Shown here: piece after piece, positions 1 through 44,090 of the stretch | How the letters are laid out: every line of letters starts with the position of its first letter | Position numbering within the stretch: position 1 is the stretch's first letter | IMG/VR virus record: IMGVR_UViG_3300045988_048025 | Source: a virus | Taxonomy: Duplodnaviria; Heunggongvirae; Uroviricota; Caudoviricetes | DNA length: 44,090 nucleotides | Strand: one strand, 5' to 3' | Position numbers and translations under genes: made by a program | Notes under the pieces: model-generated | Databases searched by the model: none | The model's input: only the letters and a program-made list of their open reading frames with translations | What the model was told of the DNA's origin: nothing

Positions 1-55
1 ACGCGGCCTATATAACTGATACAAGCCCTCTATGGAGGGCTTTTCTGTACATCCC
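1..55. repeat. 55-bp direct repeat, identical to 44036..44090 (terminal redundancy or circular-assembly overlap)
   Basis: Exact identity of window positions 1..55 with 44036..44090, read directly. Confidence 0.9.
25..44 (+). terminator. Rho-independent terminator-like hairpin inside the terminal repeat
   Basis: Stem gccctc / gagggc with loop tatg, followed by TTTT; same element at 44060..44079 downstream of the last + strand gene. Confidence 0.5.
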
Positions 56-81
56 ACCCAATCCACTTATATAATCCCTTT

Positions 82-100
82 AGACGCGTAGGGCGCGTCT
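82..100. promoter_or_regulatory. Inverted repeat immediately upstream of the small terminase gene (candidate regulatory or packaging-related site)
   Basis: agacgcg-taggg-cgcgtct, 7-bp arms, preceded by a TATAAT hexamer at 70..75. Confidence 0.2.
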
Positions 101-140
101 GGTGCGCTCTGATGGTCAGACGCATACGAAAGGGGATTCT

Positions 141-686
141 ATGAAGCTGAAACTTAAGCGGCCATCGCCAGAGGTGGTGCAAGCTGCACATGAAGAAGCT
201 GTTAGCGCAAATCGTCGCCGTAAACGACCGCGCGGTAAACAGAGCCTTTATCAATCATCCCGTAATTCCGCCGCGCTGTGGGACCCGGACTATTGCGACG
301 CGTTAATCGAGTTCTTCGACCGCACGTCGTGGGAACTTGTGCCTACGTCCAAGGGTGATGAACGCCCGTTGATTCAGGATAAACCACCGTCACTGGCCCG
401 ATTCGCCTTACACATAGGCGTCACTATCCCGATTATTAAGCTGTGGCTGCGTGAGATTCCCGCATTTGCGGAAGCCTATGAAACAGCACAGGCACTGGAA
501 GAGGCGTATTTCACCGAGACAGGGGCCGCCGGCATCTCTGCTACGTTTGCTGCCGCTAAGCTGGGCCTTAGTAAAGAGAAACCTGTTGAATCGACAGAAG
601 AAACCGCCCCGACGGAGATTGTTTTCAGTGTCGCGGAGCCTGTAGGTAAAATCGTAACAACGAATATGGGTGAGGTAGAGGAATGA
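141..686 (+). CDS. Terminase small subunit (putative)
   Basis: ORF directly upstream of and overlapping the large terminase start (ATGA overlap at 683..686); ATG at 141 preceded by aggggatt; basic N-terminus. Track ORF begins at GTG 102. Confidence 0.5.
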   Translation: MKLKLKRPSPEVVQAAHEEAVSANRRRKRPRGKQSLYQSSRNSAALWDPDYCDALIEFFDRTSWELVPTSKGDERPLIQDKPPSLARFALHIGVTIPIIKLWLREIPAFAEAYETAQALEEAYFTETGAAGISATFAAAKLGLSKEKPVESTEETAPTEIVFSVAEPVGKIVTTNMGEVEE

Positions 687-1933
687 GTATTCAGCTATCG
701 GCCCCTCAGGCACTGTTCCTGAATTGTGACAATAAATACAAGGCATACGTCGGCGGCTTCGGTAGTGGCAAGACATTTGTTGGCTGCCTTGACCTGCTTA
801 CGTTTATGCTCAAGCACCCTGGTACGCGCCTTGGCTACTTCGGCCCGACCTACCCGGCTATCCGTGACATCTTCTACCCGACATTCGAGGAAGCGGCTAA
901 CCTGCTCGGCCTTGATGTGCTGGTTAAATCCGGCGACAAAGAAGTCGTGGTTACTCGCGGTAAGACGGTGCTAGGAACGGTTATCTGCCGTTCGATGGAT
1001 AACCCTGGCTCTATCGTAGGTTTCAAAATCGCTGCTGCGGTCGTGGATGAGCTGGATGTACTGAGCCGCGAGAAAGCCGAGCTGGCGTGGAACAAAATAG
1101 TAGCCCGTATGCGTCTGGTTATCCCCGGTGTAATTAACCACATCTCTGTCACCACGACGCCGGAAGGGTTCAAGTTCGTCTATGCCAAGTTCAAAGAGAA
1201 TCCAACACCGAGTTACTCGATGGTGCAGGCTTCCACACACGAGAATGCGCGATTCCTGCCACCGGATTACATCAGTTCGCTGACCGAGACTTACCCGGCG
1301 CAACTGATTAACGCGTATCTGAACGGTGAGTTCGTCAACCTGACATCCGGCAGCGTGTATTACGCCTATGACCGTCGCAAGCACCGCAGTAAAGAGACAA
1401 TTCAGCCGGGCGATACACTGTACATCGGGCAGGACTTCAACGTTACAAAGAACGCCAGCGCTGTGTATGTGCAACGTAAAGACGGCTGGCACGCGGTGGC
1501 GGAACTGAAGGGCCTGTTTGACACGCCGGACACCGTGCGTGTTATTACTGAGAAGTGGAAGTCGCAAGGCCACCGCATCGTCGTTTACCCGGACGCCAGC
1601 GGCAAGAACCGCAAAACCAACTCGGCGTCAATCTCCGATATCGCGTTACTACAGCAGGCAGGGTTTGATGTTCGCGCTAAATCCGCCAACCCCCCTGTTA
1701 AAGACCGTGTTTTAGCGGTGAATACCGCGCTGGAAAAAGGTAAGCTGTGGGTTAACGACCACTTATGCCCTGAGATAGCGAAGACGCTGGAGCAGCAGGC
1801 ATACGACGATAACGGGGAGCCAGCTAAAGATGGCGTCATTGACCATATGGCGGATGCTCTCGGCTATCCTGTAGTTTACGAGATGCCGGTGGTTAAACCC
1901 GTAATCAACATCCCGGTGACTTTCGCACTTTAA
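683..1933 (+). CDS. Terminase large subunit
   Basis: Walker A-like GGFGSGKT and Walker B-like VVDELD in the N-terminal ATPase part; first large gene of the packaging/head operon. Confidence 0.85.
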   Translation: MSIQLSAPQALFLNCDNKYKAYVGGFGSGKTFVGCLDLLTFMLKHPGTRLGYFGPTYPAIRDIFYPTFEEAANLLGLDVLVKSGDKEVVVTRGKTVLGTVICRSMDNPGSIVGFKIAAAVVDELDVLSREKAELAWNKIVARMRLVIPGVINHISVTTTPEGFKFVYAKFKENPTPSYSMVQASTHENARFLPPDYISSLTETYPAQLINAYLNGEFVNLTSGSVYYAYDRRKHRSKETIQPGDTLYIGQDFNVTKNASAVYVQRKDGWHAVAELKGLFDTPDTVRVITEKWKSQGHRIVVYPDASGKNRKTNSASISDIALLQQAGFDVRAKSANPPVKDRVLAVNTALEKGKLWVNDHLCPEIAKTLEQQAYDDNGEPAKDGVIDHMADALGYPVVYEMPVVKPVINIPVTFAL

Positions 1934-1945
1934 GAGGATTATTCA

Positions 1946-3427
1946 ATGTTAACAATGAACGGTCAGAATCAGGGTGTTAAGACAAAACACCGGGAATGGC
2001 TGCATCACTTCAATAAATGGCAGAAGGTACGCCACGCGCTGGAAGGTGACCTTATTCGCTATCTGCGCAACGTCGGGAAGAACGAACCCGACCCGGCCTA
2101 CGCGGCGCAGCGCCAGGAAGAATACGAGAATGGTGCTATCTGCTACAACTTCACTAAACGTACCCTGGCGGGGATGGTGGGGTCGGTGATGCGCAAAGAC
2201 CCTGAACAGATTATTCCGCCTGAACTGGAGTACCTGTTACGTAACGCCGATGGTTCTGGTGTCGGGCTGTGGCAGCACGCGCAGGATACGCTAATGGAGA
2301 TTGACTCGGTTGGTCGTGGCGGGTTGCTGGTGGACGCCCCGGAGACAGCCGCGGCAACGGCGGCAGAACAGAACGCGGGATTACTAAACCCGGTCATCGC
2401 TTTCTATACCGCAGAGAACATCATCAACTGGCGACTAACTCGCGTTGGTTCAGTTAACCGCGTGACAATGGTCGTGTTGCGCGAAGTATGGGAATACTCA
2501 GAACCGGGTGCAGAGTTCGAAACAAAGTTCGGTGAGCAGTATCGCGTTCTCGATTTGATTGACGGGCGCTACCGCCAGCGCATTTACCGCTTCGATGCCG
2601 GAGGTGGTGCTCAGGGTGAAGTAATCGAAATATTCCCGGAACTTGGCGAACAGTTGCGCGGCAAAATCCCCTTCACGTTCATTGGGGCGAGCAACAACGA
2701 CGCAACCATCGACGATGCGCCTTTGCTACCGTTGGCTGAGCTCAATATCGGACATTTCCGCAACAGCGCGGACAATGAGGAGTCCAGCTTCGTTGTAGGC
2801 CAGCCCACTCTGTTCATTGCCCCGGGCGAGAACATGAGCATGGAACAGTGGAAAGAAGCTAACCCACACGGCGTGCGCATGGGGTCGCGTTCAGGTCATA
2901 ACATCGGTTACGGCGGCAATGCGTTTCTGGTTCAGGCCGGCGAGAACAACCTCGCCAAGCAGAACATGCTGGATAAAGAGAATCAGGCCATCCAGATTGG
3001 TGCGCAGCTTATTACCCCGACGCAGCAAATCACCGCTGAATCTGCCCGACTGCAACGCGGCGCTGACACCTCAGTTATGGCGACAATCGCACGTAACGTA
3101 AGTATGGCGTATACAGATGCGTTGCGCTGGGTAGCTGCGATGCTAGGGTTGCGCGAAGACACAGAGATTGAGTTCAAGCTGAATATGGAGTTCTTCCTGC
3201 AACCTATGACAGCTCAGGACCGCGCTCAGTGGATGGCGGATATTAACGCAGGCCTGTTACCGGCTACGGCCTACTATGCTGCGTTGCGCAAGGCCGGGGT
3301 AACTGACTGGACAGACGAGGATATCCAGAACGCTATCGAAGACGCACCTCTGCCGTTGGGTGCTGTTGCTCAGGTGGCGGGAGAGATTCCGCAGTCGGCG
3401 CAACAACAGGACACCACTCAGCCGTAA
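1946..3427 (+). CDS. Portal protein
   Basis: 493-aa ORF after the large terminase with RBS aagagga; position and size typical of a portal; acidic C-terminus. Confidence 0.75.
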   Translation: MLTMNGQNQGVKTKHREWLHHFNKWQKVRHALEGDLIRYLRNVGKNEPDPAYAAQRQEEYENGAICYNFTKRTLAGMVGSVMRKDPEQIIPPELEYLLRNADGSGVGLWQHAQDTLMEIDSVGRGGLLVDAPETAAATAAEQNAGLLNPVIAFYTAENIINWRLTRVGSVNRVTMVVLREVWEYSEPGAEFETKFGEQYRVLDLIDGRYRQRIYRFDAGGGAQGEVIEIFPELGEQLRGKIPFTFIGASNNDATIDDAPLLPLAELNIGHFRNSADNEESSFVVGQPTLFIAPGENMSMEQWKEANPHGVRMGSRSGHNIGYGGNAFLVQAGENNLAKQNMLDKENQAIQIGAQLITPTQQITAESARLQRGADTSVMATIARNVSMAYTDALRWVAAMLGLREDTEIEFKLNMEFFLQPMTAQDRAQWMADINAGLLPATAYYAALRKAGVTDWTDEDIQNAIEDAPLPLGAVAQVAGEIPQSAQQQDTTQP

Positions 3428-3437
3428 GTTCACATAT

Positions 3438-3458
3438 AGCCCCGAAAGGGGCTTTCTT
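3438..3458 (+). terminator. Terminator/attenuator-like hairpin between portal and head morphogenesis genes
   Basis: agcccc-gaaa-ggggct followed by ttctt. Confidence 0.4.
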
Positions 3459-3463
3459 ATAGT

Positions 3464-5356
3464 ATGCTATTAACTTTAGCACCACAGGGTTTAACTATGA
3501 GCTTACTTACATCACTCATCAGCCATCAGATATGGCTGCAACGCACCGCATCCGGTGAGGTGAAAGACCTCGCACCGTTCATTAAGGAGATGCGGGATGA
3601 AATAAAACGGCAGGTGCTGTTATTCGGTGATGACGGGCGGAGCACTGCGCGACTGAATAAACTGTTACTCGACCTTGAAGAAGCGCTAACCGGACTTACC
3701 GGCGATTGGCAAACAAAGCTGACAGAAGACCTTAAGGAACTGGCGGCATACGAGGCTGAGTGGAACGTAAAGACACTAACCGCCAACGTTAACGCGGAAT
3801 TTGTTACGCCTACCGCCGAACAGGTGTGGGCCGCCGCCGATTTTCAGCCATTATCGTTAAACGACAAGCCTGTTGACTTCACTAAATTGATGTCTGGTTG
3901 GGGTGAAACCGAAGTCGCCCGCCTCGTAACTGGAGTTAAGATGGGCTTTGTACAAGGTCAAACCACACGGCAGATTGTTAAGAATGTCGTAGGCTCTGGT
4001 GGGCTGGCCGACATCTCAGAACGTAACGCGGCTACAGTAATCCGCACCGCGCTGTCTCATGTATCCAACGAAGCCCGTAACGAGACGTACCGCCAGAACG
4101 ACGACATCATCGAGAAATACGAGTGGGTATCAACGCTGGACAGCCGTACCAGTACGATTTGCAGAGCCAGAGACAGGATGACGTGGGAAATCGGTAAAGG
4201 GCCGATGCCTCCGGCCCATCATAATTGCTTACTTGGGGATACTGTAGTATCTACCGGTAGTCCGGTTTCTAACATTTTTAAACGGGCGTACAAAGGCACT
4301 ATAGTCTATGTCTCTACAAGGTCCGGTCGCACCTTGTCTATCACCCCAAACCACCAGGTATTGACTACCAATGGTTGGGTTGCTTCCGGCCTTCTCAATG
4401 TAGGCGACAAGCTCGTGTGCGCTAAGGACTCTGCGCTCTCTCTCAAGCATAAGGAACACAACGTTGTAGCCAAGTTCTCCGATTTGTTTAGTGCGGCTAA
4501 TGTAGCGGTCAATCCTGCGGCGGTCCGTACAAGCCCAACCACCACCGAAGACTTCCACGGCGACGGAACCGACGGCGAAGTCGAGATTGTACTTGTCAAC
4601 CGCCTTTCCTGGGATAAAGTCAAGTCCGGACTGAATAAGCAAATCATTGACAAGGAACTCCCAGTGGCTTCCCGCATTTATGACTCCCTCTCTGGCTTTG
4701 GCTCTGCGAAGCAGTTCAGCATGGTCGGCCTTTCTCCCTCGGACAGCTTCATGCGCCGCGGCGGAGAGAGCGAGGCGCTCCTCGGGAGTAGCTTTAGCCA
4801 TTCTGATAAACATAGCGTCGCTGACACCGCGAATACTAACGCCGTTCTCTCTGAGAACGCGTATGACTGGGTTACACGAAACGCCGATAATCTTTCCGAT
4901 TTCAACTGGTCCGATGCCGTCGGTATAGAGCTTGATGATGTTGTCGATTTGGTCTTTAGTGAAGCTGATTTTTGCGGGCATGTTTATAACCTCGAAAATG
5001 AACAGAACTGGTATCTCGCAAATGGAATTATAGCACATAATTGTCGCTCAACAACCGCGCCAGTAATCAGTTCTGAGTTCGACTTCCTCGATAAAGGCGC
5101 AAAACGCGCGGCTAAGGGTGCGGACGGTGGTATGCAGGTAAGTGCAGACACCACCTATTATGAGTTCCTCAAACAACAACCTGCGTGGTTTCAGGACCAG
5201 GCGCTCGGCCCTGTTCGCGGTAAGATTTTCCGTAACAGCGGTATATCACCGGAAGAGTTTCGCGTAATATCTGTAGATGGTTTCGGGAATCCGCTCACGC
5301 TTAAGCAGATGGCGGAACTCGATAAACGTGTTGCTGATTATCTGAAAGGGGATTAA
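3464..5356 (+). CDS. Head morphogenesis protein (phage Mu F-like / SPP1 gp7-like) interrupted in frame by an intein-like element
   Basis: EWVSTLDSRTSTICRARD...PPAHHN then, after the insert, CRSTTAPV, which resembles the conserved H-x-N-C-R region of Mu F-like proteins; located after the portal. Alternative start ATG 3497. Confidence 0.75.
   Translation: MLLTLAPQGLTMSLLTSLISHQIWLQRTASGEVKDLAPFIKEMRDEIKRQVLLFGDDGRSTARLNKLLLDLEEALTGLTGDWQTKLTEDLKELAAYEAEWNVKTLTANVNAEFVTPTAEQVWAAADFQPLSLNDKPVDFTKLMSGWGETEVARLVTGVKMGFVQGQTTRQIVKNVVGSGGLADISERNAATVIRTALSHVSNEARNETYRQNDDIIEKYEWVSTLDSRTSTICRARDRMTWEIGKGPMPPAHHNCLLGDTVVSTGSPVSNIFKRAYKGTIVYVSTRSGRTLSITPNHQVLTTNGWVASGLLNVGDKLVCAKDSALSLKHKEHNVVAKFSDLFSAANVAVNPAAVRTSPTTTEDFHGDGTDGEVEIVLVNRLSWDKVKSGLNKQIIDKELPVASRIYDSLSGFGSAKQFSMVGLSPSDSFMRRGGESEALLGSSFSHSDKHSVADTANTNAVLSENAYDWVTRNADNLSDFNWSDAVGIELDDVVDLVFSEADFCGHVYNLENEQNWYLANGIIAHNCRSTTAPVISSEFDFLDKGAKRAAKGADGGMQVSADTTYYEFLKQQPAWFQDQALGPVRGKIFRNSGISPEEFRVISVDGFGNPLTLKQMAELDKRVADYLKGD
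4226..5041 (+). mobile_element. Intein-like in-frame insertion (272 codons)
   Basis: Begins with Cys (CLLGDTVVSTG, block A-like), contains ITPNHQVLTTNGW (block B-like TxxH), ends VYNLENEQNWYLANGIIAHN (block F/G-like, terminal HN) followed by +1 Cys; excision would restore HHN-CRST. Confidence 0.75.
4229..4981 (-). CDS. Antisense ORF nested in the intein: putative HTH plus PD-(D/E)xK (Vsr/DUF559-like) nuclease, candidate homing endonuclease
   Basis: ATG at 4981 with GAGG 8 nt upstream; HTH-like IDNIIKLYTDGIGPVEIGKIIGVSCNPVIRVLRENG; nuclease-like core YNLDFAVGSVAVEVFGGGW...DRRRIDRYISRTKQIGELGYNVVFL; protein-like composition while the sense strand here is Ser-rich linker. Track ORF is 4229..5038. 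Confidence 0.4.
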   Translation of the reverse strand: MPAKISFTKDQIDNIIKLYTDGIGPVEIGKIIGVSCNPVIRVLRENGVSIRGVSDAMFIRMAKATPEERLALSAAAHEAVRGRKADHAELLRRAKAREGVINAGSHWEFLVNDLLIQSGLDFIPGKAVDKYNLDFAVGSVAVEVFGGGWACTDRRRIDRYISRTKQIGELGYNVVFLMLERERRVLSAHELVAYIEKAGSNPTIGSQYLVVWGDRQGATGPCRDIDYSAFVRPFKNVRNRTTGRYYSIPK

Positions 5357-5817
5357 TGATGGGCTTTTTCAAAGTAACTGATGTGCCGTCGCGTCGCGTA
5401 GTCCAGTACGCTCGTGTGTCTGGCTCCGGCGAGAACGTAACCTACGTTGAAGATGAAAGTGTACTAGGTACACCTGTAGACGAGATGCCGTACGCGGATA
5501 AAACCGGTATCGCACTCTCCGCGGCAGGTATGCTTTATGAAATTCCGTATCTGGCCGATGCTGGCGATGTGTATTTCTCCGTACAACCGCAAGGCACCGA
5601 ACTGGTGGACGGCAGCGCAATTATCACTGTTGAAGTTAAGGCGGGTAAAGCCCCGTACGCGCTGACCTGGTACAAAGACGGTAAGGAAGTTGTAAACGCC
5701 CCGGAAGAGGCCTCGTCACTGACGGTTAATGCGGTCGGTGAATACTTCGTTAAAGTTACTGATGCCGATGGGGTAGAGGCGGTGAGCAAGGCGGCGAAGG
5801 TCACTAAACCAGAATGA
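5356..5817 (+). CDS. Virion-associated protein with C-terminal Ig-like domain (putative)
   Basis: Start overlaps the upstream stop (TAATG); C-terminal YALTWYKDGKEV...VGEYFVKVTDADG resembles Ig-like domains of phage decoration proteins. Confidence 0.5.
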   Translation: MMGFFKVTDVPSRRVVQYARVSGSGENVTYVEDESVLGTPVDEMPYADKTGIALSAAGMLYEIPYLADAGDVYFSVQPQGTELVDGSAIITVEVKAGKAPYALTWYKDGKEVVNAPEEASSLTVNAVGEYFVKVTDADGVEAVSKAAKVTKPE

Positions 5818-5820
5818 TAA

Positions 5821-5840
5821 AAGGCCCCTTACGGGGCCTT
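5821..5840. terminator. Hairpin terminator between convergent genes
   Basis: aaggcccc-ttac-ggggcctt, between the + gene ending at 5817 and the - gene ending at 5845. Confidence 0.55.
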
Positions 5841-5844
5841 AGTT

Positions 5845-6096
5845 TCAATACCCAGTCTCTTGGGTTAAGTTAATCTCTTTATTCCAGACGTTTTGGTTAT
5901 ACTTTTCACGAATCTGGCGCATACTTCTACCGAGCGCGGCGGATAGAGACATATCCCCGTCTTCTTGCGCGTCCAGTTGCATCTGCTGAAGCTCAATATA
6001 CGCCGAAATATCGCCGCGTAATTCAGCCTGTTCATACTCTTTTTTAAGAAAGGAACCAAGGTCCTGTACACGATGTTTTGCTGGTTTCGTAATCAT
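5845..6096 (-). CDS. Hypothetical protein (83 aa)
   Basis: ORF on the - strand with its own upstream promoter motif; no recognisable domain. Confidence 0.5.
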   Translation of the reverse strand: MITKPAKHRVQDLGSFLKKEYEQAELRGDISAYIELQQMQLDAQEDGDMSLSAALGRSMRQIREKYNQNVWNKEINLTQETGY

Positions 6097-6125
6097 TTCT
6101 TCTCGCCTCTTGTTGGTGTGAGTGA

Positions 6126-6154
6126 ATAGTACCCTATTATATTGGTGTCTGCAA
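6126..6154 (-). promoter_or_regulatory. Sigma70-like promoter for 5845..6096 (-35 TTGCAG, 17-bp spacer, -10 TACTAT) overlapping a 16-bp operator-like motif
   Basis: Read on the - strand: TTGCAG-acaccaatataataggg-TACTAT, then leader tcactcACACCAACAA. Confidence 0.4.
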
Positions 6155-6220
6155 ACTATTTGTTTACGTATTCCAGTTATTCTTCGTAATTGTAAATGTT
6201 AGAATAAACTATTCGAATAG

Positions 6221-6249
6221 TTGACTTTTCACTAAAAATATGATAAGCT
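6221..6249 (+). promoter_or_regulatory. Sigma70-like promoter (-35 TTGACT, 17-bp spacer, extended -10 TGaTAAGCT)
   Basis: TTGACT 6221..6226, TG 6241..6242, TAAGCT 6244..6249; near-identical copy at 37507..37535. Confidence 0.5.
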
Positions 6250-6362
6250 CCACCTGAGCTTGTGAAGTATGAACAAGCGACCGCGGCGCGGGCAGGTAAC
6301 GGAGCGGGACGTAAGTCCTGAGTGTAGTTACGCTGACGCGTTCGGAAGGGCCGTACTCTATT
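6250..6362 (+). ncRNA. Candidate conserved structured RNA element / leader, copy A
   Basis: About 110 nt downstream of the promoter, largely identical to 37536..37650; hairpins gcttgt...acaagc and ggac-gtaa-gtcc, the latter replaced by gtgcc-atta-ggcac in copy B. Confidence 0.35.
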
Positions 6363-6429
6363 GCTTGTGTAAAAAGTAACTGGTTTACTGAGATTACGCC
6401 GTTTCTATGTTTAAATGATAAGGACTAGC

Positions 6430-6449
6430 GCCCCGCTTTATGGCGGGGC
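6430..6449 (+). terminator. GC-rich hairpin downstream of RNA element copy A (weak terminator-like)
   Basis: gccccgc-tttatg-gcggggc followed by ttta. Confidence 0.3.
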
Positions 6450-6473
6450 TTTACTTATCGAGAAAGGAGAAAC

Positions 6474-6860
6474 ATGAATCTTAAAGCGACTGTCGTAGCG
6501 GGGGCATGTTTCATCATCCTGGCTTACGCACACGGCATCTACCAGTATCGCGCCGGCTGGAACGAAGGCCGGGCGAATCTCGTTTCGCAGCAACAGCAGA
6601 AAGCACAGGCTGAGTTAGCTAAGAAAACACAACGGCAGCAGCAGGACGAATCAAAGGCCGCAGCCGCGGACAACGAAGGCAAGACGAAATCGGAGGTGAT
6701 TACCCGTGAAGTCGTTAAGTACATTAAAACGCCTGGCCGCAGCGTGTGCACTTTTGACCATGAGCGCGTGCAGCTCAAGTCCCGCGCCGTCGCAAACGCC
6801 AATTCCATACCCGGATACGACGATGATGCAGCCGCCGTGCAAACTGGCCCCGCCAAGTAG
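6474..6860 (+). CDS. i-spanin (Rz-like), putative
   Basis: N-terminal TM segment VVAGACFIILAYA, then Q/K/E-rich predicted coiled coil; contains an embedded +1-frame lipoprotein ORF. Confidence 0.5.
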   Translation: MNLKATVVAGACFIILAYAHGIYQYRAGWNEGRANLVSQQQQKAQAELAKKTQRQQQDESKAAAADNEGKTKSEVITREVVKYIKTPGRSVCTFDHERVQLKSRAVANANSIPGYDDDAAAVQTGPAK

Positions 6861-6969
6861 CGACGCAGACGAGGATTTGGCTATTGACGTTCAGAACGCC
6901 GAATGCGCACGGCAACTGCGACTGAAAGTGTTCATGTTGCAGGATTACGTGAGGAATATTCTGGAATAG
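6706..6969 (+). CDS. o-spanin (Rz1-like lipoprotein), putative, overlapping the i-spanin gene
   Basis: GTG start with RBS ggaggtga; signal peptide ending LLTMSAC (lipobox-like, Cys), then Pro-rich PAPSQTPIPYPDTTMMQPP; starts inside 6474..6860 and extends past it. Confidence 0.45.
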   Translation: MKSLSTLKRLAAACALLTMSACSSSPAPSQTPIPYPDTTMMQPPCKLAPPSSDADEDLAIDVQNAECARQLRLKVFMLQDYVRNILE

Positions 6970-7007
6970 TTGCCTTAGTAAGTGGAATAATTTATTCTTG
7001 ACATGTA

Positions 7008-7026
7008 AATCCGGGTGGCCCGGATT
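7008..7026 (+). promoter_or_regulatory. Perfect 8-bp-arm hairpin just upstream of the scaffold gene
   Basis: aatccggg-tgg-cccggatt, with TTGACA at 6998..7003 immediately upstream and no matching -10. Confidence 0.25.
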
Positions 7027-7051
7027 CCAACGTCCAGGGGACATACTGACT

Positions 7052-7756
7052 ATGAATCGTTTTTTACGTTATCCGTTCCAGGAAGAAGCTGGGGTAGAAG
7101 ATAAATCTGGTGGCGGTGACGCGCCGAAAATGTTCACAGCCGAAGAAGTTCAGGCGCTGATTGAGAAAGAAGTCGCCGGGCTTAAGGCCAATCAGGAAGC
7201 ATTGCTGGCGGAGAAGAAAGAAGCCGCTCGTAAAGCAAAAGAGGCCGAAGAAGAACGGCAGCGTGCCCACCAGGAGGCGTTAAAAGCCGCTGGTAAGATG
7301 GACGAGTTTGAAAAGACGATTCGTAGCCAGTATGACCCGGTGTTAGCCGAGAAAGATGGTCGCATCTCCAGAATGGCAGAGCGCATCCTCGGCAGCGAAC
7401 GTAAAGCGGTGTTAGGCTCTTTCGCGGGCGACTTTATCACCCCGGAAGCAGTAGACATTCTTGCGCCGTTCGTCAAGACTGAGTTTGAAGGCGATGATGT
7501 GGTTACTAAGTTTGTTGGCGCAGATGGCAACGTAATCACGACTGACCCGGAACAGTTCCGCAAATACCTGCGCGAACACAAAGCGTTTTCGCATTTGATT
7601 AAAGCAAATGCAGCTTCCGGCGGCGGGGCTTCCGGTAGCAAAGGCGGCGGGGCCGCACCAGCGTTTAAAGACATGAGTGAAGCGGAGCGTATCGCTCTGT
7701 ACGAATCGAACCCTGCCGAATTTGAACGGCAACTTAAAGCCCTGAGGAAAAAATAA
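7052..7756 (+). CDS. Scaffolding protein (putative)
   Basis: ATG 7052 with RBS cagggga; E/K/A-rich coiled-coil-like sequence; immediately precedes and overlaps the major capsid gene (TAATG). Confidence 0.55.
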   Translation: MNRFLRYPFQEEAGVEDKSGGGDAPKMFTAEEVQALIEKEVAGLKANQEALLAEKKEAARKAKEAEEERQRAHQEALKAAGKMDEFEKTIRSQYDPVLAEKDGRISRMAERILGSERKAVLGSFAGDFITPEAVDILAPFVKTEFEGDDVVTKFVGADGNVITTDPEQFRKYLREHKAFSHLIKANAASGGGASGSKGGGAAPAFKDMSEAERIALYESNPAEFERQLKALRKK

Positions 7757-8805
7757 TGGCAATTACTACTATCGGCGACATCGTAACCGGTAAAGAATCG
7801 GTCATTCTGTCTTACATGACAGAAGACCCGGTAGAAAAAACTGCGTTCTTCCAGTCTGGTATCCTTACCCCGACTCCGTATGCCGCTGCTATCGCTAACG
7901 GCCCGTCTAACAAAGCTGTTCTGCCGTACTGGAAAGCGATTGATACCTCTATCGAGCCGAACTACTCGAACGACGTATACCAGGACGTCGCTACCCCGCG
8001 TAACGTGCAAACCGGTGAGATGGACGTTCGCGTAGCCTACCTGAACGAAGGCTTTGGACAGGCTGACCTGACTGTTGAACTGACCAGCCAGCAGCCGCTG
8101 CGCTCCGTAGCGTCCCGTCTGGATAACTTCTGGCAGCGCCAGGCACAACGTCGTCTGATTGCTACCGCGCTCGGCCTGTACAACGACAACGTAGCCGCTG
8201 ACGATGATTACCACAAGCAGAATGACATGGTTGTAGACGTGTCTGCTTCTCTGGGCTTCGACTCCGGCGCGTTTATCGACGCTACCCAGACTATGGGCGA
8301 TGCGCTGATGGGCAACGGTGGTGAAGTGCTGGGTGCTATTGCTATGCACAGCTTCGTTTATGCGCAGGCACGTAAGCAGCAGCTTATCGACTTCATCCGT
8401 GACGCCGACAATAACACCATGTTCGCCACCTACCAGGGCTATCGCGTGATTGTTGACGACAGCATGACCGTAGTTGGCTCCGGCGTCAGCCGTAAGTTCA
8501 TCTCCATCATCTTCGGCAACGGCGCTATCGGTTACGGTGAAGGTTCTCCGTCCAACCCGCTGGAATACGAGCGCGAAGCATCTCGCGGCAACGGCGGTGG
8601 TGTTGAAACCCTGTGGACCCGCAAGACCTGGTTGCTACATCCGTTTGGTTACAGCTTCACCAGCGCGGTAATCACCGGTAACGGTACTGAGACTACCCCG
8701 CGCTCTGCTTCATGGCAGGACCTGGCGAACGCCTCCAACTGGAATCGTGTTGTTGACCGTAAGCACGTACCGATTGCCTTCCTGGTAACTGGTGTCGGTG
8801 CTTAA
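7756..8805 (+). CDS. Major capsid protein
   Basis: 349-aa ORF after the scaffold with strong RBS and highly optimised codon usage; followed by a strong terminator. Confidence 0.7.
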   Translation: MAITTIGDIVTGKESVILSYMTEDPVEKTAFFQSGILTPTPYAAAIANGPSNKAVLPYWKAIDTSIEPNYSNDVYQDVATPRNVQTGEMDVRVAYLNEGFGQADLTVELTSQQPLRSVASRLDNFWQRQAQRRLIATALGLYNDNVAADDDYHKQNDMVVDVSASLGFDSGAFIDATQTMGDALMGNGGEVLGAIAMHSFVYAQARKQQLIDFIRDADNNTMFATYQGYRVIVDDSMTVVGSGVSRKFISIIFGNGAIGYGEGSPSNPLEYEREASRGNGGGVETLWTRKTWLLHPFGYSFTSAVITGNGTETTPRSASWQDLANASNWNRVVDRKHVPIAFLVTGVGA

Positions 8806-8821
8806 GGTTAAGCTATAATAG

Positions 8822-8845
8822 AGAGGGGCTTCGGTCCCTCTTTTC
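8822..8845 (+). terminator. Rho-independent terminator after the major capsid gene
   Basis: agagggg...ccctct hairpin followed by TTTT. Confidence 0.6.
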
Positions 8846-8864
8846 ATTTACTAAGAGGTAAATT

Positions 8865-9170
8865 ATGGCCAAGACCGGAAAAGGCTTGCCGCGCAGCCTT
8901 CAGAATGTCGATTTCGGCGACTTTGATATCCCAGTCACGCCTGCTACTACCAGCGTAGTTGGTGGGGTTAAAAAGTCAGCTACTGTGACTGCACCTGCGG
9001 CCATTACCGCCGCCGCCGCCGCCGGGGCGCAGTCCGCTGCGGATCCGACTAAAGCCGAGTTCGATGCGCTTGTAGCGGAATACAACAAACTTCTAACTGA
9101 TGTTACCGCGCTGCGCACTACCGTAGCGAACCTGTTAACCGCGCTTAAAAACGCAGGAACTGTAAGCTAA
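8865..9170 (+). CDS. Hypothetical virion protein (Ala-rich, 101 aa)
   Basis: ORF with RBS aagaggt in the head gene block. Confidence 0.45.
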   Translation: MAKTGKGLPRSLQNVDFGDFDIPVTPATTSVVGGVKKSATVTAPAAITAAAAAGAQSAADPTKAEFDALVAEYNKLLTDVTALRTTVANLLTALKNAGTVS

Positions 9171-9182
9171 AGGAGCTTAAAA

Positions 9183-9530
9183 ATGGTTGATGTAATCAAG
9201 CGTCGTATTACCGGTGTTTCTGATCAAGACTCTGACGGTCAGGTTGAAATCGATATGGCAAATATCTCTCCAGCGTCTTTTTCTACCGCACTGAACGCTA
9301 CCACAGCAGTTACAGCCAGTCAGACTATGACACTGACCGTAGTTGTTACCGGCGGTCTGGCTCCGTACACCTACCAGTGGTACAAGGATAACAACGCTAT
9401 CGCCGGGGCAAACGCTGCTTCCTATGTGAAGGCGTCCACTACTACCGCAGATTCTGGTACGTATAAAGTGGTTGTTCACGATGTGTATGGTAATATTATC
9501 TCCAGCAGCACTGTAGCAACTGTGTCTTAA
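9183..9530 (+). CDS. Ig-like domain protein (putative head decoration)
   Basis: PYTYQWYKDNNAIAG...DSGTYKVVVHDVYGN resembles Ig-like/Big domains of phage decoration proteins. Confidence 0.5.
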   Translation: MVDVIKRRITGVSDQDSDGQVEIDMANISPASFSTALNATTAVTASQTMTLTVVVTGGLAPYTYQWYKDNNAIAGANAASYVKASTTTADSGTYKVVVHDVYGNIISSSTVATVS

Positions 9531-9566
9531 TACCACGGCCCTTCGGGGCCGTAATAAGGAAAGGTC

Positions 9567-9776
9567 ATGGTAGATAATTATGTAATCCGCGAAAAATACA
9601 CCCACGTTGACGTTGTTGATGGTCAGGTGATGCCTGTTCGCGGTGTTGATGGTCAGGTGATGCCTGTTCGCGGTGTGGTAGAAGCGGATGAACTGGTTGC
9701 GACTCAACCGGACAACGAAGAAGCGCACAACAACGGCGGTGGTACTAAGCGTCGTCGCCGTAAGTCAGAGGAATAA
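9567..9776 (+). CDS. Small protein with internal tandem duplication
   Basis: ORF with RBS aaggaaagg; contains DGQVMPVRGV twice; basic C-terminus RRRRK. Confidence 0.4.
   Translation: MVDNYVIREKYTHVDVVDGQVMPVRGVDGQVMPVRGVVEADELVATQPDNEEAHNNGGGTKRRRRKSEE
9618..9677 (+). repeat. 30-bp near-perfect tandem duplication inside a coding sequence
   Basis: gatggtcaggtgatgcctgttcgcggtgtt repeated, 29 of 30 identical. Confidence 0.85.
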
Positions 9777-9779
9777 TTT

Positions 9780-10292
9780 ATGCCGCTAATCGTGGAAACT
9801 GGGGTGATCGTCCCGAATGCCGACAGTTACATTAGTCTGGCTGACGCCCGCGCGTTAGCGGCTAATTATGGCCTTGAGCTGCCAGAAGACGATACCGCCG
9901 CGGAGGTGGCCTTGCGCAATGGTGCTACTTATGTCGGGCTGGCAGAGCCGCAGATGTGTGGTCGTCGCGTATCCGCTGAACAGTCTCTTGCATACCCTCG
10001 CGCTGGTGTAACGTTGAATGGTTTCCCTGTCGAGAACAATGTCATTCCGAAACAGGTAATTCTTGCGCAGGTAATCGCCGCTGTTACATATGGTGCCGGT
10101 ACGGAAGTGCGGGCTAACTCTGATGGGCGCTCCGTGCAGACTGAGCGCGTAGAAGGCGCAGTGACCGTGACCTACTTCAACAACGGCAGCAGTGGCGCTA
10201 CAACCGCGATTACAGCTGCGGACGACGCCTTACGCCCGTTATTGTGTGGTGGTCTTAACAATGGCTTCTCGTTTAACGTGTACCGGGGTTAA
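9780..10292 (+). CDS. Head-tail connector / head completion protein (putative)
   Basis: Position between head and tail genes; 170 aa. Confidence 0.4.
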   Translation: MPLIVETGVIVPNADSYISLADARALAANYGLELPEDDTAAEVALRNGATYVGLAEPQMCGRRVSAEQSLAYPRAGVTLNGFPVENNVIPKQVILAQVIAAVTYGAGTEVRANSDGRSVQTERVEGAVTVTYFNNGSSGATTAITAADDALRPLLCGGLNNGFSFNVYRG

Positions 10293-10294
10293 AA

Positions 10295-10909
10295 ATGGCG
10301 AAGACTAAAACAGAGATGTTCACCCTTATCGGTGCGAACCTCCCCGATAGCACCACCGGACTTATTACCCCAGAGAAGCTACGCGAGGTAATGACGCAGA
10401 TGGCTGACTCGCCTATTTACGCCACTCCTGGCGTTAAAGAGGTCGAAGTTCTCCGCGCCGCGTCTACCGTAACACAAGCGCCTACCGCGGTAGATACGGC
10501 GTTGCAGGTATCGTTCGGCTCTGCTCAGGGTAGTGCATCTGACCCGGTAATGATTAATGCTGCGGGGCTGGTTACGTTCAACACCGCGGGTAACTACGCC
10601 GTTCGCATCAAGTTACAGGCAGGCCGCACTGGTGCTAGCGGAACCTCTATCTTGCTATCGCGCATTCTGGTTAATGGCGCACAATACGGCTCGCCAGCCG
10701 CTACGAAACTGGTAAGCGCGGATACTACAATTCCTATTGAGTCTCGTGTTGCTATTAACCCGACCGCAGGCCAGACGTTTGCCGTTCAGATTATGCGGGA
10801 TAGCGCCGGGAGTAACTTCGGCGGCGTATACCCACAAGCCGCTACCGTAACTGCATGGGGTACAGCGCCGTCCGCGCTATTGGTTATTTCGAGACTGGAG
10901 GCCGACTGA
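10295..10909 (+). CDS. Hypothetical structural protein
   Basis: ORF in the structural operon; 204 aa. Confidence 0.4.
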   Translation: MAKTKTEMFTLIGANLPDSTTGLITPEKLREVMTQMADSPIYATPGVKEVEVLRAASTVTQAPTAVDTALQVSFGSAQGSASDPVMINAAGLVTFNTAGNYAVRIKLQAGRTGASGTSILLSRILVNGAQYGSPAATKLVSADTTIPIESRVAINPTAGQTFAVQIMRDSAGSNFGGVYPQAATVTAWGTAPSALLVISRLEAD

Positions 10910-11003
10910 TGAATAAGTTCACATGTGGTGTAGTTTTTGGTTTTCTTACCGCGGTAGCCTTGCACAGTTACGGTGTTCTTTTGACGCTGCAAGAGGTGCT
11001 AAA

Positions 11004-11363
11004 ATGAGCACCGCTTTCAGTAAACGTATGCAAGGCGTCGGTACACGCCTGCTAACCAAATTCGGTAGCACGGTATCTCTTGTTCGCGCTGGCTCGAAAG
11101 TGTGGGATGAAGTTCTCGGTGAGTATGTCCGGTCCGCGGATGAAGTGCTGCCGTTGAAAGCTGTTCCGGTTCCTGTTAACGCAGGACTGGTGAACGGTAC
11201 TACGATTCAGGCGGGCGACATGATTGCTAAAGCGGATTGCAGTGTCGTCCCGAAAATGGAAGACAAGGTGCAATTCGGCGGCGAGCAATGGTCTGTCGTA
11301 GCTATCGAGAAGAAGATGGTTAACAATGATGTCGTGGCCTACTTTATTCAGGTGAGAAAATGA
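11004..11363 (+). CDS. Head-tail joining protein (putative)
   Basis: ATG 11004 with RBS aagaggtg (track ORF from 10923); structural operon context. Confidence 0.4.
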   Translation: MSTAFSKRMQGVGTRLLTKFGSTVSLVRAGSKVWDEVLGEYVRSADEVLPLKAVPVPVNAGLVNGTTIQAGDMIAKADCSVVPKMEDKVQFGGEQWSVVAIEKKMVNNDVVAYFIQVRK

Positions 11364-11755
11364 GTTTCGCGCTTGATGTCTCTAAGTTCGTGGAAAAGGC
11401 GAAGAAGAATCCTGAGAAGGTGATGCGTCAGGTGTCTATCAAGCTGTTTTCCGCTATCATAAAGGCTAGTCCAGTGGACACCGGCCGCTTTCGTATGAAC
11501 TGGATGGCGTCTGGTGGTACTTCTGCTTCCGGGATTACGGACGCCACCGATAAATCAGGAAACACGGCAACCGGAAACGCTACAAGTTTCGTACTGAAAG
11601 CCGCAGACTGGCACGAGTTCACGCTGACAAATAATCTGCCGTATGCACAACGGCTGGAGTATGGCTGGTCGCAGCAAGCGCCACAAGGATTTGTCCGGGT
11701 GAATGTGTCCCGCTTCCAGCAACTCATTAACGAAGAAGCCAACAAGGTGAAATGA
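11360..11755 (+). CDS. Tail component, HK97 gp10-like (putative)
   Basis: Motifs VDTGRFRMNW and NNLPYAQRLEYG resemble the HK97 gp10 family. Confidence 0.5.
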   Translation: MSFALDVSKFVEKAKKNPEKVMRQVSIKLFSAIIKASPVDTGRFRMNWMASGGTSASGITDATDKSGNTATGNATSFVLKAADWHEFTLTNNLPYAQRLEYGWSQQAPQGFVRVNVSRFQQLINEEANKVK

Positions 11756-12168
11756 TGGGCTACTTTGAGGACTTAACCAAAGCATTTGATGTGCCGCTGG
11801 TAGCCTTCGGAACCGCCAACGGCATCAAAGTCGCGCTTGAAAACATCGACGCGCCGACGTCAACCGATACACCGTATCTGGCGAGTTACATGTTACTTGC
11901 GGATACAGAACAGGCAGATTTGTTCTTCACAGAACAACGCTCAGGTGTTTATCAGGTCGACATTAACTACGCATCGGTGAAAGGTAGCGCGCCAATCAAT
12001 AAAATGGCAGACTTACTTAACACGGCGTTTAAAGCAGGTAAGTCATTTTCGCGTAACGACATCTGCGCCGAGGTTCAATCGGTTAGCCTGGGGCCGCTGA
12101 TTGTAGAAAACGGATGGGCCAAACGACCATTGTCAATTAACTTTATTGCATTCACCAAGAGGCTGTGA
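11752..12168 (+). CDS. Tail terminator / tail completion protein (putative)
   Basis: Position immediately upstream of the major tail gene; overlapping starts and stops. Confidence 0.4.
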   Translation: MMGYFEDLTKAFDVPLVAFGTANGIKVALENIDAPTSTDTPYLASYMLLADTEQADLFFTEQRSGVYQVDINYASVKGSAPINKMADLLNTAFKAGKSFSRNDICAEVQSVSLGPLIVENGWAKRPLSINFIAFTKRL

Positions 12169-13337
12169 ATATGGCTACAACTCCTTTTAAGGGCGCGAAT
12201 ACCGCGCAATTCTATGTGGCGGAAGTGACCCCTGGCGTAACACCGACTAACCCGGTCTGGTCGCCGTTGCGTAACACTGGCGGTGTTCCTGCGGTAACCC
12301 GCGATGCGCTGACTTCCAACGAACTCGACGGCAGCAGAGAAACCACATCCATCCGCACCGGTAACAAACAGGTTAGCGGGGAGTACGCCATCGAACTTAG
12401 CTCACGTAGCCAGGATGATTTCCTTGCGGGTGCTATGACTTCTACGTGGCAGGACGGGGTAGAGATTACGGGTGCTGAAATTACGGTCGCTCCAGCAGGT
12501 AAAACATTCACCCGCGCTGCCGGTAGCTTCATTACTGACGGTGTAGAGGTTGGCGACCTGATTGCATTCACCGACTTAACCGGCGACAACGCAAAACCGT
12601 TTATCGTGACCGCGGTTTCTGCTCTTGTAGTTACGGGTGCGGGTATCCAGCACACGCTGACAGCAGAGACTGTAACCACCGACGCTAAAACAGGCGATAA
12701 ATTGGAAACCGGTAACGCATGTAAGACGTTCTCCATCCTGACATGGTTCAAAGGACAGTGCAGGAACCATGACGCGTACATGCTGACCAAAGGCGTGGAA
12801 ATCTCCGGTTTCACCATTGAACAGGCCGTAAACGCGATGGTGACAGGCAGCTTCCCGTTCATCGGTCTGAGTCAGGAAATTCTTTCTGCACTGCCAGCAG
12901 GTTCTGATTTCTCTCAGGTGACGTTTACCGATGAGCCGTTCTCATCCGTAGATGTGTCTGTGTTCGACGGTTCTACGCCGTTGCGTTGCGATACTCTGAC
13001 CATCACCAACGACAACGGTGCTTCCGCGCAGTTCGAACTCGGCAACAGTAGTGTTGCGTTCGTGGAACGTGGCCGCGCAGCTAACACATTCTCCATCTCT
13101 GGTAAGCTGTACGACATGGCGATGATTCAGAAGTTTATCAACGAACAGCAGGTAGAGATTAACTCTATTCTGGCGGGGGTAAACGGGGCTATGTCTTTCA
13201 GCCTGAAACGCGCAGAGCTTACGGCGGTTACGCCAGAAATATCTGGCCCGGAATCAATTACGCAAAGCATAGAAGGACAGTCCACAGGCAATCAATATCA
13301 ATCTTCTATTGTAATACAGCGTATTAGCTACGCGTAA
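12165..13337 (+). CDS. Major tail (tube) protein (putative)
   Basis: 390-aa ORF upstream of the chaperone and tape measure genes; followed by a strong terminator. Confidence 0.55.
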   Translation: MNMATTPFKGANTAQFYVAEVTPGVTPTNPVWSPLRNTGGVPAVTRDALTSNELDGSRETTSIRTGNKQVSGEYAIELSSRSQDDFLAGAMTSTWQDGVEITGAEITVAPAGKTFTRAAGSFITDGVEVGDLIAFTDLTGDNAKPFIVTAVSALVVTGAGIQHTLTAETVTTDAKTGDKLETGNACKTFSILTWFKGQCRNHDAYMLTKGVEISGFTIEQAVNAMVTGSFPFIGLSQEILSALPAGSDFSQVTFTDEPFSSVDVSVFDGSTPLRCDTLTITNDNGASAQFELGNSSVAFVERGRAANTFSISGKLYDMAMIQKFINEQQVEINSILAGVNGAMSFSLKRAELTAVTPEISGPESITQSIEGQSTGNQYQSSIVIQRISYA

Positions 13338-13341
13338 GGAA

Positions 13342-13361
13342 AAGGCCCCGAAAGGGGCCTT
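13342..13361. terminator. Hairpin terminator between the major tail gene and the convergent HNH gene
   Basis: aaggcccc-gaaa-ggggcctt. Confidence 0.6.
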
Positions 13362-13362
13362 A

Positions 13363-13857
13363 CTATTTACCGTGGTTCTCGTGGAACCCTAAATCTCTTT
13401 CAGCAACTCTCCTCGCGGCAACTGCATCTAGTAGCGTTTTAAAGCACCCGATGTGTGTTTTTACGTTATTGTTGAATATCTGTGCGTACCACAACCTTTC
13501 TTTCGCGTTCCAGTAAACCCCGGTTACTCCTGATTTATTATTACGCTGTTTTGACATATTTTTATGGTTTTCCGCATTGGACTTTTTAGCTAAGTTAAGC
13601 GGTCTATTGTTTATTCGGTCATGGTCTAGATGGCCTATTTGATCTGACGAGGTTAGCTTATCGTTAGGATTGTTTAAGTCCCAAGCTATACGGTGCGCCG
13701 CGTGCCATTTACCTCGGAAAAATATCCTTCTATATCCGTCTCGCTGGACAGTACCCGCTTCCTCTCCAGCCTTAGCCCTCCCGGACCGGGTTACTCTGTT
13801 AAATATCCTTCCTGAAATTAAGTCGTATATGAAAAATTCATTCCAGTCCATAATCAT
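13363..13857 (-). CDS. HNH homing endonuclease with AP2 DNA-binding domain
   Basis: HNH region GYRRIFFRGKWHAAHRIAWDL...IGHLDHDRINNRPLNL...NHKN; AP2-like SGVTGVYWNAKERLWYAQIFNNNVKTHIGCFKTLLDA. Confidence 0.7.
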   Translation of the reverse strand: MIMDWNEFFIYDLISGRIFNRVTRSGRAKAGEEAGTVQRDGYRRIFFRGKWHAAHRIAWDLNNPNDKLTSSDQIGHLDHDRINNRPLNLAKKSNAENHKNMSKQRNNKSGVTGVYWNAKERLWYAQIFNNNVKTHIGCFKTLLDAVAARRVAERDLGFHENHGK

Positions 13858-13893
13858 CTCCTGTTGCGATAAGACCCCTTTCGGGGCCTTTTC

Positions 13894-14124
13894 TTACTCA
13901 TCAATGTTACCCCTGTACTCCCGTAACTTCTCCAGGCTTTCAATTGCTTCCGCTAAGTCTGTTCCTGTGTCTTTGTGTCCGCGAAGGCCCATACACAATA
14001 GCTTCTTCAATGCGTGCTGTAACGCTGGGTCCCGTATGTCGAAGGCGCGTAGCACGTCGTAAACGTCAACCGTCATAGTGCTGCCGTGAATGTTTGTCAT
14101 TGTGCGGTTGTATTTATTTGTCAC
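13894..14124 (-). CDS. Hypothetical protein
   Basis: ORF in the inverted island; no domain recognised. Confidence 0.4.
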   Translation of the reverse strand: MTNKYNRTMTNIHGSTMTVDVYDVLRAFDIRDPALQHALKKLLCMGLRGHKDTGTDLAEAIESLEKLREYRGNIDE

Positions 14125-14314
14125 TGTTAACTCTCTTAAATCGGGCTATGCCTGACTCGTTAATGTTGCCTATTTCAAAGAAGCTGCGATATTTAGGCGA
14201 ATACATTCTTACGTCGCCGTTCTCTAGGGTGACCCCTTCATATACCGCACCTACTTCGAATCCATTTTTCTCCGCGTACGGACTCACATCGGTACATTCA
14301 TACATATCTTTCAT
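14114..14314 (-). CDS. Hypothetical protein
   Basis: ORF in the inverted island; overlaps neighbours at start and stop. Confidence 0.4.
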   Translation of the reverse strand: MKDMYECTDVSPYAEKNGFEVGAVYEGVTLENGDVRMYSPKYRSFFEIGNINESGIARFKRVNSDK

Positions 14315-15441
14315 CCCAGCATCTCCGGTGAAATAGTTAAACGTGCGACCTCGCCATATTCGGCGCTATAAGTAATTACATTTGCACTACGGCCCGACAT
14401 CCATCCGCCGCGCGAGGCGTAGGCGTCTTTAGCCGCTAAGGTGCGGTGTTGCTCAACAATCATGTTACGGCTTTCTACAATCTTCTGGTGGTGCAGATGG
14501 CCTACGTGGGCGTAGCTGTAAACACTCTCGCCGAACGCTTTACGGAACTTGGCAATCATTACCGGTTCGATAGCGTCGAATCGCGCCTTATGCCCGTGGT
14601 GAAAGAACAGCGTAGTTTTGCCGTGTTGGACCATCTTGTAAACATCCGGCGACGTATCGACGAACACACGCGGCTCATTGTCGTACAGCGTACTAAACAT
14701 CTCAGCTAACCAAATCATTCCGCTTTCGTCGTGGTTCCCTTGCACGATAAGCAAGCGAACAGATTTATGCTTAACCAGCGCCATGTCAACAACACGGCGT
14801 ACCATACGAATCATGTATCGGACCAGTTTCTGATAACGAGTGTCCGCATCAAGAACATGACCACTCGCTGGCGTAACCGCATCCAGACTATCGAAGTGCG
14901 CGAAGTCACCCAGCAGGTTAATAACCCCAGTTCCTGCATCTGGTGCTTTCTGAAACGCCGCATCGAACCATCGGGAGAACAGGTCTTCCGCAATCTTCAT
15001 ATCCCAGTCGTCGCCGCTCTCGTCAGCCCAGGCCAGCATACCAAGATGGAAATCAGATACCGTGTACAGATTGAGTAGTTTATCATCGCGTTTGGCTCGA
15101 GTCGCTTTAACCGGCGCAACTGGCGTAATCTCCGACTTCATTCCTTCGATCACGGCTTTCATTAACTCGACCTGACGTTCGGCGTCGGTGTCTGTCTTAA
15201 CCCATTGCAACTTAGTGTTGCCGAACTCGTCCACCAGTGACGACGTTCCTTTAATTTTGTAGCCGTCCGGGACAAGATGGCTAACGTCACGACCGTGACC
15301 TACGCCTTTCTTCGCCAGCTTCGCTTTACGGATACGAATAACTCGGTCTGAGATGCCGTATTTACGGGATATGTCGATAATCTTTGTTCCGGCGTTCAAT
15401 TCTTCCTGTAACTGTTCGTCGGTTATTTTCTTCCGGGCCAT
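14311..15441 (-). CDS. N-terminal HTH domain fused to calcineurin-like metallophosphoesterase
   Basis: HTH-like ISRKYGISDRVIRIRKAKL; phosphoesterase motifs SDFHLG, LLGDFAHFD, GNHDE, HHGH, GHLHH. Confidence 0.6.
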   Translation of the reverse strand: MARKKITDEQLQEELNAGTKIIDISRKYGISDRVIRIRKAKLAKKGVGHGRDVSHLVPDGYKIKGTSSLVDEFGNTKLQWVKTDTDAERQVELMKAVIEGMKSEITPVAPVKATRAKRDDKLLNLYTVSDFHLGMLAWADESGDDWDMKIAEDLFSRWFDAAFQKAPDAGTGVINLLGDFAHFDSLDAVTPASGHVLDADTRYQKLVRYMIRMVRRVVDMALVKHKSVRLLIVQGNHDESGMIWLAEMFSTLYDNEPRVFVDTSPDVYKMVQHGKTTLFFHHGHKARFDAIEPVMIAKFRKAFGESVYSYAHVGHLHHQKIVESRNMIVEQHRTLAAKDAYASRGGWMSGRSANVITYSAEYGEVARLTISPEMLG

Positions 15442-15479
15442 GCTTACTTCCTCGTGTTTAGGATTTGTCCTATACTAGC

Positions 15480-15671
15480 TCACTTCTCTTTGACATTCGA
15501 GTTGCAAGCCCAGATTAAAATAAATACCCACGGCAGCAGAACCCAGCCGAGAAACAGATTAGCCATGAATATCGCCAGTTTCGCTTTATGTCCGCGCATA
15601 TGGGCCACTAAAAACGGGATAAAATAAACTAAAACGATAATGATTAAGAAGAACATAGTAATACCTGTCAT
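15480..15671 (-). CDS. Small membrane protein (two predicted TM helices)
   Basis: ATG at 15671 with RBS aggagc; MTGITMFFLIIIVLVYFIPFLVAH...LFLGWVLLPWVFILIWA. Track ORF extends to 15809. Confidence 0.45.
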   Translation of the reverse strand: MTGITMFFLIIIVLVYFIPFLVAHMRGHKAKLAIFMANLFLGWVLLPWVFILIWACNSNVKEK

Positions 15672-15712
15672 GGTGTAGCTCCTGTTTGAGTTAACATTGT
15701 TGGTGTAAGTGA

Positions 15713-15741
15713 ATAGTATCCTATTATGTTGGGGTGCGCAA
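15713..15741 (-). promoter_or_regulatory. Sigma70-like promoter for the inverted island (-35 TTGCGC, 17 bp, -10 TACTAT) with operator-like motif
   Basis: Same architecture as 6126..6154 and the same leader ACACCAACAA. Confidence 0.4.
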
Positions 15742-15849
15742 GTAATGTGATAGAATAATTTTGCGCCTAGTGTCGCACACGAAAAGCGGGTGGTTCCCGT
15801 CTGGCGCATTTACCATTAACCTGTAACCTCTTAACCAAAGGATTAAAGA

Positions 15850-16266
15850 ATGAAACTTTCTGATTTTTATTACGAAGCTGAGGCAGAAAAAGGCGCCCGT
15901 ATGCCGATACCACTGAAAGACGGCACCGATTCAGGGGAGTGGCTGAACGTTGTTTCACCGGAGGCAGACGTTGCTGTTAAAGCTATGAGGGCGTTTACAC
16001 TTGCGTACCGCGCGGCATTAGGTAAATTGAAACCGCTTCGCGATAAATGCGAGGAACTGAAAGATTTCTCGGAATACAACATCAAGATGGAAGACGCCGC
16101 AACGGACCTTAACCGCCAGTTAGCGCTTGAACTGGTTAACGGTTGGAGTCTCGACGATGAATTTAATAAAGAGAACCTGAATACTCTTTTCTCACAATAT
16201 AAACGACTCGCTGAACACGTTGTTGTTTTCCACAATGAACAGCTTCACCAATTGCAGGAAAAGTAG
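15850..16266 (+). CDS. Tail assembly chaperone (G-like)
   Basis: 138-aa acidic ORF immediately upstream of the tape measure gene, with a downstream overlapping -1-frame ORF. Confidence 0.55.
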   Translation: MKLSDFYYEAEAEKGARMPIPLKDGTDSGEWLNVVSPEADVAVKAMRAFTLAYRAALGKLKPLRDKCEELKDFSEYNIKMEDAATDLNRQLALELVNGWSLDDEFNKENLNTLFSQYKRLAEHVVVFHNEQLHQLQEK

Positions 16267-16631
16267 ACGCGTTGCTCCAGTTTGCCCGTTGGAACTTCAT
16301 AACCCGCCACAAACGGCGGGAGTTTGACAGTATCGCCGACGGGCATAAAGCCGCGCTAATTGCTATGGGGGTTATGCAAGACGCGCCGGAAGCAACGCAG
16401 GACACAGGGCCGGAATGCCCCCCTGAGCTATTAACCACCTTCGAGAAGTACAGGGAAATCAAATTCACCCGCCGAGTGGACGATGATGGCATCAAGATGT
16501 ACCCGCGCGAACAGTTAAGATGGTCGGATTTAGTGGCATACAGCACCGTTTCAGGCCAGAATATAGGCATGTTCGAATCTGACATCATCATGAGCTTAGA
16601 CGCTATTTTCGAGGGTAGAAACGATGGCTGA
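16239..16631 (+). CDS. -1 frame extension of the tail assembly chaperone (GT-like frameshift product), putative
   Basis: The -1 frame opens at 16239 (after a stop at 16236..16238) and overlaps the last 9 codons of 15850..16266; candidate slip site GGAAAAG at 16257..16263; ends overlapping the tape measure start. Confidence 0.4.
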   Translation, partial: TASPIAGKVDALLQFARWNFITRHKRREFDSIADGHKAALIAMGVMQDAPEATQDTGPECPPELLTTFEKYREIKFTRRVDDDGIKMYPREQLRWSDLVAYSTVSGQNIGMFESDIIMSLDAIFEGRNDG

Positions 16632-18960
16632 TGTAGCTAGTTTAGTTGTAAAAGTATCAGAGCAAGGCGCGAAAGCTACATCAGACCGTCTTGATAACCT
16701 TTCCAAGTCTGCAAAGGTAGCCGGAGCTGCGGTAGCGGGCCTCGCTTCCATCGTCGCCGCTACCGCGTACAAGGCCGCACAGGAACTGGTAGACTCCCAA
16801 CGGCAACTGGACAAGATGTCCGCCAGCCTGAAAACACTAACCGGAAGCACGCAGGGTGCAAGACAGGCGTTAAGCATCCTGCAAGACTTCGCGCGCGACA
16901 CCCCGTATGGTCTTGAACAGGCGGTAGAGGGATTCCGTAAACTGGTGGCTCTCGGCCTTACACCGTCAGAAGAAGCGTTGCGCTCCTATGGCAACACTGC
17001 CGCTGCTATGGGTAAAGACCTTAATCAGATGATTGAGGCCGTTGCGGACGCCAGTACATTTGAATTTGAGCGCCTTAAAGAATTCGGCATCAAGGCCAAG
17101 CAAAACAAAGACGATGTTGAATTTACATTCCAGGGCACCACTACGGTAGTTAAGAAGAGCGCTGCCGACATCGAGCAATACCTGCTCAACATTGGTAACG
17201 TAAACTTCGCGGGGGCTATGGCGGACCAGGCCAACACACTTAACGGGGCCATCGCCAGTGCCAGCGATTCCTGGTCGCAGTTAAAAATGACACTGGCTAC
17301 CAGCCTTGATGTTGGTGCTCTTGCGGAACCTATCCGGTACATCGATGATTTAATCCAGGAACTTAACGCACAGGTGGCATCCGGTGAACTCGCCGCCGAG
17401 ATGCGTATGTGGGGTGACATCGCATCAGAAGTGGGCAGCGCGATAGAGATGTCGTTCGACGCGGCATTTGGTTTCGTAGGCGACGCGATAAACGGGCTGA
17501 ATGAACTTTGGGATTTTAGCAGTAAAAGTATCACCGATAGCGGTGAACAAACGGCGACAACCATCGCGGAATCAGCCGCCGATGCACTCGATTTCATAGC
17601 GGAAGAATTTACCGCGATGGAGCGATTCTTTGAAGATATGGTTAAAGGGGCACAGGACGCTGGCCGGTTGGTGAAAGCTGCCTTCACACCAGGGGAATCC
17701 GTAGACGTAGCAAAAAACATTAACTTCCAGTTAGGGATGGCACTGGATACTCAGCGTGATGTTGCGGACCTGACCCGTAAAAGTTTCCGCGAACAGGTGG
17801 AGGCTCAGCAAAATATTGTCGCGCTTAAACGCGCGGCATATGACATCGACAAAGAAGCCGCTAAGGAAGAAGGTCTTAGTAAATTTAAGGTAACCGGTAC
17901 TGGTGGCGGATCCGAAGATGATAGCGCAGGTGCAAAAGCCGCTAAGAAAGCCGCAGATGCGTTCGAGCGCCAGAAGAAAGCCGCTGAGGATTTCTACTAC
18001 CAGTCGATTCATCTCAATGATGACGTATTCCAGAAAATAGAAGCCAACCAGGAACAGCAGCTAACCAAGCTACAGGAGTTTTACGGCAATCAGCTTCTTA
18101 GCGACCAGCAATACGAGAACGCTAAAACTCAGATTATGTTGGAGGCGGACACCGCTCGCCAGGAAGAACTCGCCAAGCGGGAGAAAGAACGACAGGAGAA
18201 GAACCAGAAAGGTGAAGACTTCATGGCTCAGATTATGGGTCAGAATGCCGCAGAGCTTGAGCTTCTGGAGATTCAGGAACAACAAAAACTTGACGTTGCA
18301 GACCGATATCGCGAACAGAACCTTATTAACGAGGAGCAGTACCAGGCTGCGGTTAATGCTATAAACGACCAGTATGCCTTGAAACGTGCCAACGCTACCG
18401 GTAACGCTTTCGGAATGATGGCGGATAATATTAAATCGTCGCTTGGCGAAGCGTCTACCGCTTATAAAGCGTTTGCTATCGCCCAGGCCACCATCGCCAC
18501 ATACACATCCGCCATCGAGGCTTATAAATCTGCGTCCGCGATTCCTTTTGTTGGTTGGATACTTGGGCCGATAGCAGCAGCTACAGCGGTAGCGGCAGGT
18601 CTCGCTAACATCAGCAAGATTCGTTCGGCCCGTGAACAGGGTGGTAACTTAGCTGCCGGGCAGCTATCCACCATTGCAGAACGTAACAAGCCCGAAGTTA
18701 TTATGCCGGCAGGTGCGTCACGCGTCCGTACCGCAGAACAGATGCGCCAGATTATGGGCGAGAACGGCAACAAGTCAGGCGGTGACAGCGTGACAATCGT
18801 CAACAACACCACCGGACGAGTTGATTCCGCCGTTACAGAGCGTGACGACGAAGGGCGGTTACGTGTTATCATCAGTGAAACAGTATCGGCGGCGTTACAA
18901 GACAGCAACAGTGCAATCTCCAAGTCCCGCCGGGCTACACGAAACCAGCCGGGGTATTAA
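16624..18960 (+). CDS. Tail tape measure protein
   Basis: 778 aa, Ala/Gln/Glu-rich and largely helical, Gly/Ala-rich hydrophobic segment near the C-terminus; sits after the chaperone pair. Confidence 0.8.
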   Translation: MADVASLVVKVSEQGAKATSDRLDNLSKSAKVAGAAVAGLASIVAATAYKAAQELVDSQRQLDKMSASLKTLTGSTQGARQALSILQDFARDTPYGLEQAVEGFRKLVALGLTPSEEALRSYGNTAAAMGKDLNQMIEAVADASTFEFERLKEFGIKAKQNKDDVEFTFQGTTTVVKKSAADIEQYLLNIGNVNFAGAMADQANTLNGAIASASDSWSQLKMTLATSLDVGALAEPIRYIDDLIQELNAQVASGELAAEMRMWGDIASEVGSAIEMSFDAAFGFVGDAINGLNELWDFSSKSITDSGEQTATTIAESAADALDFIAEEFTAMERFFEDMVKGAQDAGRLVKAAFTPGESVDVAKNINFQLGMALDTQRDVADLTRKSFREQVEAQQNIVALKRAAYDIDKEAAKEEGLSKFKVTGTGGGSEDDSAGAKAAKKAADAFERQKKAAEDFYYQSIHLNDDVFQKIEANQEQQLTKLQEFYGNQLLSDQQYENAKTQIMLEADTARQEELAKREKERQEKNQKGEDFMAQIMGQNAAELELLEIQEQQKLDVADRYREQNLINEEQYQAAVNAINDQYALKRANATGNAFGMMADNIKSSLGEASTAYKAFAIAQATIATYTSAIEAYKSASAIPFVGWILGPIAAATAVAAGLANISKIRSAREQGGNLAAGQLSTIAERNKPEVIMPAGASRVRTAEQMRQIMGENGNKSGGDSVTIVNNTTGRVDSAVTERDDEGRLRVIISETVSAALQDSNSAISKSRRATRNQPGY

Positions 18961-18963
18961 CCA

Positions 18964-20376
18964 ATGAGTGATTTGAGATTCCCTATGTCCCTTCGACCAA
19001 TAGTGTCGAAGGGGTACTCCCAAACGCGAGGGAGTAATATCTGGCGTACAGAAGTTCAGGGCGGTGTGCCTCGTCAGGGGCGTGATACATACTTCGAACC
19101 GGTGCCGATTAGCGTTACCCTGGTCGTATCATCGCTCGGTCGCCAGGCTTTCTATAGCTTCCTGAACAACATAGACGGCGGTGCGTCTTCATTTACCATG
19201 CCGCACGATACGGGTTTAGGTCTCGAAGACCACCAGGTACTTATTACGTCGGACATTAGCGATAGCACAGACGACGGCAAGAACTGGGTCATTACGTTTA
19301 CGGCTACAGCAGAGCGCACAGCAATTCAGGAAGACACATGTCTTACTAAGAATCTGCCAGATTTGTATGGTTGCTACGGGGATTGTCTGGGTAGTTTCCT
19401 GAAAATATACGCGAACTATGAGACTACGTTCCCGCGCATCTGGAGCGATGAAGGGCCCGCAGGATACCCGCCGATTAACCTTCTGGCGTCCGCCCTGGCT
19501 AGCCGCATTGTGTACGACGGGCCGCAGGTTTATTACATCAATCGCAACGGAAATCTTGTGCAGTCCGCCACTAATGAATGGCCTCTTACGTTTATTGATG
19601 GTGTTGCGGTTGGGCGTGTGCCGCCGGAAAATATGGCGGAAAATATTTTGCCGGATAGCCGTGATTTTAATGGCGCAAATTGGAATCTTCGCAGTAGGAT
19701 TATAACGACGCCAAATACTGATATGTTGTTTAACGGCGTTGAGTCTTCTTCTCTTATACCTACCACGGCGACAGGGTCGCACTATATAGGAGGTGCTATA
19801 CCATTAGCACCTATTGGCACAAAATTAACATGCTCTGTCATCGCCAAAGCAAACACGGCATCGACTCTGCAAACTCTATATTTTGGCGGATCAACTGGCG
19901 TCTCAGAATTGTACGCTAATTTTGACTTGGAAGCCGGGGTCGTTTCCGCAGGAAGTGCAGAGGATAAGTTAATATATCCTCTTGGTAATGGGTGGTACTA
20001 CTGTGCCATGTCGGTAGTTATTACCGGCGATATGTCGGTAAATAGACAATTCATAATATCTCCCGCGGCGTCTCCTTCATCTACAAGACTCGCCTCATTT
20101 ACAGGGGATGGCGTCCGCGGCATTTTAGTAGCACACTCACAAGTTGAAAAGTCAGAATTCTCCACATCCCCGATAGTAACAGAAGCATCGCCGGTGGCCA
20201 GACCTACAGCAACCGCAAAAGTAGTAATGAACGGTGCAACAAGCATTGATATTACATATTCAGACGGCTCTGTGGTAAACGTTCAAGCTGTTGATGATTA
20301 CGCCGCCATCCCCCGAGCGGATTCGGCGTGGGGCAGTAAATATATTACTCGTATTGATTTTAATGTGGACGGTTAA
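18964..20376 (+). CDS. Minor tail protein (distal tail protein-like N-terminus with C-terminal extension)
   Basis: Position directly after the tape measure; 470 aa. Confidence 0.45.
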   Translation: MSDLRFPMSLRPIVSKGYSQTRGSNIWRTEVQGGVPRQGRDTYFEPVPISVTLVVSSLGRQAFYSFLNNIDGGASSFTMPHDTGLGLEDHQVLITSDISDSTDDGKNWVITFTATAERTAIQEDTCLTKNLPDLYGCYGDCLGSFLKIYANYETTFPRIWSDEGPAGYPPINLLASALASRIVYDGPQVYYINRNGNLVQSATNEWPLTFIDGVAVGRVPPENMAENILPDSRDFNGANWNLRSRIITTPNTDMLFNGVESSSLIPTTATGSHYIGGAIPLAPIGTKLTCSVIAKANTASTLQTLYFGGSTGVSELYANFDLEAGVVSAGSAEDKLIYPLGNGWYYCAMSVVITGDMSVNRQFIISPAASPSSTRLASFTGDGVRGILVAHSQVEKSEFSTSPIVTEASPVARPTATAKVVMNGATSIDITYSDGSVVNVQAVDDYAAIPRADSAWGSKYITRIDFNVDG

Positions 20377-20379
20377 TTT

Positions 20380-20895
20380 ATGAGCCAGGAATCTGTAGAA
20401 GCAGCCTACCGCCGTAAGCTGGCCTCAAATCCCGACGGCGAAATTGACTACACGACGCTGGAGATAGTACACCCGCTTCTTTCAAAGCGGTATTTGCTTG
20501 TGCGCGGAACTTCCGACCTGACGGCGACGTTAGAGACCGGAGAAGTCGTAACGTTTGAGGCTACCCCTATGGAGGCTAAAGGGGCCGCCAACAATAACGA
20601 CATGGACCAGCGGGCGTCGTTCGCATTACCTGATATTGGTAACCAGTTAGATGATGAGATGGACAGGATACCGCCTGATAATACCGTGCTACCTAAATTC
20701 ATATTCCGCCGTTTTGTTGGTACTGATTTGTCTTACCCGGCTGATGGGCCTGTTGTGTACGAGTTGCAGTCGATAAACCAGGAAAAGGGGCTATTTACCG
20801 CCGACGTTGGCGTTCCTATGTTGAACCAAAGGGCCACTGGTGAACTAATGACCCCTTCAGTAATCCCATTGTTACGGGGCGTTTTGTCCACATGA
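20380..20895 (+). CDS. Minor tail protein
   Basis: Position in the tail tip cluster; 171 aa. Confidence 0.4.
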   Translation: MSQESVEAAYRRKLASNPDGEIDYTTLEIVHPLLSKRYLLVRGTSDLTATLETGEVVTFEATPMEAKGAANNNDMDQRASFALPDIGNQLDDEMDRIPPDNTVLPKFIFRRFVGTDLSYPADGPVVYELQSINQEKGLFTADVGVPMLNQRATGELMTPSVIPLLRGVLST

Positions 20896-21257
20896 ATATT
20901 AATTCTTATACAGGGTTGCCGTACGACTTTCGCCGTCGTAATTGCTGGCACCATGTCCGTAACGTTCGTGCGGATGTAGGCCTCTTTACGCCTGAGTTTA
21001 ACGTCGCTTCGCCAACACAGATTAACGACGCCTTCGAAGAAGGCCATAAAGATACTAAAGGCCTTGTACGCGTAGAAACTCCGCAAAACTTCGATGCCGT
21101 GCTGATGGCAACACGGCACAGAAACCGTGTAATCTGGCACGCCGGAGTATACTATGACGGTATGGTTAGTCATTGCGAGCTGGCGAGTCGCCAGGTACGG
21201 TTAGACCGTCTGGAAGACTTGCGCGAAACTTATGCGGAGATAGAATTTTGGCGCTGA
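20892..21257 (+). CDS. Tail assembly protein, NlpC/P60-like (lambda K-like), putative
   Basis: Conserved Cys and His (NCWHHV ... HAGVYYDGMVSH) suggest a Cys-His peptidase fold; tail tip context. Confidence 0.4.
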   Translation: MNINSYTGLPYDFRRRNCWHHVRNVRADVGLFTPEFNVASPTQINDAFEEGHKDTKGLVRVETPQNFDAVLMATRHRNRVIWHAGVYYDGMVSHCELASRQVRLDRLEDLRETYAEIEFWR

Positions 21258-23803
21258 CATTACATTACACCCGTAACGAAGACGGTACTTTCGACCGCGA
21301 ACGGCACAACGTACCGCCGATGGAATACGTCGTCGCTAACATCCCCGACGGGGTGCCTGTACGTATTTACCGTGGCGAGATCGGCGAGGACACGGAAGTA
21401 ACTGAAGATTTCGAAGCGCTGAAAGAAGACGATGTTTTCCATATTATCGAAGGCGCTGGTGGCGGTGGCGGTTTTCTGGGTAAACTCCTGGACCCTTTGG
21501 GTGTGCTTAAATTTGTTACCAAGTTGATTTCTCCGTCGCAGAAAACGCCTAAAACGAGTTTAGCGAACCGGCAGGCTGAGTCCCCCAACAACAGCCTGAC
21601 GGACCGAAACAATAAACCCCGTCCATATGAACGGTCGTATGATATTTGCGGCAGAGTCCAGACTATCCCTAATGACCTCATGACTACCTATAAAATATTC
21701 GATGAATCTGGTCGCATTATTGAATACGGATACTACGATGCCGGTCGTGGGTATCTGGACATCAAGGCCGAAGATATTACCGACGGCGATACTAAGGTAC
21801 AGGAGATTACGGGGACCTCTGTCGCGGTGTACGCGCCGTTTACATCCCCCAACAATACAAATACCCCGCAGCTTCTGGTGGGGGAACCTATCAATCAGAA
21901 TCTTTATATAACTATCGCGTCTAATGAAGTAGATGGAGCCGTTCTTAAAGCCCAGAACGATATTCGGGTCAACCCAAGCGACACGGGCCGCGTGAGATAT
22001 GACTCTGCTACAAAAATTGGATACCTGTATGACGGCACGGGGGATTCTGGCTTCGCGGAAATATTATCTGTTGGTGACACCGCGTCGTTCAATAACTTTG
22101 ACGTTCCGGACGTAACAAATACCAACGGCAACTTTCGTGTTCTTTATGTCGATAACTTCGAGCTGCGGGTCGACACCGGCGGCGCGTCTAATTGGGCTGC
22201 TTTAGGCTCAACCACCTATTCACTTTCCCAGAGAAGTGACACGTGGGTAGGCCCCGTGGATACGTATAAAAGAACATTAACCGACTGGACCACCTTAAAC
22301 CGCCTGGAAGTTGAACGCGTAGTAGCCAACATCGCTGCCGCTAACGGTATGTATAAAGACAACGGCAGTAAATTGCGTACGTCGGTAACTATTGAACTCC
22401 AATACCAACTACTCGATGAAACCGGTGCCCCATACGGGAGTATCTATTCAAAACAGGCCGTTATATCTGGTCGGTCCGCCGACTACACCGGAGTTACTAT
22501 TTACGCCGACTTGCCCGTTCGGTCGAAAGTTAGGGTACGCGCCCGCCGTGTAACTAATCTGGACCTCGATTTCGAGGGTACCGTGGTAGATGAGGTTTCG
22601 TACATCAACCTTTATGGGCAGGTTCGCGACACTACGCCACATTATGGCAACCGTACTACCGTACACTCCGCGCGTAAGCAAACGCCGCGTGCCGCGGAGA
22701 TTAAGCAGCCACAACTACGTATGGTTGCCACGGAGATGGTGTACAAATACCGCGGCAACGGCGTATTCGACACGGTTATGACGCCGAATACTCAGGCAAT
22801 TCAATCCTTAATCCGTCTTGCCCGCGACCCGGTAGTCGGTAATCTGAACCTAACAACATCCAATATGGACAAGTTGTTAGCGACTCAGACCGAGATAGAA
22901 AACTATTTCGGTAACGTGGAGGCGGGTCAATTCTGCTACACTTTTGACGACTATAAAATGACCATGCAGGATATCATCAGCACAATAGCCGATGCTATTT
23001 TCTGCACTCCATATCGTAAAGGGCAAGACATATTACTGGATTTCGAGCGCCCGCGTATGGGGCCGGAAATGGTATTCACACATCGAAGTAAGACAACAGC
23101 TTCGGAAAAGTGGACGCGCACATTCAACGACGCTCAGGTATACGATAGTCTTAAGTTCTCCTACATCGACCCAGATACTAACGTAAAAGAGACCATCAGC
23201 ATTCCCGCCGAGGGCGGTGTTAACACAGAAACGTATGACTCTAAAGGTATACGTAATTATCGTCAGGCGTACTGGGCGGCGTACCGTCGGTACCAGAAGA
23301 ACCTGTTGAAGAAGGTGACGGTATCATTCACGGCGACAGAAGAAGGGGTTTTTGTGCTTCCAGGACGGGCAATAAGCGTAGTTAAAGGCTCGCGAGTAGC
23401 ACCTCAAGATGGTTATGTCGTTGCCGTTAATGGGCTTACCCTTACTCTTTCTCAGCCGGTTACGTTTACTCCGGGGGATGACCACTCACTGATTCTTAAG
23501 AAGAGAGACGGCGGAGTTCAAAGTGTTGCTGTTGTGCCTGGAAGCCACGACCGTGAAGTGGTTATGCTCTCTGCGCCTCAAGAGGCGATATACACAGGGA
23601 ATAGCGCACTAAAAACTGAGTTTTCATTCGGTAACGAAGCAAGGCATAATGCTCAGATGATTCTTGTTTCTACAGTTGACCCCGGAGACGACAGAACGGT
23701 TAAGATTACCGGGATTAACTATGAAGCAGATTTCTATAAATACGACGGCGTCGCGCCATACGGCAGCGGTTTCTCCGACGGATTCAGCGATGGTTTTAAT
23801 TAA
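21248..23803 (+). CDS. Tail tip / central tail fibre protein (host specificity, J-like), putative
   Basis: Large ORF after the K-like gene; TTG 21248 with GGAG 8 nt upstream (track ORF begins 21173, overlapping the upstream gene). Confidence 0.45.
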   Translation: MALTLHYTRNEDGTFDRERHNVPPMEYVVANIPDGVPVRIYRGEIGEDTEVTEDFEALKEDDVFHIIEGAGGGGGFLGKLLDPLGVLKFVTKLISPSQKTPKTSLANRQAESPNNSLTDRNNKPRPYERSYDICGRVQTIPNDLMTTYKIFDESGRIIEYGYYDAGRGYLDIKAEDITDGDTKVQEITGTSVAVYAPFTSPNNTNTPQLLVGEPINQNLYITIASNEVDGAVLKAQNDIRVNPSDTGRVRYDSATKIGYLYDGTGDSGFAEILSVGDTASFNNFDVPDVTNTNGNFRVLYVDNFELRVDTGGASNWAALGSTTYSLSQRSDTWVGPVDTYKRTLTDWTTLNRLEVERVVANIAAANGMYKDNGSKLRTSVTIELQYQLLDETGAPYGSIYSKQAVISGRSADYTGVTIYADLPVRSKVRVRARRVTNLDLDFEGTVVDEVSYINLYGQVRDTTPHYGNRTTVHSARKQTPRAAEIKQPQLRMVATEMVYKYRGNGVFDTVMTPNTQAIQSLIRLARDPVVGNLNLTTSNMDKLLATQTEIENYFGNVEAGQFCYTFDDYKMTMQDIISTIADAIFCTPYRKGQDILLDFERPRMGPEMVFTHRSKTTASEKWTRTFNDAQVYDSLKFSYIDPDTNVKETISIPAEGGVNTETYDSKGIRNYRQAYWAAYRRYQKNLLKKVTVSFTATEEGVFVLPGRAISVVKGSRVAPQDGYVVAVNGLTLTLSQPVTFTPGDDHSLILKKRDGGVQSVAVVPGSHDREVVMLSAPQEAIYTGNSALKTEFSFGNEARHNAQMILVSTVDPGDDRTVKITGINYEADFYKYDGVAPYGSGFSDGFSDGFN

Positions 23804-23815
23804 AGAGGACTCTAT

Positions 23816-25810
23816 ATGTCAAGCGGATGCGGTGACGTTTTAAGCCTGGCGGATTTACAAACCGCCAAGAAGCACCAGATTTTCGAAGCCGAGGTTATCA
23901 CCGGTAAATCCGGCGGTGTTGCTGGTGGCGCTGATATTGATTACGCGACCAATGCTGTTACGGGCCAGACTCAAAAGACGCTCCCTGCCGTGTTGCGTGG
24001 CGCTGGTTTTTCTCCTGTATCGTGGGACTTTTCCACCGGCGGTACGTTAACAGTTAATGACCGCGACAAAGTGGTGTATGACCCTGTAAGTAAAACGTGG
24101 TACTCATACGCGGGTACGCTTCCGGTTGTTGTCCATGCATCGTTTAACCCGGTCGGTAACGCTAACTGGAAGCCGCAGACCGACCCATATCTACGCGATG
24201 ATTTAGCAAACACGGACGATGTGCAACTAGGCGACGCCATGGTCGGGGTTAAATCTGTACTGGCCGGAGCCGTTGGGAGAACCCTACATAGCAAGGTAAG
24301 TGATGCCGTGAGTATTTATGACTTCGGCGCTACATGGGATGGTGACATCCACCCACTAAGCGAGAAATTCTCTACTCTTACAGCAGCCCAGATGGTTTAC
24401 CCCTTTGTTACCAGCCTTGACCAGTCAACTGACTACGCCGCCATCCAGGCCGCATGCAACTCCAAAAAGACAGTGCTAATCCCAAAAGGAACGGGCTTCG
24501 TTAACTCCACCATCTATTTCAATAATAGCGTCAGAATCGTCGGCGAGAACACCGACGGCATCAACCGTGCCCAGTCGTTTATATCCGTTGACGGAGATAT
24601 ATCCCTTTTCGCGCTCGCTCAGGGCAGCTCTTCCGGTGGGACGAAAATGATTCAACTGTTCATTGATGGATTGTATATTTTCTACAATCCGGGAGATACG
24701 CCAACCGTCACAACAGGAAATAGTGGGAAGATAGCATTTAATTTCTATTCCACTGAAGCCGGTACTACTGGTCTTGAAATGTCTGAGATTAAAAACTGCA
24801 CAGTACATGGCGCATGGCGCTGTTTCTCCGACACCACCGGGACTTATCTGACTAAGTTACAAAACGTATGGGCGCGAAATTGTCATGATGGTTTTATTAA
24901 GGCGCTTGGGACGACCATTTTGATGGAGACTTGCTACACTTCCGGGTGCGTATCGCCGTATCAATTTGGCGCCGTTATGTCTGTAACTATGCTCAACTGC
25001 GCTATGGACCAATCAAGCATTACACTTTCTGGTGGTTCATTCGGCGGAGCAGGTGTCCATTTCGTTAACTCACACAGCGTTAACATTGTGGGATTTGATG
25101 CGGAAGGAAATATAATTTCCACAGATGGTAGTGGGGATGCAACTCTTTTCCATTTTGAGAATACTAATGGCAAAATATCAGGCCTAACAGCCCATCAAAA
25201 CCAGATGAAAACTGTAGCCCCCGCGGCAAGTGGTGTCGTTTCTTTCATAAAGGCATCCGGAACAAGTCAGGTTATAATTGATTCTTCTGAGGATGACTTG
25301 TCGGAGAACGCAATCCCTTACACCGGAACTGGATACCCTGTTACGTTATACGCTAAGGACGCAACATCCCGAATTGACGTGTACAGCGGACGCTGGCGCG
25401 CGCCTGCAGGTGGCACCCCCGCTATATCAGTGGTTAGTCAGGGTAACGTTAACTGGTTCTGCACCCCGATATCTGGTCTTGTATCTGGTGGGTACACCCA
25501 ACAAGTATCATCCACTGGTCTACAGACCCCCGGTTTCTACACCGCGAAAGGAACGCAACCAGTAAATGCCCGTACGCAAACAACATTGTTTACATTGCCA
25601 AATATGCAGGGGATGTATCTCATTAGTGTATGGGCTTCGGGTAGCGGAACCAACTACTCTTCTACCCAACTAGCGATGTATAATGGTGCGTTAGCTCTAA
25701 CGCCATTAAAAGCGGGGGCATTCATAACGTTTTCTGCATCAGGAAGGAATGTAGCGATAACAAGTCAGGGCACGACGACATTTAACTGGACGTATACAAA
25801 ACTAGGATAA
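23816..25810 (+). CDS. Tailspike / receptor-binding protein (putative beta-helix fold)
   Basis: 664 aa, last structural gene, Gly/Ser/Thr/Asn-rich repetitive central region; followed by a strong terminator. Confidence 0.55.
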   Translation: MSSGCGDVLSLADLQTAKKHQIFEAEVITGKSGGVAGGADIDYATNAVTGQTQKTLPAVLRGAGFSPVSWDFSTGGTLTVNDRDKVVYDPVSKTWYSYAGTLPVVVHASFNPVGNANWKPQTDPYLRDDLANTDDVQLGDAMVGVKSVLAGAVGRTLHSKVSDAVSIYDFGATWDGDIHPLSEKFSTLTAAQMVYPFVTSLDQSTDYAAIQAACNSKKTVLIPKGTGFVNSTIYFNNSVRIVGENTDGINRAQSFISVDGDISLFALAQGSSSGGTKMIQLFIDGLYIFYNPGDTPTVTTGNSGKIAFNFYSTEAGTTGLEMSEIKNCTVHGAWRCFSDTTGTYLTKLQNVWARNCHDGFIKALGTTILMETCYTSGCVSPYQFGAVMSVTMLNCAMDQSSITLSGGSFGGAGVHFVNSHSVNIVGFDAEGNIISTDGSGDATLFHFENTNGKISGLTAHQNQMKTVAPAASGVVSFIKASGTSQVIIDSSEDDLSENAIPYTGTGYPVTLYAKDATSRIDVYSGRWRAPAGGTPAISVVSQGNVNWFCTPISGLVSGGYTQQVSSTGLQTPGFYTAKGTQPVNARTQTTLFTLPNMQGMYLISVWASGSGTNYSSTQLAMYNGALALTPLKAGAFITFSASGRNVAITSQGTTTFNWTYTKLG

Positions 25811-25814
25811 AACT

Positions 25815-25836
25815 AAGGCCCCAATCGGGGCCTTTT
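25815..25836. terminator. Hairpin terminator separating the + structural block from the - replication block
   Basis: aaggcccc-aatc-ggggcctt followed by ttctct. Confidence 0.6.
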
Positions 25837-25972
25837 CTCTAATCTTCGGATAACTTCTCCAGTACAAACGCCAGTTGCGCATTAGCGGCGTCTCTTTGCT
25901 GTCGTAGTCGTAGAACCTCCTCCTCAAGTTCCTTGATACGTTTTTGCAATGCCGGAATCGGAGCTATGATGT

Positions 25973-26158
25973 TCATTTCTTACCTTCGCTTTTCTTGAAA
26001 CTGCGCTTTATGTCCGGCAGCGTGTAGCAGCGTGACTTTTCGTATTTACCGTCCGAGCTTACCAAGACAAAGCTGTTGCCGTCTTTTGATATGTACTCGA
26101 TGGTGAAAGTATTGAATGAATGTACGCTGTATATTTCATCGCCAACATTAAGTTTCAT
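25973..26158 (-). CDS. Hypothetical protein (61 aa)
   Basis: Last ORF of the - strand operon, overlapping the helicase stop. Confidence 0.4.
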   Translation of the reverse strand: MKLNVGDEIYSVHSFNTFTIEYISKDGNSFVLVSSDGKYEKSRCYTLPDIKRSFKKSEGKK

Positions 26159-27585
26159 TTCTTACCTCGTCTCTTCATGTAATTAAGCAATTCTTCCTGT
26201 ACAGATTTCTTCTCGTCGGTGCGCGCGGCAACAACCTCGTCCAGCGTGTCTTTAGCAACGATGTGATAGAGGAATACCGGGCGCTCGTGGCCTGCCTGCT
26301 TCTGGCGTACCGGGCCTATGCGCTCGACAACCTGCAAATAGTGCTCGAGGTTCCAGCCTTGCGAAATAAACGCCAGATGATGTCCGCCGTCCTGTAAATT
26401 CAAACCATGACCAGCGGACGCTGGGTGGACGCATAAGATTTCGATTTCGCCACGGTTCCACGCCTCCATCTGTTTATTACCCTTAGCACCTTTTGCAAAC
26501 GCCTGCGCCTGCGGGAATCGCTTAAGGATGCGCTCCAGTTCGTGCTTGAACTGATAGGCTACCAGTAGCGGCGCACCCTGTAACTCCTCAACAATGGACT
26601 CCAGCGCATCCAGTTTCGTGTCGTGCACTTTCTCCCAGTCTTTCGTTGCTTCGCCGTCCGGGCCCGATACATACACGGCACCAGAGGCAATCTGCAAACA
26701 CTTCGACGTCTTCGCCGCAGCGTTAGCCGCTTCAACTTCTCCGCTCTCCAGTTCCGCGAATAACTTCTCCTCCATATCTATGTACGCCTGACGCGCTTTC
26801 TTAGGCAGGTCGATTTCAACCGGCACGATAATTGGTGCTTCACATCCAAACCACTCAGCAGGGTCGATGGTAAGGCTGATGTCTTTCATCTTCTGATGAA
26901 TCTCATTATCTGCACCCGGGCGCGCGTGATATTCACGCGCCATCGCCGACTTACCTTTCTGTACCGAGTTAAACCAGCGGTCTGTGAATGCTGTGTACGA
27001 TGAGCCGAGTCGCTCGCCAGCGTCGATAAACCAGTTCTGACCCCACAAGTCTTTGAGTCCGTTTGGCGACGGTGTGCCAGTCAGGTTGATGAAACGTTTA
27101 ACCTTTCCAAATGCCACTTTACTAAGCGCCTTTGCTCGCTTGCTTCCGCCAGAACGGCTACGGAATGATTTAAGCTTCGTGCTTTCATCGGCAACGATAA
27201 CCGTAAAAGGCCAGTCGTCTTTGCCGTAGTAGTCGATAAGCCACTCGATAACTTCGTAGTTAGTGCACACCACGTTAGCATCAGACTCCAGCGCCGCGAT
27301 GCGGCGCTTCTCTGAACCCGTAGCGTCGACAACACGCAGACAAGGGAAGTTCCATTTCTCTTGTTCAGCAGGCCACGTGCCTGACGCAACTCGCAATGGG
27401 GCGAGGATTAACACGCGGTCCTCTTCTGTAAGTTGCCCGTTGCGAAACAGGCGGTTTAGCACCCACATAGTGGAGGAGGTTTTACCCCCTCCCATGCCGC
27501 ACCAGATATTACAGCGCGGGTGTTGCAGCATGAACGAAGTCATGAGCTTCTGGTACTCTCGACGGATAAATTTAGACATACTCAA
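26155..27585 (-). CDS. SF2 ATP-dependent helicase (SNF2/DEAD-like)
   Basis: Walker A GMGGGKT, Walker B VADEST, C-terminal helicase-type motif region (GHGLNLQ). Start may be ATG 27579 rather than TTG 27585. Confidence 0.7.
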   Translation of the reverse strand: MSMSKFIRREYQKLMTSFMLQHPRCNIWCGMGGGKTSSTMWVLNRLFRNGQLTEEDRVLILAPLRVASGTWPAEQEKWNFPCLRVVDATGSEKRRIAALESDANVVCTNYEVIEWLIDYYGKDDWPFTVIVADESTKLKSFRSRSGGSKRAKALSKVAFGKVKRFINLTGTPSPNGLKDLWGQNWFIDAGERLGSSYTAFTDRWFNSVQKGKSAMAREYHARPGADNEIHQKMKDISLTIDPAEWFGCEAPIIVPVEIDLPKKARQAYIDMEEKLFAELESGEVEAANAAAKTSKCLQIASGAVYVSGPDGEATKDWEKVHDTKLDALESIVEELQGAPLLVAYQFKHELERILKRFPQAQAFAKGAKGNKQMEAWNRGEIEILCVHPASAGHGLNLQDGGHHLAFISQGWNLEHYLQVVERIGPVRQKQAGHERPVFLYHIVAKDTLDEVVAARTDEKKSVQEELLNYMKRRGKK

Positions 27586-27776
27586 TCCTTAACGTAGAGT
27601 ACCAGCTCTTTACGTCCGAACGCCGTAACGTTACCAGTTACATCTTCGATGACCAGTTTACCGTTTGACTCTACGAACACCGTATCAACGGCAACAGGCT
27701 GGCGAGTCTTAACGTTGAAAATCATATCGCCCGGTACGATGTCACGTGCTGGTTTGCGGTCATATTCGTGTTTCAT
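27582..27776 (-). CDS. Hypothetical protein (64 aa)
   Basis: ORF with upstream promoter motif at 27810..27838. Confidence 0.4.
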   Translation of the reverse strand: MKHEYDRKPARDIVPGDMIFNVKTRQPVAVDTVFVESNGKLVIEDVTGNVTAFGRKELVLYVKD

Positions 27777-27806
27777 TTCTCAATTCCTTATATTGTTGGT
27801 GTAGGA

Positions 27807-28091
27807 CTAACTATAATAGTTCGCTATTAGGTCGTCAACCTGTTTGAACGACCCAACGACAAAAACATTTGCGCCGCGTTTTCGGAATCTCTCGTGTTCA
27901 CGTATCTGGTGCGGGTCTGGCTTCGTATTTTCGTCTTTCTTAATCTCGACGAACCAGACGATGCCACCGGGGAGAATTACCAGGAGGTCCATGGCGGCTC
28001 GCCGGCCTTCAAATGCCATCTTGCGAACGAGGCCGCCAATGGCCTCGAATCGGTCTTTTGCGTATTTCTGAATCTTGCCTTCCGGAGTCAT
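27807..28091 (-). CDS. VRR-NUC domain nuclease (putative)
   Basis: MDLLVILPGGIVWFVEIKKDENTKPDPHQIREHERFRKRGANVFVV fits the VRR-NUC (PD-(D/E)xK) pattern. Confidence 0.55.
   Translation of the reverse strand: MTPEGKIQKYAKDRFEAIGGLVRKMAFEGRRAAMDLLVILPGGIVWFVEIKKDENTKPDPHQIREHERFRKRGANVFVVGSFKQVDDLIANYYS
27810..27838 (-). promoter_or_regulatory. Sigma70-like promoter (-35 TTGACG, 17 bp, -10 TATAGT) with operator-like motif in the spacer
   Basis: Read on the - strand: TTGACG-acctaatagcgaactat-TATAGT, then leader tagtcctACACCAACAA. Confidence 0.45.
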
Positions 28092-28443
28092 GACCGCAGA
28101 ATCCGGGTAATGAAGGCCCCGCCTAGAAGGGCAACACCGACAAACTTAAAAAACATGCTGTAACAGAACATTGCAGCTACTCCCGCACCGAGTAACAGTG
28201 CGAGCATGGTTACTATTGCCCAAAATACAAACCTTGTCATAATACGCACCCCTCTCGTTTCGTGTGCTCAATCCCGCAGCGCGGACAGATTCGGCAGTCT
28301 TCTTCGTAGAACCAGTAAATTTTCATTCCATCACCCACAGATGAATTGCTACTAACATACCCAATACGGCGGCCATCATGCCGTATTGACCCTCGTGACA
28401 GTAGACACCGGCGGCGAATCCCGCCAGCACCGCGATAATCAGT

Positions 28444-30639
28444 TTACTTAGCATAACGTTTTAACTCCGCACCTTCCGCTACAAGAGGGAAACCCTCTGC
28501 CCACTCCGGTAATTCGCACATCAACCGTTCCAGCTCTGCGACATTGTATTCTGGTAAATCTGGTGTCTCGCAGATAATTTCATCGTGAACATGAAGTACA
28601 ATCGGGTAGCCGTTGGCCTCTACGTTCAGCAGGGCGTTAGCCAGCAAATCACGGCACAGCGCCTGAGTGCAGTTTTCCACGAGTTTACCGGAATATGTGT
28701 ACTGGAAGCCCCACTGACGGGTTAACTGGTTTTCACCCTGGTACTTTATGCGCACGTTAGTAGACACCTTCCCGTCTTCGTCTGTCTCTTTTGATACACT
28801 TAAACCAACGCCCGGGTAAGACATAACGCGGCCCGACGGCAACGTCATGCGCAACCACCAGCCCGCGACTTTGTTGCCGTTGGTGTCTGTTTCTACGTTA
28901 CGCGAAAACTTAACACCCCGCGGCCCTGCGGTGAACTCTTTACCTGGGTTGCGGATAGCCGCCATAGCTGCATCTTCAATATCTCGCCAGAAAGCTACTG
29001 TTTCCGGGTGAGACTCGCGCCACATGCGCTTGATAGCGTCACAGGTACGCCACACTTTCTTATCAAGAATATATGATGGTCGGTCATCCTTTTCACCTGG
29101 ACGTGGTGGTCGCTTGGCTTCCTGAATACGCGCCCACTCATATCCACGTGCGGTAGCGGCCCAGATGTGGTCGGGGAAAGTCCCATCCATTGTTTTTGCC
29201 ATATCAACCAGGTCGAGGCCGAGGTTCTTAGCAAACTGAACGAAAGCACCTACCCCGCCCGCATAGCCAAGTCCAAGTTCGCAGGCCTTACCTATCTGGC
29301 GCAAGTCTTTGCGTTCTTTCTTAATGTAATCCGGCTCCATGCCGAACATCTTACCTGCGGTTACGCAGTAAATATCCAGCCCGGCACGGAATGTATCGAG
29401 CGCGGTTTCTTCGCCAGCCAGCCACGCCAAACCACGGCCTTCAACGTTAGAGTAATCAGCTACGACAAACTTATGCCCAGCTTCCGGTATGATGCAGCTA
29501 CGAACCGTCGATGCCGTTAGTTTGGCTACATCGAAACGACGGTGCGCACGGCCTTTAAGTAACGCAGAAATGCCTTTATCCAGCTCATCATCGTGATAGT
29601 ACCCGCGCGCCAGGTTCTGTGGCTGGAAGCCTTTGCCAGCAAACCGTAGCGTACGCTTGGCCCCGCCGTACTGAATGCAACCGCGGCGGCGGTCGTCCGA
29701 CGAGCGACCCAACAGCAGCGGGTTATATTTCGTTGATGCGGTGGACGCAGCCCCGAGGCGCATTTCGATAATTGTGCGTGCGTCGTCCGGTAAGTCATCA
29801 TCCGCCAGCAGGTCGTTAAGCGTCGACTTCTGTGCGTTGTTGATGCGGTGCGCTGGCGCAAGTTCACGCAGAATAGGCAGAAAGTCCTTCCCAGTAAGAG
29901 AGCCGCCATATTTGCGCTGGGCTTCTTCCTGTAACTGTGCCTTGTGCTTCTCCACGGCTTCAATCGCGGCTTCCGACAGTGCAACGTCTACCTTAAACCC
30001 GCGGTCATTAATTAACTGGTCCAGCTCCAGTACACGGTCTTCGAACTCGGAGTTACCCCACCGCGGCAGCTTATGGAACACTTCACGCATCGCCGTGATG
30101 TCACTCACGGCATACTTGATGAACAGCGCCCACTCATCCGGGTGCGTTTCGGCGGTGTATCGGCGGATTTTGTAGTTCTTCGGCGTCGGTTTAGAAAAAC
30201 GCTGAATCAGCGCCTTGCCGCGTTTATCTTTCGCGTTGTCTGCGGACACGCCCAGCACTTCACACAACGCATCAAGTGAACCAGGTAGCGCGTGACGAAA
30301 CGCCCAAATCATCGTATCAACGGTGTTGCTTACCGGAATATCAAAGTCCCAGCAGTGCTTCATGATTAGGCGGTCGAACATTGAGCCGTTGTGCCACACC
30401 ATCTTAATGCGGCTGTTCGGCTTAACCAGACGGCGTAACGCGCGATGCAAATCGCCCGGCATGTCGCTGCCGTCGGTGCAATCCCATACCTGTACAGGCT
30501 CGTCGTCAAAAGCATAGGTACAGATGAGCACTTCTGTAGTCGGGTGTTCGGCGTAAGCGTAGGAGCCGACTTTCTTTAAATCGGCTTCGGAGAATGTTTC
30601 AAAGTCTAAGTAAAGCAATGTGTTCATAGTCTGTACCAC
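28444..30639 (-). CDS. DNA polymerase, family A, with N-terminal 3'-5' exonuclease domain
   Basis: Exo motif LYLDFETFS; polymerase motif A-like DYSNVEGR, motif B-like RQIGKACELGLGYAGG, motif C-like VLHVHDE; GTG start. Confidence 0.85.
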   Translation of the reverse strand: MVQTMNTLLYLDFETFSEADLKKVGSYAYAEHPTTEVLICTYAFDDEPVQVWDCTDGSDMPGDLHRALRRLVKPNSRIKMVWHNGSMFDRLIMKHCWDFDIPVSNTVDTMIWAFRHALPGSLDALCEVLGVSADNAKDKRGKALIQRFSKPTPKNYKIRRYTAETHPDEWALFIKYAVSDITAMREVFHKLPRWGNSEFEDRVLELDQLINDRGFKVDVALSEAAIEAVEKHKAQLQEEAQRKYGGSLTGKDFLPILRELAPAHRINNAQKSTLNDLLADDDLPDDARTIIEMRLGAASTASTKYNPLLLGRSSDDRRRGCIQYGGAKRTLRFAGKGFQPQNLARGYYHDDELDKGISALLKGRAHRRFDVAKLTASTVRSCIIPEAGHKFVVADYSNVEGRGLAWLAGEETALDTFRAGLDIYCVTAGKMFGMEPDYIKKERKDLRQIGKACELGLGYAGGVGAFVQFAKNLGLDLVDMAKTMDGTFPDHIWAATARGYEWARIQEAKRPPRPGEKDDRPSYILDKKVWRTCDAIKRMWRESHPETVAFWRDIEDAAMAAIRNPGKEFTAGPRGVKFSRNVETDTNGNKVAGWWLRMTLPSGRVMSYPGVGLSVSKETDEDGKVSTNVRIKYQGENQLTRQWGFQYTYSGKLVENCTQALCRDLLANALLNVEANGYPIVLHVHDEIICETPDLPEYNVAELERLMCELPEWAEGFPLVAEGAELKRYAK

Positions 30640-30902
30640 GTCTGATAGTCTGCTTCTGTGAGATGGTCGTCGCGTTCTGGTTTCTGGTTTTTACTGCGCT
30701 CTAGGATTTCTGCCCAAGTCCGGTTTGGGTCTGTGTCCTCTATTAAATGTTTATGCTCGTCGCATGCATAGTGTTTATACCAGTCTCGTAACTTGTAAGC
30801 AGGAGGATATTTAGTCATCCAAATTGCTCTAACTTTTTTACCTTCTGCCTTACAAAATTTGCAGTAGGTGATGCGTCTGTATCTCTTAAGTTCCGCTGCC
30901 AT
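30624..30902 (-). CDS. Small Cys/His-rich protein (putative zinc-binding)
   Basis: CKFCKAEGKK ... YACDEHKH; overlaps the DNA polymerase start. Confidence 0.4.
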   Translation of the reverse strand: MAAELKRYRRITYCKFCKAEGKKVRAIWMTKYPPAYKLRDWYKHYACDEHKHLIEDTDPNRTWAEILERSKNQKPERDDHLTEADYQTWYRL

Positions 30903-30917
30903 TATTTTCGACCCTTA

Positions 30918-30942
30918 GTAAAAAGGCCCAATGAAGGGCCTT
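30918..30942 (-). terminator. Rho-independent terminator (- strand) after the SSB-like gene
   Basis: On the - strand: aaggccc-ttcatt-gggcctt followed by TTTTT. Confidence 0.5.
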
Positions 30943-30961
30943 AGTTAAATTGATTCAGATA

Positions 30962-31588
30962 TTAGCGGCGGCGACGTTCGCGGCGCGGTGCTTCATCTTC
31001 TTCGTTGTCCTCAAGGTCATCGACGCTTGCAGCGACTTTAGAACCACCGAACGCTTTACCTTCGCCGACGTATTTAATCGCCAGCAGGTTAACCCCGAGA
31101 ACTTTATATTTCTGGCTGAACCAGATTTCAACGCTTACGTTAGCTACGCAGCCGCTGTAAACCTGTTCGCCTTCAATCTGTTCGCCGTCTACATTGAAGT
31201 CCTGCTCTACCTGAGTCTCGCCTTTTTTAGAGGTTACAATCAGCGGTTGTTTCTGTGCCTTCGCTTTGAAGTAGAAGCCTTCCGGGAAGTCTTCAAACGG
31301 ATTGTCACGCTCGGCAATGTCTTTAATCGCGCATTTATCCATGTGCTTTCCTTCGCCGTAGTTGGACTTCATCCACTTCTCTGCGGCGGCTGCGCCTAAC
31401 GCTTCTTCAACCACAGCGTAAACGGTGTCGTAGAGCGCGTCGATTTGTGCGTGGTCAGACGGCAGGATGATAGTCGCGCTGTACTGGCCTTTAGTGATTG
31501 AGCCATCATCGTTTTCACGGTCTTTTTCGCGTTCGAATACGTTAACCCATGCAGTGTTTACTTTACGCAGATTTAATTTCAGTCCCAC
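30962..31588 (-). CDS. Single-stranded DNA-binding protein-like, acidic C-terminal tail (putative)
   Basis: 208 aa with C-terminus DDLEDNEEDEAPRRERRRR; sits next to the exonuclease gene; GTG start. Confidence 0.4.
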   Translation of the reverse strand: MGLKLNLRKVNTAWVNVFEREKDRENDDGSITKGQYSATIILPSDHAQIDALYDTVYAVVEEALGAAAAEKWMKSNYGEGKHMDKCAIKDIAERDNPFEDFPEGFYFKAKAQKQPLIVTSKKGETQVEQDFNVDGEQIEGEQVYSGCVANVSVEIWFSQKYKVLGVNLLAIKYVGEGKAFGGSKVAASVDDLEDNEEDEAPRRERRRR

Positions 31589-31653
31589 AGTTCAGCCCTC
31601 ATTAAGTTTAGATTTTCAGTTTACTCCGGGAAGCTGCCCGGCCAGTGATTAGA

Positions 31654-31682
31654 ACTATAATAGCTAACTATTCAGGTGTCAA
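31654..31682 (-). promoter_or_regulatory. Consensus-like sigma70 promoter (-35 TTGACA, 17 bp, -10 TATAGT) with operator-like motif in the spacer
   Basis: Read on the - strand: TTGACA-cctgaatagttagctat-TATAGT; paralogous to 34251..34279. Confidence 0.5.
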
Positions 31683-31686
31683 CACT

Positions 31687-32973
31687 TTATTCTAAATCGT
31701 CTTCACTAACCTGATTCCACTCAGGCCGTTTATCATCTGCCGTTGCGACACATGGTGTGCCGTGGTTACGAGTTACGTGTTTCTCCAGCGCAGCCCATAG
31801 CTCTGAGCCCTTATGCTGCTTCTCAGCCTCGGTCGGGGACATTAGGACTTCTTTATGGAGCATTTCGACACCAAGCTCAAATCGAGACAGGGTGTCCATA
31901 AGCGCCTGCTTATCTTTCCACGCGCGATTTCCTGGGCGGCCCTCAACCAGCTTGTACCCCGGCACTTTCTTACCGGAATGCAACGCGGCTGCCATAGCTT
32001 TCTCAACCTTGTCGATGTGCTGGTGCAATAACGGCAACTTCTCATACTCAGCTACGAGTTGCTCCGGCGTAAGCTCCAGCGCAAAGTCGTCTTCCAGTTC
32101 TTCCGCCAGTACAGCGTTAACGGTTTTTGTACGTGCGGCGCACTGTTCAGAGAACCGACACCACTGGCAGCCATCAACCGACGGCTTGAAGTCCGACGCT
32201 TTCAGGTTCTTCTTACCACGGAAATAGGCATCAAGGGCTAACAGTGCTCGTTTCTGCGCGAACTTAGCGAACAGTTCCAGACCTTCAACCGAGATGTCCC
32301 ACTCCGACGCACCGCCAGCATACGGCTGGAAGACGACCAGACGAACCACGGTGATGTTATAACGTCTCTTGAGTCGGCGATAAACACCGAGAGCGTAAAG
32401 CATAAGCTGCTTGTTTTCTTTCGCTTCGACACGATGCCGTCCTGTTTTAAGGTCTCCAATAACGAGCATGTGCTCGTCGGTGTTAGCCAGTTCCTGTACG
32501 GCAACAAGGTCGGCGGTTCCGAACGTCTCAACGCCTTCGTAGCCCGGATGCAATACCTCAGTAAGATTGACGCGCATTTCCAGCCTGGCGTAAGTCGCTA
32601 CATCTATAATCGCTTTGCAGTAGTCGGTGTACTTGCGCACCTGCTCAATCATATCCGCCGTAATCAGTACCTCGCCTTTCATCGGACTGATTAGTGCCTT
32701 AATCTGACCTTTACCCTCATCCAGCACATAAGCACCAACTTCACGCTCTAACGGCAACGCAGTGCCTTTGATGTACTGGTTTAAGTGCATCTCCGCTATG
32801 GTGTGCATAGCCGTACCTAATACCGCGGCTTTACCAGACGTGTTAGGAATATCTTTTTCACAGGCCAGTGATGCGGCGCAGGTTAACCACTTTTTAGCGC
32901 CGGATGGTGACAATAAGGCGTGCACATCGTTATTGCCACCACGTTCTTTAAGAATCATGCTCTGCTCTCCCAC
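31687..32973 (-). CDS. PD-(D/E)xK exonuclease, Cas4/RecB-like with C-terminal Cys cluster
   Basis: DLKTG...QLMLYA nuclease motifs and C-terminal CQWCRFSEQC. Confidence 0.65.
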   Translation of the reverse strand: MGEQSMILKERGGNNDVHALLSPSGAKKWLTCAASLACEKDIPNTSGKAAVLGTAMHTIAEMHLNQYIKGTALPLEREVGAYVLDEGKGQIKALISPMKGEVLITADMIEQVRKYTDYCKAIIDVATYARLEMRVNLTEVLHPGYEGVETFGTADLVAVQELANTDEHMLVIGDLKTGRHRVEAKENKQLMLYALGVYRRLKRRYNITVVRLVVFQPYAGGASEWDISVEGLELFAKFAQKRALLALDAYFRGKKNLKASDFKPSVDGCQWCRFSEQCAARTKTVNAVLAEELEDDFALELTPEQLVAEYEKLPLLHQHIDKVEKAMAAALHSGKKVPGYKLVEGRPGNRAWKDKQALMDTLSRFELGVEMLHKEVLMSPTEAEKQHKGSELWAALEKHVTRNHGTPCVATADDKRPEWNQVSEDDLE

Positions 32974-33227
32974 TGGTCAATTAAATGTCGTGTCTTATGG
33001 TCGCAGTGCATAGCCCAGCCATACATCGACTCGAAGACGTAAAAGTCCGGTTTGGCGAAAGTCGTGCGCTTAATATGTGACACGTGGCGGCCTATGTCTT
33101 TAGGCCGTGGCACTTTGCCTAAGTACGCCATCTCTTCCATCTGGTGTGCACCGGACGGCGCGCGCAACAGCCATAGCGCCTCTGTGTTATCCCGCCTGTC
33201 TACGGCGCGGTAGAGTTGGTAAATCAT
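32955..33227 (-). CDS. Hypothetical protein
   Basis: ORF in the - strand early block. Confidence 0.4.
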   Translation of the reverse strand: MIYQLYRAVDRRDNTEALWLLRAPSGAHQMEEMAYLGKVPRPKDIGRHVSHIKRTTFAKPDFYVFESMYGWAMHCDHKTRHLIDQWESRA

Positions 33228-33427
33228 TTCTTTACCCTCGCAGAGTTAATCCACGTGAAAACATCGTCAATAGAAAAATCGCCGTCGAAAACCTTCTCAA
33301 CTTTGCTGACCTTCTTTACCGTCGTAGGGTGTTTGTTGTCTACCGCCTGAAATACGTAAACCAAATCATTTTCAGAGACAACGCTACCAGAAATCATAAG
33401 ACCACTTTTCTTAACTAAAATAGCCAT
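33224..33427 (-). CDS. Hypothetical protein
   Basis: ORF preceded by a conserved 19-nt translation-initiation region shared with the next gene. Confidence 0.4.
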   Translation of the reverse strand: MAILVKKSGLMISGSVVSENDLVYVFQAVDNKHPTTVKKVSKVEKVFDGDFSIDDVFTWINSARVKK

Positions 33428-33438
33428 AATTCTGACCC

Positions 33439-33654
33439 TCAGTAGTACGGTGCGAATTCACCTTTAACGGCGGGACGAATTGTATGTACCGCTGTTTTAT
33501 CGGTTGGGTACATGTCTGCCCAGTATTCGCCGGTGGCATAGTCAAGAGTCCCGCGCCACGCACCATTCAAAACAAAGAATTGCTGGCAACCCACATCTGA
33601 GTCACTTATTTCTACAACTATTTGTTCGTTTATTACTTTGTATACGTTACTCAT
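33439..33654 (-). CDS. Hypothetical protein
   Basis: ORF preceded by the same 19-nt translation-initiation region. Confidence 0.4.
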   Translation of the reverse strand: MSNVYKVINEQIVVEISDSDVGCQQFFVLNGAWRGTLDYATGEYWADMYPTDKTAVHTIRPAVKGEFAPYY

Positions 33655-33697
33655 AATTCCGACCCTCAGTTAAAGCGGCCCGAAGGCCGCGTGATAG

Positions 33698-34219
33698 TTA
33701 TTCTTCTTCGAAATACTTGTTCTTGATTGCCGTCAGGCGCTCCAGGTACTCGGCGAGGTCTTCGTCTTTAATCGCGGCAATCTTCATCTTCTTACCGGTG
33801 AACTCTTCCAGCAGTTCATCGGAATCATCACACGCGGCATCGCTCGGACCTTCGTTAATCGCATCGTCGATAGCCTGAATCTGGTCGCGCAGAGACTGGT
33901 AATCTACTTCTTCCTTCTCTTCTTCCGGCTCTGGCGTTGGTTCCTCTACTTTAGCTTTACGCGGCTTACGTTTCGGCTTCTCTTCTTCCGCCGGTTTAGT
34001 GTCAACGAGGTCTTCACCTTCGACCGGGATTTCTTTCGCCTTCTCGACTTCTTCAAGTGCTTTAGCCAGTTCTTTTTTAACTGTCTCTACCCCCGTTACC
34101 GCTACGTCAACAGTCAATTCACCTATAGATTTATTGGTCGGTTGTTTCGCACTATTCGCAGCAATCAGTTCATGTGCAACTACGAAACGTTCCAGTAATA
34201 CTAAGAATTTCTCTAACAT
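33698..34219 (-). CDS. Acidic hypothetical early protein
   Basis: E/K/D-rich 173-aa ORF directly downstream of the promoter at 34251..34279. Confidence 0.45.
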   Translation of the reverse strand: MLEKFLVLLERFVVAHELIAANSAKQPTNKSIGELTVDVAVTGVETVKKELAKALEEVEKAKEIPVEGEDLVDTKPAEEEKPKRKPRKAKVEEPTPEPEEEKEEVDYQSLRDQIQAIDDAINEGPSDAACDDSDELLEEFTGKKMKIAAIKDEDLAEYLERLTAIKNKYFEEE

Positions 34220-34250
34220 TTGTTTCTCTCCTCTCGTTTGGTATGGGCTA

Positions 34251-34279
34251 ACTATAATAGTGAACTATTCACATGTCAA
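34251..34279 (-). promoter_or_regulatory. Consensus-like sigma70 promoter (-35 TTGACA, 17 bp, -10 TATAGT) with operator-like motif
   Basis: Read on the - strand: TTGACA-tgtgaatagttcactat-TATAGT; a second similar element lies at 34295..34323. Confidence 0.45.
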
Positions 34280-34343
34280 TGGGCTTTTCTAAAATAATTA
34301 ATATGGTACTATTCACATATCAACTAACTAAGGAGTAATTGTC

Positions 34344-34559
34344 ATGCAACCATCTGAACTAGGCATCCGTGTAGAAAAACGCCGTAAAGAACTCGGCATC
34401 TCCCAGCGCCGTCTGGCGGTGCTGACCGGGGTTTCCCAGAGCGCAATTAACCAGCTGGCACTTGGGGTAACCCAGGACGTCCGCCCGGCAACGCTGTTTA
34501 AACTGGCGGAAGTGCTGGAGGTAGACGCCAAGTGGCTGGCGTTCGGTGAAGGGGCTTAA
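34344..34559 (+). CDS. XRE-family HTH transcriptional regulator (Cro/CI-like)
   Basis: LGISQRRLAVLTGVSQSAINQL is a classic HTH_3-type motif; RBS aaggag; divergent from 33698..34219. Confidence 0.65.
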   Translation: MQPSELGIRVEKRRKELGISQRRLAVLTGVSQSAINQLALGVTQDVRPATLFKLAEVLEVDAKWLAFGEGA

Positions 34560-34575
34560 CGCCCCTTTCTTTTTA
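34550..34575 (+). terminator. Rho-independent terminator after the XRE regulator gene
   Basis: aggggc-ttaac-gcccct followed by TTTCTTTTT. Confidence 0.6.
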
Positions 34576-34887
34576 TTGCAACTTATCAAGTTCTTCCAAG
34601 TTCTTAATTGTGTGTTGCACCTTCAGGTACTGAACCCAGGCAAGAAACCACACACTTACAGGGAAACTTACCGCAATAGCTGTGGCAATAATTGATTTGG
34701 AAAGGCGTTTTATAATCTCTGCCAGTGTCATATCTAAAATGTCTTTAAACTCCGCAAAACTCCCCGCCGTATACACACAAAAAGTCCACCAGTGGCCGCT
34801 TATCGCGGAAACACATGTCAGGTATGACGGGCGGTATCCCGCCCTCACTGCTTTAAACGGGTTATCTATAAAATCGTAGATGTTCAT
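34573..34887 (-). CDS. Hypothetical protein with C-terminal hydrophobic segment
   Basis: Start overlaps the primase-helicase stop (ATGA). Confidence 0.4.
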   Translation of the reverse strand: MNIYDFIDNPFKAVRAGYRPSYLTCVSAISGHWWTFCVYTAGSFAEFKDILDMTLAEIIKRLSKSIIATAIAVSFPVSVWFLAWVQYLKVQHTIKNLEELDKLQ

Positions 34888-37172
34888 TCCAAATCCTCCT
34901 CTGTCACTATCAGCATCTCATTCGGTTCGTATATTGTCTTCGGAATCTTGTTATCAGTTATCCGGGTGTTCAGCCTGTAACGGCCAGGGATTATCTGATT
35001 GTTTTCGTCAGTCCCCGGAACAAGATACCCAGCCTCAACCATTTTCTTAATCTTCCCGCGTTCTATGGCTTCTTTGGAGTTAAACGCCTTTGCGTTGGGG
35101 TCTGACTGTGCGAGCTTATTAGCTGCTGCGACTGTGATGCCTTCGTTGCCGTTGTAGGTTCCTTCCGCCAGTTCAAACGCTGCCAGTATCGTGGCCTCCG
35201 AGCTGTTGACAGCGTTCTCTACGGTTTTACGTACGTTTTCTTTACCTTCTTTCGGCAGCCCTTCTTCCCGTTCTTTCTCCTCGTCAGTCTTGAACGGTTC
35301 GAAGCCCCACGGCATCAATACAAGCGCCTTGTGTGGCTCGGGCAGGTCGAGGTTTACGATTGTGCCGTACCCCTCGGTGCTGCCGAGGAACTCGACAGCG
35401 CGATACTCTTTCGGTGGCGGTGCTTCACGGAACTGTACTGACTCAAGTACCATGCCAACCGTTTTCTGTTGAGGGCCGTGCTTAAACTTAGAGTGGTATA
35501 CGTTTATCTGGCGGTCGGTTGCACGTTCGATTGTCAGTTCCACGTCGACACCCGCATACAGCGCCCCGCTGCCACGGGCTTTCTTTCCGCCCTTCGGTGT
35601 ATGGTGGACGACGCCCACCGCAGCTTTAGTCGCGTCACGTACTTCTTTCAGGATGGCGATAACCTTACCCATACCGATTGCCGTCGATGAACTGTTCTCG
35701 TCGAACTTATCAATCGTCAGAGCCAGTGTCTGGTTGAGAGTATCGAACGCAACCATGCCGATTGGCTCGTCGCCAGCAGTTTCACGCATTAACTTAATCA
35801 GGCTTTTCAGTTTTCCGACCTCGCCCATATCGATAACATGTACATAATCTTTACCTTCCCCGCCATACTTAGCCGCGAGCGCGTCGATACGGGTGCGAGT
35901 AGCCGCGCCACCCTCCCCGTCGATATAGAAATGGTGGCAACGCTGGGTGTCCGCCCCCGCAAACCGGTATCCGGCGGCGCTGAGGTACATCATCCCCAGC
36001 GTATAGAAGGATTTATACGTACCGGACTCCCCGACGATATCCCATATGCAATCAGACGGCATGTACCCCTCAACGACGAAATCAGCCTTTAACGGTTCCG
36101 GTAGCTCGTCCTCCCCTGAGTCCTCGTCCTCCCCTGAGTCCTCGTCATCATCTTCCAGGTCGTCGAGGCTGCATGAAACGGACTCCCGCGCGCCCCATCC
36201 GATAGCCTCTGCAACTTCACTGAACGGCAGCCCGGTAGCGTCGCACGCATACTTCCACACCTCCTTCGGTGACATGCCCTCGGTCGCCGTGATGTCAGTG
36301 TCATGAATCATGGTTACGTTCGGCGCTTCGTACCCTTCACGCGGGAAACACAGCAGGAAGTCGTCCGGGCGCGGCGTCGGGTCGCTGTAGTTTTCTGCGT
36401 GTTCCGGCGTAGCGGGCATCTTCAGGCCCCGCGGCGTCATGATGCCGCCGTACTCGAATGCCAGTGCTTCAAACGCATCTGTAAACGCGGTGCGCAGTTC
36501 TTCCGGTATCTGGTAATCCGATGCGCTGCTAACGTCAACGGCGGGGATGCCTTCCAGTAATTCGTCCGGGTCAATCAGGTCGTTGCGGCGCGACAAGATA
36601 ACCTGCGAGCCAACTGGTGGCAGGTACATCGGCTGGGACAGAGTAAACCCGCTGCGGTCCGCCCCCATGCCTTTGAAGAAGTGCTCTAGCAATCCATGAC
36701 GAACGCGGATGATGTCACCGCCTTCAACCGGGCGGGCAAGCGGCATGACGACCCGAAAGCGTGGGGACTCATCGGTATGTGACGCCGTGGTGTAAAGGCA
36801 CATAACCAGGCGGCTGCGCTTAACCAGGCGCACCGCTTCCTGATACTCTTCCGGTGTTGCACTGTCGAAGTCCAGATACGCCAGCGACGATTTGCTTACA
36901 GACGCATCGCAGCGATAGAAGAAGCCTTTACGCGCTTGCTTAAAGTCACCGGTTTCCGGGTCTTTTACGGTGCTGTGTGCCGAGTCGCACGCGGCAGTGA
37001 TATAGCCAGGTGCGGTCTTCGGGTTAATCCCGCCACGAACAGCATCAAGCGGCTTGATTAGCTCTTTCAGGTCGTCCAGTGTTGCCGTGTGGGTGGTTCT
37101 GACGTTTATATCCTTTTTCTCTGCACGCGCGTTGCGACGAGACCACGAGTAGGATAAAATTACATCGGACAT
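34884..37172 (-). CDS. DNA primase-helicase (AEP/PrimPol-like N-terminal domain plus RecA/DnaB-like P-loop ATPase)
   Basis: AEP-like AYLDFD and SHTDESPRFRVVMPL; P-loop VGESGTYKS; acidic linker with tandem repeat. Confidence 0.75.
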   Translation of the reverse strand: MSDVILSYSWSRRNARAEKKDINVRTTHTATLDDLKELIKPLDAVRGGINPKTAPGYITAACDSAHSTVKDPETGDFKQARKGFFYRCDASVSKSSLAYLDFDSATPEEYQEAVRLVKRSRLVMCLYTTASHTDESPRFRVVMPLARPVEGGDIIRVRHGLLEHFFKGMGADRSGFTLSQPMYLPPVGSQVILSRRNDLIDPDELLEGIPAVDVSSASDYQIPEELRTAFTDAFEALAFEYGGIMTPRGLKMPATPEHAENYSDPTPRPDDFLLCFPREGYEAPNVTMIHDTDITATEGMSPKEVWKYACDATGLPFSEVAEAIGWGARESVSCSLDDLEDDDEDSGEDEDSGEDELPEPLKADFVVEGYMPSDCIWDIVGESGTYKSFYTLGMMYLSAAGYRFAGADTQRCHHFYIDGEGGAATRTRIDALAAKYGGEGKDYVHVIDMGEVGKLKSLIKLMRETAGDEPIGMVAFDTLNQTLALTIDKFDENSSSTAIGMGKVIAILKEVRDATKAAVGVVHHTPKGGKKARGSGALYAGVDVELTIERATDRQINVYHSKFKHGPQQKTVGMVLESVQFREAPPPKEYRAVEFLGSTEGYGTIVNLDLPEPHKALVLMPWGFEPFKTDEEKEREEGLPKEGKENVRKTVENAVNSSEATILAAFELAEGTYNGNEGITVAAANKLAQSDPNAKAFNSKEAIERGKIKKMVEAGYLVPGTDENNQIIPGRYRLNTRITDNKIPKTIYEPNEMLIVTEEDLE
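36105..36146 (-). repeat. 18-bp tandem repeat (2.3 copies) in the primase-helicase acidic linker
   Basis: ctcgtcctcccctgagtc repeated; encodes DSGEDE repeats. Confidence 0.75.
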
Positions 37173-37230
37173 GTTGTATTTCCTTCAGCAAGTAATTTGG
37201 CCTCGGCGTTCACCGCGTCGGGGCTTTCTT

Positions 37231-37401
37231 TTATTTAACGTTCTCTTTAACCCACGATTCAACTTTATTACGGTCAAATGTACCCGGCATTCTGCGACCC
37301 ATTACTTTAACGCTGCAATCAGGAAACTTTCCACTCTTAATCCAGTTATTAATTGTCTGGCGGGTGACGCCGATTAATTCTGCAACTTCATTGATAGTCA
37401 T
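37231..37401 (-). CDS. Small HTH DNA-binding protein (AlpA/excisionase-like fold, putative regulator)
   Basis: ATG 37401 with RBS aggaga; MTINEVAELIGVTRQTINNWIKSGKFP. Track ORF extends to 37491. Confidence 0.5.
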   Translation of the reverse strand: MTINEVAELIGVTRQTINNWIKSGKFPDCSVKVMGRRMPGTFDRNKVESWVKENVK

Positions 37402-37506
37402 TTCACGCTCTCCTGTGTAACATGTATCGAAGTATAAGGCGGTAACTTTGTAAAAGCAACCAAAACCGAACACAAAGTTACTAAGATACAAAAGATGCTA
37501 CTGGTA

Positions 37507-37535
37507 TTGACTTTTACTTAAAAATATGCTAAGCT
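37507..37535 (+). promoter_or_regulatory. Sigma70-like promoter (-35 TTGACT, 17 bp, extended -10 TGcTAAGCT), paralogue of 6221..6249
   Basis: Near-identical to the promoter at 6221..6249. Confidence 0.5.
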
Positions 37536-37650
37536 TCACTGAGCTTGTGAGATATCGCAAGCGACCGCGGAGCGGCAGGGAACGCAACGCGTGCCATTAG
37601 GCACTTGAGTGTAGTTCCGCTGGCGCTTTCGGAAGGGCCAAAGTCTATTG
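37536..37650 (+). ncRNA. Candidate conserved structured RNA element / leader, copy B
   Basis: Largely identical to 6250..6362, with a compensatory change in one hairpin (gtgcc-atta-ggcac versus ggac-gtaa-gtcc). Confidence 0.35.
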
Positions 37651-37736
37651 TTAATCCCGCCTAAATACCCAAGCCACTGATAATTAAAAGTTTCTATAGT
37701 TGCCGTAAGCAAGGTAGAGAGTACTTCACTCCGCTG

Positions 37737-37756
37737 GGGTGGGCTAACGCCCACCC
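37737..37756 (+). terminator. GC-rich hairpin downstream of RNA element copy B (weak terminator-like)
   Basis: gggtgggc-taac-gcccaccc; T-run only 15 nt further on. Confidence 0.3.
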
Positions 37757-37815
37757 ACTGCGTTGCGTACTCTTTTAAGAAACGAAAGAATCACAACGGC
37801 ATCGTAACTATTCTC

Positions 37816-37844
37816 TTGCACACCCCAATATAATAGGACACTAT
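37816..37844 (+). promoter_or_regulatory. Sigma70-like promoter (-35 TTGCAC, 17 bp, -10 CACTAT) with operator-like motif
   Basis: TTGCAC-accccaatataatagga-CACTAT, 35 nt upstream of the first + strand early gene. Confidence 0.45.
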
Positions 37845-37878
37845 TCACTTATCGGAACGAGACAGAGGAGTTGGGGTT

Positions 37879-38148
37879 ATGTTTAAGAAGGGTCAGTTGG
37901 TGAAAACGAAACGCGGTGGGCAGTACGTAATAGTGTTGCAGGACGAGAACGAGTATGACGAGGATAATATAGTCGACGTATGGGGCCTGGTAAGAAAGAA
38001 ACCCGGGTTCGCCTTACGCGATAATCTGGAATTAATTGGCAACAATTTTAAATTCAAAGGGGTATTCGATGGCGGACTGAAAGCCTCATTCACAACGGCA
38101 TCGAATCATGATGCTCGTGCCGACGACTCTGAGGGAGGTTGCCGTTAA
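37879..38148 (+). CDS. Hypothetical early protein
   Basis: ORF with RBS gaggag. Confidence 0.4.
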   Translation: MFKKGQLVKTKRGGQYVIVLQDENEYDEDNIVDVWGLVRKKPGFALRDNLELIGNNFKFKGVFDGGLKASFTTASNHDARADDSEGGCR

Positions 38149-38339
38149 TGAGGATTCGAATAACTGATGTTGAACAAACATGCCCTGAGGAATACCAGGA
38201 CGTTAGCCTTGCGTACTTTGGCGTCTCTGTTGGAGATGAGTTCGACGTAGGGATTAGTTGCGAATATGGGTTTGTTGTAAATCATCGCGGCGAGAATTTG
38301 TTCGTCCGAAATTCTGAATGCGAAGTTCTGGAGGACTAA
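38139..38339 (+). CDS. Hypothetical early protein
   Basis: ORF overlapping the upstream stop. Confidence 0.4.
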   Translation: MPLMRIRITDVEQTCPEEYQDVSLAYFGVSVGDEFDVGISCEYGFVVNHRGENLFVRNSECEVLED

Positions 38340-38342
38340 GTT

Positions 38343-38510
38343 ATGAAAGAAGCATTCGAACGGTGGGCCGTTGTCGAGGGTCTGCCCGTTAACAAGGGTT
38401 CGAAGAAAGAGTACCTGAACGTCAAGACGCGTCTCGCGTGGCGGGCGTGGAAAGCTGGTGTGTTGTCTGTTGTGTTGTCTGTTGTGTTGTCTGTTGCGAA
38501 TCCGAGGTGA
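38343..38510 (+). CDS. Small protein (55 aa) with VLSV repeats encoded by a 12-bp tandem repeat
   Basis: ATG 38343 directly after the upstream stop; below the ORF-track size cutoff. Confidence 0.3.
   Translation: MKEAFERWAVVEGLPVNKGSKKEYLNVKTRLAWRAWKAGVLSVVLSVVLSVANPR
38460..38495 (+). repeat. 12-bp perfect tandem repeat, 3 copies
   Basis: gtgttgtctgtt x3. Confidence 0.9.
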
Positions 38511-38513
38511 GAT

Positions 38514-38708
38514 ATGGGTAAGTGGATTAAGTGTAGTGAGCGGATGCCTGATGACTTTGAAGATGTGCTGGTTTCAGATGGCGTGGATGTAGAAGTTAAA
38601 TGGCTTGATGGAAATTACTGCTGGGATAGTTTCACGGAGAACAATTCAAATATTCGTAGCTGCGACGTGGTGTACTGGATGCCGTTACCGCAGCCGCCAG
38701 AATTGTGA
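38514..38708 (+). CDS. DUF551-like phage protein
   Basis: WIKCSERMPDD...VLV...VVYWMPLPQPP matches the DUF551 pattern of a Trp/Pro-containing N-terminus and a C-terminal WMPLP motif. Confidence 0.5.
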   Translation: MGKWIKCSERMPDDFEDVLVSDGVDVEVKWLDGNYCWDSFTENNSNIRSCDVVYWMPLPQPPEL

Positions 38709-38749
38709 TGCTATATTGTAACAATAGTTTGAGATTTTACTGAGTGACT

Positions 38750-38786
38750 TACGCTGCTACACAGCAGCGTATCATTTTTCTCATTT
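38750..38786 (+). terminator. Rho-independent terminator
   Basis: Perfect 9-bp stem tacgctgct-acac-agcagcgta followed by tcatttttctcattttt. Confidence 0.65.
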
Positions 38787-38864
38787 TTGTTCTATTTCAC
38801 CAAACGCAACAATCGAAGCGACTATTGCAGGAGATGCAACAATACAAACACCAATAAAATTTAC

Positions 38865-38893
38865 TTGCACACTGGGGGAGAATAGGATACCAT
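38865..38893 (+). promoter_or_regulatory. Sigma70-like promoter (-35 TTGCAC, 17 bp, -10 TACCAT) with variant operator-like motif
   Basis: TTGCAC-actgggggagaatagga-TACCAT. Confidence 0.35.
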
Positions 38894-39063
38894 TCATTTA
38901 CACAAACGAGAGGAGAGGCAGAATATGGTTACTTTGATGATTATGGAGTTCGAAAACAGCGCTGCAACTTACCGCGAGATGACTATGGCGCAGGCGTACC
39001 ACCTGGCTAAACACGGCAACTTCTACAAGGCTCAAATCATTAATGAGTTTGGGGTAATTGACT

Positions 39064-39336
39064 ATGAATTTTAACAGCTACACCGTGACCGTTGATTTTG
39101 AGGGGCTGGAGTTGCCCCTCCCTAACAACTACCGGTACATAACGCGCGATAATAATGGGTTTATTCAGGGGTGGAGGAACAAACCGACGGACACTGAGTT
39201 CGGGATGTCAGGAGGAGAAGAGTTGCCGGTCACTTTCGGGCATCAGAGTAGCAATGGAGAACTTAAAACGGTGATTCGTAAGTATCGTCGCCGCGATAAC
39301 ACCGGGCTTATCGCAATAACAGGCGCTGTTGAATAA
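39064..39336 (+). CDS. Hypothetical protein
   Basis: ATG 39064 (track ORF from TTG 39058); a 49-codon ORF at 38925..39074 with a strong RBS precedes and overlaps it. Confidence 0.4.
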   Translation: MNFNSYTVTVDFEGLELPLPNNYRYITRDNNGFIQGWRNKPTDTEFGMSGGEELPVTFGHQSSNGELKTVIRKYRRRDNTGLIAITGAVE

Positions 39337-39355
39337 GCGAGAGGAGAGACAGAAG

Positions 39356-39868
39356 ATGAGTAACAAAAACGAAGTATTCGAGTGGCTGATTGACCAACTA
39401 CGGCAGCAGGTAAATAGCAACCCGTACAAGCAACAGTGCGAAGACCTGGCGCACGAGGTGTTGTCACTTAAGAATCAGTTACGCGACGCTTCGGCACAGA
39501 TTAAGGAGTTGCACCTGGCCTTGGTCAAAGCAACAGGTGATGCGGAGGCCTACAAACTTATACGCAAGGGTGGGTACATCGATGGTGGTAAGCGCTATGT
39601 AGTGGGTGAACATGTGCCTGGGACAACGGTAAATTGTCGGTGTACCTCGACGCCTGTACCGCCGGAACAATCTGGTTGCCGGAAAGAAGACGCGCAGGAA
39701 TGCCACCATAACTGGCGATTAGTTAACGGAAAGGCTCCCGCCGTATGTATTAATTGCGGTGTGACCAAAGCTGATGAGTGCAAGCACGCCAACACAGCGC
39801 AGTTACGTAAAGGCTTCGCGCCGGGGTTTACTAAAAAATGTCTGGATTGCGGGGCTAAACTTAAATGA
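39356..39868 (+). CDS. Cys-rich (putative zinc-ribbon) protein
   Basis: ATG 39356 with RBS gagaggagaga; C-terminal CRC...CINC...CLDC pairs. Confidence 0.45.
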   Translation: MSNKNEVFEWLIDQLRQQVNSNPYKQQCEDLAHEVLSLKNQLRDASAQIKELHLALVKATGDAEAYKLIRKGGYIDGGKRYVVGEHVPGTTVNCRCTSTPVPPEQSGCRKEDAQECHHNWRLVNGKAPAVCINCGVTKADECKHANTAQLRKGFAPGFTKKCLDCGAKLK

Positions 39869-40068
39869 CCAGCATCTTATTTATATGGGTATTGTCCGCG
39901 GGCCAGATGCAACTGGCGGCATCAGAAACGTTTTACTCGATGGAGGCGTGCCAGTCAGCGGCACGCGCCGCAGAAAATGCGCACTTCCTGTTTCAGGGGG
40001 ACAAACCCAACGATTCAGAGGTACGCGCTATCTGCTCCCCTAAGCGACTTGGTAAACAGGAGAAGTGA
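39865..40068 (+). CDS. Small protein with N-terminal hydrophobic segment
   Basis: MTSILFIWVLSAGQMQLAA. Confidence 0.35.
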   Translation: MTSILFIWVLSAGQMQLAASETFYSMEACQSAARAAENAHFLFQGDKPNDSEVRAICSPKRLGKQEK

Positions 40069-40268
40069 TTATGGCACAGAGATACGATTTAAAAGAAGAC
40101 TGGGTTACTGGGTGTATTGACTTAGAGAAAGACGCAGACGGTGACTGGGTTGGCCACAGAGACTATGCGAAACTTGAAGCAAAGTTACGTGAATTCGCCG
40201 AACAGGTAATTAACGAACCTTGTTCGAAAGTTACAGAAGAAATGGCCCGCGAGATTCTCGGAATATGA
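40065..40268 (+). CDS. Hypothetical protein
   Basis: ORF overlapping neighbours. Confidence 0.4.
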   Translation: MIMAQRYDLKEDWVTGCIDLEKDADGDWVGHRDYAKLEAKLREFAEQVINEPCSKVTEEMAREILGI

Positions 40269-40558
40269 GCCTTGCAACTGACATCCTGAAACGAAGCGGC
40301 CTTGCGCCGCTTTCACCGAGAGCGAACACCAGAATACACAAGCGACGCCGTAACGCGCTGCACCCGGAGATTCAAGCCAGACGCAAAGCAGTCCGCGCCT
40401 GCGGATTCCAGAACGGGAAGGCCGTGAATCTCGGTGAGTTTAAAACAAAGGAACGTGCAGCAATCGCTAATCGGTTATTTAATTACTGGAAATCGCTGGG
40501 GTACGATGATATTCCGACGAAACCGCAGAGACGACAATACATCTGGAGACACAAATAA
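40265..40558 (+). CDS. Basic hypothetical protein
   Basis: ATG 40265 overlapping the upstream stop (ATGA). Confidence 0.4.
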   Translation: MSLATDILKRSGLAPLSPRANTRIHKRRRNALHPEIQARRKAVRACGFQNGKAVNLGEFKTKERAAIANRLFNYWKSLGYDDIPTKPQRRQYIWRHK

Positions 40559-40633
40559 ACAACTATTAGGATAATTCCTACCCGTGGTATCCTCCAGTTA
40601 CTGCATACTTAATACGCACCTGGAGGATTCATC

Positions 40634-40942
40634 TTGGATAAATTTACTGAAACAGTGACGGGGTGGCTTCTCGCCGCCGCACTGGTCGGTGGATTGGTCG
40701 GACTAAGACAACATAAAAAGTCTATATCCGGGCCGATTGACGGACTGGTATTTCTTCTAACCGGCTTTGCGTGTGCCATTTTCGGTGCGCCTCTTGCCGC
40801 TCAATGGTTCGGTATTACCGGTGAGCGCGAGATAGCTGGCCTCGGATTCATCATTGCCATTCTCTGGATGCCTATCTATTCCCGCCTTTCTGGCATCGTA
40901 TCGGGTGGCGATATTTCCCGCCCGGGAGGACCTCATGACTGA
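40634..40942 (+). CDS. Holin (putative, multi-TM)
   Basis: TTG start with RBS ggagga; three hydrophobic segments; immediately upstream of the endolysin. Confidence 0.5.
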   Translation: MDKFTETVTGWLLAAALVGGLVGLRQHKKSISGPIDGLVFLLTGFACAIFGAPLAAQWFGITGEREIAGLGFIIAILWMPIYSRLSGIVSGGDISRPGGPHD

Positions 40943-41207
40943 GCTATTCTGGTTTGTCGTAATGCTGGCAATGGGCGCTTCGTCCCTGTTCAACGTGTAT
41001 AATGAGCACGTGGACGACGGGTTATTCGGGCGTGTGCTCTATATCCTGACTGCGATTGTCTGCGCCGCCGGATGTATCCACCTGTTACAGGGCAGCGTGT
41101 CACCAACGTTGCCTGAGACGTTAATCACATTAGTCGCGCTGCGTCAGATTCGTCAGGCGTGGCTGTCGTACGGAGGACATAAGCGTGTCTCGAAACATTT
41201 CAGATAA
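40935..41207 (+). CDS. Second small membrane protein of the lysis cassette (holin/antiholin-like)
   Basis: ATG 40935 with RBS gggagga; two hydrophobic segments; overlaps the endolysin start. Confidence 0.4.
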   Translation: MTELFWFVVMLAMGASSLFNVYNEHVDDGLFGRVLYILTAIVCAAGCIHLLQGSVSPTLPETLITLVALRQIRQAWLSYGGHKRVSKHFR

Positions 41208-41670
41208 TGGATTGCATTTCACCGCCGCGTTCGAGGGATTCCGTGGTACTGCGTATCGTGCTACGCCGAACGAGAAGTATCTGACTATTGGTTATGGTCA
41301 CTACGGGCCGGACGTAACACCAGGTAAGACCATCACGCCGGGGCAAGGCATCCTGTTACTGAATCGTGATATGGCTAAGGCCGTGGCTGCGGTTGATGCC
41401 GCAGCACACCATTCACTGGCACAGGCGCAGTTCGATGCAGTGTGCGACCTGGTATATAACGCGGGTGCTGGCGTGATTGCAGCTACTACTGGCACAGGTA
41501 AGGCACTGCGATCTGGTGATGTTGCGATACTTCGCGCCAAGCTAACGCTGTTCATCAACCAGAACGGCAAACCATTACTCGGCCTGCGCCGCCGTACAGC
41601 AGGTCGTCTGGCGCTGTTCGACGGTAAACCGTGGCAGGAGGCTGAGGCTATCGGGAGGGCTGTTAAATGA
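41185..41670 (+). CDS. Endolysin, lysozyme (GH24-like)
   Basis: FEGFRGTAYRATPNEKYLTIGYGH fits the phage lysozyme catalytic region; GTG start with RBS ggagga. Confidence 0.7.
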   Translation: MSRNISDNGLHFTAAFEGFRGTAYRATPNEKYLTIGYGHYGPDVTPGKTITPGQGILLLNRDMAKAVAAVDAAAHHSLAQAQFDAVCDLVYNAGAGVIAATTGTGKALRSGDVAILRAKLTLFINQNGKPLLGLRRRTAGRLALFDGKPWQEAEAIGRAVK

Positions 41671-41836
41671 TGGACGAATACGAAGGCGTTTAGTATTCTG
41701 GTTAGGCCAAGTTTTTCGTATTTGCTAACGGCAACAGAAGATTAAACAACATTGAGGGCATTCCGGGTATCATCACCCTCGCGGACCTGTAACAAGGTCG
41801 GGCCAAAGTGCGATAACGCGTGCCGGAGAATCTCTG

Positions 41837-41865
41837 TTGACACCTAAGACTAATCCGACGATACT
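41837..41865 (+). promoter_or_regulatory. Promoter-like element (-35 TTGACA, 17 bp, -10 GATACT) inside a 350-bp non-coding region
   Basis: TTGACA 41837..41842, GATACT 41860..41865. Confidence 0.35.
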
Positions 41866-41904
41866 TAAATCACCTCCTGTTCCATCCCTCTGCTCTCCAG
41901 TTTT

Positions 41905-41936
41905 ATCCCGGCCCTGACCCAGCTGGGATTTTTTTT
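41905..41936 (+). terminator. T8 tract preceded by a GC-rich imperfect palindrome (terminator-like)
   Basis: atccc...cccagctggg followed by TTTTTTTT. Confidence 0.35.
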
Positions 41937-41958
41937 ATCTATTTTCTGCAATGACTAG

Positions 41959-41987
41959 TTGACTATTACCCTCGACCCTATTATATT
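41959..41987 (+). promoter_or_regulatory. Sigma70-like promoter (-35 TTGACT, 17 bp, -10 TATATT)
   Basis: Near-consensus hexamers 35 nt upstream of the next gene cluster. Confidence 0.5.
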
Positions 41988-42021
41988 TACTCCATCGACA
42001 ACGAGAACGGAGTAGAGAGAA

Positions 42022-42171
42022 ATGAAAATCACAGATATCGAAGCATTCAAAGACGCACAACTGATGGCACGCATCGCCGTTGGTAACCTGAGCAACAGCA
42101 TTCCGGCGGACGCGTTCTGGTTCGCCGCGATGCAGACACTGAAAGCAGCTTATGCAGGAGATGAGAAATGA
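42022..42171 (+). CDS. Small hypothetical protein (49 aa)
   Basis: RBS ggagtagagag then ATG; below the track size cutoff; stop overlaps the next start. Confidence 0.3.
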   Translation: MKITDIEAFKDAQLMARIAVGNLSNSIPADAFWFAAMQTLKAAYAGDEK

Positions 42172-42323
42172 CAGTTTATATTGTTACTGGTTGGCGATGT
42201 CTGCGTGATACAGAAATTATTAACGTGTTTGCAAATGAAGAGAAGGCCAAAAAAGCTGCGGAGTTAGTGCGAACCGCTGGCTACTACGATGTTGTTGAAA
42301 TTAATAATTACGAGGTTAAGTGA
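42168..42323 (+). CDS. Small hypothetical protein (51 aa)
   Basis: ATGA overlap with the upstream ORF. Confidence 0.3.
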   Translation: MTVYIVTGWRCLRDTEIINVFANEEKAKKAAELVRTAGYYDVVEINNYEVK

Positions 42324-42481
42324 TGAGCGAACAAGGTCAAGTAAGCCAACCATTACGGGTTGGCCGTAAAGTCAGTCACACCCCGTTCCCGACACGTGAG
42401 GAACTGATGAAACGTAACAGTTTCCCGGGGCCGGACAAGAACAAGTATCTCAATCGCATGTGGGGAGAGTGTAAAGAATGA
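42323..42481 (+). CDS. Small hypothetical protein (52 aa)
   Basis: Start overlaps the upstream stop (TGATG). Confidence 0.3.
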   Translation: MSEQGQVSQPLRVGRKVSHTPFPTREELMKRNSFPGPDKNKYLNRMWGECKE

Positions 42482-42669
42482 GACGTAAACCGTTACCAAA
42501 AGTTGGCGATAGCTGGTTAACCCCTGAGTGGAGAAGGCTGAAAATAACAGCAGTTGTCCGTGAAAGACACTCAATGCCACAGTTAGATGTTAAGGCTGTT
42601 TGGTGTCTGAATTTTAACGATGGTACTTGCGAGTACGTTGACGAGGACGAGTTTTATGACCGACCGTGA
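42478..42669 (+). CDS. Hypothetical protein
   Basis: ORF overlapping the upstream stop. Confidence 0.4.
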   Translation: MRRKPLPKVGDSWLTPEWRRLKITAVVRERHSMPQLDVKAVWCLNFNDGTCEYVDEDEFYDRP

Positions 42670-42829
42670 GTATGAAAAAGCATGCGTCGAATCCGCGACT
42701 GGTGAATCTGAAATAGTGTGGATTGACGCCCACATCGAACACCACTTACGGCAGGTAGATAATCTTATGGAACGCCGCCGTGAACTGATTAACCGCTTCA
42801 ACCTGAACAAAGGTGACGCCAATGCCTAA
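42656..42829 (+). CDS. Hypothetical protein
   Basis: ATG 42656 (track ORF from 42620). Confidence 0.4.
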   Translation: MTDREYEKACVESATGESEIVWIDAHIEHHLRQVDNLMERRRELINRFNLNKGDANA

Positions 42830-43070
42830 AATCACAATCACATCACTTGAGCGCCGTATTCTGGTACTCGAGTCAGAGAAACAGACGTTAGGCGGACAAC
42901 TGTCAATTAACGGTGAGTACCAGTTAGCCGCATTTAAGGTTCTTCTCATGTTGTTGAGAGGAGAAGAGGAAAAGATGAACGCCTGCGAGCATGATTACCG
43001 CCTGCATTTAGTTGATGGGGTACATCGAGCCACATGCTTAAAATGTGGTAAAGCGTATGAAGTCGCCTAA
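42822..43070 (+). CDS. Hypothetical protein with C-terminal Cys/His pairs
   Basis: ATG 42822; CEHD...CLKCGK. Confidence 0.4.
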   Translation: MPKITITSLERRILVLESEKQTLGGQLSINGEYQLAAFKVLLMLLRGEEEKMNACEHDYRLHLVDGVHRATCLKCGKAYEVA

Positions 43071-43239
43071 ACCAGTAGTAATTGATGGTGTCCTGTGGAA
43101 GCCCTACTCGGTTAACCACATCGACGCCGACGGGAAGAAGTTTAGCTTCTACATTTTTGCAATTAGCCGTGAGCACGCCGCCTGTGTGGTCGACGATATA
43201 CGAGAAACAGCGTGGCTTGGTGATGAGATAGTGGGGTGA
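43057..43239 (+). CDS. Hypothetical protein
   Basis: ATG 43057 (track ORF from GTG 43045). Confidence 0.4.
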   Translation: MKSPKPVVIDGVLWKPYSVNHIDADGKKFSFYIFAISREHAACVVDDIRETAWLGDEIVG

Positions 43240-43326
43240 GAGTATGAGTCTTGAGGTGGTTATAGGTCTGGTCGGTCTTAGTTACTTCATTGGGCTGTTG
43301 GTTGGATTTCTGTGGGGTAGATACTA

Positions 43327-43497
43327 ATGTTCAGTGACATTAACGCAGCAATCGAGGAAGCAATCTGGCGTCGCTACAACGGCGAACAGCAACGGCACTT
43401 CTGCCTGGTGCAACACGGAAACATGATTGCCGTAGTGCAGGACCGCGATAACAAATATCCGAATGCGATGTGGACAACGAGGAATTTTTTAGGATGA
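43327..43497 (+). CDS. Small hypothetical protein (56 aa)
   Basis: ATG 43327; stop overlaps the next start. Confidence 0.3.
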   Translation: MFSDINAAIEEAIWRRYNGEQQRHFCLVQHGNMIAVVQDRDNKYPNAMWTTRNFLG

Positions 43498-43730
43498 TTA
43501 CCAGCATTCCGAACCTGATTAAAGAATTTGGCACGATGGCGGAGACATGCCGACAAACTGGACTCAATGAAATGACGATTGCGAAGTACAGCAAAGACGT
43601 CGATTGCGAGCGCCATGTAATTTATAACAATCGTCTCATGACGCACGTTAAGACAAGCCCGGTGTTATTCACGCGCCGTGGTATCACTAAAACTGAGCTA
43701 CGAATTGCTAAAGAGGAGAGCGGGGAATGA
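43494..43730 (+). CDS. Putative DNA-binding protein (HTH-like)
   Basis: ATG 43494 with RBS agga; AETCRQTGLNEMTIAKYSKD resembles an HTH. Confidence 0.35.
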   Translation: MITSIPNLIKEFGTMAETCRQTGLNEMTIAKYSKDVDCERHVIYNNRLMTHVKTSPVLFTRRGITKTELRIAKEESGE

Positions 43731-43999
43731 TTGAATATGATAACTACCACATAAACCGGTGTGAGGCCCTTGAATTTTTGTCCAGAAACTTCCACGATTT
43801 CCCAGAACACATGCCTAATGTGCGCGAAGTTGCGGAGGGTATTTCCGAGAACATATTCAAAGGCTGGCGATTCGTCGTTATTGATTCTGGTGAGTTGGTT
43901 TTCGCTGATTGCTTTTCACCATGTATTCGTAAAATAGACCTTGAGGAATTTAATGCAACTTTTAGTCTTTCCGAATGCCTGGACTATAGCCGTAGCTAA
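43727..43999 (+). CDS. Hypothetical protein
   Basis: Last + strand ORF, followed by the terminator at 44060..44079. Confidence 0.4.
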   Translation: MIEYDNYHINRCEALEFLSRNFHDFPEHMPNVREVAEGISENIFKGWRFVVIDSGELVFADCFSPCIRKIDLEEFNATFSLSECLDYSRS

Positions 44000-44035
44000 C
44001 GACCATTACGGCGGCGATGGTAAGAGAGCACCGCG

Positions 44036-44090
44036 ACGCGGCCTATATAACTGATACAAGCCCTCTATGGAGGGCTTTTCTGTACATCCC
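44036..44090. repeat. Second copy of the 55-bp terminal direct repeat
   Basis: Exact identity with 1..55. Confidence 0.9.
44060..44079 (+). terminator. Rho-independent terminator after the last + strand gene
   Basis: gccctc-tatg-gagggc hairpin plus TTTT, about 60 nt after the stop at 43999. Confidence 0.55.

Follow-up and report, generated by a model that had tools for sequence, protein, structure and literature searches.

A predicted Vsr-like homing endonuclease encoded on the strand opposite an intein in a phage Mu F-like head-morphogenesis gene

Introduction

In canonical LAGLIDADG and HNH inteins, the splicing (Hint) domain is interrupted after block N4 by an endonuclease that belongs to the same polypeptide, and the element homes to conserved sites within essential genes. 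The intein described here, found in a Mu F-like gene of a virus of the Caudoviricetes, is interrupted at the same point and sits in the same kind of site, but its candidate endonuclease would be a separate polypeptide read from the other strand. We have asked whether the long open frame opposite this intein is a gene, what protein it would encode, and whether the two strands together make up a mobile element.

Sequence data and comparisons

The window, i.e., the whole stretch of DNA analyzed, is the 44,090-nucleotide IMG/VR record IMGVR_UViG_3300045988_048025, and all positions refer to it. The following loci were sampled for comparison: 80 IMG/VR loci (of 461 tblastn matches), 106 isolated phage genomes, and 46 bacterial contigs from many phyla. 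Stops and frames were counted in a dereplicated set of 55 lineages (<80% identity), and the expected number of antisense stops was derived from each gene's own extein codon usage. The dN/dS ratios were obtained from 11 closely related phages, with positions 4406-4960 taken as the middle of the intein.

The intein and its sense frame

The host gene (3464..5356, plus strand) encodes a Mu F-like head-morphogenesis (minor capsid) precursor in a single 630-codon frame, which is unbroken through the element. Its exteins, i.e., the flanks, match Phage_Mu_F in Pfam (E = 2.7e-9), and phage Snoke, whose annotated start corresponds to ATG 3497 of the window, labels the product "intein-containing capsid morphogenesis protein". 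The intein comprises 272 codons (816 bp; 4226..5041, plus strand), beginning with CLLGDTVV at Cys1 (TGC, 4226-4228) and ending with GIIAHN, whose His-Asn pair (5036-5041) is followed by the +1 Cys (5042-5044). Intein_splicing was matched above its gathering score (40.2 and 42.8 bits, cut-off 35.8; E 4e-10). The window copy has the hallmarks of a class 1 intein (C1, T40-P-N-H43, H271-N272, and C+1), of which C1, T40, H43, and N272 are invariant across the 55 lineages, and the same boundaries (H-x-x before Cys1, HN before the +1 Cys) are common to 89 viral and 36 bacterial loci. Since intein-less alleles are uninterrupted between PPAHPN and CRSTT (junction ...CCAGCCCATCCTAAT followed directly by TGCCGAAGT...), the insertion is precise and in frame.

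Splicing residues lie in two segments. The N-terminal Hint segment (residues 1-66; 4226..4423, plus strand) holds blocks A, B (T40-P-N-H43), and N4; the C-terminal segment (residues 228-272; 4907..5041, plus strand) holds VYNLE of block F and NGIIAHN of block G, and its start is modelled as beta strands (residues 224-247, pLDDT 51-71 in the sense-frame model). The Asp (VYDL) and His (HNF) of block F are absent from the window copy, which reads VYNLENEQNWYLANG, and Asn and Trp occupy these positions in most lineages; the positions are those that we take to be the block F Asp and His from the usual intein motif nomenclature. Protein splicing of the window intein is probable in view of the kept catalytic residues and of the viable phages carrying the element.

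Between the two segments lies a linker (intein residues 67-227; 4424..4906, plus strand), which the first-pass annotation of this DNA had described as Ser-rich, of low complexity, and free of LAGLIDADG, HNH, and GIY-YIG features. This description holds well: Ser content is 14% as against 6% in the exteins, no endonuclease was matched in Pfam, and residues 68-223 are modelled below pLDDT 50 (22-42 for the linker) with an alignment depth similar to that of the antisense model, so that neither search gave a sense-strand endonuclease domain. Because the whole sense-frame AlphaFold model is poor (mean pLDDT 40.7), it gives only a weak hint that the linker is disordered. Sense conservation is 0.9-1.15 of expectation over residues 121-240, and the linker is a read-through of the complement of the endonuclease gene discussed below, kept open and otherwise unconstrained apart from one block. 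This block, E-D-F-H-G-D-G (residues 108-114; 4547..4567, plus strand), lies opposite a nuclease core strand and has an observed/expected sense conservation of 2.16; H111 is retained in 89 of 90 lineages, D113 in all 90, G112 in 88, and G114 in 82, and its codons vary synonymously while facing antisense residue changes.

Selection on the antisense frame

On the minus strand an open frame covers 4229..5038. Inside it, a 250-codon ORF (4229..4981, minus strand) runs from ATG 4981-4979 to a TAA stop (4231-4229) that lies opposite codon 2 of the intein (TTA, Leu). The start, the length, and a GAGG 8 nt upstream (4993-4990) agree with the first-pass annotation, which had put the gene in the central part of the intein. 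Its location in the intein stands but its confinement to the center does not, since the gene extends from block F all the way to codon 2, and part of it is dual-coded with Hint-N.

The frames are aligned codon by codon, with sense position 1 facing antisense position 3. Because further antisense runs without stops, likewise codon-aligned, occur in the window (299, 218, 195, and 192 codons), a tolerance against which the earlier reading had already cautioned, the length of the ORF alone is not beyond chance. Such runs would suit the view that the ORF is a non-coding mirror of the sense domain, with its open frame and its homologues resulting from sense conservation and codon bias. It is the comparative evidence, i.e., stop avoidance and the positions of substitutions, that places the ORF beyond chance. 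Sense TTA, CTA, and TCA codons, each an antisense stop, occur once in the intein interiors of the 55 lineages when 299 are expected (log10 P about -132), and in the window none is found in the antisense gene while the exteins have 16 in 358 codons.

In the middle of the intein, dN/dS is 0.11 for the antisense frame and 1.48 for the sense frame, which is the purifying selection on the antisense frame that the first-pass annotation had proposed to look for; sense values are 0.05-0.09 in the exteins and 0.06 in Hint-C. Variable sites in this region fall at sense codon positions 1, 2, and 3 in the numbers 50, 9, and 15, whereas the exteins have 93, 53, and 258 (Fisher p = 2e-14). Across the 55 lineages, antisense identity exceeds sense identity in residues 61-240 and the reverse is true in residues 1-60 and 251-272, with either frame as the basis of the alignment. 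Antisense conservation relative to its synonymous-shuffle expectation is 1.92 in the middle, as compared with 1.03 and 0.98 in the two exteins, which serve as controls, and 1.10 in Hint-C. These results demonstrate that each frame is under selection at the protein level within the segment that belongs to it, and they are what a mirror of the sense domain would not give. In Hint-N both frames appear constrained: dN/dS is 0.33 (sense) and 0.46 (antisense), and conservation exceeds the mirror expectation in both frames (1.93 and 1.43 times, respectively). From this sequence evidence, we consider the ORF at 4229-4981 to be a real gene.

The predicted endonuclease

The protein of the antisense gene was modelled with a pLDDT of 84.8 (alignment of 13 sequences). 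It begins with a helix-turn-helix (HTH) module (residues 8-45; 4847..4960, minus strand), with helices at 9-20, 25-32, and 36-45 and a match to HTH_7; HTH_7, HTH_23, and HTH_28 are matched in 4-6 of 13 family members. Relatives carry one to three copies, with insertions and deletions of whole modules in the antisense frame. Helices extend to residue 96 in the model, so that an HTH/NUMOD-type region precedes the nuclease domain. The Vsr-like (EDxHD-type) core occupies residues of about 105-200 (4382..4669, minus strand) and is marked by invariant columns in the motifs E108, Y131-N132-x-D134, and V142-E143-V-F-G146-G147-x-W149. It is followed by a C-terminal tail (residues 201-250; 4232..4381, minus strand) opposite Hint-N, which is stop-free in all lineages, has three strands with pLDDT 72-84, and is conserved in the antisense frame at 1.2-1.76 times the mirror expectation.

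Profile-HMM search and structure prediction, the checks suggested with the first-pass annotation, both led to the homing endonuclease I-Bth0305I (PDB 3R3P): the family profile aligned with it along the nuclease core (E = 1.2e-5), and it was the top Foldseek match in PDB (probability 1.00, TM 0.61). Matches in BFVD were Vsr-like, DUF559, and NUMOD endonucleases, the second being a 266-aa Bacillus-phage-type entry. The HTH and the Vsr/DUF559-like C-terminal core that had been recognized by eye are thus recovered by independent means, and the fold is assigned. Pfam Vsr (PF03852), DUF559 (PF04480), and REase_MTES_1575 (PF18741) all remained below their gathering scores; on the last, the window protein reached 12.9 bits (cut-off 38.2), and the best E-values of any family member were 4.7e-5 (MTES_1575), 0.04 (Vsr), and 0.08 (DUF559). 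Several family members match HTH_7, HTH_23, and REase_MTES_1575 each, and PHROGs has no family for the protein. Sequence and model together support its identification as a putative Vsr-like, EDxHD-type homing endonuclease with an N-terminal HTH.

The sub-threshold Pfam scores of the window protein and the lack of a PHROGs family are in keeping with a non-coding mirror. However, that view is contradicted by the fold, in which a confident antisense model that specifically matches the structure of a homing endonuclease stands against a sense linker below pLDDT 50, and by homologue scores (E = 1e-53 to 1e-76 for antisense homologues as compared with 1e-18 to 1e-24 for distant sense homologues), in addition to dN/dS, the substitution positions, and the shuffle test. 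Homologues that differ by entire HTH modules in the antisense frame point the same way, and we regard a mirror as extremely improbable.

Like the window protein, I-Bth0305I has an N-terminal HTH/NUMOD region and a C-terminal Vsr-like nuclease, and the conserved Glu, D196, and an additional conserved acidic residue (E143 in the window) have equivalents in both. It differs in being encoded on the sense strand within a group I intron of phage recA and in having no C-terminal tail (Taylor et al., 2011, PMC3239194). E108 is kept in 86 of 90 lineages and the metal-binding D134 in all 90; the latter corresponds to Vsr D51 and aligns with the D196A position of 3R3P. Position 150, equivalent to Vsr H69 and I-Bth0305I H213, is His in 83 of 90 relatives, but the window copy reads W149-A150, and all seven lineages of its clade lack this His, having GGGW-A/S in place of GGxW-H. 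In I-Bth0305I, H213A abolishes activity and disrupts the dimer (Taylor et al., 2011, PMC3239194). As for the second Asp (Vsr D97, I-Bth0305I D222), the HMM alignment puts D222 tentatively near R159-Y160; the nearby D153 and D158 vary across the family, and the acidic residue that ends EDxHD is not kept in the window's clade. Because that clade lacks a residue whose Ala mutant is inactive in I-Bth0305I, its protein may be real and yet no longer an active homing endonuclease, the intein being spread by ordinary recombination only; it may then be a DNA-binding or nicking derivative that regulates the head gene, acts as a maturase-like helper, or excludes other elements. Against such a loss, E108, D134, and E143 are kept, and the antisense dN/dS of 0.11 was measured inside this clade with the nuclease core included, which indicates that selection continues.

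Signals within the splicing blocks

Signals for expressing the endonuclease appear to be written into the codons of blocks G, F, and A. The start codon lies opposite the His codon just before VYNLE; ATG, GTG, or TTG is found there in 50 of 55 lineages, and this His is encoded by CAT 41 times (21 expected). The Shine-Dalgarno GAGG (4990..4993, minus strand) faces the Asn-Leu codons in VYNLE, most of the 55 lineages have an equivalent GAGG, AAGG, or GGAG, and the Leu codon is CTC in 37 of them. Further upstream, opposite the Ile-Ile-Ala codons in block G, lies TGCTATAAT (5027..5035, minus strand), an extended -10 promoter-like element (TGnTATAAT). A perfect TATAAT is present in 19 of 55 lineages (1.9 +/- 1.3 under synonymous resampling) and the TG of the extended form in 20 (6.6 +/- 2.2), with a mean score of 4.80 (3.79 +/- 0.07). 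These codon-choice statistics make it likely that TGnTATAAT is the promoter element of the antisense gene. A generic scan for sigma-70 promoters gave none ahead of the antisense ATG. A -35 element of such a promoter would fall in the extein. The antisense stop is at intein codon 2 in most lineages; in the others it lies elsewhere in codons 2-17 or in the extein.

Distribution and mobility

The antisense layout was present in every locus examined (about 130); the sources were viral metagenomes, phage isolates, and prophages belonging to many phyla. All 46 bacterial loci, and 92 of the 93 loci from phages and viral contigs, have a sense frame that is open along the match. Hosts of the isolated phages include Salmonella, Gordonia, Klebsiella, Vibrio, Acinetobacter, and Haemophilus, among others, and in Gordonia phages (Vivi2, Angelicage, Fosterous, Malisha, and Sampson) the homologues lie opposite the head-morphogenesis genes. 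Endonuclease homologues were found at 27-50% identity over about 98% coverage.

Deep conservation of this kind bears on whether a free-standing endonuclease gene has recently landed backwards in a mini-intein and has yet to decay, with no co-adaptation of the two strands. Invasion of inteins by free-standing endonucleases is proposed as an origin in a preprint (bioRxiv 10.1101/2025.01.02.630785), and free-standing Vsr-like genes are known. Such a transient accident is nevertheless very improbable: the layout is identical between loci whose endonucleases share as little as 23-35% identity, no free-standing or other-host relative occurs among the homologues found, the start, Shine-Dalgarno, -10, and stop have fixed positions in the splicing blocks, and both Hint-N and the FHGDG block are under dual-frame selection.

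Window-type copies are found in Guernseyvirinae phages of E. coli and Salmonella. The intein is 94-99.9% identical where the N-exteins are 67-99% identical, and dS is 0.14 in the intein as against 0.83-1.25 in the exteins. The uninterrupted allele is present in 145 phage records; among Escherichia phages, two records have the intein and about 100 do not. Since divergence is so much lower in the intein than in its exteins and intein-less records are so many, recent homing is implied, and the sequences demonstrate a recent horizontal spread. The flanks have no clear co-conversion gradient, which would be in keeping with an inactive endonuclease, whereas an intein at least 94% identical between Kagunavirus and Jerseyvirus phages with 67%-identical N-exteins, and rare in Escherichia phages, bears the signature of a recent site-specific invasion. 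On balance, we consider loss of endonuclease activity in the window's clade unlikely, although it is the least improbable of the alternatives to a functional endonuclease.

Relation to known systems

In actinophages, contiguous inteins of minor-capsid proteins have been described that carry VSR-like antisense endonucleases (Gosselin, Arsenault & Gogarten, bioRxiv 10.1101/2025.01.02.630785), and the same preprint credits antisense LAGLIDADG endonucleases to Gorbalenya 1998 (Synechocystis DnaX; Chloroflexus SpoVR-like). The first-pass annotation had proposed a splicing element with a separate antisense endonuclease as a distinct arrangement. Selection and fold bear out such an element, but its novelty has to be given up in view of the preprint and of the Gordonia phage homologues. 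The layout is already known from actinophages, and the window holds a further member, with a much deeper two-strand coding than is reported in the part of the preprint considered here. Shared with the actinophage inteins are the contiguous intein with its sense frame read through, the VSR-like/EDxHD-like antisense endonuclease (HHpred to 3R3P, E = 4.6e-5 there), the minor capsid (Mu F-like) host protein, and a sense translation of the endonuclease region that yields no recognizable structure. Differing from that part of the preprint, the window copy is in Guernseyvirinae phages of E. coli and Salmonella, and its ORF covers all of Hint-N, with the start, ribosome-binding site, and -10 in blocks F and G; added here are the occurrence in many phyla, the evidence from dN/dS and synonymous shuffling, and the conserved sense FHGDG block. 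The antisense LAGLIDADG cases, as cited there, share an endonuclease ORF opposite a contiguous intein but belong to another endonuclease family and other host genes.

In the fractured genes of Dassa et al. (2009, PMC2677866), as far as the sections considered here describe them, a Vsr-like gene also occupies the usual endonuclease insertion point of inteins in phage genes, is translated separately, and has short coding overlaps with the intein. There, however, it interrupts the host frame, the intein is split and spliced in trans, and the broken parts keep the orientation of the parent gene, with the C-terminal coding part of the endonuclease overlapping the downstream split-intein part by 6-69 bp; in the window it is antisense, the host frame is open, and the intein is contiguous. 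A fractured gene or split intein was rejected for the window on its single 630-codon sense ORF, and likewise for 138 of 139 loci. Compared by description, the intein of a Methylococcus capsulatus prophage has the same Mu F (gp30) head-assembly host and was described as lacking a recognizable endonuclease (Ward et al., 2004, PMC517821). This is how inteins with an antisense endonuclease look when only the sense strand is read.

Proposed mechanism and implications

We hold it to be quite probable that the 816-bp insert is a mobile intein with splicing encoded on one strand of its DNA and the endonuclease on the other. The transcription, translation, cleavage, and splicing that we infer for it would proceed as follows. 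Translation of the Mu F-like precursor from the plus strand would continue through the element without a break; the two Hint segments (residues of about 1-66 and 228-272) would fold together and the exteins be spliced between HHN and CRS, while the intervening ~160 residues, a meaningless stop-free complement except for the FHGDG block, would be tolerated as a loop. The minus strand would yield a separate protein of 250 aa, in which a helical linker joins an N-terminal HTH to a Vsr-like/EDxHD-type nuclease core. Its start and ribosome-binding site are the complement of block F, its likely TGnTATAAT that of the Ile-Ile-Ala/Thr codons of block G, and its stop that of intein codon 2, and its last 50 residues are dual-coded with Hint-N. 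Both frames are kept open by selection, so that the endonuclease gene and the intein avoid TTA, CTA, and TCA. In co-infection, the endonuclease would cut intein-less Mu F alleles between PPxHxN and CR(S/C), and repair of the cut allele would copy in the whole element.

A stronger reading, which we offer tentatively and with some doubt, is that the intein and its endonuclease are an ancient gene pair, obligately overlapped on the two strands, whose members have evolved together across bacterial phyla. Some 95 codons would then be truly dual-coded (Hint-N with the endonuclease tail, the Hint-C start with the endonuclease N-terminus, and the catalytic strand with the FHGDG loop), the promoter, ribosome-binding site, start, and stop would be fixed in blocks G, F, and A, and sense His111 and Asp113 would replace the missing Asp and His of block F in splicing catalysis.

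This locus is among the clearest natural examples of a long antisense overlap between coding sequences in a bacterial virus: for about 160 codons one strand has only to stay open, and for about 60-95 codons protein-level selection acts on both. It provides a useful test case for the evolution of dual coding and for the tools that detect it. Since the window member is carried by easily grown E. coli and Salmonella phages with many near-identical intein-less relatives, including phages of the BASEL collection, its homing, antisense expression, and splicing are directly testable. The endonuclease family could also supply further compact site-specific nucleases. Gene callers and family libraries overlook the antisense endonuclease, which has no PHROGs family and is unannotated in most GenBank records, and inteins that have been dismissed as mini-inteins or as degenerate may be fully mobile, with their endonuclease hidden on the other strand.

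Gene, intein and antisense ORF

The virus is a Guernseyvirinae (Kagunavirus-like) siphophage, and its Mu F-like head-morphogenesis ORF (3464..5356, plus strand; Pfam Phage_Mu_F 2.7e-9) is 94% identical to the intein-bearing counterpart of Escherichia phage Snoke. The longest ORF starts from ATG 3464; Snoke and most relatives are annotated with a start 33 nt downstream, at 3497 in the window. The intein of 272 codons (4226-5041, plus strand), the boundaries of which were read from the sequence, has Cys1 at its start, TPNH at residues 40-43 and a terminal His-Asn followed by Cys, and the sense ORF matches Pfam Intein_splicing with 40-43 bits (cut-off 35.8). On the minus strand, an ORF codon-aligned with the sense frame extends in its longest form over 4229..5038, and its internal ATG at 4981, with GAGG 8 nt upstream, gives 250 codons (4229-4981); the coordinates, start, GAGG and length given in the first-pass annotation proved accurate on re-reading the sequence. 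The depositors of the Snoke record annotated the intein and no opposite-strand gene; in the records of PK1 and vB_StyS-sam the ORF is entered as hypothetical. An exact-sequence look-up in the protein collection gave no match for the protein in its 250-aa or its 269-aa form.

The first-pass annotation rightly cautioned that the open antisense frame alone is no proof, because the genome has further antisense runs of 192-299 codons that are codon-aligned and free of stops. The run of 299 codons belongs to a Ser/Arg/Ala-rich 385-aa ORF (7192-8349, minus strand) resembling a mirror ORF, with two genes, one scaffold-like (6998..7756) and one capsid-like (7756..8805), codon-aligned on the other strand. 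Comparable runs occur antisense to 674-1930 (218 codons), 18961-20373 (195 codons) and 16600-18957 (192 codons). Downstream of the intein-bearing gene, a bidirectional terminator-like hairpin (5821-5840) separates the Hoc-like decoration gene (5356..5817) from a minus-strand ORF of 83 aa (5845-6096), at the equivalent place of which a 522-nt 'sliding clamp' gene is annotated in Snoke and an 'endonuclease' in PK1.

Coding strand of the intein centre

In a gap-free alignment of the gene from 11 intein-containing phages, variable sites at sense codon positions 1/2/3 number 93/53/258 in the exteins and 50/9/15 in intein codons 61-245 (Fisher p = 2e-14), where they cluster at the antisense third position. 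By the Nei-Gojobori method applied to four regions in the same 11 phages, dN/dS was 0.05-0.09 in sense and 1.31-1.60 in antisense for the exteins, 0.33 and 0.46 for Hint-N (4226-4405), 1.48 and 0.11 for the middle of the intein (4406-4960), and 0.06 and 1.23 for Hint-C (4961-5041). Purifying selection in the antisense frame, proposed earlier as a check, is thus present in the intein middle, and the dN/dS values together with the codon-position pattern mean that the intein centre evolves as an ordinary minus-strand protein-coding gene.

Both reading frames are kept free of stops. Among 55 lineages dereplicated below 80% identity, only one sense TTA/CTA/TCA codon (an antisense stop) was seen in the intein interior vs 299 expected from the exteins of the same genes. 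Conversely, the window's own endonuclease gene uses TTA, CTA and TCA not once, vs 16/358 in the exteins. The antisense stop is intein codon 2 in most lineages, and otherwise lies within codons 2-17 or outside the intein, so that the endonuclease ORF always spans the entire N-terminal splicing domain. Identity is higher in the sense frame for residues 1-60 and 251-272 and in the antisense frame for residues 61-240, under alignments built from either frame (44-55 lineages).

Dual coding and the sense linker

To obtain a mirror expectation, synonymous codons were resampled in one frame, with stops in the other frame excluded, and conservation of the other frame was scored; figures below are observed relative to this expectation for 44-55 lineages. 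The antisense ratios were 1.03 and 0.98 in the exteins, 1.10 in Hint-C, 1.92 in the middle of the intein and 1.43 in Hint-N, and the corresponding sense ratios were 2.02 and 1.82, 2.12, 1.22 and 1.93. Since both frames exceed the mirror expectation in Hint-N, this domain and the last 50 residues of the endonuclease (three strands in the structure model, pLDDT 72-84) are dual-coded, with both proteins under selection. At a finer scale, the sense ratio is about 1.0 over residues 121-240, and this stretch is therefore pure read-through.

An exception in the sense frame is a 12-codon block containing E-D-F-H-G-D-G (4547-4567, plus strand), with a ratio of 2.16. On the other DNA strand this block encodes the nuclease core strand VAVEVF. 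Across 90 lineages the sense residues H111, G112, D113 and G114 are retained with synonymous variation, and the antisense residues opposite FHGDG vary (V/I or P/S/A/T). EDFHGDG is invariant or nearly so in the 90 lineages, inside an otherwise unconstrained linker. The block suggests a role of the sense protein beyond the needs of a minimal Hint fold, and one idea is that FHGDG compensates for the block-F Asp and His, which are missing from the window's intein family.

The sense intein model, built from a 10-sequence alignment, was poor overall and is informative only on residues 68-223, for which no confident fold was obtained (pLDDT 22-42; 61-75 for residues 21-67 and 51-71 for residues 224-247). 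Pfam gave no endonuclease family match for the linker, so that the sense-strand endonuclease domain, which would have spoken against the antisense reading, was not recognised there. This agrees with the statement, in a preprint by Gosselin, Arsenault & Gogarten (bioRxiv 10.1101/2025.01.02.630785), that in-frame homing endonuclease (HEN) regions of non-canonical inteins give no recognisable structure.

Identity of the antisense protein

With the antisense protein alone, Pfam gave only sub-threshold matches and PHROGs no match; since such single-sequence scans were insufficient, the protein was assigned with the help of a family profile and a structure model. The AlphaFold2 model (13 sequences, mean pLDDT 84.8) comprises an HTH of three short helices (residues 9-45), remains helical up to residue 96 and then passes into an alpha/beta core. 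The top Foldseek match in PDB is the catalytic domain of I-Bth0305I (3r3p; probability 1.00, TM 0.61), a DUF559-like Neisseria protein is also among the matches, and BFVD matches are phage models named "DNA mismatch endonuclease", "NUMOD3", "DUF559" and "very-short-patch-repair endonuclease". The family profile matches 3R3P with E = 1.2e-5, placing D134 on the D196A position and E143 on the extra acidic residue of the family. The HTH and Vsr/DUF559-like nuclease noticed in the first-pass annotation were thus borne out.

Invariant motifs in the antisense alignment are E108, Y131-N132-x-D134, V142-E143, G146-G147 and W149, and homologues differ by whole modules, with one to three HTH repeats. 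The protein has the same architecture as the EDxHD family of I-Bth0305I (characterised by Taylor et al. 2011, PMC3239194), namely HTH/NUMOD at the N-terminus and a Vsr-like nuclease at the C-terminus. The window's clade (7/90 lineages) has Ala or Ser where 83/90 have the His equivalent to H213 of I-Bth0305I, the Ala mutant of which is inactive (Taylor et al. 2011, PMC3239194); in the window, GGGW-A stands for the GGxW-H of the relatives (residue 150; 4532-4534, minus strand). Because its clade is without this His, the protein is filed as Vsr-like/EDxHD-related and not as a proven active member. This clade is still under strong purifying selection, with signs of recent spread.

Probable expression signals within the splicing blocks

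The residue before VYNL in block F is His or Gln in 50/55 lineages, and the complement of its codon is a start codon in these 50 (ATG 41, GTG 8, TTG 1); CAT is used 41 times vs 21 expected. The complement of the next Asn-Leu codons is GAGG, AAGG or GGAG, properly spaced from the start, and the Leu codon is CTC in 37/55 lineages. The 269-aa form from ATG 5038 was rejected as a conserved start, both for antisense stops within the first 1-17 codons of the extension in many lineages and for the retention of ATG/GTG/TTG before VYNL in 50/55.

A TGnTATAAT element at 5035-5027 (minus strand) became apparent when block G (G-I-I/V-T/A-H-N) was read on the complementary strand and its codon choice tested. 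A perfect TATAAT is present in 19/55 lineages vs 1.9 +/- 1.3 by synonymous resampling, and the TG extension in 20 vs 6.6 +/- 2.2. A generic sigma-70 scan upstream of the ATG gave nothing convincing and left this element unflagged, and for this reason we infer, from sequence, only a probable promoter for the antisense gene; if real, it would exclude the 269-codon form.

Relatives and mobility

The antisense protein matches 14 database proteins (27-50% identity, about 98% coverage), among which one was named very-short-patch-repair endonuclease by its source, and the sense intein finds only distant relatives at 27-32% identity, with much weaker scores. In IMG/VR, a pattern scan yielded 461 stretches confirmed by tblastn, and 80 of these loci were retrieved; a further 46 loci, in prophage-like contexts, came from GTDB genomes (Actinomycetota, Pseudomonadota, Bacteroidota, Chloroflexota, Gemmatimonadota, Cyanobacteriota and others). 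Antisense homologues are present in 106 GenBank phage records, with hosts including Salmonella, Gordonia, Klebsiella, Vibrio, Acinetobacter, Haemophilus/Aggregatibacter, Cronobacter and Edwardsiella, among others; in all annotated rows listed, the match falls on a feature that is either the head/minor-capsid gene or a hypothetical protein without a name. The homologue is codon-aligned opposite an open sense ORF in 138/139 loci tested, and the intein occupies a common H-x-x/C ... HN/C site of the Mu F-like protein (89 viral and 36 bacterial loci with callable boundaries). No free-standing relative of the endonuclease was found in these IMG/VR, GTDB and GenBank searches. A shortened intein of about 194 aa in a Thiotrichales MAG (locus L141), with a truncated antisense ORF matching endonuclease residues 119-248 only, appears to be a decaying copy.

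The uninterrupted allele PPAHPN/CRSTT is found in 145 phage records (at the DNA level, e.g. in phage XY2 or Bas75, ...CCAGCCCATCCTAAT/TGCCGAAGTACC...), and among Escherichia phages the intein is present in two records only. Between Kagunavirus and Jerseyvirus carriers, inteins are 94-99.9% identical and N-exteins down to 67%. Synonymous divergence is 0.83-1.25 for the exteins vs 0.14 for the endonuclease gene. Both comparisons make the intein several-fold younger than its host genes, as expected for recent homing; the extein flanks contain no clear co-conversion gradient. Jerseyviruses also carry a second allele (Salmonella phages SE1, TS6, vB_STM-ZS and SaI_NFG_5577), with the endonuclease 75-79% and the sense intein 62% identical; conservation is far higher in the Hint parts of this intein than in its linker.

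Comparison with known elements

We consider it likely that this is a two-strand mobile element, in which a Hint domain would be produced from the sense strand and a Vsr-like homing endonuclease would be expressed separately from the antisense strand. The first-pass interpretation as a splicing element with an antisense nuclease gene is supported, with a reduced claim of novelty, since the architecture is in the 2025 preprint. Of the about 800 actinophage inteins surveyed there, some have antisense LAGLIDADG or VSR-like HENs and one has a HEN that resembles Endo VII and uses a different frame; minor-capsid inteins have only non-canonical HENs, and antisense LAGLIDADG HENs are credited to Gorbalenya 1998 (bioRxiv 10.1101/2025.01.02.630785). 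Its antisense VSR-like HENs match 3R3P, as does the window's protein, and Gordonia phages carry homologues of the latter, which links the window's element to the set of the preprint and makes the architecture already known. In the elements described by Dassa et al. 2009 (PMC2677866), the host gene is in two pieces and a Vsr-like endonuclease gene sits between the two halves of a split intein.

The window's element extends the known antisense-HEN architecture to enterobacterial phages. According to the preprint such ORFs are typically outside the splicing domain, whereas the window's ORF overlaps Hint-N fully. Beyond the sections of the preprint consulted, the present analysis adds the breadth of the family, quantitative evidence of selection per strand, the full Hint-N overlap, the conserved sense FHGDG block, and the translation and probable transcription signals within blocks F and G. 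The Mu F intein of M. capsulatus was described in 2004 as being without a recognisable endonuclease (PMC517821), and this is how the window's intein family appears when one strand is read.

Follow-up and report, generated by a model that had tools for sequence, protein, structure and literature searches.

A phage head gene intein with a putative Vsr-like homing endonuclease gene on its antisense strand

The window analysed here, a stretch of 44,090 nucleotides, belongs to a Kagunavirus-like phage of the Guernseyvirinae. Its head morphogenesis gene is interrupted by an in-frame insertion of 272 codons (positions 4226 to 5041, plus strand), which is very probably a mobile class 1 intein coded on both strands: the sense strand would provide the two halves of a Hint splicing domain with a tether between them, and the antisense strand a Vsr-like homing nuclease. 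The intein is not a new discovery, being annotated in GenBank and mentioned in two papers; taken alone it is routine, and the useful part is the two-strand coding.

An intein within the head gene

The interrupted gene (3464 to 5356, plus strand) is a 630-aa ORF starting at ATG 3464, which encodes a precursor of the Mu F/SPP1 gp7 head morphogenesis type and matches phrog_241 with an E-value of 1.3e-147. The start annotated in its relatives is equivalent to ATG 3497, giving a precursor of 619 aa, or 347 aa once spliced, against 358 aa for the spliced product when counted from ATG 3464. The N-extein (3464 to 4225, plus strand) ends in PPAHHN, with AHHN in the window against AHPN in all relatives examined, and the C-extein (5042 to 5356, plus strand) begins with the +1 cysteine of a conserved N-C-R motif. 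On the precursor, the Phage_Mu_F profile (PF04233) matches residues 159 to 255 and stops at the junction (38.2 bits, profile positions 8 to 107 of 112). When positions 4226 to 5041 are removed in silico, the match reaches 44.1 bits over profile positions 7 to 111 of 112, and the domain of the phage Mu F/SPP1 gp7 minor head proteins (PF04233/TIGR01641) is complete. This bears out the initial annotation, according to which excision rebuilds an H-x-N-C-R motif of the host protein. Intein-free homologues align with a clean gap of 272 codons: when the two exteins were joined into a synthetic 600-nt query, it matched 145 phage records in one piece over its full length (600/600 nt), all carrying the exact intein-less junction. 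The intein-less XY2 allele reads PPAHPNCRSTTAPV, its junction being ...CCAGCCCATCCTAATTGCCGAAGTACC....

The insertion exhibits the anatomy of a class 1 intein, with all the motifs and boundaries originally claimed for it. It is stop-free within the 630-aa ORF, its N-terminus is CLLGDTVVSTG, it contains ITPNHQVLTTNGW, and it ends in ...NWYLANGIIAHN, followed by cysteine. On the plus strand, Cys1 is located at 4226-4228 (TGC), the block B residues T40-P-N-H43 at 4343-4354 (TPNH or TPEH across all lineages), the block F residues G251-H252 at 4976-4981, the block G residues H271-N272 at 5036-5041, and Cys+1 directly after the intein at 5042-5044 (TGT). No lineage departs from Cys1, the TxxH motif, His-Asn and Cys+1; in alignment A2, G251-H252-V253-Y254-N255, Y263, H271 and N272 are likewise invariant. 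For the Pfam profile Intein_splicing (PF14890) the score is 42.8 bits (gathering score 35.8), and for NCBIfam intein_Cterm (TIGR01443) it is 21.3 (cutoff 15.6); intein_Nterm (TIGR01445) falls just below its cutoff (24.3 against 24.5). A mini-intein constructed in silico matches the solved KlbA, DnaB and RecA inteins (E-value ~1e-4). After translation, the intein would thus be predicted to excise itself and to join ...PPAHHN to CRSTT..., restoring the N-C-R motif.

One may ask whether the insertion splices at all, or is instead a tolerated internal domain (or the head protein made in some other way), with the intein-like residues as relics. The AF2 model of the sense intein (pLDDT 41.3 overall, below 50 at residues 68-223) leaves room for this, as it is of only moderate confidence for the splicing domain (64-77 at residues 23-67) and below 50 at the termini. 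It should be noted that the AF2 alignments used in this study were shallow (14 and 9 sequences). Against a non-splicing insertion stand the invariant residues listed above, a sense dN/dS of ~0 across codons 251-272, a sense frame that stays open against expectation, and the fact that the insertion breaks a conserved motif of an essential head gene. We therefore regard such an insertion as very improbable.

Two other kinds of element were considered. A split intein in a fractured gene, as described by Dassa et al. (2009), was rejected, the intein being crossed by an unbroken sense ORF in the window as in the other loci examined. An Rfam scan of the window gave no match, which indicates that no intron or RNA element is involved.

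An antisense gene in codon register

The minus strand of the intein contains an ORF of 250 aa plus stop (4981 to 4229), the codons of which are in exact register with those of the intein. It begins within block F, crosses block B and ends at intein codon 2. Its ATG (4981-4979, minus strand) and its TAA stop (4231-4229, minus strand) are the complements of two intein codons, CAT for His252 in block F and TTA for Leu2. Putative expression signals lie in the complement of splicing-block codons as well. The block F codons AAC CTC (Asn-Leu) contain, on the complementary strand, a Shine-Dalgarno-like GAGG (4990 to 4993, minus strand) located 8 nt before the ATG. The sequence TGCTATAAT (5027 to 5035, minus strand), 46 nt upstream of the ATG, resembles an extended -10 promoter and reads as the complement of ATT ATA GCA (Ile-Ile-Ala) in block G. 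The pattern TGnTATAAT has this single match in the 44 kb when both strands are scanned; Vibrio, Idiomarina and Aaphi23 phages also possess it. In 8/8 lineages the ATG lies opposite the block F His codon and is preceded by a GAGG-like motif. In front of the antisense ATG, a two-hexamer promoter scan returned nothing, so that the candidate promoter is called from the extended -10 only. Beyond the antisense stop, no terminator was found. The minus strand also exhibits a weak two-hexamer match at 5649-5620, 640 nt off.

This arrangement accounts for a codon anomaly. The initial annotation had read the frequent CTT, CTC, TCC and GGA codons of the insertion as a sign of horizontal acquisition. The anomaly is real (among 24 sense-frame leucine codons, 7 are CTT and 11 CTC, while CTG dominates elsewhere in the window), but it arises mainly because these codons are complementary to the AAG, GAG, GGA and TCC codons of the antisense gene. 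Horizontal transfer itself finds independent support in the divergence data described below, not in a foreign codon dialect. Nor do the 272 codons correspond to one ordinary intein protein, as first thought, since the minus strand codes for their central two thirds.

Selection changes strand within the intein. In the exteins, the changes at plus-strand codon positions 1/2/3 (117/71/342 in the N-extein, 27/15/135 in the C-extein) peak at the sense third position, and the sense dN/dS of the N-extein is 0.08-0.11. In intein codons 71-250 (4436 to 4975) the counts are 132/20/50, the peak being at the antisense third position, and dN/dS is 0.035-0.18 for the antisense frame versus 0.84-3.6 for the sense frame. 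Outside these codons the pattern is reversed. In the N-terminal splicing region (codons 1-70, 4226 to 4435), where the 3' tail of the antisense ORF overlaps, selection acts mainly on the sense frame (sense dN/dS 0.06-0.42, antisense 0.6-1.5), and the C-terminal splicing region (codons 251-272, 4976 to 5041; blocks F and G) shows the sense constraint given above. The sense linker of codons 71-250 is thus an open frame devoid of protein-level constraint and of predicted fold. In functional terms, codons 1-70 and 251-272 would form the two halves of the Hint domain, and codons 71-250 would serve as a merely stop-free, unstructured tether.

Other comparisons agree with these ratios. When the identical central DNA of eight lineages is translated in both frames, the antisense translation beats the sense one in 28/28 pairs, with totals of 2526 versus 982 bits; the tblastn identities, antisense versus sense, are 97% vs 91%, 75% vs 62%, 43% vs 33% and 35% vs 26%. 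The codons TTA, CTA and TCA are absent from both frames, apart from the sense TTA that forms the antisense stop (chance ~0.002 per frame), and the GC skew flips across the intein.

These data bear on an alternative in which the insertion is an ordinary intein with a (possibly degenerate) endonuclease or linker centre in the sense frame, and in which mirror conservation in codon register, together with codon bias, suffices to produce the long minus-strand ORF. It is true that a frame antisense to a conserved gene and aligned with its codons keeps part of the similarity and may lack stops by chance. For the last 50 aa of the antisense ORF, which overlap the N-terminal splicing domain, this is a plausible origin: their YRVVWG mirrors the TPNH of block B, and selection on them is weak (the antisense dN/dS of 0.6-1.5), although AF2 models them with moderate confidence (pLDDT 68-82) and they may still be functional. 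The centre does not fit, given its substitution peak, its dN/dS values and an antisense translation that is better conserved in every comparison. Moreover, the antisense product folds in silico as a recognisable nuclease, which the sense centre does not, and its profile matches that of the homing endonuclease I-Bth0305I. Selection, fold and conservation together rule out a chance origin of the ORF, and we attach almost no weight to the by-product explanation.

A predicted Vsr-like nuclease lacking the family histidine

The AF2 model of the antisense protein has a pLDDT of 83.1. A helical part with helix-turn-helix DNA-binding modules occupies about aa 1-100 (4682 to 4981, minus strand) and includes a conserved AAH77xAxRG motif; a Vsr-like nuclease domain of the I-Bth0305I/EDxHD type follows at about aa 104-200 (4382 to 4672, minus strand). 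Two features of the I-Bth0305I family (Taylor et al. 2011, PMC3239194; Dassa et al. 2009, PMC2677866), a Vsr-like nuclease fold and N-terminal modular DNA-binding repeats, are thus both predicted in the protein. The family was identified only via profile and fold searches, Pfam, PHROGs and NCBIfam scans of the antisense protein alone giving sub-threshold helix-turn-helix and restriction endonuclease matches only.

Three acidic residues, E108 (4658-4660), D134 (4580-4582) and E143 (4553-4555; all minus strand), are invariant in alignment A1; their counterparts in I-Bth0305I are E170, D196 and the acidic residue located at the Phe62 position of Vsr. The proposed general-base histidine (His213 in I-Bth0305I, His69 in Vsr) is absent: the window protein has Trp149-Ala150, Ala150 (4532-4534, minus strand) occupying the position of the histidine. 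Alanine or serine is found at this position throughout the clade that comprises the Guernseyvirinae and Vibrio members, and Trp-His is kept in 117/148 of the best family representatives. For the second aspartate column (Asp222 in I-Bth0305I, Asp97 in Vsr), the HMM alignment gives Tyr160, and the nearby Asp153 and Asp158 are unconserved across the family. As Ala150 replaces the proposed general base, the enzyme may be altered or inactive, judging from its sequence.

Distribution and probable transfer of the intein

The codon-aligned pair of intein and antisense gene is present in 22/22 related loci, 17 from phage databases and 5 from sampled metagenomes. Its members occur in enterobacterial phages (Kagunavirus, Jerseyvirus), in Vibrio, Klebsiella, Aggregatibacter and Idiomarina phages, and in marine metagenomes. 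Within the Guernseyvirinae its presence is patchy, with about 70 intein-plus versus at least 145 intein-minus records, and only two Escherichia phages besides the window carry it. A search of IMG/VR for related loci yielded two near-identical loci only. Since gene calls rarely include the antisense ORF, word-indexed protein searches retrieved no more than 14 and 13 proteins; the endonuclease profile, in turn, retrieves 1403 clusters at E <= 1e-30. This suggests that the family is very large and that gene callers, allowing a single strand at each locus, overlook it systematically.

The intein and its exteins differ in their history. Between the window and LP31, the intein is 95.8% identical and the exteins 73%, and dS is 0.21 in the endonuclease gene versus 1.2-2.3 in the exteins, part of this contrast being due to constraint and not to transfer, since dual coding itself lowers divergence. 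Identity rises ~20 codons before the intein and drops within ~25 codons after it. The relation is reversed between two other loci (L007 and L009), with 81% identity in the intein and 90% in the exteins. The disagreement between intein and extein divergence, a comparison of sequences, indicates recent transfer of the intein. The nuclease would most likely cut intein-less head-gene alleles of co-infecting phages, and repair of the cut allele would copy in the whole intein with short co-conversion tracts.

Alternatively, the antisense gene may be real and expressed but no longer act as a homing nuclease in this clade, its product being now a regulator that binds DNA, an enzyme that nicks or is otherwise altered, or a factor in phage competition, with the intein inherited mostly vertically and by ordinary recombination. 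The replaced histidine throughout the clade speaks for this, as mutation of His213 inactivates I-Bth0305I (PMC3239194); so do the second aspartate of the EDxHD set, which is not confidently placed, and the frequent recombination that phage head genes undergo in any case. However, purifying selection acts strongly along the entire protein, the nuclease core with its invariant E108, D134 and E143 included; identity has sharp edges within ~20 codons of the intein, with the dS contrast given above; and the distribution is patchy, as the counts for the Guernseyvirinae and the Escherichia phages show. We consider a loss of homing unlikely, though clearly less so than the other alternatives, and prefer an intein kept mobile by its antisense nuclease.

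It is quite possible, though less likely than not, that the system has further properties. Intein and nuclease could be one co-adapted two-strand unit, the signals of the one being placed in splicing-block codons of the other so that neither partner changes without affecting its counterpart. With more than 1400 clusters, several exteins (dCMP deaminase among them) and hosts from Proteobacteria to Actinobacteria, it could be among the commonest types of phage intein, and one almost wholly unannotated. The nuclease lacking the histidine could use a variant catalytic mechanism, and early antisense transcription across the late head gene might modulate that gene.

Relation to known inteins

The locus is a further case of inteins with an anti-sense VSR-like endonuclease, an arrangement so far known only from a preprint of 2025 on other phages, in the minor capsid (MuF-like) inteins of actinobacteriophages (Gosselin, Arsenault and Gogarten, bioRxiv 10.1101/2025.01.02.630785). 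Its continuous sense ORF and its opposite-strand Vsr-like ORF in the endonuclease-insertion region place it in this class. In common with the inteins presented in that text, it is unsplit, lies in a MuF-type minor capsid gene, carries the endonuclease on the opposite strand, has a structureless sense-frame centre and is linked by HHpred or profile to 3R3P. The window protein is 35% identical to its counterpart in Gordonia phage Vivi2 (E-value = 6e-25) and also matches Sejanus and Sedona, the latter having the same antisense ORF; tblastn against the Gordonia phages Vivi2, Angelicage, Affeca and Fosterous gives 35-36% identity (E-value 1e-24 to 1e-25), always opposite the MuF CDS. The Vivi2 intein is inserted at the same site, before the cysteine of N-C-R-C, and the Sejanus intein elsewhere. 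The hosts of the window type differ from the actinobacteriophage cases, being enterobacterial phages and other groups. The reach of the antisense ORF, from block F to intein codon 2, is a further difference. Strand-specific selection, expression signals in splicing-block codons and the missing catalytic histidine of the clade go unmentioned in the available part of the preprint.

Like other members of the I-Bth0305I family, the protein combines a Vsr-like fold with preceding modular DNA-binding repeats and resides in a self-splicing element of phages. Known EDxHD members are found in group I introns, as free-standing genes, or between split-intein halves in host-gene orientation (PMC3239194; PMC2677866). 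In contrast, the window gene is antisense within an unsplit intein and has Ala150 for His213. Anti-sense LAGLIDADG endonucleases in the Synechocystis DnaX and Chloroflexus SpoVR-like inteins (Gorbalenya 1998 and Gogarten 2002, cited after bioRxiv 10.1101/2025.01.02.630785) likewise lie opposite an intact intein, but the nuclease family and the hosts are different.

With ~750 nt of codon-aligned antisense overlap, along which selection measurably passes from one strand to the other, the locus is a clean example from nature. It also brings an architecture reported only for actinobacteriophages into well-studied, easily manipulated coliphages and Salmonella phages, in which splicing, antisense expression and homing are open to direct testing. 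A genetic handle is at hand: swaps of leucine and serine codons to TTA, CTA or TCA, synonymous in the sense frame, would disable the antisense gene only.

The same intein is annotated in the capsid morphogenesis protein of Escherichia phage Snoke (GenBank MK931441), inserted at the same site; identity to the window is 94% across the gene and 95.7% across the intein. Jerseyvirus and Kagunavirus inteins are further mentioned in PMC8425127 and PMC11162368. All three sources deal with the sense-strand intein only, the antisense endonuclease gene being neither annotated nor discussed; the PK1 record lists the antisense ORF as a hypothetical protein.

An intein in the head morphogenesis gene

The head morphogenesis gene of the window forms a 630-aa ORF (3464-5356, + strand) that stays open straight through a 272-codon insertion (4226-5041, + strand). 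The inserted segment starts with CLLGDTVVSTG, includes ITPNHQVLTTNGW and ends with NWYLANGIIAHN, followed by a cysteine. In Pfam it matches Intein_splicing (42.8 bits against a gathering score of 35.8), and the junction is the exact end of the Phage_Mu_F match; among the NCBIfam models, intein_Cterm scores above its cutoff and SPP1_gp7 slightly below. An in silico mini-intein, obtained by joining the two ends, matches the solved KlbA, DnaB and RecA inteins (E-value about 1e-4). The coordinates and motifs proposed in the initial annotation are therefore exact.

The head gene shares 94% identity with its counterpart in Escherichia phage Snoke (Kagunavirus, Guernseyvirinae); for many Salmonella Jerseyviruses the figure is 84-91%. 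A 600-nt synthetic extein join is matched as a single unbroken piece by 145 phage records. The intein-less allele of phage XY2 reads PPAHPNCRSTTAPV, in a head protein of 347 aa. Removing the insertion in silico raises the Mu F domain score from 38.2 bits (profile positions 8-107 of 112) to 44.1 bits (7-111 of 112). These intein-less junctions and the improved score bear out the earlier interpretation of the insertion as an intein. The intein itself is already known: GenBank record MK931441 carries the annotation "intein-containing capsid morphogenesis protein", and two papers refer to it, PMC8425127 in Jerseyviruses and PMC11162368 in Kagunavirus vKMB36. The -2 extein residue of the window (4220-4222) is histidine (AHHN/C); proline occupies this position (AHPN/C) in all other intein-plus alleles examined and in the intein-less XY2.

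A coding frame on the opposite strand

The ORF list shows an antisense ORF of 269 codons (5038-4229, - strand) covering the intein almost exactly. Its codons are in register with those of the intein. The probable initiation codon is an ATG (4981-4979), and the TAA stop (4231-4229) is complementary to intein codon Leu2 (TTA). Four independent lines of evidence identify this frame as the one that truly codes in the central two thirds of the intein.

Among nine Guernseyvirinae alleles, changes at + strand codon positions 1/2/3 number 117/71/342 in the N-extein and 27/15/135 in the C-extein; the pattern is reversed in intein codons 71-250 (132/20/50) and reverts in the C-terminal splicing region, codons 251-272 (1/0/10). 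Nei-Gojobori dN/dS ratios for the sense frame are 0.04-0.11 in the exteins, 0.06-0.42 in intein codons 1-70, 0.84-3.6 in codons 71-250 and about 0 in codons 251-272. The antisense ratios are 1-3 in the exteins, where it is not a coding frame, 0.6-1.5 in codons 1-70 and 0.035-0.18 in codons 71-250, and do not apply to codons 251-272. The same central DNA was compared across eight lineages (the window and phages of Salmonella, Vibrio, Gordonia, Klebsiella, Mycobacterium, Aggregatibacter and Idiomarina). In 28 of 28 pairs the antisense translation outscored the sense one (2526 vs 982 bits in total); its better conservation is also seen with tblastn. AF2 predicts the antisense protein with a mean pLDDT of 83.1 and no low-confidence segment; the sense intein has a mean of 41.3, with residues 68-223 below 50. 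The codons TTA, CTA and TCA are absent from both frames, except for one sense TTA, which corresponds to the antisense stop. As they account for 2.5% of the codons in the genes of the window, their complete absence from 250 codons has a probability of about 0.002. The sign of the GC skew switches across the intein. The initial annotation had noted a codon usage (CTT, CTC, TCC, GGA) unlike the flanks; the observation holds, and finds its main explanation in the antisense frame, these codons being the complements of antisense Lys AAG, Glu GAG, Gly GGA and Ser TCC.

We regard it as highly probable that a two-strand mobile element occupies the locus, combining a sense-coded splicing domain with an antisense-coded Vsr-like endonuclease. 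The case is unusually clean, the phages concerned are tractable, and the family to which it points is large and unannotated.

Putative catalytic residues and expression signals

In the antisense protein, Ala150 (4532-4534) stands at the position of the proposed general-base histidine of the EDxHD/Vsr family (His213 in I-Bth0305I). Alanine or serine is found there throughout the Guernseyvirinae and Vibrio clade; Trp-His is kept in 117 of the best 148 family representatives. This replacement is the chief reason for retaining the alternative that the protein has lost or altered its nuclease activity. We consider the predicted nuclease activity likely. The loss of this histidine coexists with strong purifying selection on the gene and an apparently recent mobility of the element.

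The antisense ATG is complementary, in all eight lineages, to the block F histidine codon CAT (sense GHVYNLE, antisense EVINM). In the window it is preceded, 8 nt upstream, by GAGG, the complement of the Asn-Leu codons, and, 46 nt upstream, by a perfect extended -10 element, TGCTATAAT, the complement of block G ATT ATA GCA (Ile-Ile-Ala). TGnTATAAT has no second occurrence on the two strands of the 44-kb window, against 1.13 expected in total. The element is retained in seven of nine Guernseyvirinae alleles, the remaining two having TGCTATAAC, and recurs at the same location in Vibrio and Idiomarina phages; in Aaphi23 it lies upstream of the antisense ATG at a different location. A two-hexamer promoter scan found none at the extended -10 site. 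The sequence matches suggest expression signals, and we lean slightly towards a putative antisense promoter at the block G codons.

Probable mobility of the element

Between the window and Salmonella phage LP31, the inteins are 95.8% identical and the exteins 73%, with a synonymous divergence of 0.21 in the endonuclease frame and 1.2-2.3 in the exteins. Identity is 92% from about 20 codons before the intein, 97-100% within it and 73-83% by about 25 codons after, a profile that homing with short co-conversion tracts would be expected to leave. The pattern is reversed between vB_STM-ZS and SaI_NFG_5577 (intein 81%, exteins 90%). As dual coding slows change, the contrast between intein and exteins somewhat overstates transfer; the dS comparison and the reversed pair are beyond explanation by constraint alone. 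In the database, only two Escherichia phages have the element and about 100 Kagunaviruses lack it. The intein of Salmonella phage L223 is a mosaic relative to the window (codons 1-76, 68-88% identical; codons 77-272, 87-100%), which suggests recombination within it.

Precedents and distribution

"Anti-sense VSR-like HEN" inteins were described in 2025 in actinobacteriophage minor capsid proteins by Gosselin, Arsenault and Gogarten (bioRxiv 10.1101/2025.01.02.630785); this preprint reports an unstructured sense centre and a link to structure 3R3P by HHpred. We found no other description of this architecture in the literature. The window element is homologous to these inteins (35% identity to Gordonia phage Vivi2) and therefore belongs to the same kind, in this case from phages of enterobacteria. 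Dassa et al. 2009 (PMC2677866) and Taylor et al. 2011 (PMC3239194) defined the Vsr-like family; in contrast to the present case, the Vsr-like endonucleases of split inteins are oriented as the host gene (Dassa et al. 2009). Relative to what we found in the preprint, our analysis adds the passage of selection from one strand to the other, the overlap of the antisense ORF with both splicing regions, the putative expression signals within the codons of blocks F and G, the absence of the histidine from the Guernseyvirinae and Vibrio clade, and the spread across hosts and exteins with the apparent family size. In the preprint, Sedona, Affeca, Keitabear and 'Angelicase' appear as cluster 47 in a sentence on endonuclease VII-like inteins; an antisense Vsr-like ORF is present in Gordonia phage Sedona and, by tblastn, in Angelicage and Affeca.

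At all loci examined (17 from phage collections, comprising GenBank records and two IMG/VR contigs, and five sampled metagenomic contigs), the host ORF, MuF-type or other, is open through the intein and faces a codon-aligned Vsr-like ORF. Searched with a profile, 1.84 billion representative proteins yielded 1403 clusters at E-value ≤ 1e-30 and 5886 at ≤ 1e-10; a C-terminal motif mirroring block B is present in 130 of the best 148. In most lineages the insertion is at the cysteine of the MuF N-C-R(C) motif. In Mycobacterium phage Sejanus (OP172873.1), where the host protein is a capsid maturation protease/MuF fusion, a homologous intein with its antisense ORF lies upstream of N-C-R-C by about 50 residues, at a site (VWV/CVHPDT...VVVHN/CTIDG) that differs from that of other lineages. 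In Virus Rctr197k (KX853510.1, 208-1614), the same intein and antisense Vsr-like ORF interrupt the PCxxC zinc motif of a dCMP deaminase, which scores 57 bits on PF00383 after in silico splicing. This is an extein switch, and the record's label 'putative head morphogenesis protein' apparently stems from the intein.

In the unannotated Salmonella phages GE_vB_HIL, M4 and M5 (MG969408-MG969410), sense and antisense matches are broken or partial, which could reflect frameshifts, decay or sequencing errors. Downstream in the window, a bidirectional terminator-like hairpin (5821-5840) directly follows the head decoration gene, and an 83-aa ORF lies on the - strand (5845-6096). The slot 5821-6366 differs among relatives, whose genes there are annotated as sliding clamp, endonuclease or RusA-like resolvase, and looks like a variable locus.

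Follow-up and report, generated by a model that had tools for sequence, protein, structure and literature searches.

In phage lambda, late transcription is controlled by the PR' promoter, the 194-nt 6S leader, the tR' terminator and the antiterminator Q. A -10-like hexamer in the first transcribed bases of the lambda module is a sigma-dependent pause site. The specificity of Q lies in the DNA (the Q-binding element) and in this pause. To our knowledge, put is the only well-characterised RNA that alone renders bacterial RNA polymerase resistant to termination. No phage protein is needed, both terminators and pauses downstream are suppressed, and mutations in the beta' zinc-binding domain of the polymerase block the effect. 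The put RNAs of phage HK022 are cis-acting antiterminators that bind the zinc-binding domain of the RNA polymerase beta' subunit (PMC9378689). putL, which occupies the very 5' end of its transcript, consists of two stem-loops joined by one nucleotide, and a -10-like pause element is possibly also present there (PMC9378689). Here, we describe an element of the Guernseyvirinae for which covariation and promoter sequence give good support: a conserved RNA fold, covarying and strand-specific, with which transcripts from strong promoters begin.

Genome and operon layout

The window, that is, the whole stretch of 44,090 nt that was analysed, is a complete or near-complete phage genome. Judged by sequence identity, it belongs to a virulent siphophage of E. 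coli from the genus Kagunavirus (subfamily Guernseyvirinae). The region of the first copy of the element (copy A) is 98-99% identical to K1ind3, the BASEL phages Bas70-76, RP180 and many more. The genes of the + strand form two blocks. The first begins with small early genes, continues with holins, endolysin and terminase, and reaches the portal and head morphogenesis genes. The second begins with the spanin gene, continues with scaffold, capsid and head-tail genes, and ends in the tail genes. The replication genes are on the - strand. No tRNA or tmRNA genes were found in the window. Hairpins of the form AAGGCCCC-N4-GGGGCCTT mark operon boundaries at 5821, 13342 and 25815.

An earlier sequence-only reading of this DNA had placed copy A between the head morphogenesis region and the spanin, scaffold and capsid genes. 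This is its position: the last head-morphogenesis ORF spans 5356-5817, and the spanin, scaffold and capsid genes follow the element. The operon of copy A extends from 6221 to about 13342 and, apart from the hairpin in its leader, is without a strong internal terminator. The operon of copy B, which covers the early, lysis, terminase and portal genes, has internal + strand terminator-like hairpins at 38750-38771 and 3438-3453. We also considered whether polymerase from copy A must cross the antisense cluster at 13363-15809. This idea was dropped, because the cluster has a boundary terminator and adjacent promoter-like motifs.

Promoters and transcript start

The following features were located upstream of the two copies and at the inferred start.

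6221..6249, + strand: promoter of copy A, with -35 TTGACT (6221-6226), a 17-bp spacer, TG (6241-6242) and -10 TAAGCT (6244-6249)
37507..37535, + strand: promoter of copy B, with TTGACT (37507-37512), a 17-bp spacer, TG (37527-37528) and TAAGCT (37530-37535)
6255..6260, + strand: -10-like hexamer TGAGCT, 5 bp past the true -10, overlapping the inferred start and the 5' arm of helix P1

The promoter reported earlier, TTGACT-17-TGaTAAGCT, is thus present as described, and copy B has the same arrangement. An extended -10 sigma-70 promoter stands directly 5' of every copy (63/63 distinct copies with enough flank). Kagunavirus copies have one promoter type throughout, and the Jerseyvirus version is TAGACT-17-TGtTACGCT. 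A generic promoter scan misses the promoter of copy A, because TAAGCT fits TATAAT at only 3/6 positions. The presence of two paralogous copies in this phage, each downstream of a strong sigma-70 promoter, is a first likeness to HK022 put.

The geometry of the promoters puts the probable transcript start at about 6256 for copy A and about 37541 for copy B. In both copies and all homologues, helix P1 begins 8 nt past the -10 hexamer, and it lies 0-3 nt from the inferred 5' end in all lineages, despite differing P1 sequence. With the start placed in this way, the element, like putL, would be at or near the 5' end of its transcript.

The hexamer TGAGCT agrees with the TAAGCT of the promoter at 5/6 positions; the difference is a G at position 2, which is critical. 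In Jerseyvirus, the 5' arm of P1 is an exact second TACGCT, 3 bp past the -10 of that sequence. The -10-like repeat varies in step with the -10 between the genera. The repeat, at the probable transcript start, resembles the -10-like elements that induce sigma-70-dependent pausing in the first transcribed bases at lambda PR'. By this resemblance, polymerase may pause here.

Architecture of the RNA fold

The element and its parts are as follows; R1 is a covariance model that we built from seven variants of the element.

6254..6363, + strand: structured RNA element, copy A (R1, 116.1 bits, E = 8e-28)
37539..37650, + strand: structured RNA element, copy B (R1, 117.2 bits, E = 4e-28)
6258..6278, + strand: P1 hairpin of copy A, GCUUGU, loop GAAGUAUGA, ACAAGC (RNAalifold)
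6281..6345, + strand: P2 of copy A, a long irregular helix that encloses P3
6305..6320, + strand: P3 of copy A, an apical hairpin, CGGGAC, loop GUAA, GUCCUG
6346..6363, + strand: 3' tail of copy A, AAGGGCC-N4-UCUAUUG, predicted to be unpaired
37543-37562, 37565-37632, 37591-37604 and 37633-37650, + strand: P1, P2, P3 and tail of copy B, from folds

RNAalifold and single-sequence folds give the same architecture: a 5'-terminal P1, a linker of 1-2 nt, P2 capped by the variable P3, and the conserved tail. The linker is GA in Kagunavirus and A in Jerseyvirus, and compensatory changes back both of the helices that it joins. In outer P2, CCG-c-GGCGCG pairs with CGCGUU-CGG, with two invariant G-U pairs inside. 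In inner P2, CAG-GUAAC pairs with GUUAC-g-CUG. P2 as a whole shows conserved bulges and tandem G-U pairs. P3 varies in sequence and length, and at least five different P3 sequences retain a hairpin at the same position. The tail is nearly invariant across Kagunavirus and Jerseyvirus. The size of the element is about 95-110 nt.

Several of these properties are also those of put, the nearest analogue in function: two stem-loops that are 1-2 nt apart (one in put), irregular stems with conserved bulges, a location upstream of terminators and long operons, and no identifiable phage protein. Its paired part measures about 88 nt, or about 110 nt if the tail is included, whereas put has about 70 nt; the element also differs from put by a much longer second stem and a conserved single-stranded tail.

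A search of the window with R1 gave exactly two sites (116-117 bits, E about 1e-27) and no third copy. The sequence-only reading had stated that copy A recurs almost identically as copy B. The recurrence was clear (E = 4e-26 within the window), but the identity was 78.9% over 147 nt, which is too low for this wording. The two copies consist of perfectly conserved blocks interspersed with diverged helices. Among the hairpins pointed out earlier, the shared one is gcttgt...acaagc in copy A (6258-6278) and gcttgtga...tcgcaagc in copy B (37543-37562). The one with exchanged sequence is ggac-gtaa-gtcc in copy A (6307-6318) and gtgcc-atta-ggcac in copy B (37591-37604).

Copy A carries a 36-codon ATG ORF at 6269-6379. 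The earlier statement that no conserved peptide is encoded agrees with our comparison: copy B and the Jerseyvirus homologues lack the start codon of this ORF, and frame-breaking indels separate the two copies. A leader peptide was also rejected. In some variants, CUG or UUA takes the place of the UUG in the conserved CUAUUG, and the mini-ORFs further downstream show no conservation.

Covariation between and within genera

The combined alignment of Kagunavirus and Jerseyvirus contained 72 matches, 39 of them distinct. Over the 39 distinct sequences, the share of cells that pair is 96.1%; sliding the 3' partners by 1-3 columns lowers it to 29-40%. Changes on both sides were seen in 13/28 pairs, including 4/6 pairs of P1 and 7/17 pairs of P2. 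In copy A, C6287-G6340 is one of the covarying pairs. One P2 pair occurs as C-G, U-A and A-U, and another as U-A, G-C and A-U. None of 500 shuffles attained the observed pairing or covariation score. Within Kagunavirus alone (32 distinct sequences), 97.6% of the cells pair and 6 pairs have changed on both sides. The alignment was fitted to the R1 model, which somewhat favours structure; the slid controls and the replacement of helices between genera are independent of this fitting.

The compensatory pattern that had been suspected from two copies is therefore borne out in two genera, and the covariation across them shows a conserved structured RNA instead of a simple recent duplication. G-U pairs tell the strand. 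Two are invariant in outer P2, and a further one is frequent in P3. Because the complementary strand is unable to form the fold with these invariant pairs, the functional form is the + strand transcript.

Distribution in the Guernseyvirinae

Upstream of the spanin/scaffold/capsid operon, copy A was found in all genomes of Kagunavirus and Jerseyvirus that were examined. It is 93-99% identical in 181 phage records, 65 of which are Salmonella phages. Copy B varies more and occurs with at least four types of inner P2/P3. It is also optional: K1ind3 and the Jerseyviruses have a strong promoter at its site with an unrelated leader. The two copies had been presented as a paralogous pair. This describes the present genome but is not general, as K1ind3 and the Jerseyviruses carry only the copy on the spanin/capsid side.

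A representative Jerseyvirus homologue, in celemicas (L058, 12812-12908), scored 51 bits (E = 1e-11) and lies at the same genomic position, 5' of the spanin gene. Ten further Jerseyvirus homologues were found in IMG/VR. P1 is invariant within Kagunavirus and is replaced in Jerseyvirus by UACGCU-UUC-AGCGUA. In the inner P2 of Jerseyvirus, CGCG pairs with CGCG. In this genus P3 reads GGGCGU-CACA-ACGCCC, and its members differ by U-A to C-G exchanges.

Enterobacter phage phiEap-2, an unclassified member of the Guernseyvirinae, has a rearranged element upstream of its spanin gene, and one further variant was found. The promoter in phiEap-2 is of the same type (TGGACT-17-TGaTAACCT). The element has a 5' hairpin and, in addition, a hairpin CGUAAC...GUAA...GUUACG, which resembles inner P2 together with P3. 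The core of the phiEap-2 element is contiguous (GACCGCG-CGGAAGGGCC-GGAGUCU). The deepest conserved part of the element is therefore a short core, which has been split by the insertion of P2 in Kagunavirus and Jerseyvirus. In both of these genera, outer P2 rejoins the split core.

Serratia phage Eta shares the structural-gene module, and the element was absent from it. Two pattern scans of IMG/VR gave, apart from chance matches, only Guernseyvirinae contigs of 41-45 kb and their fragments. The pattern matches in L059, L060, L079-L081, L084, L085, L087, L090 and L091 were rejected as chance matches in GC-rich coding DNA. As for host mimicry or a prophage origin, no match was found in 5,426 E. 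coli genomes. A bacterial or archaeal source was also rejected, since 100,044 species genomes gave two small contigs, both of them phage contamination. The literature that we searched held no description of the element and no start-site mapping for the Guernseyvirinae. The one RNA-seq paper on a Kagunavirus, a time course of vB_Eco_K1B4, gives classes at the level of genes only (PMC12645636).

Hairpins downstream of the element

Between each copy of the element and the first gene lies a hairpin.

6430..6449, + strand: leader hairpin of copy A, GCCCCGC...GCGGGGC, then UUUACUUAUC (terminator scan)
37717..37774, + strand: compound stem-loop of copy B, with the core GGGUGGGC-UAAC-GCCCACCC at 37737-37756

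A GC-rich hairpin after each copy had been noticed before, and it begins 66 nt past element A (6430-6449) and 86 nt past element B (37737-37756). The hairpin of copy A scores as an intrinsic terminator and ends 24 nt short of the spanin start codon at 6474. In copy B, GAGAGUAC pairs with GUACUCUU to form the outer stem, which is followed by UUAAG, and the core hairpin has no U-tract directly after it. A stable GC-rich hairpin stands 56-90 nt downstream of the element in 63/63 distinct flanked copies. All A copies have it at the same place, and the downstream hairpins show compensatory changes. The hairpins of Jerseyvirus and of copy B are without a good U-tract. The arrangement recalls lambda PR'-tR', in that a strong promoter is followed by a leader of about 200 nt that ends in a terminator-like hairpin, and then by lysis or morphogenesis genes.

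No alternative pairing between element and hairpin was conserved between the copies or the genera, and RNAalifold of the downstream leader gave the hairpin alone. The alternative pairings in single-sequence folds are not common to both copies, and the spacer between element and hairpin is poorly conserved.

Comparison with known RNA families and search for a partner protein

At gathering thresholds, Rfam 15 gave no match in the whole window. At E <= 10, positions 6150-6480 gave only terminator-hairpin or chance matches. For put, a second covariance model (R2) was built from eight sequences (HK022 putL and putR, HK639, phiEt88, CobraSix, S9-5, UPF_BP1 and PDP110P2). The put homologues retrieved were mostly from lambdoid or P22-like phages. 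R2 had no match at 6254-6363 or 37539-37650 (E <= 10, filters off), and R1 had no match in HK022. Membership in the put family was thus rejected; unlike in a put relative, there is no homology of sequence or structure. The carriers also differ: put carriers are lambdoid temperate phages, and the carriers of this element are virulent Guernseyvirinae. The element is, on its covariation, a new RNA family absent from Rfam, and by analogy with put this family may be of the promoter-proximal antiterminator kind.

The element shares with lambda nut and the rrn leaders its nature as promoter-proximal RNA and candidate signal to the elongation complex, and the combination of a hairpin with a linear motif (CUCUAUUG, faintly boxA-like). 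Unlike in nut, the tails (ACUCUAUUG, GUCUAUUG and GCUAUAUUG) do not match the boxA core GCUCUUUA. There is also no 15-nt boxB-type hairpin with a conserved loop; the loops of P1 and P3 vary. The lambda Q system differs in another way, since a covarying RNA structure is conserved here and no Q-family protein was found in the ORFs scanned. A structurally novel analogue of Q may nevertheless be encoded.

The search for N, Q and other antiterminator families was negative, both with Pfam (30 unannotated small and mid-size ORFs) and with PHROGs (the first 10 of these ORFs). The scans did find one HTH_17 protein, several domains of unknown function, NinH-like proteins and an Enc34-type ssDNA-binding protein. 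Three candidate partner proteins had no sequence match in the PDB. A 97-aa Arg-rich protein is conserved in Kagunavirus and has a likely Jerseyvirus counterpart, recognised by eye only. Its structural model was of low confidence (pLDDT 66) and gave no significant fold match, the best being an AP2 domain and a dsRBD (E about 0.9). A Cys-rich ORF of 179 aa had no counterpart at the corresponding Jerseyvirus position.

A cis-acting read-through leader as the preferred reading

We favour the reading that the element is a cis-acting leader that makes RNA polymerase read through terminators, put-like in its working without being a member of put, and we give it a probability of roughly 0.4. The leader would act in cis on the polymerase that has just transcribed it. 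The elongation complex would then pass the hairpin or terminator of the leader and later terminator-like sites, and enter the spanin-scaffold-capsid-tail operon. In phages with copy B, the same read-through would lead into the early-lysis-terminase-portal operon. The mode could be processive antitermination or anti-pausing (faster elongation), by RNA alone as in HK022 put or with a factor as in lambda nut. Contact with polymerase or another factor would be made by the surface of the invariant core (A-CCGCGG..., ...UUCGG-AAGGGCC), and P1, inner P2 and P3 would serve as scaffolding.

This reading is favoured because the fold is real, as judged by covariation, and restricted to + strand RNA. It is also favoured because the element starts a few nt from the inferred start of a strong promoter in every copy, and because the layout and position of the two 5' stem-loops, 1-2 nt apart, are as described for putL (PMC9378689). 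In addition, a stable covarying hairpin precedes the first gene, that of copy A scoring as an intrinsic terminator, and the operon of copy B holds more + strand terminator-like hairpins. The peripheral helices change freely around a core that is invariant across genera, which suggests a conserved partner, for example the RNA polymerase of E. coli and Salmonella. As no N- or Q-like protein was detected in the ORFs scanned, the version with RNA alone is possible.

Other observations count against a cis-acting read-through leader. The put model fails on the element. The hairpins of Jerseyvirus and copy B, having no proper U-tract, may not be terminators. The operon of copy A has no strong internal terminator beyond the leader hairpin, which gives no evident reason for processive antitermination there. 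The operon of copy B is expressed without the element in K1ind3 and the Jerseyviruses. Finally, constitutive read-through would leave the retention of the leader hairpin without explanation. The stronger form of the proposal is that the element is an independent second class of RNA that alone makes RNA polymerase resistant to terminators and pauses, an analogue of put that would drive the structural-gene operon of Guernseyvirinae in E. coli, Salmonella and Enterobacter. We consider this form doubtful.

Alternative functions

The element could instead be the main part of an abundant trans-acting small RNA that mostly ends at the downstream hairpin, with a length of about 195 nt (copy A) or about 215-235 nt (copy B). 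Such an RNA would serve as a decoy or regulator by contacting, via its core, a protein of the phage or the host, and polymerase would enter the operon only incidentally. Small-RNA genes do have this standard layout of strong promoter, structured RNA and terminator-like hairpin, as in the lambda PR'-6S RNA-tR' arrangement, and two copies would increase the dose. An invariant core with a variable periphery is also what protein-binding RNAs show. However, in 11/11 Jerseyvirus copies and in phiEap-2, the module is the sole promoter-like sequence in the short gap between the terminator of the preceding gene and the spanin gene, so the operon apparently depends on read-through. The hairpins of copy B and Jerseyvirus are without U-tracts, the complement of the conserved tail does not occur in the phage beyond chance, and no host sequence is similar. 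We regard a small RNA as an unlikely alternative.

We hold it to be just as unlikely that the element is a 5' UTR governing the fate of the mRNA. Here, the 5' hairpin would block decay by RNase E that depends on the 5' end (cf. the ompA leader), or the element would be a processing site that sets the stability or yield of the structural-gene mRNA. The closeness of P1 to the inferred 5' end, kept in all lineages though its sequence differs, fits this function. So do the second stable hairpin just 5' of the spanin ribosome-binding site and the place of the universal copy A in front of the operon that encodes the most abundant virion proteins. For a generic stabiliser, however, a core that is invariant in sequence across genera would be superfluous, as would an elaborate P2 with conserved bulges and tandem G-U pairs. 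The distance of at least 110 nt between element and start codon makes direct control of translation unlikely.

In a riboswitch-like sensor, the fold would recognise a small molecule or ion and thereby govern the hairpin or terminator that follows. The order of promoter, aptamer-like conserved fold, hairpin and ribosome-binding site is that of a terminating riboswitch, but there is no match to an Rfam family and the hairpins are often without U-tracts. The absence of a conserved, mutually exclusive pairing between element and hairpin, across a poorly conserved spacer of 56-90 nt, argues against an attenuator of this type. We therefore consider a sensor very improbable.

The weakest explanation, a DNA-level site (for protein binding or as a replication origin) or a recent duplication without RNA function, is scarcely credible: the core does hold the palindrome CCGCGG (CCGCGCGG in phiEap-2) and copy B lies at a divergent junction that is the minimum of cumulative GC skew, but compensatory changes with strand-specific invariant G-U pairs are a signature of RNA, the universal copy A is not at the skew switch, and the element is kept across genera that share almost no helix sequence. 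A replication origin was rejected because GC skew merely tracks gene orientation, and a restriction-site or DNA-palindrome role because CCGCGG is common in the genome (24 sites).

Implications for late transcription

No phage RNA polymerase or late activator that would account for the timing of late genes in the Guernseyvirinae was recognised. Among the non-coding sequences at the start of the late operon, the module of promoter and RNA is the most conserved. If the read-through leader is true, a structurally unrelated RNA with put-like placement and logic would be present in a large group of virulent phages. RNA-based control of elongation would then prove more common, and structural work would gain a second system. 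The cassette of promoter plus leader is a candidate part for phage engineering. Many Guernseyvirinae isolates have been described in the context of phage therapy or biocontrol.

Probable exchange of modules between element copies

The structured RNA element occurs in chimeric form in two sequences, L004 (15576-15686) and L003 (Escherichia phage Ec1-ASingh, 3338-3448). In both, the promoter and flanks are of the copy A type, and the inner part of helix P2 and the apical hairpin P3 are of the copy B type. This mosaic indicates gene conversion or recombination between the two paralogues. In phage K1ind3, the place of copy B (36420-36650) is taken by a strong promoter with a different leader behind it. 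This leader includes taaagccccgccataaagcggggcgct, the exact reverse complement of the terminator in the copy A leader, which suggests that recombination exchanges promoter and leader modules.

A distant, rearranged version of the element was found in Enterobacter phage phiEap-2 (11893-12016) and in one further variant. In this version, a P2b/P3-like hairpin precedes an uninterrupted core, GACCGCG-CGGAAGGGCC-GGAGUCU; with the core in one piece, outer P2 cannot form in the Kagunavirus manner. Element copies of the Kagunavirus and Jerseyvirus types were also present on two small contigs, which are evidently contaminating phage DNA in bacterial assemblies:

JAEWLW010000073.1, contig with the element, bacterial genome assembly (MAG, Bacillota)
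Taishania pollutisoli scaffold48, 738 bp, contig with the element, bacterial genome assembly

Sequence features at the start of the element

A second -10-like hexamer lies 3-5 bp 3' of the -10 box (6244-6260 in the window; 12801-12822 in Jerseyvirus celemicas). The box and its repeat vary jointly across the genera, TAAGCT/TGAGCT versus TACGCT/TACGCT. In Kagunavirus, the repeat region also forms a DNA inverted repeat, AAGCTC-N4-GAGCTT.

One reading frame lies inside copy A:

6269-6379, + strand, 36-codon ATG ORF lacking a Shine-Dalgarno sequence

It is probably not a gene, because its start codon is missing from copy B and from the Jerseyvirus copies.

A 24-nt motif upstream of start codons

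The 24-nt sequence CCAAYATAATAGGRYACTATTCAC has three exact occurrences in the window, against 0 expected by chance:

6122-6145, - strand, upstream of the - strand gene 5845-6096
15709-15732, - strand, upstream of the - strand cluster that spans about 15672 to 13363
37825-37848, + strand, upstream of the + strand gene at 37879

Each copy is followed by a start codon about 25-35 nt downstream. The motif includes a box that reads either TATAAT or CATAAT, together with the palindrome AATAG-N4-CTATT. It lacks a good -35 and is also carried by Jerseyvirus. The motif is probably a separate promoter class under operator control.

Terminator-like hairpins

Two kinds of terminator-like hairpin were recorded:

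5821-5840, 13342-13361, 13871-13890 and 25815-25834, hairpin AAGGCCCC-N4-GGGGCCTT, gene-block boundaries
3438-3453, + strand, strong hairpin inside a + strand operon, in the gap between the portal and head-morphogenesis genes
38750-38771, + strand, strong hairpin inside a + strand operon, amid small early genes

Three of the four AAGGCCCC-N4-GGGGCCTT hairpins stand at gene-block ends, and those at 13342 and 25815 lie where gene blocks converge. The four hairpins resemble one family of terminators that work in both directions.

Small proteins

Two small proteins were considered:

39329-39868, + strand, 179-aa protein, PHROG 6094
40265-40558, + strand, arginine-rich 97-aa protein, directly upstream of the holin genes

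The equivalent position in Jerseyvirus celemicas showed no counterpart of the 179-aa protein. The protein's N-terminal region is helical, and its cysteine-rich C-terminal part carries CxxC pairs that may form zinc ribbons. The 97-aa protein is kept in Kagunavirus and has a likely Jerseyvirus counterpart, matched by eye only. Its predicted fold, a beta-hairpin plus a helix, weakly resembles the AP2 DNA-binding domain (E about 0.9).

Follow-up and report, generated by a model that had tools for sequence, protein, structure and literature searches.

A phage protein joining a predicted DNA-binding helix-turn-helix to an intact metallophosphoesterase: a possible DNA-tethered nuclease

Introduction

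What does a phage phosphoesterase act on when the same polypeptide carries a predicted DNA-binding domain? The question is raised by a gene at positions 14311..15441 of a 44,090-nucleotide stretch of DNA (hereafter the window) that represents a Kagunavirus coliphage. A preliminary description of this DNA read the gene product as a helix-turn-helix (HTH) domain fused to a calcineurin-like metallophosphoesterase (MPE), and offered three functions for it: a nuclease, a phosphatase targeted to DNA, or a hydrolase of signalling nucleotides. Fold neighbours and gene context lean towards the nuclease. The description left the strand unstated; by reading of the open reading frame (ORF) it is the minus strand, on which all features given below also lie.

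A complete and constrained reading frame

The ORF is complete, specifying 376 residues plus a stop from an ATG that follows, 5 nt further on, a Shine-Dalgarno sequence read as GAGGAAG (15447..15453). Its product matches the profile of PHROG 704 over the full length (E 1.7e-165), with residues 4-375 aligned to positions 2-389 of the 390 in the profile. Comparison with Kagunavirus and Jerseyvirus orthologues gives dN/dS values of 0.02-0.06, indicating strong purifying selection; dN is 0.375 in the HTH domain versus 0.028 in the MPE domain, making the HTH the fastest-evolving portion of the protein. A pseudogene or decaying enzyme is ruled out by the dN/dS of 0.02 in the MPE domain and by the presence of every motif intact.

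The reading frame and all of the strings quoted in the preliminary description are found in the translation of 14311-15441: ISRKYGISDRVIRIRKAKL at residues 23-41, SDFHLG at 129-134, GDFAHFD at 178-184, GNHDE at 235-239, and GHLHH at 314-318. A further motif, HHGH (281-284), was absent from that list and is the source of motif IV. A motif set of this kind is far beyond chance expectation.

The metallophosphoesterase core

The MPE catalytic domain (14314..15087, residues 119-376) has all five motifs of the superfamily (DxH / GD / GNH[DE] / H / GHxH). Motif I is SDFHLG (D130 and H132; 15040..15057), aligned with SDWHLG of Thermotoga maritima Mre11; motif II is GDFAHFD (G178 and D179, with H182 and D184 at least 90% conserved; 14890..14910), aligned with GDLLHS of the same protein; motif III is GNHDE (N236 and H237; 14725..14739); motif IV is HHGH (14590..14601); and motif V is GHLHH (G314, H315, and H317; 14488..14502). 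In an alignment of 54 homologues that are 31-50% identical to the window protein, no variation is seen at D130, H132, G178, D179, N236, H237, H282, G314, or H317, and conservation of H315 is at least 90%, so the seven metal ligands and the motif III histidine are all invariant or conserved at that level.

The AlphaFold model built from this 54-homologue alignment has a pLDDT of 91.3 (42.6 in a single-sequence run). It begins with an N-terminal domain of three helices, followed by a flexible linker, a beta-hairpin with a helix, and a complete MPE core with the beta-sandwich fold of the superfamily. The motif set that the preliminary description called complete is borne out across the family, and the profile and structure searches that the description had proposed uphold the HTH-MPE architecture.

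Matches to domain libraries are weaker at the level of the single protein. The window protein falls below the Pfam cut-offs for Metallophos_2 (PF12850; 22.2 versus 27 bits) and Metallophos (PF00149; 18.7 versus 21.5 bits), so the basis for its domain calls is the profile of the family together with the modelled structure; PF00149 and PF12850 match 15/54 and 8/54 homologues, respectively, at E<0.01, and the sub-threshold scores are a matter of sensitivity. NCBIfam profiles gave no match to the protein, and a single-sequence search of the PDB returned spurious matches only (STIV ATPase).

The closest folds are those of PolD-DP1 (the top match), SbcD, and Mre11; small-molecule phosphodiesterases score almost equally, with Rv0805, GpdQ, LpxH, and YfcE nearly as near as the nucleases. 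Sequence homology to Mre11 chains is not significant (profile E 0.7-2). Alignment of the MPE-domain profile with single sequences by hhalign gives probabilities of 2% for E. coli SbcD, 8% for CpdA, and 0.4% for LpxH, values that reflect isolated motifs and cannot rank substrate classes.

The N-terminal HTH, linker, and hairpin

The N-terminal domain (15304..15441, residues 1-46) is predicted to be a DNA-binding HTH of the FixJ/LuxR/sigma-70 region 4 type, with helices at residues 8-16, 21-28, and 32-44 (pLDDT 83-94) and a basic recognition helix, DRVIRIRKAKLAK. A family profile of the N-terminal ~50 residues matches FixJ (7.2e-6), DesR (1.9e-5), SigC region 4 (6.8e-5), and NarL (1.7e-4), and its matches to FixJ/NarL/LuxR and sigma-70 region 4 HTH domains span E values of 7e-6 to 4e-4. 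Searched alone, the window protein has no Pfam HTH match; among the 54 family members Sigma70_r4_2 is matched by 8 and GerE by 4, and the orthologue in phage KP36 scores 26.6 bits for Sigma70_r4_2, over the cut-off of 25.7. The domain is kept throughout the family, including copies in alphaproteobacterial prophages. The HTH claimed from the window sequence therefore holds at the family level, where profile, homologue matches, and model together support a predicted DNA-binding domain joined to an intact MPE.

A flexible linker modelled at low confidence (15262..15303, residues 47-60; pLDDT 54-64) connects the HTH to the rest of the protein. Its alignment contains a motif, G(W/Y)SPEHDM..VPDGF, conserved in most homologues and represented in the window by GVGHGRDVSHLVPDGY. 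The linker is followed by a family-specific beta-hairpin and long helix (15130..15261, residues 61-104), defined by alignment and model, in which G74 is invariant and W80 almost so across the 54 homologues.

Family size and existing annotation

The family, known as PHROG 704 or by its T1 member T1p16, comprises ~4,650 clusters at 50% identity and is found in 2,040 of 50,697 phage records, T1-like phages included; it is a widespread, catalogued phage family and no oddity of one genome, and it is one of the most widespread among the experimentally uncharacterised phage enzymes. A "DNA repair exonuclease" is persistent in 508/522 Drexlerviridae (PMC13164509). The window by itself adds nothing new: a protein 100% identical to its own is already deposited from Escherichia phage fBC-Eco01, where it is annotated as "DNA polymerase II small subunit" (PMC9825357), and annotators had already spotted the domain fusion. 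Existing labels include "DNA repair exonuclease," "metallophosphoesterase," and "HTH-type regulator/nuclease SbcD," names assigned through homology alone. No biochemical or genetic study of any family member was found in the literature searched (Kagunavirus, Drexlerviridae, T1 gene 2.5, escape mutants), and the phage Tn-seq and CRISPRi-ART papers make no mention of Kagunavirus, Drexlerviridae, Guernseyvirinae, T1-like phages, or a phosphoesterase.

The local island and neighbouring genes

The gene belongs to a leftward island whose upstream gene encodes an Imm_superinfect membrane protein (15480..15671; PF14373, E 3e-13; PHROG 1039), of 63 residues according to the annotation of relatives; the longest ORF reaches 15809. 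A candidate sigma-70 promoter for the island, ATCACA-17-CATAAT (15723..15751), is conserved in relatives, most of which have TATAAT in place of the CATAAT of the window, and in a promoter scan the number of sites was no higher than expected from shuffling. A virion or tail function was considered and set aside, as the tail operon is on the other strand and relatives of the gene are located in DNA-metabolism regions.

Downstream is a variable cargo slot (13363..14314), defined by ORF calls, profiles, and comparison with relatives. In the window it holds a 66-residue ORFan whose start overlaps the MPE stop (14114-14314), a 76-residue DUF6378-like ORF (13894-14124), and an HNH endonuclease (13363-13857); other Kagunaviruses have a HAD_PNKP phosphatase and a deoxynucleoside monophosphate (dNMP) kinase at this place. 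A tblastn search found neither a PNKP phosphatase nor a dNMP kinase anywhere in the window, and the two genes have been lost from this phage. They stand in that order directly downstream of the MPE gene in T1-like KP36, SP6-like Era103, and Kagunavirus fEg-Eco06 (HAD_PNKP profile match E 4.5e-20, P-loop kinase next), and in Era103 a ligase lies two genes beyond the pair. The kinase belongs with T4 gp1 among the dNMP kinases: its alphaproteobacterial copies match Pfam DNMK, and an annotation records similarity to 1DEK. For the Drexlerviridae, a downstream PNK and dNMP kinase have been proposed to raise nucleotide supply (PMC13164509).

Among 112 related loci, retrieved with a 12-sequence subset of the 54-sequence alignment as the query, the kinase is found in 19 and the phosphatase in 12. 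In lambdoid prophages RusA or NinG lies upstream of the MPE gene and the antiterminator Q downstream; in podoviruses endonuclease VII and a gp6-like exonuclease lie upstream; other recurrent neighbours are VRR-NUC, HD-domain, and MazG-like dGTP_diPhyd_N proteins. Most of the recurrent neighbours (dNMP kinase, HAD phosphatase, HD, and MazG-like dGTP_diPhyd_N) are enzymes of mononucleotides, not polymers. A late-gene regulator acting in place of Q was rejected because Q itself adjoins the gene in the prophages.

Proposed function and alternatives

The reading that we favour, at a probability of about 0.45, is that the protein is a stand-alone DNA nuclease with an Mre11/SbcD/PolD-DP1-like fold, serving host-DNA breakdown and salvage or end trimming. 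A two-metal phosphodiesterase core would be kept on DNA by the short HTH through the flexible linker and would act alone, without a Rad50/SbcC partner. Expression would probably coincide with that of the early or middle DNA-metabolism genes; in the window phage it may be driven by the island's own leftward promoter from within the tail operon. The most likely task would be breakdown of host or non-replicating DNA, or trimming of DNA ends. In many relatives a PNKP-type 3'-phosphatase and a T4 gp1-like kinase, both linked to the gene, would recycle the deoxynucleotides set free; the window phage, lacking both, would depend on host kinases. This proposal draws on the intact active site, the confident model, the Mre11-like motif II, the conserved HTH, and the DNA and nucleotide context of the gene, and also on published work: host-DNA degradation by T1 and TLS (PMC11447400), persistence of the gene in Drexlerviridae (PMC13164509), and host-DNA degradation by an unrelated small MPE of a mycobacteriophage (PMC12287305). 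It is weakened by the lack of a capping domain and of Rad50/SbcC, by neighbours of the mononucleotide type, by a candidate promoter that does not stand above shuffled sequence, and by a separate nuclease annotated in KMB36, a phage whose genome is 95.6% identical and whose sole annotated polymerase is of the Pol I type.

The same fold evidence would serve an Mre11-like nuclease acting on phage ends, hairpins, or blocked termini in recombination-dependent replication or concatemer processing instead of in host-DNA destruction. Repeated adjacency to resolvase and recombination genes (RusA, NinG, endonuclease VII, VRR-NUC) suits this role, as does the persistent core status in Drexlerviridae, which would fit housekeeping (PMC13164509); however, such a role leaves the dNMP kinase linkage unexplained, the protein lacks the partner and capping domain, relatives annotate another nuclease, and recombination genes of the Erf/RecE type are present in T1-like phages (PMC11447400), so that we consider it unlikely. 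The mononucleotide neighbours and the closeness in fold of Rv0805, GpdQ, LpxH, and YfcE point instead towards a phosphodiesterase or pyrophosphatase of small molecules (cyclic signalling nucleotides, NAD+, dNDP/dNTP, or (p)ppGpp), active in counter-defence or pool remodelling and using the HTH for autoregulation or localisation. Host systems that pair a calcineurin-like protein with a HAD protein to hydrolyse NAD+ or dNTPs (Metis and PUA-Cal-HAD; bioRxiv 10.1101/2025.11.05.686725; 10.64898/2026.01.15.699771) and the location of the window gene, next to one for superinfection immunity within an accessory island that varies, agree with this, but a family-wide DNA-binding-type domain is hard to account for with a soluble metabolite, the motif II histidine is common to Mre11, anti-phage defence profiles of PADLOC gave no match at E<=0.1, and persistence in 508/522 Drexlerviridae is unlike the patchy occurrence of anti-defence genes (PMC13164509); we hold a small-molecule enzyme to be rather improbable.

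The bacterial Pnkp MPE domain reportedly acts in Pnkp/Hen1 RNA repair, according to work from the Shuman laboratory, and the T4-type HAD phosphatase is itself able to process cyclic and 3'-phosphate ends. An end-healing enzyme (2',3'-cyclic phosphodiesterase or 3'-phosphatase) that mends tRNA or DNA after cleavage by nucleases of the host, together with the phosphatase and kinase, would suit the arrangement in three unrelated phage groups, where that pair directly follows the MPE gene, and the nearby ligase in Era103. Yet the linked kinase is of the dNMP type and not a polynucleotide kinase, the ends in question are already covered by the HAD phosphatase, the MPE gene persists without either partner, as in the window, and the HTH suggests duplex DNA; the odds are strongly against end healing. 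Lambda has ninI directly before Q, the very slot that the gene occupies in lambdoid prophages, and DP1 is the best fold match, in line with the name given in fBC-Eco01 (PMC9825357). A NinI-like protein phosphatase or regulator, or a proofreading polymerase subunit, is nevertheless very improbable. The signature of PPP phosphatases of the NinI type (GDxHG / GDxVDRG / GNHE) is absent from the protein, as are the DP2 partner, the OB-fold, and a polymerase context.

Significance

T1 and TLS break down the chromosome of their host and put its nucleotides to new use, and the genes responsible have not been identified (PMC11447400). We regard as doubtful, and as a speculation, the broader idea that the family is the missing host-chromosome nuclease of T1-like phages, Kagunaviruses, and related virulent phages, loaded on DNA by its HTH and completed by the 3'-phosphatase and dNMP kinase into a portable "degrade-and-recycle" cassette, with products, including m6dAMP, that Metis and PUA-Cal-HAD would sense. 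Were the protein truly that nuclease, this decades-old gap would be closed and the source of nucleotide danger signals for newly described defences would be identified; were it a small-molecule hydrolase, a very common enzyme of counter-defence or pool remodelling would have been mislabelled as a repair exonuclease.

Comparison with known systems

In fold the protein resembles Mre11 and SbcD (T. maritima Mre11, 2q8u/4o43; Staphylococcus aureus SbcD, 7dog; E. coli SbcD, 6s6v), and it shares with Mre11 the GD-x-x-H form of motif II, H182 of GDFAH aligning with the histidine of T. maritima GDLLH. Mre11 lacks the N-terminal HTH and beta-hairpin module; conversely, the MPE core of the model extends to the last residue, 376, with no Mre11-type C-terminal capping domain, and no Rad50/SbcC-like gene is found in the KMB36 annotation or directly beside the gene at the loci inspected. 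The DP1 subunit of archaeal PolD is a 3'-5' proofreading exonuclease; DP1 (5ihe) is 12-13% identical to the phage protein, in which the region preceding the MPE is HTH, hairpin, and helix, and the DP1-type annotation is a fold-level transfer. The N-terminal domain differs from the HTHs of FixJ, NarL, and LuxR and of sigma-70 region 4 in being modelled as three helices, not a tetrahelical bundle, and in standing without a receiver or sigma context. NinI, the protein phosphatase of lambda, is likewise a member of the MPE superfamily, and its gene, which directly precedes Q in the nin region, fills the slot taken by the HTH-MPE in lambdoid prophages.

A functional precedent at the level of the superfamily is Gp48 of mycobacteriophage A10ZJ24, an early-expressed MPE phosphodiesterase that is toxic to the host and degrades its DNA (PMC12287305). 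Its host belongs to a different phylum, and the positions of its motif I aspartate (D10) and mutated motif histidine (H175) imply a protein without an N-terminal HTH and apparently much shorter. Metis (MisA/MisB) and PUA-Cal-HAD offer a parallel to the pairing of a calcineurin-like enzyme with a HAD protein (bioRxiv 10.1101/2025.11.05.686725; 10.64898/2026.01.15.699771); they are host defences with a PUA sensor and with NAD+ or dNTPs as substrates, whereas the HTH-MPE is a phage gene, and they are tied to the nucleotides freed when a phage breaks down the DNA of its host.

Domain architecture and conservation

The gene at 14311-15441 (minus strand; ATG start, 376 codons, ribosome-binding site GAGGAAG 5 nt upstream) encodes a protein, here HTH-MPE, that joins an N-terminal helix-turn-helix (HTH) to a metallophosphoesterase (MPE) domain. 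The genome is of the Kagunavirus (Guernseyvirinae) coliphage type; the 3 kb around the gene are 95.6% identical to Escherichia phage vB-Eco-KMB36, and Escherichia phage fBC-Eco01 encodes a 100% identical protein. The preliminary description had proposed the pairing from an HTH-like segment and the motifs SDFHLG, GDFAHFD, GNHDE, and GHLHH; all peptide strings that it quoted are found at the expected residues of the translation, with HHGH (residues 281-284) as MPE motif IV, and family profiles, Pfam matches of homologues, and an AlphaFold2 model bear out its domain interpretation. The architecture is near certain.

Searched by itself, the window protein gives sub-threshold Pfam matches to Metallophos_2 and Metallophos and none to an HTH, zero matches in NCBIfam and PADLOC, and uninformative results in a single-sequence PDB search and single-sequence AlphaFold modeling. 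An exhaustive HMMER scan places it in a family that comprises 4,648 clusters when grouped at 50% identity, 1,157 of them with E<=1e-30; members are mostly of 370-420 aa. Among 54 aligned members, 31-50% identical to HTH-MPE, residues D130, H132, G178, D179, N236, H237, H282, G314, and H317 never vary, and H315 is kept in at least 90%; together they account for all MPE metal ligands. AlphaFold2 run on this alignment (mean pLDDT 91.3, pTM 0.76) predicts three helices (residues 8-44), a low-confidence linker (45-60), a two-stranded beta-hairpin (61-85), a long helix (87-104), and an MPE core (119-376; pLDDT mostly above 96). Because the model shows this core, the motif spacing is compatible with the MPE fold, the point on which the preliminary description had staked its reading. 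The predicted disordered linker (aa 45-60, window 15262-15307) carries in most homologues the motif G(W/Y)SPEHDM(T)x(x)VPDGF, which is degenerate in the window protein (GVGHGRDVSHLVPDGY) and might serve for docking to a partner.

Against five Kagunavirus/Jerseyvirus orthologues dN/dS is 0.02-0.06, and the gene is under strong purifying selection; constraint is strongest in the MPE part (dN/dS 0.021), and the N-terminal 50 residues are the quickest to diverge (dN 0.375). A profile built only from the N-terminal ~50 residues of the family matches the solved DNA-binding domains of FixJ (7.2e-6), DesR (1.9e-5), the IS5376 transposase HTH (3.3e-5), SigC region 4 (6.8e-5), NarL (1.7e-4), and RhlR (3.6e-4). 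The orthologue in the T1-like phage KP36 passes the Pfam Sigma70_r4_2 threshold; single-member Pfam scans match Sigma70_r4_2 in 8/54, HTH_23 in 7/54, HTH_8 in 5/54, and GerE in 4/54 (best E 1.5e-9). Prophage copies from Alphaproteobacteria share this HTH. Given its presence in the family profile, homologues, and prophage copies, the fusion is a conserved family trait; the HTH of the window protein itself is too diverged to score.

Distribution and earlier annotation

HTH-MPE belongs over its full length to PHROG 704 ('DNA repair exonuclease'; E 1.7e-165) and is present by tblastn in 2,040 of 50,697 phage records: Guernseyvirinae, Drexlerviridae (there named 'T1p16'), SP6-like podoviruses such as Era103, phages of Vibrio, Rhodobacter, and Campylobacter and, more weakly, Flavobacterium phages. 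Alpha- and gammaproteobacterial genomes carry it too, in surroundings that resemble prophages, with lysis genes, RusA, and terminase nearby. Deposited names include 'metallophosphoesterase', 'DNA repair exonuclease', 'DNA polymerase II small subunit', 'HTH-type regulator/nuclease SbcD', and 'Sigma70_r4_2 domain-containing protein'; the polymerase label in the fBC-Eco01 paper was given on similarity alone (PMC9825357). Literature searches found no experimental work on family members. HTH-MPE is an ordinary phage feature, catalogued before and with the exact protein already deposited; its family is very abundant, comes close to being core in phages like T1, and is a credible candidate for a classical function not yet assigned to a protein.

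Genomic context

The gene belongs to an island transcribed leftward and inserted among plus-strand tail genes, with the tail tube gene (12165-13337) on one side and the tail assembly chaperones (from 15850 on) on the other. The island is headed by an Imm_superinfect small membrane protein (15480-15671, minus strand; 63 aa in relatives' annotation; PF14373, E 3e-13), followed by HTH-MPE, a 66-aa ORFan, a 76-aa DUF6378-like ORF, and an HNH endonuclease. The Imm_superinfect region has also been noted as 15480-15809 (minus strand), and some Jerseyvirus-like loci (e.g., L053) have in this slot another ORF of ~109 aa with a hydrophobic, signal-peptide-like N-terminus. The start codon of the ORFan (14114-14314, minus strand) overlaps the stop of the MPE gene (ATGA); the ORFan matches nothing in PHROG or Pfam and is limited to 26 Kagunavirus records, each time adjoining the HTH-MPE gene. 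The 76-aa ORF (13894-14124, minus strand; phrog_2452, E 1.5e-36) aligns to PHROG profiles of 210-250 aa only over their C-terminal ~70 residues and clusters with DUF6378-like proteins that neighbor HTH-MPE in unrelated phages too; it represents a truncated domain or, alternatively, a module that stands alone.

The divergent 178-bp intergenic region that separates the island from the chaperone gene (15672-15849) is 89% conserved among aligned Kagunaviruses and holds a promoter-like site for the island, ATCACA-17-(C/T)ATAAT, as well as a pair of small hairpins (near 15762-15779 and 15785-15805). As such sites are no more numerous than in shuffled sequence, we only infer that the island is expressed early and independently.

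In the same slot Kagunavirus fEg-Eco06 carries Imm, MPE, a PNKP-type HAD 3'-phosphatase, and a T4 gp1-like dNMP kinase; these last two genes, which other Kagunaviruses have at this place, are found nowhere in the window. Homology of the window with fEg-Eco06 ends about 10 nt beyond the MPE stop codon, and the 66-aa ORF still opens with MKD, the initial three codons of the phosphatase gene; the cassette swapped 3' of HTH-MPE (window 13363-14314, minus strand, against 4628-5670 of Kagunavirus locus L041) brings in the ORFan, the 76-aa ORF, and the HNH endonuclease. The record of the close relative KMB36 (L040) lists a 'minor head protein with inserted intein' (2784-4754; window ORF 3464-5356, plus strand) and several HNH homing endonucleases across the genome, one adjoining DNA polymerase I, which suggests heavy mobile-element traffic in such genomes.

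The trio of MPE, HAD_PNKP, and dNMP kinase recurs in KP36, where the lysis cassette follows it directly, and in Era103, where it is preceded by a gp6-like exonuclease and by endonuclease VII. Around 112 HTH-MPE loci from genomes and viral contigs, the four genes on each side include dNMP kinase (19), HAD_PNKP (12), endolysin (10), DUF6378-like (8), DUF3310 (8), antiterminator Q (7), dGTP_diPhyd_N (6), NinG (5), HD-domain protein (4), RusA (3), and HNH endonucleases (an AP2-type cluster, 7; a second cluster, 6). In lambdoid prophages the gene lies between RusA or NinG and Q, the position of ninI in lambda. An independent pangenome study found an exonuclease-holin-endolysin-spanin module in 508/522 Drexlerviridae, with PNK and dNMP kinase as the commonest downstream genes, proposed to enhance nucleotide supply (PMC13164509).

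Candidate functions

Fold neighbors include S. aureus SbcD (15.1), Mre11 (15.0), LpxH (13.9), and MJ0936 (13.6), followed by other Mre11 and SbcD entries (13.1-13.5) and PPP protein phosphatases (about 9). Foldseek concurs on DP1, the archaeal PolD small subunit and top fold match (3.9e-8), T. maritima Mre11 (9.8e-8) and, nearly level, the cAMP phosphodiesterase Rv0805 (1.2e-7). The sole recognizable sequence-level link is to T. maritima Mre11, through an alignment that lacks statistical significance (E about 1) and pairs SDWHLG with tDlHlg in motif I and GDLLH with GDflH in motif II. H182, three residues past GD, is at least 90% conserved in the family; the matching histidine of Mre11 is associated with nuclease function. 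The modeled fold is that of an MPE nearest the nuclease branch; since Rv0805 is nearly level and hhalign does not discriminate among E. coli SbcD, CpdA, and LpxH, the fold does not settle the substrate.

In the best-supported reading, HTH-MPE would be a stand-alone, DNA-tethered Mre11/SbcD-like nuclease; the probability that it acts on DNA as a nuclease is put at about 0.55-0.6. This is favored by the apparently intact two-metal chemistry, the nuclease-like fold, the conserved DNA-binding domain on a flexible tether, and four unrelated genome architectures in which the gene is placed with others of DNA and nucleotide metabolism. Host-DNA breakdown supplying nucleotide salvage, a role held with low confidence, is suggested by linkage to dNMP kinase and 3'-phosphatase and because the enzymes with which T1 and TLS break down the host chromosome have yet to be identified (PMC11447400); as precedent, a mycobacteriophage MPE degrades host DNA (PMC12287305). 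Resolvase neighbors would instead favor recombination or end processing, and RNA or DNA end-healing jointly with PNKP is another alternative. Lambda NinI-like and PolD-DP1-like readings did not pass their membership tests and are improbable.

A further rival is small-molecule nucleotide hydrolysis, favored by Rv0805 and LpxH among the fold neighbors, by mononucleotide-enzyme neighbors, and by the calcineurin-like and HAD pairs of the host defences Metis and PUA-Cal-HAD (bioRxiv 10.1101/2025.11.05.686725; 10.64898/2026.01.15.699771), whose composition is mirrored by the phage MPE and HAD pair of KP36, Era103, and L041. MisB, the HAD protein of Metis, degrades basal m6dAMP; as pure speculation, the phage HAD phosphatase could in principle blunt the m6dAMP signal of Metis.

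Follow-up and report, generated by a model that had tools for sequence, protein, structure and literature searches.

A virulent E. coli phage of the Kagunavirus kind has at least eight, and probably 11, promoters of host (sigma-70) type that carry in their core a palindromic sequence with the character of an operator. By the window we mean the whole stretch of DNA analysed, 44,090 nucleotides in length. We consider it probable that the sequence, (T)AATAG-N4-CTATT(A), is bound by a phage-encoded HTH dimer, most likely the XRE-family protein, and that this binding represses the sigma-70 promoters. The non-random occurrence of the motif, its promoter-like placement, a conservation footprint of the dimer type and the homology of the XRE protein to 434 Cro are directly supported.

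Over-representation of a 14-bp dyad

The conserved unit is the 14-bp palindrome AATAG-N4-CTATT; AATAGNNNNCTATT occurs in six exact copies, compared with 0.03 in shuffled sequences. In an unbiased enumeration of all dyads made of a 5-mer, a gap and the reverse complement, this palindrome ranked first in the window (6 observed, 0.037 expected, p ~3e-12), and terminator hairpins ranked lower. Taken singly, the 8-mers TATAATAG and CTATTCAC rank 10th and 37th in the whole genome and are not convincing after multiple testing, whereas the dyad test is.

The repeat had initially been annotated as ATAG-N5/6-CTATTCAC. That gap was wrong: the ATAG-N5 pattern, taken literally, has no match in a scan of the window, and the true spacing, ATAG-N4-CTATTCAC, gives 12 matches with at most two mismatches in a whole-window scan where 2.75 are expected. 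The eight sites listed at the time are all present at their coordinates, with corrections to gap, strand, length and tail. At 6122 and 15709 the order TATAATAG...CTATTCAC is read on the minus strand and not on the plus strand as claimed. The site at 27816 is 16 bp long (27816-27831, not ending at 27830) and its end is TAGG, not TCAC. Sites of the TTGCAC-17-TACTAT class and both sites of the XRE region have the TCAC tail; TCAG and TAGG are the endings of the other two TTGACA-class sites.

A weight matrix trained on related contigs alone, with the window left out, found all eight sites again (16.7-31.6 bits) and added matches at 41951-41970 (14.3 bits), 3455-3474 (14.3 bits) and 6213-6232 (9.6 bits). 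Scanned against random controls, a check that the initial annotation had proposed, it gave 11 matches of at least 10 bits, compared with 0.62 in Markov simulations. Since the sites at 6122 and 15709 lie outside the loci used for training, they count as independent confirmations. A match of 11 bits at 12195-12214 lies away from predicted promoters and was kept out of the site list. A copy of GATAGAAAACTATT at 22895, inside a coding sequence, was treated as chance. An Rfam search of the window returned no RNA family.

Placement of the dyad in sigma-70-like promoters

The eight listed sites were said to lie inside promoters and, at the sequence level, all of them overlap predicted sigma-70-like promoters; the spacers of the motif promoters are all 17 bp. 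The best three sigma-70-like matches between 25 and 44 kb are the three leftward TTGACA/TTGACG-17-TATAGT promoters that hold the motif in the spacer. In one of these, operator AATAGCTAACTATT (31659..31672; 31.6 bits) lies in the spacer of TTGACA(31682-31677)-17-TATAGT(31659-31654), upstream of the gene for an Enc34-type ssDNA-binding protein (30962-31588) and the DNA polymerase gene. In another, AATAGTTCGCTATT (27815..27828; 26.5 bits) lies in the spacer of TTGACG(27838-27833)-17-TATAGT(27815-27810), upstream of gene 27582-27776 and an SNF2 helicase gene. The last contains O1, AATAGTGAACTATT (34256..34269, extended 34253-34272; 29.5 bits), at -25..-12 in the spacer of TTGACA(34279-34274)-17-TATAGT(34256-34251); its operon begins with gene 33698-34219.

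The proposed TTGCAC-17-(T/C)ACTAT layout was also borne out, at 6154-6126 and 15741-15713 on the minus strand and at 37816-37844 and 38865-38893 on the plus strand. The two leftward promoters have the dyad over the -10: AATAGTACCCTATT (6125..6138; 29.6 bits) in TTGCAG(6154-6149)-17-TACTAT(6131-6126), ahead of gene 5845-6096, and AATAGTATCCTATT (15712..15725; 26.1 bits) in TTGCGC(15741-15736)-17-TACTAT(15718-15713), ahead of a superinfection-immunity gene (15480-15671) and an exonuclease gene (14311-15441). The 20-mers at these two sites are the same as PP2 and PP3, respectively, of phage fBC-Eco01. Of the rightward promoters, TTGCAC(37816-37821)-17-CACTAT(37839-37844), which would drive gene 37879-38148 and later genes, carries AATAGGACACTATT (37832..37845; 28.4 bits) at -19..-6, across spacer and -10. 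The other, TTGCAC(38865-38870)-17-TACCAT(38888-38893), is followed by a small ORF from 38925 and has the degenerate operator AATAGGATACCATT (38881..38894; 16.7 bits) over its -10; most relatives have the canonical AATAGgctaCTATT at this locus instead. The XRE promoter carries O2, AATATGGTACTATT (34300..34313, extended 34297-34316; 20.0 bits), whose left half has one mismatch, over the extended -10 TGgTACTAT (34304-34312) and 44-45 bp from O1.

Three weaker sites each have one mismatch. Two of them have their centre on the -35 of a rightward promoter: ACTAGTTGACTATT (41954..41967; 14.3 bits) in TTGACT(41959-41964)-17-TATATT(41982-41987), with ATAATAGTTGACTAGTAAC as its orthologous site in phage SETP7, and AATAGTTGACTTTT (6216..6229; 9.6 bits) in TTGACT(6221-6226)-17-TAAGCT(6244-6249). 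The orphan TATAGTATGCTATT (3458..3471; 14.3 bits) lies just past the portal-gene terminator, with no convincing promoter seen at the site, and its 20-mer is the same in phage Golestan.

The dyad thus takes several registers. It spans -19..-6 where the promoter is of the TTGCAC-17-TACTAT type, -25..-12 where it is TTGACA-17-TATAGT, and -40..-27 in both TTGACT promoters; the immunity-gene promoter of SETP7 has the dyad in a third register. At five sites (6122, 15709, 34301, 37833 and 38882) the motif reads with transcription, and at three (27816, 31660 and 34257) it reads the opposite way; by class, the motif runs along transcription in TTGCAC promoters and opposite to it in TTGACA promoters.

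Conservation among relatives

We compared orthologous sites in about 30 related Kagunavirus contigs, in which the intergenic regions are highly conserved over their full length. With 28-37 orthologous sequences per site, variability was 0.4% in the half-sites, 8.9% in the central N4 and 6.8% in the flanks. At O1 the half-sites are invariant in 37 loci and the centre is tgaa, cgaa, ctaa, caaa, cgag or ctag. In each class one half-site lies off both hexamers, at -25..-21 for TTGACA promoters and at -19..-15 for TTGCAC promoters, and the variability of this off-hexamer half-site is lower than that of the flanks by a factor of about 17. In TTGACA promoters the half-sites are fixed within spacers, where the polymerase makes few demands on sequence. 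The spacer of the dyad-poor promoter at 41959-41987 varies freely among the relatives. Fixed half-sites with a drifting centre and drifting flanks are, in these alignments, the mark of a DNA-binding dimer and not of a promoter consensus. That the motif is an operator had initially been argued from its two orientations; this claim is now well supported at the sequence level, by three or four registers, by both orientations, and by half-sites that are fixed even in spacers around a centre that varies.

Part of the conservation is explained by the overlap of half of the dyad with -10-like sequence (TACTAT, TATAGT/TATAAT). The eight sites also form two promoter-plus-leader cassettes and, because these look paralogous, represent fewer than eight independent events. 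Pressed further, these facts would leave no dedicated regulator at all: two duplicated cassette families would owe their conservation to common descent and to promoter function, meaning -10-like hexamers on both strands and spacer shape. Sites of the same class are indeed alike from the -35 through the 5' leader, half-sites look like -10 hexamers (TATAAT, TACTAT, TATAGT), entire intergenic regions are highly conserved, and in two papers the repeat is taken for a promoter. Such an account is nevertheless distinctly improbable, given the constraint on the off-hexamer half-site, the freely varying centre, at least three registers in both orientations, the drift of a spacer free of the dyad, and the finding that the dyad is the most over-represented palindrome in two genera: AATAG-N4-CTATT is the top palindromic dyad also in Jerseyvirus SETP7 and in contig L038.

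In all 36 Kagunavirus loci counted, O1 and O2 form a pair around the XRE promoter. They are separated by 44 or 45 bp there and by 55 bp in SETP7, which hints weakly at sites on roughly the same face of the helix with non-strict phasing.

Earlier descriptions of the repeat

The repeat itself is not new, as the initial annotation had implied it to be. The same seven sites are tabulated as PHIRE 'phage promoters' of VB_EcoS-Golestan (Sci Rep 2020, Table S4) and as PHIRE 'promoters' of fBC-Eco01, with the consensus tgAATAGTa-ccTATTat-T (Arch Virol 2023, Table S2, PMC9825357). Both lists contain the same sequence at orthologous positions, seven per genome; two of their 20-mers are identical to the window sites at 6122 and 15709 and one to the site at 3455. 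These papers leave unremarked that the repeat is a dyad, that it occurs in two orientations and overlaps sigma-70 hexamers, and that a Cro homologue lies next to it. In PMC9825357 the PHIRE output is interpreted as promoters of a phage-encoded RNA polymerase. This interpretation is contradicted by gene content and is almost certainly wrong: no RNA-polymerase Pfam family was found in the ten largest ORFs of the phage (three of which are without any Pfam match), none is annotated in four complete relatives, including the 67 genes of SETP7, and the motif is palindromic and occurs in both orientations relative to downstream genes.

Read as operators instead of 'phage promoters', the sites would correct two published annotations and would outline a concrete regulon of 8-11 promoters with two named candidate regulators. 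Kagunaviruses and Jerseyviruses are widely isolated for therapy and biocontrol and have been proposed as small phage-engineering chassis, and their transcription programme is essentially unstudied. The regulator and its site would also be a candidate orthogonal repressor/operator pair for synthetic biology. Promoter-occluding dimeric HTH repressors are textbook, and what we describe is ordinary phage gene control, not a new kind of biology.

Candidate DNA-binding proteins

The XRE/HTH_3 gene (34344..34559, plus strand) encodes 71 aa with a Pfam HTH_3 match of E 3.6e-13 and is followed by a terminator-like hairpin at 34548-34568. Its best PDB sequence match is 434 Cro (E 3e-7, residues 6-68). 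An AF2 model (pLDDT 83) has five helices, and its top Foldseek matches are 2cro and 3cro (TM 0.80-0.87, 39-41% identity). By sequence and predicted fold, the protein is a full-length 434 Cro homologue. It had been named the obvious binder; this choice has gained from the homology to 434 Cro, from the two sites that bracket the promoter, and from the presence of the gene in all three Guernseyvirinae genera examined, which is true of no other of the three HTH candidates, but an HTH_17 protein is a real rival. On balance, the protein is probably a repressor that uses the dyad as its operator.

The recognition helices of XRE proteins are of little help in this choice. Kagunavirus has SQSAINQ and Jerseyvirus SQSLITH, with AATAG common to both; Jerseyvirus and Cornellvirus (TQSAISH) have similar helices and different motifs. 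Covariation of helix and motif across the three genera is therefore not clean and was not used as proof. Distant XRE homologues (38-39% identity) in contigs L039 and L041 occur with no AATAG dyad, as expected of different specificities, which makes this comparison uninformative.

Two other HTH proteins had been listed as alternatives. Cornellvirus has the NinH-like protein (43470-43730) at 72% conservation and no strict motif, which makes this protein an unlikely binder. The other, a 56-aa HTH_17 or excisionase-like protein (37231..37401, minus strand), holds as an alternative, and its occurrence tracks that of the strict motif: Kagunavirus and Jerseyvirus have both, Cornellvirus neither. Its identity is 77% in Jerseyvirus SETP7 and 96% in L038, both with the same AATAG dyad, and in three Cornellvirus genomes the best tblastn match has only E ~2 and the strict dyad has 0 copies. 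This shared phyletic pattern favours HTH_17 as much as XRE. The dyad would then still be a real operator, bound by an early HTH_17 protein that represses or times the motif promoters, and XRE would have another role. The putative HTH_17 promoter, TTGCTT(37459-37454)-17-TATACT(37436-37431), contains no dyad. In the vB_Eco_K1B4 RNA-seq time course, the only one for a Kagunavirus, which runs to 120 min and is coarse and apparently unsynchronised, the HTH_17 ortholog K1B4_008 is one of only four early genes. The early HTH gene of that course is thus the HTH_17 ortholog and not XRE; 42 of the 57 genes are 'middle', the XRE ortholog included, and the immunity and DNA polymerase genes, both with motif promoters, peak 'late'. 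A 'middle' XRE gene together with 'late' motif-driven genes is not as simple early shut-off predicts, and the course as a whole does not separate the competing models.

We still regard HTH_17 as a rather unlikely binder. A perfect 14-bp dyad with 9-bp half-site spacing suits a Cro-type dimer. Small HTH_17/Xis/BldC-type proteins are known chiefly as binders of head-to-tail direct repeats; the protein has no dimerisation segment here and its PDB matches are marginal. No site adjoins the HTH_17 gene, whereas two flank XRE, and the phyletic match amounts to effectively one evolutionary event. Finally, Cornellviruses, which are without the HTH_17 gene and have kept XRE (42-44% identity), retain invariant dyad-like 16-mers of the same geometry in the orthologous promoter spacers (TAATACTCAGCTAATA, TATTAGTGTCGTAATA and TAATACTAARCTAATC), around which adjoining spacer and -35 bases vary. 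A degenerate dyad, TAWTAS-N4-STAWTA, is found in 7-9 copies in each of five Cornellvirus genomes, compared with about one expected. Among 10 small Cornellvirus ORFs, Pfam found no further HTH. A MerR-type activator site was considered and rejected: it needs a spacer of 19-20 bp, all motif promoters have 17 bp, and HTH_17 is just 56 aa long, with weak MerR matches below or near threshold, where a coiled-coil dimerisation helix would be expected.

Binding of the dyad by a host (E. coli/Salmonella) transcription factor would couple the phage promoters to host physiology, and the core is found in Escherichia phages and Salmonella phages alike. To our knowledge, no enterobacterial factor has an AATAG-N4-CTATT site, and the CRP, Fur and ArgR boxes differ from the dyad in spacing or sequence. 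Salmonella-infecting Cornellviruses have another half-site though they share their host with Jerseyviruses, and a fitting phage-encoded Cro homologue adjoins two of the sites. A host factor is therefore very improbable.

Comparison with known regulatory systems

The 434 operators, known from the work of Harrison, Ptashne, Koudelka and co-workers, are 14 bp long and ACAAG-N4-CTTGT-like; their outer bases are conserved and the centre varies. The XRE protein resembles 434 Cro in its length of 71 aa, its full-length alignment and in being the best match by sequence and fold; the sites resemble the 434 operators in their length of 14 bp, in an outer 5 bp that is conserved around a central 4 bp that varies, and in their overlap with promoters around the regulator gene. 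The half-site, however, is AATAG and not ACAAG, and two sites instead of three lie at the regulator gene, with six to nine more across 38 kb, at all of which binding is predicted. Unlike 434, the phage has no CI partner, integrase or immunity region, since it is virulent, as judged from annotated relatives: the annotations of Ivi, K1G and SETP7 contain no peptidase-domain repressor or integrase, and papers on Kagunavirus-type genomes report no lysogeny genes. A lambdoid cI-cro immunity region was rejected for the window, as gene 33698-34219, divergent from XRE, has no Pfam domain.

Lambdoid Cro proteins (lambda, P22) offer a functional likeness, that of a small early or middle repressor that lowers non-structural promoters, its own included, from sites within them. 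They act at two operator clusters (OL and OR), whereas here a single site lies in almost every recognisable strong promoter, also at promoters of inserts in the structural gene block. The controller (C) proteins of restriction-modification systems (C.AhdI, C.BclI), which are among the fold matches, are likewise small XRE-fold dimers with palindromic boxes (C-boxes) and autoregulation at their own promoter; they control one operon, first as activator and then as repressor, from paired boxes upstream of the -35, and the sites described here are genome-wide and in core promoters. In mycobacteriophage L5 and other Cluster A phages, one repressor site, the stoperator, is present in many copies across the genome. 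The many dispersed copies are alike, but stoperators are asymmetric 13-mers, mostly in transcribed regions and in one orientation, that block elongation; sites of this type were rejected, as those in the window are symmetric, in promoters and in both orientations.

Predicted regulon

In the mechanism that we favour, occupancy of the 14-bp operator by the phage-encoded HTH dimer would block RNA polymerase. We infer that the promoters fire, that a protein binds the dyad, which protein this is, and that its effect is repressive. The genes regulated would be the three leftward replication operons, the rightward small-gene block from 37879, the two leftward inserts in the structural region (gene 5845-6096 and the superinfection-immunity/exonuclease unit) and the regulator's own gene, which lies between the strong O1 and the weaker O2. 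XRE autoregulation would be expected from this flanking pair. The role of the protein would be Cro-like, lowering or setting the level of non-structural transcription in lytic growth.

A bolder version, which we hold to be unlikely, would make the orphan 434-Cro-type protein the master timer for all non-structural genes in a strictly virulent phage subfamily, acting through one dyad in nearly every strong promoter, in varied registers. At the two leftward inserts of the late region the dyad would lie between face-to-face promoters, for example between the leftward promoter at 15741-15713 and a rightward candidate, TTAACA-17-TAGTAT, at 15691-15719. Occupancy there would at once turn the leftward accessory unit off and open the way for late transcription to the right. 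Regulator and half-site would have evolved together between genera, the half-site being AATAG in Kagunavirus and Jerseyvirus and WTAS in Cornellvirus.

A palindromic dyad recurs outside likely genes

The initial annotation had described an operator-like motif, ATAG followed by a gap of five or six bases, recurring at promoters in both orientations. Every listed site (6122, 15709, 27816, 31660, 34257, 34301, 37833 and 38882) was found in the window; the gap, however, is four bases, and the N5 pattern gave no matches. With ATAG-N4-CTATTCAC and up to two mismatches, 12 places matched in the window where 2.75 were expected. The conserved unit is the palindrome AATAG-N4-CTATT, of which six exact copies occur, all outside likely genes, compared with 0.03 in dinucleotide-shuffled controls. 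In an unbiased enumeration of every 5-mer, gap and reverse-complement dyad, made with no prior choice, this dyad came top in the window (6 copies against 0.037 expected, p ~3e-12), with terminator hairpins below it; it also ranked first in the Jerseyvirus SETP7 and in a divergent related contig, L038. A weight matrix trained solely on related contigs, with the window excluded, agreed that the motif is more frequent than chance: the eight sites scored 16.7-31.6 bits, three weaker sites were added (41951, 3455 and 6213), and 11 matches of at least 10 bits were found in the window versus 0.62 in simulations. Neither 6122 nor 15709 was among the training loci, so both sites are independent confirmations. 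The earlier observation as a whole was thus confirmed with small corrections, namely the N4 gap, the palindromic core and a less general TCAC tail.

A perfect 16-bp palindrome, AACTATTCGAATAGTT, at 6206-6221 has the same half-sites in everted order (CTATT-CG-AATAG) and abuts both the weak site 6216-6229 and the -35 of a rightward promoter at 6221. An orphan dyad, TATAGTATGCTATT, lies at 3458-3471, directly after the portal-gene terminator and with no evident promoter; the 20-mer TTATAGTATGCTATTAACTT of this site (from 3455) is identical in the Kagunavirus Golestan, and a full site in reverse orientation at 3917-3936 of another Kagunavirus, fBC-Eco01, is possibly its counterpart. The orphan may be a relic of a lost leftward insert.

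The dyad lies within predicted promoters

The three best sigma-70-like matches between 25 and 44 kb are all on the minus strand, and each has a dyad in its spacer: TTGACA-17-TATAGT at 34279-34251 and at 31682-31654, and TTGACG-17-TATAGT at 27838-27810. In a second class, TTGCAC/G-17-(T/C)AC(T/C)AT, the right half-site is itself the -10 (6154-6126 and 15741-15713 on the minus strand, 37816-37844 and 38865-38893 on the plus strand). The promoter of the XRE gene (34344-34559, plus strand) has an extended -10, TGgTACTAT, at 34304-34312 within a dyad. The promoter context first proposed was therefore borne out at sequence level for both classes of predicted promoter. Counting from the predicted -35 and -10 hexamers, the dyad core occupies -19..-6 in the TTGCAC class, -25..-12 in the TTGACA class and -40..-27 at two weaker TTGACT promoters (6221 and 41959); at the SETP7 immunity-gene promoter it lies at about -22..-9. 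As these registers all fall inside the core promoter, repression is the expected outcome of binding. In the TTGCAC class the asymmetric flanks (TAT...CAC) point in the direction of transcription; in the TTGACA class they point the opposite way. The TCAC tail assigned to the motif holds for the TTGCAC-class promoters and for the two dyads beside the XRE gene, O1 (34256-34269) and O2 (34300-34313), but not for the other two TTGACA-class promoters, which have TCAG or TAGG; in Jerseyviruses TA(A/T) replaces it, giving the better palindrome TAATAG-N4-CTATTA.

An alternative candidate XRE promoter, TTCACA-16-TAAAAT (10/12), lies at 34268-34295 (plus strand), its -35 overlapping O1 and its predicted transcription start at O2. 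At 15691-15719 (plus strand), the rightward promoter-like TTAACA-17-TAGTAT (9/12) overlaps the dyad of the leftward immunity-gene promoter 15741-15713; the two could possibly form a face-to-face pair with one common operator, just upstream of the tail-chaperone genes. Both promoter classes are followed by a conserved 5' leader block (ACACCAACAAGAGG, ACCAAACGAGAGGAG, CGGAACGAGACAGAGGAG), for example at 6121-6100, 15708-15690 and 34250-34225 on the minus strand and at 37849-37875 and 38898-38920 on the plus strand. Because this block is kept in relatives even where the downstream gene has been replaced, it suggests that promoter, operator and leader may travel as a mobile cassette.

Conservation points to an operator

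Orthologues of six sites were aligned from 36 Kagunavirus-like contigs gathered via the XRE protein. The half-sites are essentially fixed (mean of the six sites, 0.4% non-majority bases), compared with 8.9% in the centre and 6.8% in the flanks. The centre of O1 reads tgaa, cgaa, ctaa, caaa, cgag or ctag, and that of site 27816 ttcg, ctcg, tccg, tctg or tgtg, among others. In each promoter class one half-site lies outside both hexamers and is nevertheless fixed. At the 41959 promoter the dyad is only partial and sits at the -35, and the spacer drifts; at 38882 the window copy has decayed (ACCATT), most relatives having the canonical AATAGgctaCTATT. Two conserved 5-bp blocks 9 bp apart, with a tolerant centre, both orientations and several registers, argue for the footprint of a dimeric DNA-binding protein. 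The preference for an operator over a promoter consensus was thus upheld, and the dyad is very probably a protein-binding operator, a well-supported reading, rather than a promoter consensus or a chance repeat.

The repeat itself is not new and is already in print under the label of promoter. The VB_EcoS-Golestan paper lists seven "conserved promoter sequences" from the repeat-scanning tool PHIRE, among them TAATAGCGAACTATTCACAT and TAATATGGTACTATTCACAT, which precede the XRE gene, and the 20-mer of the orphan site. The fBC-Eco01 paper (PMC9825357) lists seven "phage RNAP promoters" with the consensus tgAATAGTa-ccTATTat-T, two of them identical to window sites 6122 and 15709. Both papers are silent on the symmetry of the dyad, on its overlap with sigma-70 hexamers and on the neighbouring Cro homologue. 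A phage RNA polymerase reading fails on gene content and on placement in both orientations: Pfam gave no RNA-polymerase family match among the ten largest ORFs, three of which had no Pfam match of any kind. Our literature search on Guernseyvirinae phages found no binding, footprinting or start-site data. The present result is useful chiefly for putting right the "phage promoter" annotation and for outlining a regulon that can be tested in a group of phages popular for therapy.

A 434-Cro-like protein is the best candidate binder

The 71-aa XRE protein matches HTH_3 in Pfam. Its best solved relative is 434 Cro, also of 71 aa (E 3e-7, residues 6-68). A single-sequence AlphaFold model (pLDDT 83, five helices) had as its top fold matches 2cro and the 434 Cro/OR1 complex 3cro (TM 0.80-0.87, 39-41% identity). 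The operators of 434 are 14 bp long, their outer bases conserved and their centre variable, a geometry like that of the window dyad. O1 (perfect) and O2 (one mismatch) bracket the predicted XRE promoter; their separation is 44-45 bp in every one of the 36 Kagunavirus loci counted, and 55 bp in SETP7. We consider it reasonably probable that this protein binds the operator as repressor and autoregulator, the best-supported mechanism; an XRE dimer on dyads within core promoters would repress those promoters, its own gene included. The biology so predicted is of a very well known type, in which a Cro-type repressor has operators dispersed among promoters, here in a virulent phage.

The naming of XRE as the binder gained from the 434 Cro homology and the two bracketing sites, but the distribution of a second protein tracks the strict motif. 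This is the 56-aa HTH_17 protein of the excisionase/MerR-like group (37231-37401, minus strand), with no convincing relative among solved structures. SETP7 retains XRE (52% identity), HTH_17 (77%), a NinH-like protein (62%) and an unchanged AATAG core. Three complete Cornellvirus genomes retain XRE (42-44%) and the NinH-like protein (72%) and lack HTH_17; TAATAG-N4-CTATTA with at most one mismatch occurs seven times in the window, seven in SETP7 and 0, 0 and 0 times in these three. Binding by the NinH-like protein (43470-43730, below the Pfam cut-off) is unlikely, since it is kept where the strict motif is absent. That HTH_17 binds the dyad is the main rival, kept alive by a phyletic pattern matching the strict motif exactly, and to us an improbable one: Cornellviruses lack the protein, yet their orthologous promoter spacers contain 16-mers with that geometry: TAATACTAARCTAATC, in the place of O1, TATTAGTGTCGTAATA and TAATACTCAGCTAATA. 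Across seven genomes these 16-mers show little or no variation, whereas neighbouring spacer and -35 bases vary. The relaxed dyad TAWTAS-N4-STAWTA occurs in 7-9 copies, versus ~1 expected, in each of five genomes, and in ten small Cornellvirus ORFs Pfam found no further HTH. Most simply, XRE would be the binder across the whole subfamily, its specificity having shifted between genera. Covariation of recognition helix and motif is not clean, because the Jerseyvirus (SQSLITH) and Cornellvirus (TQSAISH) helices are more alike than their motifs.

An RNA-seq time course of vB_Eco_K1B4 is coarse, and a single class takes in 42 of the 57 genes. Size and position identify K1B4_004 (216 nt, plus strand) as the XRE ortholog, classed as "middle", and K1B4_008 (183 nt) as that of HTH_17, one of four "early" genes, a point in favour of the rival; DNA polymerase and immunity genes peak "late". 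The only conclusions we draw from it are early production of HTH_17 and co-expression of XRE with its presumed targets.

Genome setting

The stretch 33000-38000 has ~90% DNA identity to Escherichia phages Ivi, K1G, fPoEco01 and other Kagunaviruses (Guernseyvirinae), Salmonella Jerseyviruses being more distant. Gene order agrees with annotated relatives: rightward structural genes (102 to 25810), three leftward replication blocks (34219 down to ~25839), the lone rightward XRE gene, a leftward block with the helicase-primase and small HTH_17 genes (37401 down to 34573), and rightward small, lysis and packaging genes from 37879. The ten largest ORFs include a tape measure protein, an AAA helicase-primase, a family A DNA polymerase, an SNF2 helicase, a PD-(D/E)XK exonuclease and a Mu-F-like head protein. 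The head morphogenesis gene (3464-5356) encodes 630 aa, versus 347 aa in SETP7, and Pfam recognises in it an intein splicing domain (Intein_splicing, residues ~264-526); a comparable capsid-morphogenesis intein has been reported from phage Snoke.

A stretch of ~390 bp (37492-37878) separating the HTH_17 gene from the rightward promoter lacks a convincing gene; an ORF at 37536-37754 starts with GTG and is of odd composition, and phage Ivi has no annotation in this region. The stretch contains a hairpin, GGGTGGGC-TAAC-GCCCACCC, at ~37741-37760, matched no Rfam family, and may be an origin or regulatory region. The window's most over-represented 8-mer is ACGGCAAC/GTTGCCGT, with 21 copies versus ~2-3 expected (for example at 6909, 7726, 11564, 16800, 18764, 22125, 27688, 28836 and 32031, and on the minus strand at 20915, 23420 and 26075). 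Its copies are dispersed genome-wide on both strands, and the 13 on the plus strand occupy all three positions modulo 3, so the excess does not stem from one gene's codon bias.
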